DNA of 32,339 bases from Octopus bimaculoides (Eukaryota). The translations under genes and the position numbers were made by a program. Below, piece by piece: positions 1 to 32,339 of the stretch (within the stretch, counting starts at the first letter, position 1; every line of letters starts with the position of its first letter). The stretch spans positions 28,104,423 through 28,136,761 of the forward strand of contig NC_068999.1 in NCBI RefSeq assembly GCF_001194135.2, given 5' to 3'. The notes beneath the pieces were generated by a model. It was given only the letters and a program-made list of their open reading frames with translations. It was not told the DNA's origin and did no database searches.

Positions 1-1510
1 TTCTAGCAGCTACACTTTCAGTGCACCCTCCCCCGCTACTAACTTGGTCACCTAGGTAGTGGAAGCTATCAACTACTTCTAGCTTTTCCCCCTGGAGTGT
101 GGCAAAGGTTGTTTTCTGCACATTTTCAGTGTTTATTGCTCCTGAGCACCTGCCACATACAAAAACTATCTTGCTAGTTAGCCTTCCTTTGATATTGCTG
201 CACCTCTTATGTGTCCATAGCTTACACTGAGTACATCTTATGGAGTTTCTACCTATGCCTTTTCTACAGATCGAGCAGGGCCATCTACCTGAAGGGGTTT
301 GTGTTTTGTCTACCTTCCTACTTATTAGGATTTTGGTTTTAGCTAGGTTGACTCTAAGACCCTTCAATTTTAGTTCTTGCTTTCACACCTGAAACTTCTC
401 CTCTACTTTTGATAGTGACTCAGCAATTAGGGCAAGATCATCAGTATAGAGGAGCTCCCAGGGGCATCCCGTCTTGAATTCCTCTGTTATTGCCTGGAGG
501 ACTATGATAAATAGGAGGGGGCTGAAGACTGAACTTTGGTGGACCCCTACCTCTACCCAGAATTCTTCAGTGTACTCGTTGCCAACCCTCACCTTACTGA
601 CAGCATCCCTGTACATGGCTTGCACAGCTCTCACTAACCACTCATCTATCCCTAGTTTCCTCATTGACCACCAGATAAGGGAGCGGGGGACCCTGTCAAA
701 GGCTTTCTCCATGTCAACGAAAGCCAGGTACAGAGGTTTATCTTTGGCTAGGTATTTCTCCTGCAGCTGTCTTACCAGAAATATAGCATCAGTGGTGCTT
801 TTCCCTGGAACAAACCCAAACTGCATCTCATCTAAACTAACTCTCTCCCTAATTTGTTGGGCTATAACCCTCTCGGTGACCTTCATTACCTGGTCCAACA
901 ACTTGATACCTCTGTAATTGTTTGTGTCTAAAGTGTTCACCTTTACCTTTGTAGCAGTTGACTATGGTGCTGCTACACCAGTCATTGGGTATGACTCCTT
1001 CATGTATCACCTGGTTAACTATACGGGTGACTAGGCTATAGCCGACACTGCCAGATATTTTAAGCATCTCCGCAGTGATTCCTGATGGGCCGGGAGCTTT
1101 CCCTGTCTTCATACTCTTGATCGCTTTATCTACCAAGGTACTGTCAATTAGGATAGCTGGTCCCTCTGTTGGGTCGACATGCGGAAGACTTTCTTCCTCC
1201 TATTCATTCTCTTTATTAAGCAGCCTTTCATAGTGGCTTCTCCAAACCTTTCTCTTTGCAGCCTCGTTTAGTGCAAGTGAACCATCATCCAAGCGGACAC
1301 ATTTCTTTCATACGACATCACGATTCTCTCTCACACACTGTCTTGCAACACGAAATGCTTCAAGTCTTTGGTCCTCGTGGTGCAGAACATTGGCAAATTT
1401 TTTCTGCTTCCCCTCTGGCTAAATCAACCTGTCTCCTAGCTTCCCTTCTGGCAGTCTGATACAATTCCCTGCTACCTCCGTTCTTCCAAGCCTGTTTCTT
1501 TTGTCTAAAC
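1..1510 (-). mobile_element. RTE-clade LINE, 5'-truncated ORF2 (RT) pseudogene that runs off the window start; carries a PHD-like zinc finger after the RT core
   Basis: ORFs 1360-1593, 849-1136 and 383-940 give RTE motifs (GKAPGPSGITAEMLK, NYRGIKLL, QFGFVPGKSTTDAIF, AFVDMEKAFDRV, GVHQ, LLYTDDLALIAES). The same frame continues past a TGA at 383-385 to KGLRVNLAKTK...CSIC...CTQC...HKRC...CGRC...LEVVDSFHYLGD. Frameshifts and stops are present. Confidence 0.95.
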
Positions 1511-1955
1511 ACAAATGTCACTGAATCCTGAAATGCACATAACCTAAATTCAGACAGTGTTGTTTGAAGCTGAAAAACTGGAACTAAGAGCAAGAAAGTT
1601 TAATCCTAATTTAGAAATAACTTCCAGTTTATAACGTGTTTATTTTGGGGTGTTTTTTGAGTGAATTATGATTAATATTTTCTTCCTTTAATTTATGGGT
1701 ATCATGGTAGTTAATAACTAAAGCATTTACGTTAGAATTTGATTATATTTATGATTTATTTATCATTACTTATTAATGGTTTAATTAAAGAGGGTTTGAG
1801 CTTGACAAAAATAATTACAGTAATATTTCAGCGTTATGAGTGCACGCTAATGATATAAGACGATATCAGGATTTAATGGTTCTGAGCAATGATCATAATA
1901 TAACAATGATGTTTTTGTTAGTGATGTGTAAATCCTGTAAAATGCAGCAACATAC

Positions 1956-2007
1956 CACGGAAGCCACAGACAGTAGTATCAATAAACTGCAGATAAAAGA
2001 AACCATT
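1956..2007 (-). CDS. Gene A coding exon 2 (52 nt): NGFFYLQFIDTTVCGFR, ends in phase 1
   Basis: Acceptor ggctttttttttgttcag| and donor CCGTG|gtatgt; open in phase 0 after exon 2768-2818. Protein not recognised. Confidence 0.65.
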
Positions 2008-2767
2008 CTGAACAAAAAAAAGCCAGCAATTAACAACTGGATAAAATTGAATGAGTGCCAGCAGCTATTGTAAATAACTACACCCTACTGTCACCAAGTA
2101 CCAAAAGACTCAATTCAATTTCTCCAGGCACACATGTACCTCATCCTGGCAATGATAACTCATATAACACATTCCATAGTCACACACGTAATTCAAAGAT
2201 CACACACAAGTCAGGCAAACATAATGGGCATGTAATTTATATCCTATTTTAGTAACGGTTTTCTCAAGCCAAAATATCAGGACTAATTAAATATTTCTAA
2301 GGTAAATATTTTAATAACTTTTATCGATATTGCTACTGTCTTCTATATCAGACAGATTTTCTACATAATTATTCAATGCATTAAGCAAACTACAACATTC
2401 TTCTATGACAAAGTTGTACAACTTTGTCATAGAAGAATGTGGTGATTTGTCAGATGCATTGAATTACCTAATGGCTAGCAGACTTCCTATTCTGCCACAA
2501 GCATTTAGGCCCTCCTACTAGTCTCGGAGGTGATAGGTACAGCCTTCCCTCCTGACTAAAAGTTGACTTTATTTTTTTTCATTTACGATTTCAAAAAGTA
2601 AAAAGAGCTTTTAAACTACAAGTTGCTTTTGATTCACTTTAAGAAACCTCTCCTGACGTCAAATATTTATCGCACACTGATTGTATTACATGCAAACAAA
2701 ATTAGTCGGCATTAAAATATTTAGGTAGATGAATTAATTTTATATCAGTATTTGTCATCAAGATTAC

Positions 2768-2818
2768 CTCCGTATTGTACGAAAGGATGATTGACAATTC
2801 ATTAGGTTTAAGGTTCAT
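2768..2818 (-). CDS. Gene A first coding exon (51 nt): MNLKPNELSIILSYNTE
   Basis: ATG in an A-rich context (GAAAAG ATG) with an upstream in-frame TGA; donor GGAG|gtaatc; phase 0 joins exon 1956-2007 in frame; lies at the edge of the CpG-richer region beside an ETS-like ACTTCCG. Confidence 0.55.
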
Positions 2819-4460
2819 CTTTCAACTTCCGTTTTGAGTCAAATTTAGATGAGAATGTATAATTTTCAGCACGGATTTCGAGTCACATTTCATAAAGTTT
2901 ACAAGAGTGTAAAAACATGAGAAAAGAAACAAAATTACAAAAGAAATAACAAAAAGTATGTACGTGCGCGGAGCAAAACGATAAACAAAAATACAATAGC
3001 ACAGTATAATTACACTTAACGTTTCATTTATTAGAAGAAAAAAGTTCATAAATGAGAATTTTACAATTTTTTTCAGCAAACAAATGTGATGTTGGAGTCA
3101 CTGGGCGAAACTAAAGTGTAAGTGATTATAAAAAATATTATATTAGCTATTTAAAAAATAAACTTGTCATATGTTCACTGAACTGCAATTTCTCAGAAGG
3201 TGCAATTTTAGTATTATGGACTTTGGTAAATGTCATTTGGATTTTCGAAAGTGAAATGCCAATGTCGACAACAGAAACTGCAAAAATCTAAAATATGTAA
3301 CATGTTTCAGCAAAATATATTTCACTTCATTACACATATACAATGTGACTAGTTCCAATTGAGTGTGTACGAACTTGCTTACTATAATTATTTTGACAAT
3401 CGGTCCGGCGAATCGTATTAAAATGGAGCACGAGAAATGTGACAAAACTCGTTGGAGGGAAGGGGGAGAGAAGGAAATAAATTACAACTCAGTCTGATAT
3501 TCGGTAAATAAAGGCTTATATTGAACAGAAAGAAAGTAAATACCGAACTGAATACATTACGAATAAACGTCATTTGAAACTGTAACACCTACACATTATT
3601 CAAATTTAGATCATGAATGTTATAAATTTTTGGAAGTCTGTTACGAAAAGTATGGTTTCAATGTAAAAAGGAGACGAAAATTTATTAATAAAATTATTAT
3701 AAACATATAACTCCAAAATAAAACTAAATAATTTCATATCATTAAACGTTAATAAGCTGGCACCAGAGAAAATTCAATTTTCAAAATACCCACACCTTCC
3801 AAATTTGCAGGTGTTTCTTTTTCTTTCTTTTTTTTTTTTTTTTCTCGCACAGATATTTCAAATTATCGAGATATCAGTTCATTTAATTATACAATTTTAA
3901 TAGTGATTCAATCCAATACAGCTATTTGAAGAATACTTGTTGCTGGTGGGAAGGGGTCTCGAATTAAGAAGAACGTCTACTTACCCATTTATGAATATCC
4001 CTGTTTCTTTTTATATACCTTAAAAACTAGTGATTGCAATTAAAAATTAATAAATACAAGCAGTTCAGAAGCATAAAATGAGGAAACACTGCATAATATG
4101 TTATTATCGAGATCACCAAAAATGGCGCTAAATCACGTGAATAGACAACTACTTCCTGTTTGTCAAATTAAGGGCAGATAACTGTCATTCATTCCTATCT
4201 AATTTTTTTCCTTACGAAATTAACATTGTAATTATACTAAACGAAACTGAATTATATAAAGAGTATTCATATGAAGATCTCCTGTGGCCTGAACTCATAT
4301 GTAATTGATAACGTAGCATGATGACTTTGTATCCTCGATTCTAACAAACATCGAATTTCGTGATCGTTTTTAATACTTGCACATGCGCAGTTTATAATTT
4401 ACCTTTGTTTTGATTTGGGTTGTACTTGATTCGATATCGAAATCGCTTCTTTAATAGGAA
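2800..4460. promoter_or_regulatory. Putative bidirectional promoter region
   Basis: Visibly more CpG than the flanks. YY1-like AAAATGGCG 4119-4127, E-box TCACGTGA 4133-4140, ETS ACTTCCTG 4151-4158, NRF1-like TGCACATGCGCA 4378-4389. Flanked by divergent first-exon candidates. Confidence 0.55.
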
Positions 4461-4463
4461 ATG
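4390..4463 (+). other. Candidate first exon of plus-strand gene B, ending ATG|gtaagac; downstream exons unresolved
   Basis: Strong donor directly after ATG 4461-4463, just downstream of the NRF1-like motif. The TSS position is a guess. Confidence 0.4.
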
Positions 4464-6058
4464 GTAAGACGATTTTAAAGGAATTTACTTATAGATTACT
4501 TTACTATCTGTTACTCAATTAGATTAACCAACAATATTTTAAATTTAACAGTGAGTACAGAATTACATTTTTAAACGTGAAATGTGCTGAGCCAACAACG
4601 CATCCTGTAAGCGGTCATTCGATTTGTGAGAAATATCAGCCAAATCTGCTCTAATTCACATTCTACTGCTTAAAAGAGGAATAATATATTCGATGGTATG
4701 GTGCTGGGTTTACCGTGGAAAAAATAACTGATGGTCACAACTGGAGTGCCTTTGATTATAGGTCAGATTGATAAAGACTGTCCTGGAGCGATACTGAAGC
4801 ATGCACATACACACGTATGTTATTTATTATTTTGAAGGATATGGTTTTGCAGTACACCTGCAGGGAATTACAAAATATCTGACGCACAAAAGGAGTAGGG
4901 ATGTAGGTAAACCACTTAGATGCGGATTGGAATTAATACACTGGACATCACCTACATCAGGAATGCCATCTGAGTATCACTTATAAATAAGGTGTCTTGA
5001 ACGTTATATACCAAAATTTATAGAAAGAATAATCCTGAGAATACAAATATAAGTTACGGTATGTGAAGGGATAAAATCTCATGATATGAAAGAATGCTTG
5101 TTGAATGTTTTATTAAGACTTCAATAAAATGTTAGTATAACAGACAATCGATCTGGAACAGAGAAAAGAAAATATCCACTGTAGTTGAAATCAGTTGCCC
5201 AGCAGGTGTTAACATATCACAGTGTTAATGATTAGTAAGTGAAAAGAAAACCTGCTGAACTGATTTGAAATCTATAGTTATTCTATCTAAGCTACAGCTT
5301 TAGATTTGGGGGAATATTTGACGATCTCAGGGTTTCTCAAAACCTGTGAGAACATATCTATTTAGATTACAACTGCAAGCTATCAAAGCCAGTCATAGTA
5401 TGTAAAAACATTGAAGCAGTAATAAAAGCATACACACAAACACAATATTTTTGTGTACACACGCATAAAACATACCGATCTCCACATCCAGTGGATATGA
5501 ACATATGCAAGCCTAACTAACCCGTTGATGTTTCTAAGCTGGCTCTTTCTCTATCGGTAAGAAATTTGAAATATAAAATTAGGAAAACATATACATTCCT
5601 TTCTTGGGCAAGTTTATGTCATCGTTATCATCATTTTTTAAGTCAGTTTCCCAGCTGTCATAGATTGGACGTTTTGACGTCTTGCTCCAGTGTCTCAGTT
5701 TTGACATGACTTCTGTAGCTGGATATCCTTCCCAATATCAACACGTTACAAAACAGCAGAGTATCACGAAAGCAGTGAGACAGGATGGTTGCTTTATGTC
5801 AGGTGTTGAGATCTAAAAGTACGAGAGGAGCGCGAATAGGTTTATTGTTGAGGAGATTCATACCAACCTTGCATTTTACATGGGTAGGTGGAGGTGACTG
5901 GCGCAGTGTCTGTAAGTGAAATAAATATGGTAGTGACGAGGTGCAACAATGTATCCGCAAAGTAATATAATCAAGGTGAATAGAAGAGAGCATAGATACA
6001 GAAGAACCATTTTTCATATGTGAGGTAGTGGTGTTGTAGAATTTTACTTGTTCATATT

Positions 6059-6167
6059 AATTTCCATTATATCCTTTATATTGTAACAAAATTTCATGGA
6101 TTTATTTGTAAAGTTAAGGAAGTTATTAGAAATTGAAACTCATCAGTGACTTTTGGGACACCCTGTA
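6059..6167 (-). mobile_element. Tc1/mariner-type terminal fragment ending ...GGGACACCCTG-TA
   Basis: TIR-like end plus TA; ~94% identical to the reverse complement of 6380-6488. Confidence 0.7.
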
Positions 6168-6379
6168 TTAAATTCCACAAAATTAAATTTTCTAATGTTT
6201 ACTCAAGACATCCAAACTTATGTTGTACTTGAAGTCTAAGAGAGAATTTGATCATTAGATCAACACAGGTAGCAAGATTGCAACTTTAATAGTTCAAAAG
6301 TCCAATTTTAACTTAAAACAGGTAGAATATTTGGGCTAGATATGGCCTGATTAAATGCTAAAGGGTTAAAAACAACTTG

Positions 6380-6488
6380 TACAGAGTGTCCCAAAATTCA
6401 CTGATGAGTTTCAATTTTTAATAACTTCCTTAGCTTTACAAATAAATGCATGAAATTTTGATACAATATAAAGGACATAATGGAAATT
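6380..6488 (+). mobile_element. Tc1/mariner-type terminal fragment starting TA-CAGAGTGTCCC...
   Basis: Inverted copy of 6059-6167 (7 differences in 109 bp). Confidence 0.7.
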
Positions 6489-6709
6489 GGGTTGGACTTT
6501 TGAACAGCTTATACTCATCAACTGCCAAAAACATCACTTGTTTTGTTTTGTTCATCCAAAGTGAAAACATCTCAGTTTTAATGAGTTTTCAAATTTCTGT
6601 TATGGAAATATCCATCAAAAACATAAAGCATTCTCTTGATCAAATGTCATTTGTCAAATACCACCAACTCTATACTTTTCAGAAAGTAAATCCAACAGTA
6701 TCTTTTTGT

Positions 6710-7075
6710 TTTACTTGTTTCAGTCATTAGATAGTGGTCATGCTGAGGCACTGCCTTAAAAAGTTTTGTCGAACAAATCAATCCTTTTTGAAAGTCTGGT
6801 ATTTGTTCTATTGACCTCTTTTGCCAACTTGCCAAATTACAGGGATGTAAACAAATCAATACTAGGTGTCAAGTGTGTGTGCATGTGTGGGAGTGACAAA
6901 TACAACACGCATACACATATGCAATAGGCTTCCACACAGTTTCCATCAACCAAATTCACTCACAAGGCATTGGTTAGTCTGGGGCTATAGTAAAAGACAC
7001 TTACCCAAGGTACCTTGCAGTTGGACTGAACCTGAAATCATGAGCTTGCAAAGCAAGCTTCTTAACGACAGTCAT
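6710..7075 (-). mobile_element. SINE (octopus-type family as I recall it)
   Basis: Shares blocks with 16790-17105 (ttccc/cttgcccaaggtacc..cagtgggactgaac, cactcacaaggcattgg, ctcttttgcc). Confidence 0.8.
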
Positions 7076-7459
7076 GCTAACACTGTTAGACCTTTGCAGA
7101 CCATGAGCTAAGGATAGCTTGAAGTTGATGATTGATATTTTGCTTGAATTTCCGAAGTCTGACAGGTAAACATTCATATGTATAGAAATTCAGATACAGT
7201 GCTGAGAAGGAAGTAAATAGATTTAGTATAGTGCCTTGAGTGCAAGATAGAATAAGGATAACAAAAAGAATGAAGTCCCATGCAGTAAGTAGCTTGGGAT
7301 GGGATAGTGTTAATGATAGAGTTTTGAAAAATTTAGTTAAATAAAAAGTGTTGTAACTGTTTGAATAAAAGGCATTAATTTTGTTTGATTGTTATCCTTC
7401 AGAAATGCAGTGATAGTGAAAATATCTTTTTCAGTATGTAGGACAACTAATGCTTTATT

Positions 7460-7740
7460 GAGAATCATCATCATCCAGTGTTTCAAATCCAGGAGTTAAT
7501 GGGGGTGGCCGGATCTACCTCAATGCCATAGCAACCACCTTCACACCATCTTGCTTGGTTTTGGGCGTCCTTTTTCAAACCAACCTTCCCAATCTCCTCC
7601 TCCACCTGTCCCTTCCACCTTTTCCTTGGTCTACCTTGCTTTCGTGATCCATTTACATCAAACGCAATCACCCTCCTCAGAACATGCTATTCATCCCTAC
7701 CTCAACACATGCAGTAACTATTTAAGACACAACCAAGGAA
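7460..7740 (-). mobile_element. RTE LINE 3' end fragment with (GAT)n tail
   Basis: ORF 7483-7671 GSRKQGRPRKRWKGQVEEEIGKVGL...W is the RTE C-terminal motif; catcatcatc tail near 7465. Confidence 0.8.
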
Positions 7741-8306
7741 TCCAAATCTTTGTGATGTAATCATCATAGCAAATTATTATAGTCCAGTATTTACTGATAT
7801 GTTTCACTACTGCTTTCATTGCCACTATTTCTGAGGTAGACAATTGAAACTTTTATCATAAAGGACAACCAGAGTAAGTTTTGAGAAAATCTGCTTTCAT
7901 ATATGACACACAATGATTTTAGTCCAATAAAAATTATAGTGAACCATATTAACAAAATTTTTGTGTAGCATCTAAACTGGTTTGTCTGTTTTGATCTCAA
8001 CCATCTTCACCAGCCCTACTGTCAGTTCATGCTAAAAGTGATTTTCAAATCTCAGTCCCCAAAATTTCTGGATTGCTTACTAAACGTAGAAATAATACAT
8101 TTCTAAATCTCTCAGACAGATTTATGCAGTAGTGATGTGATAAAGTAGTTGTATGCTGTCAACTTAATGTGATAGTCCCATGAAAGGAATAATACTACTG
8201 CTGTTTAGCCTAGGAAGCAGCACCGCTTCCTGTCAGCCTTGACACATTTCCTGTGTTCTTATGTTTACAAGAGGGAGACAAGCACCTCCACTTAGTTAAG
8301 CCTGCA

Positions 8307-8349
8307 TCCAGAGACATGTTTCTGAGTCTTTGCTCGTCATCAGTCTGGA
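8307..8349 (-). ncRNA. Minimal type I hammerhead ribozyme motif
   Basis: Minus strand UCCAGA-CUGAUGA-CGAG caaaga CUCA-GAAA-CAUG-UC-UCUGGA: full core, 6-bp stem I, palindromic ACAUGU stem III; C.A mismatch at the base of stem II. Confidence 0.8.
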
Positions 8350-8557
8350 GTAGCAATGGCCTGCTATTTGGAGATGCCTGTCAAGCTCTTGTAAACATAT
8401 GATAATTCTAGTGAAACACATTCACTGATTTCAAAAATAGAAATAATACATTTCTAAATCTCTCAGTGTGACTTACATGCAGTGAATGTGTTTCACTAGA
8501 ATTATTATATGTTTACGAGAGCTTGACAGGCATCTCCAACTAGCAGGCCATTGCTAC

Positions 8558-8600
8558 TCCAGACTGATGATGAGCAAAGACTCAGAAATATGTCTCTGGA
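8558..8600 (+). ncRNA. Minimal type I hammerhead ribozyme motif
   Basis: UCCAGA-CUGAUGA-UGAG caaaga CUCA-GAAA-UAUG-UC-UCUGGA: perfect 4-bp stem II and 6-bp stem I; predicted cleavage after C8594. Confidence 0.8.
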
Positions 8601-9889
8601 TGCAGGCTTAGCTAAGTGGAAGTGCTTGTCTCCCCCTTGTAAACATAAAGACACAGGAAATGTGTCAAGGCTGACAGGAAGCGGAGCTGCTTCCTAGGGC
8701 TAAATAGCAGTAGTATTATTTTCTTAATGGGACTGTCATATTAAGTTGACAGCATACAGCTACTTTACTAAACGTATATTTCCGTTTATTTTTCTCTCAT
8801 CTTTAATAGCAACAATAAATCTTATATTTTCTTTTGATGTCCAATGCTAATTGTTAATTCTGCTAACTATATAGAAATTTCATTAATTGTTCTCTAACTT
8901 CACTTTCTTAATCTAAGGTCTTCAACAATATATAGATATTTTTGCTACTGATGGTAGTTGGATGCTTAAATTTTGATACTACATTATAATTTTTAACAAC
9001 CCACATTGTTTCAGATGAAAAATAGTTACACATAGCAGTAATACATGGATGGTGATAACTGATCCAAGGAACCAGTGGGATAACTATTCAAACCATTCCT
9101 ACAAATATATGAATTTGAAAACAGTATACAAATGAATATAGCATGTCAAGATGTTAAAGATATGAAAAAAATTGTGACAAATTTTTATTCAAAGAAAGCA
9201 AATCAAGATAATATAGGTGAAAAATACAGTGAACACTATATAATCCAAATTTTACTTTTAAAATAACATTTTTATTTTAACAGTTAAATTTATTGTTTCT
9301 CAAAATTGAAAACAAGAACCACTGAATTTTTTTTTTTCTAGAATGAGTTTATTGGGTTTTTACAATCACTTAACCATTATTGTTTTATTGTCAATTTTTA
9401 ATAGTCATTTCAATTGCTTCAGGACTTTAATTTGTTTAGTTAGGAAGTTTAATCTCTGGAAGTATATTACAGGATGTAATAATGTCAATTTTATCTTGGA
9501 TACGGAACAAGTCATTAGTCAGGAGACGCATATTGTGTGATACATCCTTCAAAAGAAATAAATAAAATAATATATAAAGACAAATGATAAGTACATGGAA
9601 CTTACATTATTATAACCTTGAATGAAAAAGCTTCAGAGTACAATCAGCAAAATTCAAATCCTCTAATCCAGAGGATTAGTAAAATGAAAACTGACAAGAC
9701 TTTGTACATTATCTGCTGAACATTTGTAAACACAACTTGAGCAAACCATAATGTTACATAGGAGGCACTAAATTTTAACCGTCTCATTTCTCTTTCAGAC
9801 ATATCAACAGTGTCAACATGATAGATTCCAATCCAACTGTAAATGAAAGAGCATGTCATGCTGCTGATTCTAGCTGCCAATTATGGTGA

Positions 9890-10450
9890 ATGAATGTGGC
9901 CAAGACCTTTGTGTTCAAGGTCAAGAAAGAGCTGAGGGCCTGTAGTGGGAATATATCATCCACATCCAAGAGAAAGAAATATTCTCAGTAGCCATATTTC
10001 ATCAAGGTGACTGAGTTTAACAAGCAGGTCCAAGACATCATCAACAACCTTAGTGGGTCAATGAAGGCTACTACTGAAAAGCTCAATGAGACAGATGGTG
10101 AACAGGGATACCCAACATGATACACAAGTCATGCAGCCTCACCTCTTTCTGCAGGGCTTCAGGGTTGATACTACTGCACTGAGATGCTGGACACTGGTCA
10201 AATCTCAGATAGAGGAGCTGGGAGTGGGTGTATTCAAACAAGATTCTGTTCCCTTTCACATAACACTAATGACCCAGGAATGGCTAACCAAGAAGTTTCA
10301 AGATCAAAACTGGCTAACTCCTAATTTAACACCTCTAGAATGCTGCATTTGAAGGGTCATTGGGATAAGAGTTGGTGACCAATGGTTCCATGGTGCTAAG
10401 GATTTATAGAGGGTTGCTGTTGTAAGTGGCTGCATTAAAGCCATCATCAG
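9890..10450 (+). pseudogene. Heavily degraded Tc1/mariner-superfamily transposase fragment
   Basis: ORF 10086-10352 ends VFKQDSVPFH...TQEWL...WLTPNLTPLE, a decayed QQD.AP.H...WP..SPDLNPLD catalytic region. Confidence 0.55.
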
Positions 10451-11064
10451 GCTAAGAGCATTTTTGTTGAATGGCCTGTTTTATTGATGTATCTAGTTGA
10501 GTGTGTTATTTTTGTATTTGGTGTCTTTGGTTTTCCTTGTGTTTCGTCTTCAGTTACCTGACCCTGGTACACCATGTATTGAGTTTTTAAACACACATAA
10601 TTGCAACGAAGTAATCTTTTCTAACTATCTATCTACTTCATTTATTGTGTACACTGAGTTTTTCAATAACATTCCTTCTTTACATCAATAATATACATTT
10701 TGTCATCTCTGTTCTCATACCTTGATTATATCCTGAATATGTTTGAGTAATGGAATAAATTTATGTGATACATAATCTAGTTACATGTTACACTAAATTT
10801 AGAAAACTGGTTAGCAAAAGAGAGTGTAATTGGATTGTTTGGAAAATATTCTCTTTTGAATAGCATTTCAGATTTTATCAGTTTTCTTGTGCCTCTTCCA
10901 CAATGATTGATTACTTCTTAGCTTGTTAGTTCCATATCAGCACCTTTTGCAGCATCTCTGAAACTAGTGGGAGAAAGGAAATAGAGACAAAGATCCATGA
11001 GTTACTGCAGTAAGAAGCATCAAACTATCAAGGTATCCTTTGGCTGGAAACCTCGGCTATATGG

Positions 11065-11154
11065 TTACAATAGAGTACACTCCACTGAAGGCATCCAAGT
11101 GACAGGTAATGTTAAACAAGGCAACAGATGAACTCCACCTAATGAGCTCCGATT
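11065..11154 (-). CDS. Gene C terminal coding exon: NRSSLGGVHLLPCLTLPVTWMPSVECTLL*
   Basis: Acceptor aatttacatag|; phase 0 matches exon 11503-11624; TAA at 11065-11067; C-terminal CaaX. Confidence 0.7.
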   Translation of the reverse strand, partial: NRSSLGGVHLLPCLTLPVTWMPSVECTLL

Positions 11155-11502
11155 CTATGTAAATTAACTATTAACTACCATGAAAAATATGTAAGTTAAC
11201 GGAAAAACAACTTCAGCTAACTGTTTTTCTCAAGTTTTGAGTCCAATATAATAATCCATAACCACTAACTTATACAGGAGTTTACCCTTTCCAGATAATA
11301 AAACTATTATTTATTAGTAATATAATTCAACCAAAATCATGGTAACATCAATTAGTTAATAAACTGAATACACGTTAGACCAAATTAAAAAATTAATTGT
11401 TTAAAAAGATTTATTATGTCTGAAGAAATTTTCTTAAATAGAAAAGCAACTATCAGAAAACAGATAAAGAAGAAAAATTGCAAAAGAAATTGAGATGATT
11501 AC

Positions 11503-11624
11503 CTGAATAGCTGCCTGTGTTTTAAATAGATTCTGAGAGTTAGTGATAAGATTTTTAGTTGATGATACATAAATATGCTTCAGTGCTTCTCTTAAATGAC
11601 GACTAAAAGCAATATTTCGATCCC
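11503..11624 (-). CDS. Gene C internal exon (122 nt): (R)DRNIAFSRHLREALKHIYVSSTKNLITNSQNLFKTQAAIQ
   Basis: Acceptor ttaatgtttcag|, donor CAG|gtaatc; open frame across the exon, phase 1 to phase 0. Confidence 0.8.
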
Positions 11625-11865
11625 CTGAAACATTAACCTTTCAATGTTACAGCTGATTTAGACATTTTAAATTTCATACATTTAAGCAACAAAAAGGAAA
11701 TAGAAAAAAACATTTATTTTCATATATTAACATTAATCTAATAAATTATGAAATATTAAATATAAAATATGCTAATAGCACTTTATGAGAAAAAAACTTA
11801 TAATCTCAAGTTAACTCTAGAATGTATAATGTTAATTGTTAGGAATAAATTAAGATACTACTCAC

Positions 11866-11885
11866 TCAATTTGGTATGTAATAAG
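11866..11885 (-). CDS. Gene C 20-nt microexon: LLHTKL
   Basis: cttctattttcag| ... |gtgagt; phase 2 to phase 1, matches both neighbours. Confidence 0.7.
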
Positions 11886-12106
11886 CTGAAAATAGAAGAA
11901 AAACAATTTTACAGAAATAAATTATAACTTCTACCATTTTAACTTTTGTGCTACTATGGTAGAACTTTGCATTCATAATCCAAGGCATAAAAATTTAAAA
12001 GGAATCGTACATTTCCATTTCTTAATTATTGATAAAATTTGTACCCATATGGTTATACATTTTAAAATACATCTTGAGATAGGAAATAAATTCTAGAAAA
12101 AAAAAG

Positions 12107-12665
12107 GGATCTTTTTTAAAACAGGGGCCACATTTTTCATTAACGAAACACTTTGAAACTTGGAACACTGGTACAATGTGTCATATAAAACATCTTTTTC
12201 TCTTAGTCTTCTTAAAAAAAAAAGAAATCCAGAAGTTATTCCATGTTAAAGTTGTCGTATTTCTGTAATTTCAACCAATCACTGACGTCCATTCAGCCGA
12301 TATACATTAAGTGCCGACTACATAAACAAACGATTCTGAAACAATTAACCCTAACCCTAACCCTAGGGTTAGGGTTAGGGTTAAAGCAAATTTAAAATGA
12401 AAAAAGCAAATAAAACGAAGGAAGGTATGGAGATTAAATACGCTTTACACCAAAGGAGTAAATGTAAACAACTGAATACTTGTCAGTGATTGGTTGAAAT
12501 TATCGAAATAAGACAATTTTTTACATGAAATAAATTCGAATACAAAAATATTTTTCTGTTCTATAACACAAAATAGATAAGTATACGAAGTTTGAAAGTC
12601 TTTCCGTACCAAAAACACTACGAAAAACATTAATGAAAAATGTGGCCCCGTTTTAAAATAGATCC
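12107..12665. mobile_element. Foldback/MITE-like element with a central telomeric-repeat palindrome
   Basis: Termini GGATCTTTTTTAAAACAGGGGCCACATTTTTCATTAA and TTAATGAAAAATGTGGCCCCGTTTTAAAATAGATCC; internal inverted block TAATTTCAACCAATCACTGAC; centre 12345-12384. Confidence 0.75.
12345..12384. repeat. Perfect 40-bp palindrome TTAA(CCCTAA)2CCCT|AGGG(TTAGGG)2TTAA
   Basis: Read directly from the sequence. Confidence 0.97.
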
Positions 12666-14331
12666 AAAAAAAGTTTCTATTAATTTTATAGTTACTGATA
12701 TCATATCGAACATATTCTATATATTTGATAGATAAACGACTTACAAAAGTATTTTATGTTTATGATAAATAAATTAATATAAAATGTTAAAAAAATATAT
12801 CAGGACAAATGTACAAATTGTGCCAAAAGTAAAACTTAGAACAGTTATATTTTTTAACTAAAGTTATCTCAGTTCATTTGCAAGACTTATATTTAAAAAA
12901 TTAGCAACCACTAGATCATCTGCTACTGAAGTGAACATGCAAACCTGATAAAATTCCTGTTCACAAGGTAACAGAATAGGCAGCTGTAAATACTAAGTCT
13001 TTTCCTTGTAAAAAAAATCTACTGTTCAACATAGACAAGTGATTAGTGACATTATGATAAGAGACAAACAGATCTAAAAACAAGACTTTCTGAGGAAGGT
13101 GGTTATGGAAGTTGAAAAAGCTCTCAGCCATACAGAAGTCCAAAGAAATACTAGGCAATACCTACAATGATAATGATGATGACGACGATGATGAAATAGA
13201 AAATACAGAAGACAACTACAAGTTTCTACAAGACAATCTGTGAGTCACAGACAAAATCTGTGGATGAAACAGGATTCCAGCACTAAATGATGGTAAAATA
13301 GTACAATAGATAGAGGCATAAAAGCACAGACCTGGAAAGGATCGATGAAAGTAACACTACAGGTAGCTAGATAATAAGCAGGATGTCAAGTATGCTTAGC
13401 ATGAAGAGAATGTCAATGTTACTTGCCTAATCAATCAAATGCATTCTAGCCATGACCATCCCACCATTTTTAGAATTATTTAGGATCACATTATCTTATG
13501 TGTTCATTTCTTTTCTAAGATAGTAAGGTGTGATTTGAGGGAGATTTGCTTGCTATTTCTAGCAGGTCAAGCAACTTCATAGAAGCTTTCTCACTGGTTT
13601 GTTGTCAGTCATGTTTAAGCTCCATGTCAGTCTTGATAAAGCAGACCTTATGACCAGAGGCATTTCAGCCTTGATCCTTTCATCTTTTATATTTAGAATT
13701 ATGTTACGTGTTCTTCCTTTTTTAAAGATGATAAAGTTTGATGGGAGGGTGATTTGGCTGCTATTTCTAACAAGTCAAATGACAATGTAGAATCCCTGTT
13801 ACAGGCTTGTTGGTCATGGAGTGGATATCATTCCCAATTACTAATATAACAGTATCATCATCAATTACTAAAAGAACAAAAGAGATAGATGCTTTAGAAA
13901 GAAGCAGGTATAAAGGCACTATCTGATAGTGATAGAAAGAATAGTGAGCATAGCGAATTAGGAAGAGAATTATCTATATATATAAAAGAGAGTTTGTGTG
14001 TGTGCGCGCGATGCATTTGTAAACTGAGTTGCCGATTTTGACGTATGGGGTATCAAAAGATTCAGTAATCTTTTGGCTACCGAATAAACTTTATTTTCAT
14101 TTACATATTTTGTACGTTATCTCAACAACAAGTTTTAGTTATTTGAAAGACACTGCTTTACAACAACCAGGTTTCATTAGAAAGTGAAAATAGTTTCATA
14201 CTTTCAATTTGAACCAAAATTACAAAGTGTTGCATTATGAGAGTGACGATGTGTGAATAATGAAAGTAATGTTTCTCCGAATTAGTCACATCTGTACTAT
14301 AATAAAGCTGCTTATCATCTATCTGTATATA

Positions 14332-14846
14332 TTGGGTCATCCCATAAATAATGTGGGTTTTTTTCAATTGGATGAACTAAAAGTCAGAAGGGGACGGGAT
14401 AAACTACCTGCATCAACTTGCTATAAAAGCAGGTAGTAATTTTATCTTGCCCTTATTCTTAGTGCAAGTTTTGAAGAGTGCAGTTCGATTTTAGCCGTTA
14501 TTTTTCAAAGTTATAATGGAAGTGACAAAGGAGCATATTCAGTATATTTTGCTTTATGAGTTCAATAAAGGAAACAATGCAATGGAAAGTGCGAAGAATA
14601 TTAATGCAGCATATGGGAGTCGGACAATAAATGTAAGCCAGTCTCAACTGTGCTTCCAGAAATTCCAAGCTGGAAATTACAGCCTAGAAGACAAGTGAAT
14701 TTTGGAAGAGGGGCCTTGCAAGTCTACCAGATAGATGGAAGAGCATTGCAGAAAATGAAGGAGAGTATATTTTAAATTAAAAAAGAACTTAGTTTATCTT
14801 AATTTTGAAAAATAAAAAAAACCACATTATTTATGGGATGACCCAA
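14332..14846 (+). mobile_element. Internally deleted mariner element (non-autonomous)
   Basis: TIRs TTGGGTCATCCCATAAATAATGTGG at both ends with TA flanks; ORF 14516-14698 MEVTKEHIQYILLYEFNKGNNAMESAKNINAAYG is a mariner N-terminus. Confidence 0.9.
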
Positions 14847-15169
14847 TATAAAGGCCACCAATAACCTTGGAAACGAGGTTGGGTCACACAATTTTGAGGT
14901 CATTTTCTACCTGGACAAACATTTATGAAGATGTACACATAAATATTGTATTTTAATAAGCCACAACCCCAAAAAATATCATTAAAAGACATCCATTTCT
15001 CTATATGCTATGAGGAAATACAGTCACTCACTCTCTCCCACATGCACACATACATACAAAAAAGATGTATGCATATGTATTTATGTATGTGTATTTGAAA
15101 AATAATGTGTATGTGTGAGAGAGATACAGAGAGAGCAAGTGAGTGCTACTTACACATACATGCAAAAAA

Positions 15170-15250
15170 TTACATACATGACAACACACACCTTCACTCA
15201 CTCACTCTCTCTCTCTCTCTCTCTCTTTCTCATGCACACACACACACATC
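15170..15250. repeat. (CA)n/(CT)n low-complexity tract
   Basis: Read directly from the sequence. Confidence 0.8.
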
Positions 15251-15829
15251 TATACATCTTTCACTTTCTCATCTCTTTCTGCTCTCACTTCAAAGCAAAT
15301 GTTGCTTTTCACTTCCTCCTCTCTTTCAATTTCTGCTCTCTTCAAAGCATAAAGAAATAAAAAGATTTTATGGAAATTAACGAACAATCTATGAAACAAT
15401 CAGATGAAAGAAAAACATTGGGACGTTTTAGCTTTTTGAAAGTAGGTAGGTGATGGGTAAGTAAAGTGGGGGAAGGGGCACTGAGTGTTTCTTTAAGAAA
15501 ATTTACTTTTTTTCTATGTGGAGAAAAAAAAATTTGAAAAATGTTACAAATAAATTGCGGTGGGGATGGGGGGAAATAAAAATTTTGAAAATGTGATTTC
15601 TGGGCAAAATCATATTAAGCCCTTTTCATATGATGAAACAATACATAATTTGTGATCTTCTTAAGAATAGAAAGCACTTTCATGCAAACCCATGCAAATC
15701 GTACCCTCCTCCCTTCACTTTTAAACAAACAACAACTTCCATTACACCAGTAATCCAATTCACTATATATCAGCTGTGCCAATTCTGCTCATAAGGAACA
15801 AATAATACAATGTGGCTGTAAGGTCATAA

Positions 15830-16200
15830 CACCTGGGCAATGCCAGGATACACTGCTAGTCATAAATAAGATGCAGTTTGGGTTTATGCCAAGATGGAAT
15901 TTCACTGATGACCGCTTCTTAATAGGACTAGTTGTAGATGAATAGTCTGTGAGAGTAGTGAAAAAACATGTATGAGAATGCTGCTATCAACACAGTGGGA
16001 CTTGGCAACAAGTTCAGTAAAGGATTAGTATGCACATAGATGTCCACCAGGGCTTGCTTCTCAAACCTCTCTTGCATATTATAGTTCTCCAAATCAAAGC
16101 AGAAAAGTTCAAGACCAGCTGTTTGTGGGAACTACTGTTGCCAATGACCTGATTCTTATAATTGAATCAATCCAAGCATGGAAGCAGAATCAAGAGATTT
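15830..16200 (+). pseudogene. Degraded RTE RT fragment
   Basis: Remnants of QFGFMP...TDA.FL, VHQG..L.PLL.IIVL and WELL.ANDL.LI.ES; same family as 1-1510. Confidence 0.65.
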
Positions 16201-16517
16201 GCAGCACAAAATCTGATTTTGTTTATTTGTAATGTACCTAGGATCAAACTCTAGTCTGCAGTTTGGTAATAACAGTATGATTGACAAATACATCATACAT
16301 CTAAGAAAACAAACTAAGAAGCTGTTTTCGTTGGTAACATAACTTTTTATTCAATTACACTTCACAGCTGATATCATAATTTCTGTTTCTAGTGAGAACA
16401 AGTTAAATAAAACTTCAACTTATAAGTTGCAATAGTTTATGAAACTGAGTTTATAAGCTTTATAAACTGATACCAATAATCAGTCATAGGATACAACTTT
16501 TAGAAGGTTAGTCATAC

Positions 16518-16547
16518 TTTGGTTCAGATCTATGGAACACATCAAAA
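16518..16547 (-). CDS. Gene C 30-nt symmetric microexon: FDVFHRSEP(N)
   Basis: cattgctttcag| ... |gtatga; phase 2 to phase 2, open in the frame linking 19668-19764 to 11866-11885. Confidence 0.6.
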
Positions 16548-16789
16548 CTGAAAGCAATGCCAGAAACACGATATACCAGTTCAGAGATTATAAACAGGAC
16601 CAAGTAAAAGAATGTGAAATTATTTCAGATAATAGTAAGCTGAATGTAGAGCCATACTATTAACATTCATCTTTCAAACTTTGTGCTCGCATAAACAATG
16701 GAAGTTCTTTCAGATGAATAAGGTCTTTTATTCCCCTGATATTGTCTGCTCAAGAGATGCCAAAAACAATAATCAGGTGATTTAAACTT

Positions 16790-16863
16790 TGAAGTTATCT
16801 CTTTTGCCAAACAGCTAAGTTACAGGGATATAAGCACACCAAGTTATCAAGACATATACATAT

Positions 16864-16925
<62 letters not shown>

Positions 16926-17105
16926 CACAGAGATATATATGACAGGCTTCTTTCAGTTTCCATCTACCAAATCCACTCACAAGGCATTGGGTGGCCTGAG
17001 GCTATAGAAGAAGACACTTGCCCAAGGTACCACACAGTGGGACTGAACTTGGAACCATGCAGTTGGGAAGTAAACTTCTTACCACATACAGTCACACCAG
17101 CACTT
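16790..17105 (-). mobile_element. SINE with internal (TA)n expansion
   Basis: Same family as 6710-7075; (TA)n at about 16865-16923. Confidence 0.85.
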
Positions 17106-18119
17106 ATGAATACATTCTGAAAACATAATACATAAAAAAAAGAAATATCGTCTGGAATACATTTCCCACATACTTCTCCCACTGACCAGCAGATTCATAA
17201 AACCTAATCAAATTTGATGATTCCCAAGACATTCCCAATGAAGTTCCTTTTGTATTGCTAGTGATTGTTTAAATACTTACATGTGTTTGATCACGAACTA
17301 AACCTGTATATCATTTCAGTTTATGATCTTAGACAATACACCAATTTGAGACTGAAAAGAGATACTCTCTCATTGATGGAATGTGAACCATGAATGTGTC
17401 ACTACTTGCCAGGTAAATATATTACCAATTACACTACAAAATATTTGCCATTTCATTTTCTTTAATTTGCTTTTGTTATTCCAGTTGTATAATGTTATCT
17501 TCACAAGATCATTTGTTTGTTACTTAGTGCTATCAGGAAGCTATTCTACTTATATCCAACACAGTAAGATGCCCTGTTTCTATTCACTGTTTGTGGTGAG
17601 AAAGAGGCCCATGAATCAAATTATAAATTAACTGTGATTTTAATGTAAATGATTTTTGTAAGTACCAACAAAAACAAAAAAAAGAAACAGGCCTACTGAA
17701 GAGATTGAAAAAAAAGTTTGGTAAATATACATGTCATGGCAAACAACTCTCAATTTTCTTCTTAAAGATAATGTATGCATACATCCTGAACATCACATGC
17801 CTAATCTACAAATTAGTTTGCTATTACTTTTGCTGTGTTGATACATACTTTACTCTAAGTTTTTTACTTATTCAATGAGCATTGTGATATAGTATAGATC
17901 AGTTTGATTTATTGCATATATAATGATTCACTGTAAGTCAACTAGCTAGATCATTTGAACTGAAATGGGCTAAATTAGCTAAATGTCAGTGATAACATGC
18001 AATGTCGGATGAAGAAACAAACACACAAAGAGTATCTAGTTACAATGAGAATATGAATTACAAAAAGAAATATATAACAGAAAGAAACAAAATAGAGGAT
18101 TTCTGAAATTCGAGGGGAC

Positions 18120-18680
18120 AAAGTGATGAAGCATGATTTCCAAATGTTGGGCCTCACGGAGGCAATGACAAGTGACTGAGACTTTGGTGATATGCTGTGC
18201 TTGAGAAGACCTGTCAAGCCAAGTGAGATCATAGTCATGACTGATGCCAGTGTTGCTTAACTGGTGCATAAAAACAAAACACCCTTCGAACGTTGGGTGA
18301 TATGTTGTGCTCGAGATGACCTGTCAAGCCAAGTGAAATCATAGTCATGGCTGATGTTGGTGGCATATATAAAACACCCTTTAAACGTTTAGCCTCACGG
18401 AGGCAGTGACAGGTGACCGAAACCTTTAGCGATATACCATGCTTGAGAAGACCTGTCAAGTGAGGTTGTAGCCGATGCCAGTGTCACTTAACTGGCACCC
18501 ATGCTGGTGGCATGTAAAAAGCACCCACTACACTCTTGGAGTGGTTGATGTTAGGAAGGGCATCCAGCTGTAGAAACCATGCCAAATCAGATTGGAACCT
18601 TGCACATCTCCCTGGCTTACCAGTTCTATCCAACTCATACCAGCATGGAAAATGGATGTTAAATGATGATGATGATGATG
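18120..18680 (+). mobile_element. RTE-type 3' tail with internally repeated modules and (GAT)n end
   Basis: Three copies of gcttgagaagacctgtcaag-like sequence; ttaggaagggcatccagctgtagaaac; ccagcatggaaa...gatgatgatg. Similar to 23100-23680. Confidence 0.75.
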
Positions 18681-19069
18681 AACTGAGATTGCCTTAAAAG
18701 GACAAATACTGTAAATAGTAATTATTGGACAACTGTTCAAAGTTGACAGTTTATAATTTGTCACTTGTATTATACTGATTTTATAACCAAGATAATGGTT
18801 CATACCACCTAACTGTAATCAGGTACATTAAAGTAGATTAGCTCACTGTAAAAAGCTGTGGCAGCAATGTAAATTTGTGATACTATGCTCATGGAATTGT
18901 TAACAATATACCTATATTTTGCTTTTATTGCAAATCCAGAGTGAATTTATAAATAAATAACTTAGAATAGTTTGAGTTAAAATAGAAACTTTTGAAGGAT
19001 TTGGATAGTAAAAAGAAGTTTCACTGAAAAATTAATTGTTTAATGCCTGCTTTCCATGCTGGCATTAAA

Positions 19070-19282
19070 CGACGATCACTAATATTGGTTTCAAATTTTG
19101 GCACAAGGCCAGAAATTTTGGGGGAAGAGGTATATCAATTACATCAACCTCAGTGTTCAACTGGTACTTATTTTATCGACCTTGAAAGGATGAAAGGCAA
19201 AGTTGACCTTGGTGGAATTTCAACTCAAAATGTAAAAACGGATGAAATGCTGCTAAACATTTTGTCTGCCAGCTTGCCACCT
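19070..19282 (+). mobile_element. SINE (second family)
   Basis: caactggtacttattttatcgacc..gaaaggatgaaaggcaaagttgacc is shared with 31600-31805. Confidence 0.75.
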
Positions 19283-19366
19283 TAATGATTACTTATAATG
19301 ATTACTTATAATGATTACTTATAATGATTACTTATAATGATTACTTATAATGATTACTTATAATGA
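19283..19366. repeat. Perfect 13-bp minisatellite (TAATGATTACTTA) x6.5
   Basis: Read directly; abuts the SINE 3' end. Confidence 0.97.
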
Positions 19367-19667
19367 AATGAATTCAAGTTTAATATATAACATTTTTTTT
19401 TTGTTGTTACAAGGCTAACAAATCTAAATAGCTTCAGAAAATTGCTCTTAAAATTGCAGTATTAATATAGTCTAAACAAAATCACTTTCTAATATGCAAT
19501 GCACATTAAAAAAATAAAAACCAACAAATCTAGTTCATAATAAATAATAAGTCAATGAAAGGTTAGAAAAATAATTCACATAGCCAATTTTCAAGATTAT
19601 ACATGCGAAACCTCTTGATACTTTTTTCATTAATATGATGTAGCAATAATAAAAGAAATTTACTCAC

Positions 19668-19764
19668 GAGTTATATTTTGGTTGGAGAATTTGACCTTGT
19701 TGATGGAAAGCAGAAAAAGTATTGCCTGAACTTGCATTATCACTGCTGGGAATGGCTTTGTCTA
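19668..19764 (-). CDS. Gene C internal exon (97 nt): (I)DKAIPSSDNASSGNTFSAFHQQGQILQPKYN(S)
   Basis: aattgtttacag| ... |gtgagt; only one frame is open, phase 1 to phase 2. Confidence 0.75.
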
Positions 19765-19961
19765 CTGTAAACAATTAAGTTGAATATAGGAAAGGTTAGA
19801 TGCTATCACAATTAACAAAAAAGTTATTTTAAATATTTGAAAATTATTGACAATGATACTACTTTTGAAAGCTATATTATGATATTTAATGATTTCTAAA
19901 TTAGTATGGCACAGGATTTATCTTACTTAAATTTTTACAATATGTAGCAAGTTATCATGTA

Positions 19962-20530
19962 TTGAGTTGGAACAAAAGTTCATACGGTTTTTCAACTAGT
20001 GATATTTAAACATGTGATTTAATTTCTCCTGTGCCAGAATAATATGACATATTTTCTGAAAGGTGACATTTCAACACATCTTTCTGTATGATTACTGTGT
20101 GGTTAGTTTATTTCTACTGCTTTTACATTTAAAAAATGTAAATGGAGGAAAATGAAATACATTTTCATCATTTGATGCTCTTTTGTTTCCAGAAAGAAAA
20201 AAAAAGTTGTATAAATAGTAAAAGAGAGGGTGTCACAGCTGAGAGTACTATTTGTAAGTGGTTTGCTAGGTATAGGAGTGAAAATTGTGATCTGGAGAAC
20301 TGTGAACATTCTGGCAGGATTACAGTTGTTGATAAAGACCTAACTGAAACACTAATCAAAAATAATCCAAGTTATATGACATAAAACACCACAAGATATT
20401 CCACGTATCTAATATGAACATTATAAGACATTTAAAAAAAGTTGGACACATGAAACACTATGCTGTCTGAGTGTCTCATAATTGAATGGAAAAAAGTTTA
20501 ATGAACCACATTTCCATCCATGGCTCAAAT
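19962..20530 (+). mobile_element. Degraded mariner 5' fragment
   Basis: TIR-like TTGAGTTGGAACAAAAGTT after TA; ORF 20142-20384 MEENEIHFHHLMLF...ESTICKWFARYRS..DLE...HSGR is a mariner HTH region. Confidence 0.8.
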
Positions 20531-20553
20531 GCAACAAAAACAACCAGTTTTAA

Positions 20554-21433
20554 AGTATCATGTTTAGTGGAGTAATTTGAAGTACATAGTGTGAAGGCAG
20601 TTGTATCTATCCTGCTTTGTGAAATCTGTACATCCAACATATAGAAGGACACAATAGTGGTGACAAGGATATCCACTTATAAAAGTGGAATAAGTCTATC
20701 CACTTTATTCGAAGCTTAAGTTGGACATCAACATTTTCTTTTGATACAAAATAATAAAAAAATAGCTAACATGGAAGACTTATTAGCCTCTGTGGTGCAG
20801 TGCAACAGTAACATTAGAAAGAGTCAAACAACAGTAGCCAAGAGTCGAATAACAGTACTCAAAAGCTGAACAACAGTACCCAAGAGTCGAACAACAGCTA
20901 AAAACATTGAAACCAGCTAAAAAATAGATATATGGAAAAAAGAAAAAAGATACCCATAGAAGTGCTCTACAACACCTTTGATGTTCCAATGCCACAAGAA
21001 GTCGAACTTAGGCATAGCAGCACAAGAAAGAGGAAACAAACAGAATGGTTGGAAGTAGTGCCTAGACGGAAGAAATATTAGACTTCACTAGGAAGAAAAT
21101 TTTAAAAAGGGAGATATGGTGAAAGAAAATAATAATAATAATATTAACTTATAACAGAAGTCAATCTCAAAGGGGGGGGGGATGTTGTGGCGAGAGTCAT
21201 TGACATCCCTGTGAAATTGGAAGAATGGACTAGCTGAACTCTTATGAAAAGTAGCATGTTAGTTGAGATGAGAGAGAAATTGTAGGAGTTGTTGAGAGTT
21301 TGTGGAAGTTGTTGAGATTGTTAAGAGTTTGTATTTATTGGAGTATCATGTTTAGTGGAGTAAAGTGCATTGTGTGAACACAGTTATGTTTATCCCTGCT
21401 TTGTGAAATCTGTATATCCAACATATAGAAGGA
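20554..21433. repeat. Two ~92-bp degenerate direct repeats (20554-20649, 21342-21433) flanking a segment with a 21-bp tandem repeat (20827-20899)
   Basis: agtatcatgtttagtggagtaa...ctgctttgtgaaatctgta.atccaacatatagaagga occurs twice; aacaacagtacccaagagtcg x~3.5. Confidence 0.8.
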
Positions 21434-21452
21434 TATAGAAGGTAATTATTAA

Positions 21453-21672
21453 ACCTTTAGCATTCAGATTATTCTGTTAAATGTAATGCTTATTTATTCA
21501 CATTGTTTTGAATTACTCATGAATTATCTCATAACTTTGAGATATTGATGATGTGACTGTATATTATTAGACTGACACTGAAGGTTAGGCATGAGAGACT
21601 AGATCTAGCTGGTTTGAATATAAAACAGGTACAGTATTTTGGCTTGATATAGCTGGTTTAAATGCTAAAGGG
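21453..21672. mobile_element. piggyBac-type MITE
   Basis: TTAA flanks (21449-52, 21673-76) and TIR (A/C)CCTTTAGCATT; a related right end lies at about 6310-6368. Confidence 0.75.
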
Positions 21673-21868
21673 TTAATGACCTATCATTCATAGTAAGAAT
21701 GGCAGGTCGATTGTTGGTGGCATGAGAGGGATTTGTCTGCAGGATAACTGGAAATAGGTATTAGTTGCATAACATATCCTTAGTGCTTACTTGTTTGGAA
21801 AGGTAATCTTTCATATTATATGGGTAACACACAGAATATTAATTTGCATATAAAAAGCAATTAATTAC

Positions 21869-21977
21869 TTCTTAATGTTGGCATAGAATGGTTCAGTTCA
21901 CTGGTATTAATTTCTTCATCTGATTCTGAAGCCTCTCCAGCAACTACAATCCCTTGAAGGTTTGGTAACTTTGATCC
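21869..21977 (-). CDS. Gene C most 5' exon found (109 nt): GSKLPNLQGIVVAGEASESDEEINTSELNHSMPTLR
   Basis: ttatgttttttcattaag| ... GAA|gtaatt; phase 0 to phase 1, compatible with 19668-19764. Upstream exons not found. Confidence 0.6.
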
Positions 21978-22229
21978 CTTAATGAAAAAACATAAAATAT
22001 TGAAAAGGGTATTGTTAGAAGACATGAACTATTGACAAATATATATGAAAAGTGCAACAGTTTTTAAAATAGTAGAATTGACAAAATGGGAGGTGAGGAA
22101 GTGTTTAATGATAATACGTAAGTAGTCAGATATGAGTCATCTAAGTGACCACTTACACAGCTTCTGTAAAACCAAACTGGGGACATACTCTCCTATGAAA
22201 CTCACCAGTTGTCCTTTACACTTCAGAAA

Positions 22230-22400
22230 TTTGGTCAAAGCAATATCATTGCAGTTGACATCATCTAAGTCTTTGATTATGTCTCACACAAGGCTCTTCC
22301 AGCTCAGCTAGCTACTTAAAGTTTCATCCCTCTATTTTCTTGGATTTGAATCTTCCTGTCAGAATTTTACCATTACAGCTTGCACTATAGGTCCTGTTCC
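22230..22400 (+). pseudogene. Degraded CR1/Jockey-like RT fragment
   Basis: Remnants of ..D.SK.FD.VSH..L..L....WI.SFLS. Confidence 0.45.
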
Positions 22401-22559
22401 ATGTGAAGACAAGATATAGGTAAAACTTCCATACAGTACATTCTGGATAGACTACAGACACATAAAAATGCAGTAGAATCACAGGATGATTAACAGTAGA
22501 AGTGCAGGAGCAATAAATAATAAGAGCACACGGGAAATAGATGTTCTGAAATGTCCAGG

Positions 22560-23680
22560 AAGCTTAGAAGTAATAGTTTCTGTTATCTAGGTGACATAAT
22601 TAGCAGTGGAGGCAGATGTCCTGAAAGTATAGTTACTAGAATATGAATTGGTTGGTGAAATTTCAGAGAACTTTTACATTTGTTTGTAACAAAACGCTTC
22701 TCTCTCAGAATGAAAGGCAAATTGTATGATGCCTGTGTCTGAACAGCAATCCTACATGGCTGTGAAACTTGGATTGCAAATGCAGAGGACATGCAAAAAC
22801 TTGAAAGAAATGGAACGAGTATGCTCCAGTGGAAGTCCAATGTCAGTGTACTTGTACAACAAAGCACATTTGCTTAGAGAAAAATTGGGGCATAAAAGGT
22901 AGCAGATGTAGTGTGCAGGAGAGAAGACTGCACTGGTATGTCATGTAATGCAGATGCATTGAGGACAGCTGTATAAATAAGTGCTGATCATAAACATGGA
23001 AGAAATATATGGAAGAGGTAGACCTAGGAAGACTTGAGATGAAGTGGTGAAAACTGACCTCAAGATGTTGAGCCTCTCAGAGGAGACAATGGGGGACCAA
23101 GATGAATGGCATTATGCAGTGCTTGAGAAGACTCATCCAGCTCAGGAGAATTGAAGCTCTGTCTAGCTTTCCCCAACAACTTATCTTGACACCTACTCTT
23201 CCATCAATCTTCTTTGTTACCCTATTTTCTTCACTTCCCCCTACACTTAACTAATATCCTCTATGTCCAATTTATTCCCTATCTCTAATCATCTGTCATA
23301 CTATTTTCACTCAGTGCACTTACTTACCTACACATTTGCTTTTCTGCTCTGCTATCCTATTCTGTCACATGTTCATATTGCACCAGGACCTCATATCTCT
23401 TTAGTAAGACACCTGCTCCTCTCTCTCTATCATAGTTTTTAAAATTTTTCCTGTCTATATCCTACTCAGTTGAAGGGTCTTACTTCACAGGTACTTGGTG
23501 ACCTCATCTGTGCTGATGCCACATAAAAAGCATGTTATACTGTCTGTTAAGTGGTTGGCATTAGGAAGAGCATTCAAAAGAAGACAAAGAACATTGCTGA
23601 GCCATCTAGCTCATCTGTTCTTGTCAAACTGTCCAACCCATGCCAGCATGGAAAAAAAGAATGTAAAATGATGAGGATAT
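22560..23680 (+). mobile_element. RTE LINE 3' portion with 3' UTR
   Basis: GDIISSGG...ESIV.RI.IGW.KFREL...KGKLYDACV.TAILHGCETW, GRGRPRKT, atgatg tail. Confidence 0.85.
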
Positions 23681-23829
23681 AAACACACACACAACCCTGT
23701 GTCACTGTAACAACTAGACTATTAAATGTTGTAATACACTGCCAGTCACAATGCACTTCCAATTCTATCTTGATTGTGCTATTCTTTTTCATCTTTCCCA
23801 AATTGTTGAATTAAATCATCTTCCCATTG

Positions 23830-25610
23830 TTGTGGAGGCCTTCTAAGTGGCCTTTTCCAATCCCTTGGACACCACTCTGGCACAGCTGAATTTGTGCTTT
23901 TGACATTCTGCAGTTATGTCATTCAATCCACTCCATTCTCATTAAGGATATGCTCTCACAATGGTATTCCTAGCACAGATCTTTCTATGGCCCTTTGTGT
24001 TATAGCCAATTGATGTTCTTCCCTCATCATAGTAGCCCACGTCTCGCTTGCATATCAGGGAACAGGTAGGACAGTGCTGCTGAAGTGTTTGGCACATGTG
24101 GTCTTGTCCAGCTATGCTTTGAGCACATGCTTTATTGAGGTAAACACCTTCCATACTGCCCTTACTTTCTTTCAGATTTCAGAGTTCATGTCATAACACA
24201 TGACATATATTTACTGTGAGCCCTAAGTGGATGTATTCCTTTACTTCCTCAATAACATCACTTCCCATCTCAAGTCAGCCTTATTCTACATTTTTGGACT
24301 ACATGTATTTTGTTTTAATATGGTTCATTTTAAGACCTACTACTGAGCTATGTGTGTCCAGCTCTGTCAGCATGGTCTGCAGCTGATCTGTGGTTTCAGT
24401 ACTGATTACAATGCCATCTACGAATAGAAGACGTGTTAGTAACTTGCTACTGATATTCATGCCATATGTCCATTCAATGTTTCTGATGACTATTTCTAGA
24501 TATGCAGTGAAGAGCTTTGGAAAGAGATTCCATCTCCTTGTTGATACCCTTCCCACTTGGAACTCTTGCTGGCAGCAATAGTAGAGCTATATCTGTTGTG
24601 CATCCAGAGTTTGCATCCCTGAGTAGTTTGGTGTATTGCACTCACACACCTTGAATTTCCAGAGATTTCAGCACTGAATTCATCTCAATGTTATTGTAGG
24701 TCATTTTGTAGTCAATGTAAACAACACACAGATGTAGCCAGTATTCTTTTGTTCTTTCTATAAGCTGTGTTAGAGTGAACATGTAAATAAGTAGCTTATA
24801 GAGATGAGACAAGAGACATATAGTTCAATAGTTTCTTAAATCTTCTTTATCACCATTTTTATGGAGGGAGATGGTATTTGACTCTTTCCACAGAAAAAAT
24901 ATATTTACCCTCCTTCAGACAGTGATTGAAGTACAGAAGGATGTTCTATAGCTCGTCACTTCCACACCTAAACATCTCTACTGTTATGCCAGCTTTTCCT
25001 GGAGCATTATCTGCTTTCATCAACTTGATGTATTTTCAATTTCACTGACTAGAATAGGTGGCACGTCTTTCAACATTAGAGGATTGAGCTTCACTGATGA
25101 TTTAAAAAGGTTGGTGTCAAAGGTTTTGCATGCTGCTTCTATTTCACCTTTGTCTGTCACCATGAGCCCATCCTTGTTCTAAAGTGCCATCACCTCTGAC
25201 CAATAGAATGCCAGCTTTTTCCTGCATCTTTTTAGACTTTCTTTTCTTCTGTAGCCTGCATCAGCTTCTTCAAGCTATTACTCTCAAAATCATTTTCTAC
25301 ATGCTGTCTGATCACTTTGCAAAGAACAGAATACATGAAGGGATCTTTCATGTTTCTTTTATGGTTTTATGTTTCTCAAGCATTCTCTTTGTCTCCTCCA
25401 AGATTTTATTGCCAGGCTCCCACCAGTTTGCAGAGCTCACTTTCGACATGCTGCTTTAAATTTTCTGAACCAGCCTTCATCAATCAGTTCATGTTGACTC
25501 CAAACCTGCCTCTTGATAGCATCCTGAAACTGTACCACACTGAGGAACTTAACATACTGATTCTTCATTGAGATATGCAGAGCCTTCTCTCTGATTTTGT
25601 TGATCACAAT
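23830..25610 (-). mobile_element. Degraded RTE LINE of a second family (ORF2 fragments)
   Basis: ORF 24299-24556 (PKLFTAYLE...LLFVDGIV...VGLKMNHIKTKYM); upstream K.PGKAGI remnant. Confidence 0.8.
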
Positions 25611-25619
25611 CTTTGCCCA

Positions 25620-25634
25620 TATATACATATAAAC

Positions 25635-25685
<51 letters not shown>
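25620..25685. repeat. (TA)n microsatellite
   Basis: Read directly from the sequence. Confidence 0.95.
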
Positions 25686-25686
<1 letters not shown>

Positions 25687-25899
25687 TCAGCTGGCAAAAA
25701 TGAGTAGTGCCTGTATTTCAAAGTGTCAGCCTTGTTAAATTCTGTGTCACACTGGATCTCCCTGAGAGCTACATTATGGGCTTGTCAATGGAATGCTCAG
25801 TCACTTGGACATTAATTTCATGAGCAAGCTGCTCCATTGATCGGATCAACTGGAACCCTCATTATCAAAACCAACAGAGTGCCAGGAGGAGGATATATA

Positions 25900-27187
25900 T
25901 CAGGTCATTAAGAATGAAATATCCAATTTTGAACTGAAAGTTTTTATTTTACTTTATCTCAACAAAAAGCAATGCAGTTAATCAAAGTATGCACCTAAAT
26001 TATCAACACAATTCTGCCATTTTATCAGTAGCTTATTTATGGCGGCAGTGAAGAATTCTGGAGAACAAGAGGTGATGAAATCACGAAAGGCTGTTTTTGC
26101 ATCTTCTTCAGATTTGAAGTATTTTCCTTGCAAAAAGTTGTCTAATGCCTGGAAAACATGATAGTTAGTTGATGCATGGTCTGGGAAATATGGTAGATGA
26201 CAGAGTACTTCCAAGTTCAGTTCCTGTAACTTGAGTAGCATTCTTTGTGCAACATGTGGCCAAGCATTGTCATGCAAGAGAATTGGCCTGTCTTTATTGA
26301 CCAATCTCAGTTGTTTAATTGCAAGTTCACTCACCATTTCATCCAATTGGTTGATGTATACATCTGCTGTAATTGACTTACCAGGTCTCATGAAGCTGTA
26401 ATGGATGACACCAACGCTGGACCACCAAACAAACACCATTAACTTTTATTGATGAATATTCTTTTTTGGGATTGTGTTTTGGCACTTCGTCTCTATCCAA
26501 CCACCATGCAGAACGCTTACTATTGTTGAAAAGAATCCATTTTCCATCACATGTAACATTATGATGCAAAAATTGTTTGCTTTTATGCTGTGACAGCAAA
26601 GAACAGCAAGTTTGAAGACGATGTGTCATTTGATGCTCTTTCAGTTCGTATGGTACCCACTTGTCCAGCTTCTTTACCTTACTGATTTGTTTCAGATTGT
26701 CCAATACAGTTGGAATTGAAACATCAAACCTTGCTGCTTACTCATACGTAGTTTGAGACGTATCTGTCTTCACTACAGTTTCCAGCTCATTATTATCCAC
26801 CTTGGTCTCAGGTCTACAATGGGGCTGATTTTCAAGAGTAAAGTTATCAGATTGGAACTTCTCAAACCATCGACATACAGTCCACTCATTCACCACATCT
26901 TCACCAAACACCTCATTGATGTTTCAAGCTGTCTGGGATGCATTGGTTCCATGACAGAACTCATATTCATAAACAACACAAATTTTCTATCTATCCATGA
27001 GTTCACAAAAATTGATCTACAAGAGAAAACTCACAATATAATCAGACACCATGAACTGCATTTTGAAAAGTGATGATGTAACTCTTCAATGCTGTAAAAC
27101 AAAGAATTGTCAGGATAAAATATTAGAGGTAATGACTGTCAAACCTGGTACATAAGAAAATTAGACATTTCATTCTTAATAACCTGA
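25900..27187 (-). mobile_element. Full-length mariner (DD34D-type) element with a disrupted transposase (about 25978-26998)
   Basis: TIRs TCAGGT(C/T)ATTAAGAATGAAAT with TA flanks. ORFs 26378-26704 and 25978-26439 give WVPYEL, VTCDGKWI, HDNAWPH and YFPDHASTNYHVF (third Asp appears mutated to Asn). Confidence 0.95.
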
Positions 27188-27195
27188 TATATATA

Positions 27196-28514
27196 CAGGG
27201 TGTCCATAAAGTTTCTTTACCATTTAAAAAAAAATATTACAAAGGCAATTGATAAGATTTTATTTTCAGATTTATTCTATTGTATTCAGTGTGCATTTGT
27301 GTGTTTCAGGGATCCTGTTGGTGAAAGAGGTGCTGTTGAATGAACCCCTAAAAAATGGCTACCCCTCAAGAGAAGGCGCAATGTGTCTCATGGTTTATTG
27401 AAACAAAATCGGATAGGCAGACTCAGCGAAACTACAGAACTAAGTATGGAAAAGATCCACAATCACATCCGTCAATTCGTGCATGGCACAAGAAATTTAT
27501 GGAGACAGGGACAGTGTTAGATAAAGGGACGAGTGGGCGACCAAGAACATCTAATGAAAACATTGATCGTGTAAGACAATCCTTTTCTCATTCTCCCATA
27601 AAGTCCATCCATACTGCTGCCACACAGTTAGAGCTACCGCGTTCAACAGTGCACAAGATCCTACACAAGAACTTGCGATTGTACGCTTACAAAGTGCAAC
27701 TCTTACAGGCACTCGAGCCAAATGATAAACCAAGACGAAAAGGGTTTGCAGTTAACATGCTGGAACGAATTTCTGAGGATGAAACATTCCTCAGACAAGT
27801 TTGTTTTAGTGATGAGGAAACCTTTCATGTTTCAGGGAAACTGAATAAGCACAATGTGAGAATCTGGGGATCAGAACACCCCCATGTGACTAGAGAAATT
27901 GAGCGTAAAAGCCCAAAGGTAAATGTGTGGTGTGGGATCATGTGCAATCGAATAATTGGTCCATTTTTCTTCAATGAGACATCAATTACTGCAAACGTTT
28001 ACCTTGACCTTTTATCTGAATATGTGGCACCATAACTGAATAACCTTCAACCAACCATCATTTTCCAGCAAGATGGAGCACCACCACATTGGGGACTGCA
28101 TGTTCGTGGGTTCCTCAATCAAACATTTCCAGACTGGTGGATTGGAAGGGATGGTCCAATTCCTTGGCCGCCACGTTCACCAGATATCACTCCCCTGGAC
28201 TTCTTTCTATGGGGCTATGTTAAATATTTCGTGTATCGAACAAAGATACGGGACATTACTGACCTAAAGCAAAAGATTACTGATGCCATTGCCACAATTG
28301 ATGAGGCTATGTTACAGCAAACATAGCAAGAAATCGAGTACCGTCTTGATGTGCTTCATGCAACTAATGGTGCCCATGTAGAAGTGTATTAAATGAGGTA
28401 AAAAAAAAACTTTAATAAACACTGAATACAATAGAACAAATCTGAATAAAATATCTTATCAATTGCATTTGTAATAAAGTTTTGAAATGGTAAAGATACT
28501 TTATGGACACCCTG
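27196..28514 (+). mobile_element. Full-length DD41D (rosa/Visitor-type) Tc1/mariner element
   Basis: TIRs CAGGGTGTCCATAAAGT with TA flanks; 345-codon transposase frame 27355-28392. Confidence 0.95.
27355..28392 (+). pseudogene. DD41D transposase with two in-frame stops and no frameshift
   Basis: FSDEETF...QQDGAPPH...RSPDITPLDFFLWG, with 41 residues between the 2nd and 3rd Asp; TAA 28033-35 and TAG 28324-26. Confidence 0.92.
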
Positions 28515-28590
28515 TACTTCTTTTTGTATTGCAAGATTCTTGATGTGAATTCATGTTATTGGCATAATGATCCTCCCAAGACACAAGATA

Positions 28591-29805
28591 CACTGAACTG
28601 AAAAAGAAACTCAAGATGTGTGTGACTGTGAAATATGTTTTAAATTCATTATGTCAAAGATAAATTTTGATAAATCTGATAAAGTCAATTTCTTGGATGC
28701 ATTTTGACCACAATCTATGAGTCATTGTCATGTGTTTTGGTAGTGGGTGGATCCAGCACATCAAGATTGTAGGGCATGACATGTTCAATACCATATATGC
28801 CCTCCCTGGGTGTTCAAAACGTCCATATATCATTGGTACAAGGAGTGCATGAGGTGGTTCACAAAAGTCATTGGTACCTGCGCCCACACTCTGAAGAAAG
28901 CTGCCTTCAGTTCCACATGAGTTGTTGGCTTTCGGACCATCTGGTTCAGCCATCTCTGGATTTCATTCCACAGGTGTTCAATTGGGTTCAAATCTGGCCA
29001 CAGTATGGTTCTGATGTTGTGCTGACACAAGAAGTATATGGTGACCATGGCCAAGTGGGAGGGAGCATTGTCCTGCTGGAACACGTGGCTATGGTGATGT
29101 GCGAAGGGCACGATGTGAGGTCTTAAGATCTGGTCAACATAGCGCTGTGCTGTGATGCTATTCCTTCTGCCTGTACCAACATTTTGAAACACATGGGGCC
29201 CAATTCTCTGACTCAAGCCTATAGCACCCCAAATCATGATGCTTTGGCCACCCCACGCATCTCTCTCCATGACACATGCATCTCTGTAGCGTTCACCCCT
29301 CTTATGCCACAACCTCACTCTGCCATCCAAGGTGGAAACACAGTACCGGCTCTTGTCAGAGAAGACTATTGACCTCCATTGTTGATCCCGCCAATGTCGG
29401 TGCTGTGTAGCTCACTGTAGTTGTTGCTGACAGTGGCTACCCTGCTTGCAATTGGCTGATAGCTTGCTCTCTCTGTGCTGCTGACAATCGAGTCATACCT
29501 GATGCATCCAAATTATGAATGATAGGAACACAGTTCAAGTTGATTTTTATACGCATAACCTTCATGAGATGCACATGTATTTCAGTTTCCATGACAATTG
29601 TTTGCGACTGCCACCCACGGCATTGAACGCAGCTGCAGTTTGGTATCTCATTTCAGGAAAAGTTGAAAGGTTACCTGCAATTTGGGTCTCAGCCATAAAC
29701 CAGCATGTCTTGGAATATTTACACTTACATCTACGAAATAAATTTTCAGAATTTACCATATAAAAATAACATTTGAAAAAATCACGTTTCTTTTGCGGTT
29801 CAGTG
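28591..29805 (-). mobile_element. Tc1 (DD34E-type) element with a disrupted transposase
   Basis: TIRs CACTGAAC(C/T)G(C/A)AAAAGAAAC with TA flanks; ORF 28830-29330 has MIWGAI, FQQDNAPSH and PDLNPIEHLW. Confidence 0.92.
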
Positions 29806-30179
29806 TATATATTATTATTATATATATATACATACACACACACAGATATTAAGGTTTGTTTTTATATCAAGTTATTATAAGAACAATTTTACATCAAGCT
29901 GAAGTGTTACTCAATACCTTTTGCAAAATACACATTCATTATCCTTTAACAAGTAAAATATTGACAGTGACTTCAAAGTTTCACCCTACTAAGCTATCAT
30001 TGAACTGTGGCACAGCTGAGTTCATCTTGGCTTTATATAATTTCTGCTAAATTAAAATTTTCTGAGGTAGATGGAACTCTGTTGAATAATAATTAGATTG
30101 TACGGTAAGTTGTGATGGAAGATTTTTATTAAGTTTGGAGTTGTTTTATTGTTTACAATTCAATCCTGCATATAGAACT

Positions 30180-31390
30180 TTGTAACCAGGTATGTCTTTT
30201 TAGAGGTGCTGACATCATACTTGTACATGGCTGTACAACTTTCAGGAAGGTGTCATAACTTCCACAAGCCATTCATCTACCCCTAGCTTCCTCACTCTCA
30301 GCATATCACAAAGCAAGGGACACTGTCAAAGGATTTCTCCAGGTCAAAGAATGCCAAGTTCAATGGTTTGCTCTTAGCAATATACTTCTGCAGATGTTTG
30401 ACTAAGAAGCTAGCATCAGTAGTATTTCTCCACAGCACAAATCCAAGTTGTATCTCATCTAGTCTAATTCTGTTTTAAATTAATTGGGTTATAAGGCTCT
30501 CTGCAAATTTCATGACCTGGTCCAGCAATTTGATATCTCTGTAATCACTTCTATCTAAGGCATCTCCTTTAACCTTGTAGCAGCTGAATATAATGATGTT
30601 ACACCAGTCATTGGGAATGACACCTTCCTGAATAAGCAGACTAACTATAGGGTAACCAGACTGTATCCTACTCTGCCAGATATTTGAAGCATCTCAGCAG
30701 TAAATCCTGATGGACCAGGGGCTTTCCTTCATATCCTTAGTTGCCTTATCTATCATACTGCTCTCAACTAGGGTAGCTGGTCCCCTTGCTGGGTTCACAT
30801 TATGAAGACTCCCTTTCTTCCATGCATCCTCCACATTTAATAACCTTTCATGGTAGGACTTCCTCATCTCTTTCTTTTCAGAGTCACTACATGCAAGCAT
30901 ACCATTATCCATCCATACATACCCACAACTTCCATACATACCCTCAACATCTTGACTCTGTCTAGCAATTCAGAACACCTCTCATCTCTGATGATCATGC
31001 TGTAAGACATTGATAAACCTCTTCTTTTCTGCTTCTGCTCTTGATAGATAAACATGTCACCTAGCTTCCTTTTAGTTACCTGATATGATTCTTGGCCACC
31101 TCCATTTTTCCATTCTTTCCAAACCTGTCTCTTCTTTTTTATAGACCTATTTACCTCACTGTTTAACCACTATGTCACCCTTAATCTGAGAGAAGCTTCT
31201 TTGCTTCAGCCACAGATTTGGGCTGTTGCCTTTAGTAGGTCATCCCATAAAAGATTTCAGTTGTCCTCAATGTTATACATCTCTATCTCTTCCTCCTTCT
31301 GGCCAACTGCTCCAATTAGAACATCTCTAAATCATTGGCTATTTAAAAGATCCTTAAGCTTCCACACACACGCACACACACTCTGATCAA
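30180..31390 (-). mobile_element. Degraded RTE LINE ORF2 fragment, same family as 1-1510
   Basis: Homologous blocks ccagtcattggg.atgac.ccttc, tttgaagcatctc.gcagt, catctcatcta; ORF 30694-30939. Confidence 0.85.
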
Positions 31391-31599
31391 TTTGATAGGG
31401 ATTTATTGAATAGATTGAGGTAGATCAAAAGTGAAGTACACCATATATGGTGGTTAGACAGAATGACACAAATCAACAGATAAAACAATCCATTCAGGCT
31501 GCGAAGGAGGTATAAGTGAAGGGAAGTTTACTGATATTTGGCATTCCACAACTCCAGGAGTATCGAAAGTTAAATGGAACTTTAAGCATGGCATAATAT

Positions 31600-31805
31600 A
31601 ATCTTTTCTACTATAGGCACAAGATCTGAAGTTTGTGAGGAGGGGTATAGTCGATTTAACCCAGTACTCAACTGGTACTTATTTTATCAACCCTGAAAGT
31701 ATGAAAGACAAAGTTAACCTCAGTGGAACTTGAACTCAGATGGACAAAATGTTGCTAAGTGTTTTGCCTAGCTGTCTAATGATTCTATCAGCTTATCACC
31801 TTATC
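31600..31805 (+). mobile_element. SINE (same family as 19070-19282)
   Basis: Shared caactggtacttattttatc...gaaag.atgaaag.caaagtt.acc...gaact. Confidence 0.7.
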
Positions 31806-32149
31806 AGGACATAATATAATAATAATAAAACAGACAAATGAATTTTATATCACTACAATTATTTCATTAAAATATTTTGTGAAATAAAACATCATACAAA
31901 TAGTTATATATAGACATTCAATATTAATAAGGTTATGCAATCCTCAAATCTTCATGTTATACCATATTTCAATAGAGTAGAATATATGTTGAGTTCAAAA
32001 CAACATATGATATCAACTGAAGAAAATACCTATCCTTTAAATATTGAAGTAGACTGGTTTATAATTGGCTAATCAAATCCTTAGGTATACAAAAACAACA
32101 AAATACAGAGAACTGATAGCAGAAAGTGGGTGAACTTTTGTTGAATGAA

Positions 32150-32270
32150 TGAATCCCAGCACTTATTTTTCTAGCCTGGTACTTATTCTATGGGTCTCTT
32201 TTGCCAAAAAGCTCAGTTACTGAGATGTAAACACACCAACACTGGTTGTCAAGCATTGGTGGGGAACAAA

Positions 32271-32339
<69 letters not shown>
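32150..32339 (-). mobile_element. SINE 3' half followed by (CA)/(CT)n/(TA)n microsatellite
   Basis: ggtacttattctat.ggtctcttttgcc...gatgtaaacacacc...ggttgtcaagc; related to 6710-7075. Confidence 0.75.

What the first reader, a model, noticed from the sequence alone, without database searches (positions are those of the whole stretch)
8141..8767. Foldback element with two divergently oriented minimal hammerhead ribozymes (Penelope-like/retrozyme)
Seen: two ~287-bp inverted arms at ~93% identity with a 52-bp loop. Each arm holds a complete hammerhead core: CUGAUGA, stem II YGAG/CUCA, GAAA, a 4-nt stem III insert, UC cleavage site, and 6-bp stem I UCCAGA/UCUGGA. One is on + (8558-8600), one on - (8307-8349). 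Established: minimal type I hammerheads with a short palindromic stem III (ACAUGU here) occur in Penelope-like element pLTRs and metazoan retrozymes and often cleave as dimers. Inference: this is a non-autonomous, ribozyme-bearing retroelement with no ORF, invisible to the ORF track. Either strand's transcript carries one ribozyme plus its antisense copy, so co-transcriptional cleavage would compete with folding into a 287-bp hairpin. It may lie in the intron of the plus-strand gene B candidate.
Basis: partly seen in the sequence, partly recalled or inferred. Interest (0 to 1): 0.9.

Follow-up and report, generated by a model that had tools for sequence, protein, structure and literature searches.

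The report
Inverted pair of hammerhead-ribozyme retroelement copies
This is a decayed, non-coding jumping-gene insertion in the octopus genome: two head-to-head copies of a ~350-nt unit that each carry a self-cleaving hammerhead RNA motif, a known kind of element (animal retrozyme / Penelope-like dependent), so real but fairly ordinary.

Summary
The arms 8141-8427 and 8480-8767 are 93.1% identical inverted repeats around a 52-nt loop. Each carries a complete type I hammerhead (HHR) core, on + at 8558-8600 and on - at 8349-8307. The motif is rare by chance: about 0.001 per shuffled window.

The window is Octopus bimaculoides chromosome CM046619.1.

The HHR has the canonical metazoan architecture found in non-LTR retrozymes: helix I 6 bp, helix II 4 bp, and helix III 1 bp with a palindromic tetraloop.

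- a 12-bp target-site duplication (8077-8088 and 8765-8776);
- a one-sided 52-nt "tail" (8089-8140) that repeats the loop;
- an 11-bp palindrome at the head-to-head junction.

Together these match the published insertion signature of Penelope-like elements (PLEs).

No reverse transcriptase (RT) or GIY-YIG ORF lies nearby.

Rfam gives no hit at threshold; the best is HH9 at 17.5 bits. The minus copy has a C·A mismatch at the base of helix II.

No other copies could be retrieved, so family-level conservation and covariation remain untested.

At this locus the two ribozymes are antisense to each other, so a read-through transcript folds into a 287-bp hairpin rather than a ribozyme dimer. The locus is most likely a dead insertion.

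Verdict: a new member of a known kind, of modest interest.

The parts
8077..8088 (.). Left copy of the 12-bp direct repeat TTACTAAACGTA (putative target-site duplication)
   Evidence: Exact 12-mer shared with 8765-8776. P of about 0.0016 for a shared 12-mer or longer between shuffled 100-nt flanks.
8089..8140 (-). 'Tail' (X1/T1): a 52-nt extension beyond the 3' end of the minus-sense copy. It is a direct repeat of loop plus start of right arm (8438-8490).
   Evidence: 29 nt identical (8087-8115 = 8438-8466), then a diverged stretch with indels. It is present at one end of the insert only, like the PLE tail (PMC3846280, PMC8557442, PMC11167929).
8141..8427 (-). Left arm: element copy with its sense strand (HHR strand) on the minus strand, 3' end at 8141
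   Evidence: 93.1% identical to the right arm. Folds on its own at -98.3 kcal/mol, z -5.2.
8307..8349 (-). Type I hammerhead motif, minus strand. Helix I 6 bp; helix II 3 bp plus a C·A mismatch; helix III 1 bp plus CAUG loop. Cleavage predicted between 8313 and 8312.
   Evidence: Sequence. No Rfam HHR hit even in a 71-nt search. The HHR-competent fold is 2.8 kcal/mol above the MFE of the isolated 142-nt rod.
8417..8427 (.). Left half of the 11-bp palindrome (CACATTCACTG) that closes the loop at the head-to-head junction
   Evidence: Complement of 8480-8490. Palindromes and overlaps at inverted pLTR junctions are described in PMC3846280.
8428..8479 (.). 52-nt loop. Read on the minus strand it is the upstream copy of the tail (T2) plus a 10-nt linker. 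It contains the 19-nt palindrome TAGAAATAATACATTTCTA.
8480..8767 (+). Right arm: element copy with its sense strand on plus, 3' end at 8767 abutting the TSD, with no tail
   Evidence: Folds on its own at -100.8 kcal/mol, z -5.5.
8558..8600 (+). Type I hammerhead motif, plus strand. Helix I 6 bp; helix II 4 bp (U10.1-A11.1); loop 2 CAAAGA; helix III 1 bp plus UAUG loop. Cleavage predicted between 8594 and 8595.
   Evidence: Sub-threshold Rfam HH9 match at 17.5 bits, sharing the UAC internal loop and the outer GGCC helix. The HHR-competent fold is 1.2 kcal/mol above the MFE.
8507..8648 (+). Intra-arm imperfect hairpin (about 142 nt) with the HHR at its tip. The mirror-image region in the left arm is 8260-8401.
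   Evidence: Inverted repeats I3 and I4. nhmmer self-match of arm positions 27-170. Folds.
8765..8776 (.). Right copy of the 12-bp direct repeat TTACTAAACGTA. Its first 3 nt overlap the arm end.

Best explanation
The locus is one old insertion of a non-autonomous, non-coding retroelement of the animal 'non-LTR retrozyme' kind in the Octopus bimaculoides genome.

The element. Its unit is about 350 nt and folds into a rod. At the tip of the rod sits a canonical metazoan type I hammerhead ribozyme.

Family-level function (established for other animals, inferred here). Multimeric transcripts are cut by pairs of hammerheads acting as dimers. The monomers are circularised. A reverse transcriptase from an autonomous Penelope-like element (PLE) then copies them back into DNA.

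Anatomy of this locus (shown):
- A minus-sense copy: tail repeat, linker, body, tail, running 8490->8089.
- A plus-sense, 5'-truncated copy: body only, 8480->8767.
- The two copies lie head to head and overlap over an 11-bp palindrome.
- The 3' ends of both copies abut a 12-bp target-site duplication.

Origin (inferred). This is what a PLE-type integration gives. Either both nicked target strands prime reverse transcription and the two cDNAs anneal at the 11-nt complementary ends, or the first cDNA snaps back on that palindrome and copies itself. The two alternative RT start sites would explain why only one end has a tail.

Current state (inferred). The locus is a decayed relic.
- The arms have diverged by 7%, mostly through transitions.
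- The two ribozymes are antisense to one another, so no tandem sense pair exists to form the active dimer or release a unit.
- A read-through transcript would fold into a 287-bp double-stranded hairpin.
For: Inverted arms and identity.

Complete HHR cores on both strands, far above chance.

Architecture matches the published 'canonical' metazoan HHR (PMC4209133) and the axolotl/newt retrozyme HHR (PMC7229834):
- helix I 6 bp, helix II 4 bp, helix III 1 bp with a palindromic tetraloop;
- a UAC internal loop and a 6-nt A-rich loop 2, as in the Rfam HH9 consensus.

The inferred unit of about 350 nt falls within the retrozyme size range of 170-400 nt, close to mussel (350-390) and axolotl (330-350). 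It folds at -110 kcal/mol, z about -7, as a circle. The HHR-competent fold lies within 1.2-2.8 kcal/mol of the MFE of the isolated rod.

Other retrozyme features: GC 40% and no ORF with a Pfam hit within about 3 kb.

Insertion scars:
- 12-bp TSD, P about 0.0016.
- One-sided tail and 11-bp junction palindrome.
- These match PLE hallmarks: an inverted 5'-truncated copy adjacent to the 5' end, a 30-40-bp tail at one end, TSDs of 8-10 bp, and a 15-bp overlap or palindromes at the inverted junction.
- PLE protein cleaves and extends both strands and starts RT at two sites that define the tail.

Genomic and literature context:
- Penelope elements are abundant in octopus genomes.
- Retrozymes are proposed to be PLE pLTR derivatives.
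- Pairs of HHRs 100-700 bp apart on opposite strands were already noted in Schistosoma.
Against: No Rfam hammerhead family reaches threshold.

The 10.1-11.1 pair is U-A in one copy and C·A in the other, not the near-universal G-C. The C sits in a CpG, so the mismatch may be the ancestral state. Activity could therefore be low or nil.

Only two copies, the two arms, were available:
- HHR divergence (2 changes in 43 nt) is no lower than elsewhere in the arms.
- The structure-preservation test is not significant (P = 0.12 and 0.20).

No tandem sense repeat exists at this locus, although that is the operational definition of an active retrozyme.

The two tail copies are only about 79% alike outside a 29-nt identical core. 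That is more diverged than expected if both came from one template in one event.

No autonomous PLE is present in the window, and no homology to a PLE pLTR could be tested.
Confidence: 0.75

Rival explanations
1. Two separate insertion events. A plus-oriented monomer (8089-8140 plus 8491-8767) was later hit, within its own tail/5' region, by a second copy of the same family in the opposite orientation (about 8141-8490). PLE endonuclease is known to recognise the element's own tail sequence.
For: - The 7% divergence between arms and the roughly 21% divergence between the two tail copies are easier to explain with different source copies.
- The inserted block 8141-8490 is exactly one 350-nt unit.
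- Penelope EN needs the tail sequence for recognition and cleavage of Penelope-containing targets.
Against: - The second insertion has no TSD of its own. If 8087-8140 and 8438-8490 are taken as its TSD, it would be 53 nt long and poorly conserved.
- The host copy and the nested copy would have the loop segment in opposite orientations relative to the body, so the two copies would not share one unit structure.
- A head-to-head pair joined at a palindrome is the standard single-event PLE outcome.
Confidence: 0.15
2. A single monomer inserted, and the inverted duplicate arose later by a host DNA replication or repair error (fold-back inversion at the 11-bp palindrome), unrelated to the retrotransposition machinery.
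For: - The 11-bp palindrome with a 52-nt spacer at the centre is the kind of short inverted repeat that seeds fold-back duplications.
- The arms would have started identical, which is compatible with the transition-dominated 7% decay.
Against: - The outer ends of both arms coincide exactly with the element's 3' end, and the right arm ends precisely at the TSD. A host fold-back event would not be expected to do this.
- The architecture is a recurrent property of PLE insertions.
Confidence: 0.06
3. A foldback or MITE-type DNA transposon (or a hairpin-RNA gene such as a miRNA/endo-siRNA precursor) in which the hammerhead-like strings are coincidental.
For: - Long, near-perfect terminal inverted arms and an extremely stable hairpin.
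- Sub-threshold Rfam matches to long plant miRNA precursor models.
- No Rfam hammerhead hit at threshold.
Against: - The arms are not directly flanked by a duplication. The 12-bp repeat lies 52 nt outside the left arm but directly abuts the right arm.
- A 12-bp TSD is atypical for MITE superfamilies (own knowledge).
- The miRNA hits are far below gathering (91 against 211 bits), belong to plant families and merely reflect the hairpin.
- An HHR of this quality is expected 0.001 times per window. It also carries peripheral features of canonical type I HHRs that the descriptor did not ask for: the UAC bulge, loop 2, the outer helix and a palindromic loop 3.
Confidence: 0.04

Closest known systems
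Metazoan non-LTR retrozymes (Cervera & de la Pena 2020, PMC7229834): coral, mussel and axolotl/newt satellite-2 repeats
   Same: - Non-coding, with GC below 50%.
- Unit of about 350 nt, predicted to be highly self-paired.
- Canonical type I HHR with a 6-bp helix I, a 4-bp helix II, and a 1-bp helix III capped by a palindromic tetraloop (as in the axolotl HHR_Amex1 and newt HHRs, which need dimers to cleave).
- TSD longer than 4 bp.
   Different: - This locus is not a direct tandem array. It is a head-to-head inverted pair with only a 53-nt partial tandem, so it fails the 'two consecutive units with HHR' criterion for an active retrozyme (bioRxiv 10.64898/2026.07.22.740005).
- The 10.1-11.1 pair is U-A or C·A instead of G-C.
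- circRNA expression is unknown.
- I found no report for cephalopods in the searchable library.
Penelope-like element (PLE) insertions: pLTRs with an inverted 5'-truncated copy, a tail and a variable TSD (PMC3846280, PMC8557442, PMC11167929)
   Same: - Head-to-head inverted copies joined at a palindrome or overlap.
- An extension ('tail') present at the 3' end of only one of the inverted copies.
- A TSD of about 10 bp.
- An HHR inside the repeated unit.
   Different: - No RT/GIY-YIG ORF, so the element is non-autonomous.
[quoted passage not shown]
- The tail is 52 nt (29 nt strictly conserved), against the usual 30-40 bp.
- Homology to an octopus PLE pLTR was not tested.
Rfam Hammerhead_HH9 (RF02275; amniote intronic HHR) and the Schistosoma Sm-alpha HHR
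   Same: - CUGAUGA...GAAA core, 6-bp helix I and a 6-nt A-rich loop 2 (CAAAGA against the consensus CAAAAA).
- A UAC internal loop 5' of helix I and an outer GGCC/GGC helix.
- The comparison with the Schistosoma HHR rests on my own recollection of its sequence.
   Different: - Scores only 17.5 bits against a gathering score of 52.
- Helix III is reduced to 1 bp.
- The closing pair of helix II is not G-C.
- It is not a conserved single-copy intronic element but part of a transposon.

Membership tests
Hammerhead ribozyme, type I (canonical metazoan form) | Conserved core C3 U4 G5 A6 N7 G8 A9 / G12 A13 A14 / A15.1-U16.1 / H17 | tested here: met
   Both copies have CUGAUGA, GAAA and U-C before helix I, in the correct order and spacing.
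Hammerhead ribozyme, type I (canonical metazoan form) | Helix I about 6 bp (open end); helix II about 4 bp with a loop; helix III 1-2 bp with a 2-4-nt palindromic loop (PMC4209133) | tested here: met
   - Helix I: UCCAGA/UCUGGA, 6 bp.
- Helix II: UGAG/CUCA, 4 bp, in the plus copy; 3 bp plus a C·A mismatch in the minus copy.
- Helix III: A-U plus CAUG (minus copy) or UAUG (plus copy).
Hammerhead ribozyme, type I (canonical metazoan form) | G10.1-C11.1 base pair, highly conserved in natural HHRs (PMC4209133) | tested here: not met
   U-A in the plus copy and C·A in the minus copy. A mismatch at this position has a precedent in the axolotl HHR_Amex2.
Hammerhead ribozyme, type I (canonical metazoan form) | Score at or above the Rfam gathering threshold for a hammerhead family | tested here: not met
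   No hit at gathering. HH9 scores 17.5 bits against 52 for the plus copy only.
Hammerhead ribozyme, type I (canonical metazoan form) | Core conservation and helix covariation among homologous copies | tested here: inconclusive
   Only the two arms were available. There is one apparent compensatory pair (27/170), but the structure-preservation test gives P = 0.12 and 0.20. No other copies were found.
Hammerhead ribozyme, type I (canonical metazoan form) | Site-specific self-cleavage | not testable with these tools
   Needs in vitro transcription of monomer and tandem-dimer constructs.
Non-LTR retrozyme | Short direct tandem repeats (150-450 bp) with two or more consecutive units each carrying an HHR in the same orientation | tested here: not met
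   The two HHRs are on opposite strands. The only direct redundancy is the 53-nt tail repeat. By the preprint's terms the locus would be monomer derivatives, not an active retrozyme.
Non-LTR retrozyme | Non-coding; GC below 50%; no LTR, PBS or PPT; TSD longer than 4 bp; self-paired unit of 170-400 nt | tested here: met
   - GC 40%.
- Only ORFs of 49 aa or less, and none of the nearby ORFs of 70 aa or more scanned reaches its Pfam cut-off (one weak sub-threshold match).
- 12-bp TSD.
- 350-nt unit folding at -110 kcal/mol.
Non-LTR retrozyme | Expression as circular RNA | not testable with these tools
   No transcriptome data accessible.
PLE-mobilised insertion (pLTR-type architecture) | Inverted 5'-truncated copy adjacent to the 5' end (head to head), with a palindrome or overlap at the junction | tested here: met
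   The 5' ends of the two sense strands meet at 8427/8480, with an 11-bp palindrome. Compare PMC3846280 and PMC8557442.
PLE-mobilised insertion (pLTR-type architecture) | Optional 30-40-bp tail at one end only; TSD of variable length | tested here: met
   A tail at 8089-8140 on the left only: 52 nt in all, of which 27 (8089-8115) fall in the 29-nt stretch 8087-8115 identical to the internal copy. 12-bp TSD.
PLE-mobilised insertion (pLTR-type architecture) | Sequence homology of the unit to the pLTR of an autonomous PLE in the same genome | not testable with these tools
   No DNA search of the octopus genome is available. There is no PLE ORF in the window.
PLE min-HHR (Cervera & de la Pena 2014) | Helix II 7-8 bp, helix I 4-5 bp, no or vestigial helix III, and an unpaired nucleotide between A9 and G10.1 | tested here: not met
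   Helix II is 4 bp and helix I is 6 bp. The nucleotide after A9 pairs with the A before G12 in the plus copy.
MITE / foldback DNA transposon | Terminal inverted repeats immediately flanked by a fixed-length TSD | tested here: not met
   There is no duplication directly flanking 8141 and 8767. The 12-bp repeat is asymmetric relative to the arms.

The most novel reading that the evidence does not exclude
The locus may be direct structural evidence for how animal retrozymes move. It carries a canonical retrozyme-type hammerhead, yet it bears the full integration scar of Penelope-like elements:
- head-to-head copies joined at an 11-bp palindrome;
- a one-sided tail defined by two RT start sites;
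- a 12-bp TSD.

A second reading also remains open. Such inverted retrozyme pairs could act as hairpin dsRNA sources, feeding small-RNA silencing of the family or serving as ADAR substrates in a heavily RNA-editing animal.
Probability: 0.25. Interest if true: 0.5.

Novelty: new member of a known kind. Interest (0 to 1): 0.3.

Why it matters
Animal retrozymes are abundant circular-RNA-producing elements, and their mobilising enzyme has only been inferred. Reviews noted that their sequences show no motif pointing to a partner (PMC7761336). A 2026 preprint argues from phylogeny that they derive from PLE pLTRs.

If the arrangement seen here recurs across the octopus genome, it would add independent, mechanistic support for that link. 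It would also extend retrozymes to cephalopods.

On its own, the locus is one decayed transposon copy that standard ORF-based and Rfam-based annotation would miss.

Tried and rejected
Rfam searches:
- At gathering threshold over the whole window: nothing.
- In E-value mode over 8000-8900: only hairpin-driven, sub-threshold plant miRNA models.
- On 71-nt slices: HH9 at 17.5 bits for the plus copy, nothing for the minus copy.

Search for further copies:
- blastn and nhmmer in the window and in two extra loci, L009 and L010: none.
- Metagenome scan with the HHR core plus loop 2 pattern: 7 stretches. The four I read lacked the rest of the motif, and none of the fetched loci matched the extended pattern.
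- Viral contigs: 0.
- Indirect retrieval through spurious ORFs of the element: exact look-ups not on record. Protein searches with the longest open frame and with a concatenate of all open frames returned nothing.
- Sampling related genomic DNA through homologues of the neighbouring mariner-like ORF gave one 20-kb locus without the element. I abandoned this route as too thin.

Other tests:
- Pfam on ORFs of 70 aa or more within about 3 kb of the element: no RT or GIY-YIG.
- Test for structure-preserving substitutions between the arms: not significant.
- In-place inversion of one unit of a direct dimer: rejected, because the first 11 nt of the body are present twice.

Failed calls:
- pattern syntax error.
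- literature query timed out.
- scan server gave no answer.
Full report
SOURCE. An exact look-up of a 226-aa ORF in the window (27355-28035) places the window on Octopus bimaculoides chromosome CM046619.1 of assembly GCA_001194135.2. The accession is tied to O. bimaculoides in PMC8967140. The window is 31-42% GC. It is full of transposon debris: LINE RT fragments, and mariner/Tc1-type transposase ORFs. Penelope elements are among the abundant repeat families of octopus genomes.

OBSERVATION. The foldback is real.
- Arms 8141-8427 and 8480-8767 align over 288 columns with 268 matches (93.1%) and one 1-nt indel. Of the 19 substitutions, 16 are transitions.
- The loop is 8428-8479, 52 nt.
- The plus-strand RNA of the right arm reads UCCAGA-CUGAUGA-UGAG-CAAAGA-CUCA-GAAA-UAUG-UC-UCUGGA (8558-8600).
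- The minus-strand RNA of the left arm (8349->8307) is the same except for C instead of U after CUGAUGA, and CAUG instead of UAUG.
- A descriptor requiring the core, helix II, U-H and helix I finds 0.016 hits per dinucleotide-shuffled window. It finds 0.001 hits at the observed quality: helix I at least 6 bp, helix II at least 4 bp, and a short helix III.

WHAT KIND OF HAMMERHEAD. Cervera & de la Pena (PMC4209133) define two kinds.
- The 'canonical' metazoan type I HHR has helix I of 6 bp, helix II of 4 bp, interacting loops, and helix III of 1-2 bp capped by a 2-4-nt palindromic loop. It needs a second copy to form an active dimer.

The octopus motif is of the first kind. The same architecture, a single-base-pair helix III with a palindromic tetraloop, characterises the newt and axolotl retrozyme HHRs, which cleave poorly as monomers and well as dimers (PMC7229834).

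Rfam does not recognise the motif at threshold. On a 71-nt slice, however, the plus copy aligns to HH9 at 17.5 bits (gathering score 52). The alignment shows shared peripheral features that my descriptor did not demand:
- the UAC internal loop immediately 5' of a 6-bp helix I;
- a 6-nt A-rich loop 2;
- an outer GGCC/GGC helix.

The minus copy gets no hit.

One weakness is the pair closing helix II. It is U-A in the plus copy and C·A in the minus copy, not the usual G-C. The C lies in a CpG, so C·A may even be the older state. A mismatch at this position does occur in the weakly active axolotl HHR_Amex2.

1. Each arm contains its own imperfect hairpin of about 142 nt with the HHR at the tip (I3 and I4). 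Isolated arms fold at about -100 kcal/mol with z about -5.4. A secondary structure compatible with the HHR is only 1.2 kcal/mol (plus copy) or 2.8 kcal/mol (minus copy) above the MFE of that rod.
2. An exact 12-mer, TTACTAAACGTA, occurs at 8077-8088 and 8765-8776. The probability of such a match between shuffled 100-nt flanks is about 0.0016.
3. Between the left 12-mer and the left arm lie 52 nt (8089-8140) that directly repeat 8438-8490, that is, the loop plus the first 11 nt of the right arm. Of these, 29 nt are identical and the remainder is diverged with indels.
4. The loop is closed by an 11-bp palindrome: CACATTCACTG at 8417-8427 and CAGTGAATGTG at 8480-8490.

Read on the minus strand, the locus is therefore tail-repeat (8490->8438), linker (8437->8428), body (8427->8141) and tail (8140->8089). 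That is one unit of about 350 nt plus a 53-nt terminal redundancy. The plus strand carries the body only (8480->8767). The 3' ends of both copies abut the 12-bp duplication, and the 5' ends overlap by 11 nt.

COMPARISON WITH KNOWN INSERTION SIGNATURES. This is the published signature of PLE insertions.
[quoted passage not shown] - Purified PLE protein cleaves and extends both target strands. It starts reverse transcription at two nearby internal sites, and the interval between them is the tail (PMC11167929).

A MITE reading fails because no duplication directly flanks the arms. None of the nearby ORFs of 70 aa or more that I scanned reaches its Pfam cut-off. The one weak match, to an Integrator subunit 7 domain, is below threshold, and there is no RT or GIY-YIG match. 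The element is therefore non-autonomous.

MECHANISM (INFERRED). The family behaves like a non-LTR retrozyme.
- Multimeric transcripts are cut by dimerising HHRs.
- The monomers are circularised.
- A PLE reverse transcriptase then copies them (PMC7229834, PMC7761336).
- A hypothetical 350-nt circular monomer assembled from the minus copy folds at -110 kcal/mol, with 64% of bases paired and z about -7.

For this insertion I favour a single event. In one version, cDNAs primed from both nicks anneal through their complementary 11-nt 3' ends. In the other, the first cDNA snaps back on the palindrome and copies itself. The tail reflects the downstream RT start site being used on one side only.

The main difficulty for a single event is that the two tail copies differ much more, outside the 29-nt core, than the arms do. 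This keeps a two-event, self-targeted nested insertion alive as a rival.

At this locus the element is probably inert.
- There is no tandem sense pair of HHRs, which retrozyme processing needs.
- Any read-through transcript folds into a 287-bp duplex at -523 kcal/mol.
- Divergent transcription from the loop would instead give two sense monomers. There is no evidence for or against this.

WHAT COULD NOT BE SHOWN.
- All indirect routes failed.
- Between the two arms the HHR is no better conserved than the rest: 2 changes in 43 nt against 19 in 288, none of them in an invariant core position.
- One apparent compensatory pair (27/170, C-G to U-A) is not significant against random placement of the same substitutions (P = 0.12 and 0.20).
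- The pattern is compatible with neutral, CpG-biased decay.
- Gene context is only partly known. A minus-strand gene whose product has a BLOC1S3 domain spans at least window positions 17355 to the end. Whether it or a plus-strand gene covers 8.1-8.8 kb is unknown.

NOVELTY. HHR retrozymes are described in cnidarians, a mussel, amphibians and 'many other invertebrate genomes'. Pairs of HHRs on opposite strands 100-700 bp apart were noted in Schistosoma. A PLE origin of retrozymes has been proposed and supported phylogenetically. I found no paper in the searchable library linking hammerhead ribozymes to O. bimaculoides or retrozymes to cephalopods, which is not proof that none exists. The finding is therefore a new member of a known kind. 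Its one modestly interesting aspect is that a canonical, retrozyme-type HHR element carries a complete PLE-type integration scar.

Noticed in passing
window 17355-32339 and beyond (L001, L009): The assembly's annotation has a minus-strand gene whose 193-residue product hits Pfam BLOC1S3. It spans the whole 20.7-kb locus fetched, so it has very long introns full of transposons. Its exons were not located.
   Followed up: partly
window 25978-29411: A cluster of DNA-transposon remnants:
- Transposase_1 (mariner) ORFs at 25978-26737 (-).
- A DUF4817 helix-turn-helix ORF at 27355-28035 (+). It is annotated as a gene in the assembly and continues in another frame at 28036-28323.
- A DDE_3 (Tc1-like) ORF at 28833-29411 (-).
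   Followed up: partly
window 2-1199 (-) and 30478-31169 (-): Two LINE fragments. The first has an RVT_1 reverse-transcriptase domain. Both share the peptide motif EGVIPNDWC. They are not PLE-type, having no GIY-YIG.
   Followed up: partly
protein P0006: A 345-aa homologue (72% identical) of the octopus DUF4817/transposase ORF is labelled in NCBI as coming from Salmonella enterica. It sits on a 1.5-kb contig and is most likely animal-DNA contamination of a bacterial assembly.
   Followed up: no
L010 (ENA ERZ25067582, contig ctg12343_32x_l, 2.2 Mb): A long contig from an ENA assembly carries a copy of the same mariner-like element at 84% nucleotide identity. The fetched 20.6-kb locus (L010) is 32.7% GC. 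The organism was not identified, and the contig may be host DNA in a metagenome.
   Followed up: no
window 18142-18533: Degenerate repeats spaced 110-240 bp apart (3 copies of a 64-nt block at 64-91% identity, plus two further two-copy families). Tandem Repeats Finder did not report them. They overlap several short minus-strand ORFs with repeated peptide motifs.
   Followed up: partly
window 19283-19366: A perfect 13-bp minisatellite (TAATGATTACTTA x 6.5). AT and TC dinucleotide arrays lie at 16854-16923, 25619-25685 and 32281-32315.
   Followed up: no
window 8329-8578: Rfam E-value-mode hits to plant miRNA precursor families (MIR8562 at 91 bits against a gathering score of 211, MIR7993, MIR1435 and others) on both strands. 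These are artefacts of the long hairpin, not miRNA genes.
   Followed up: yes
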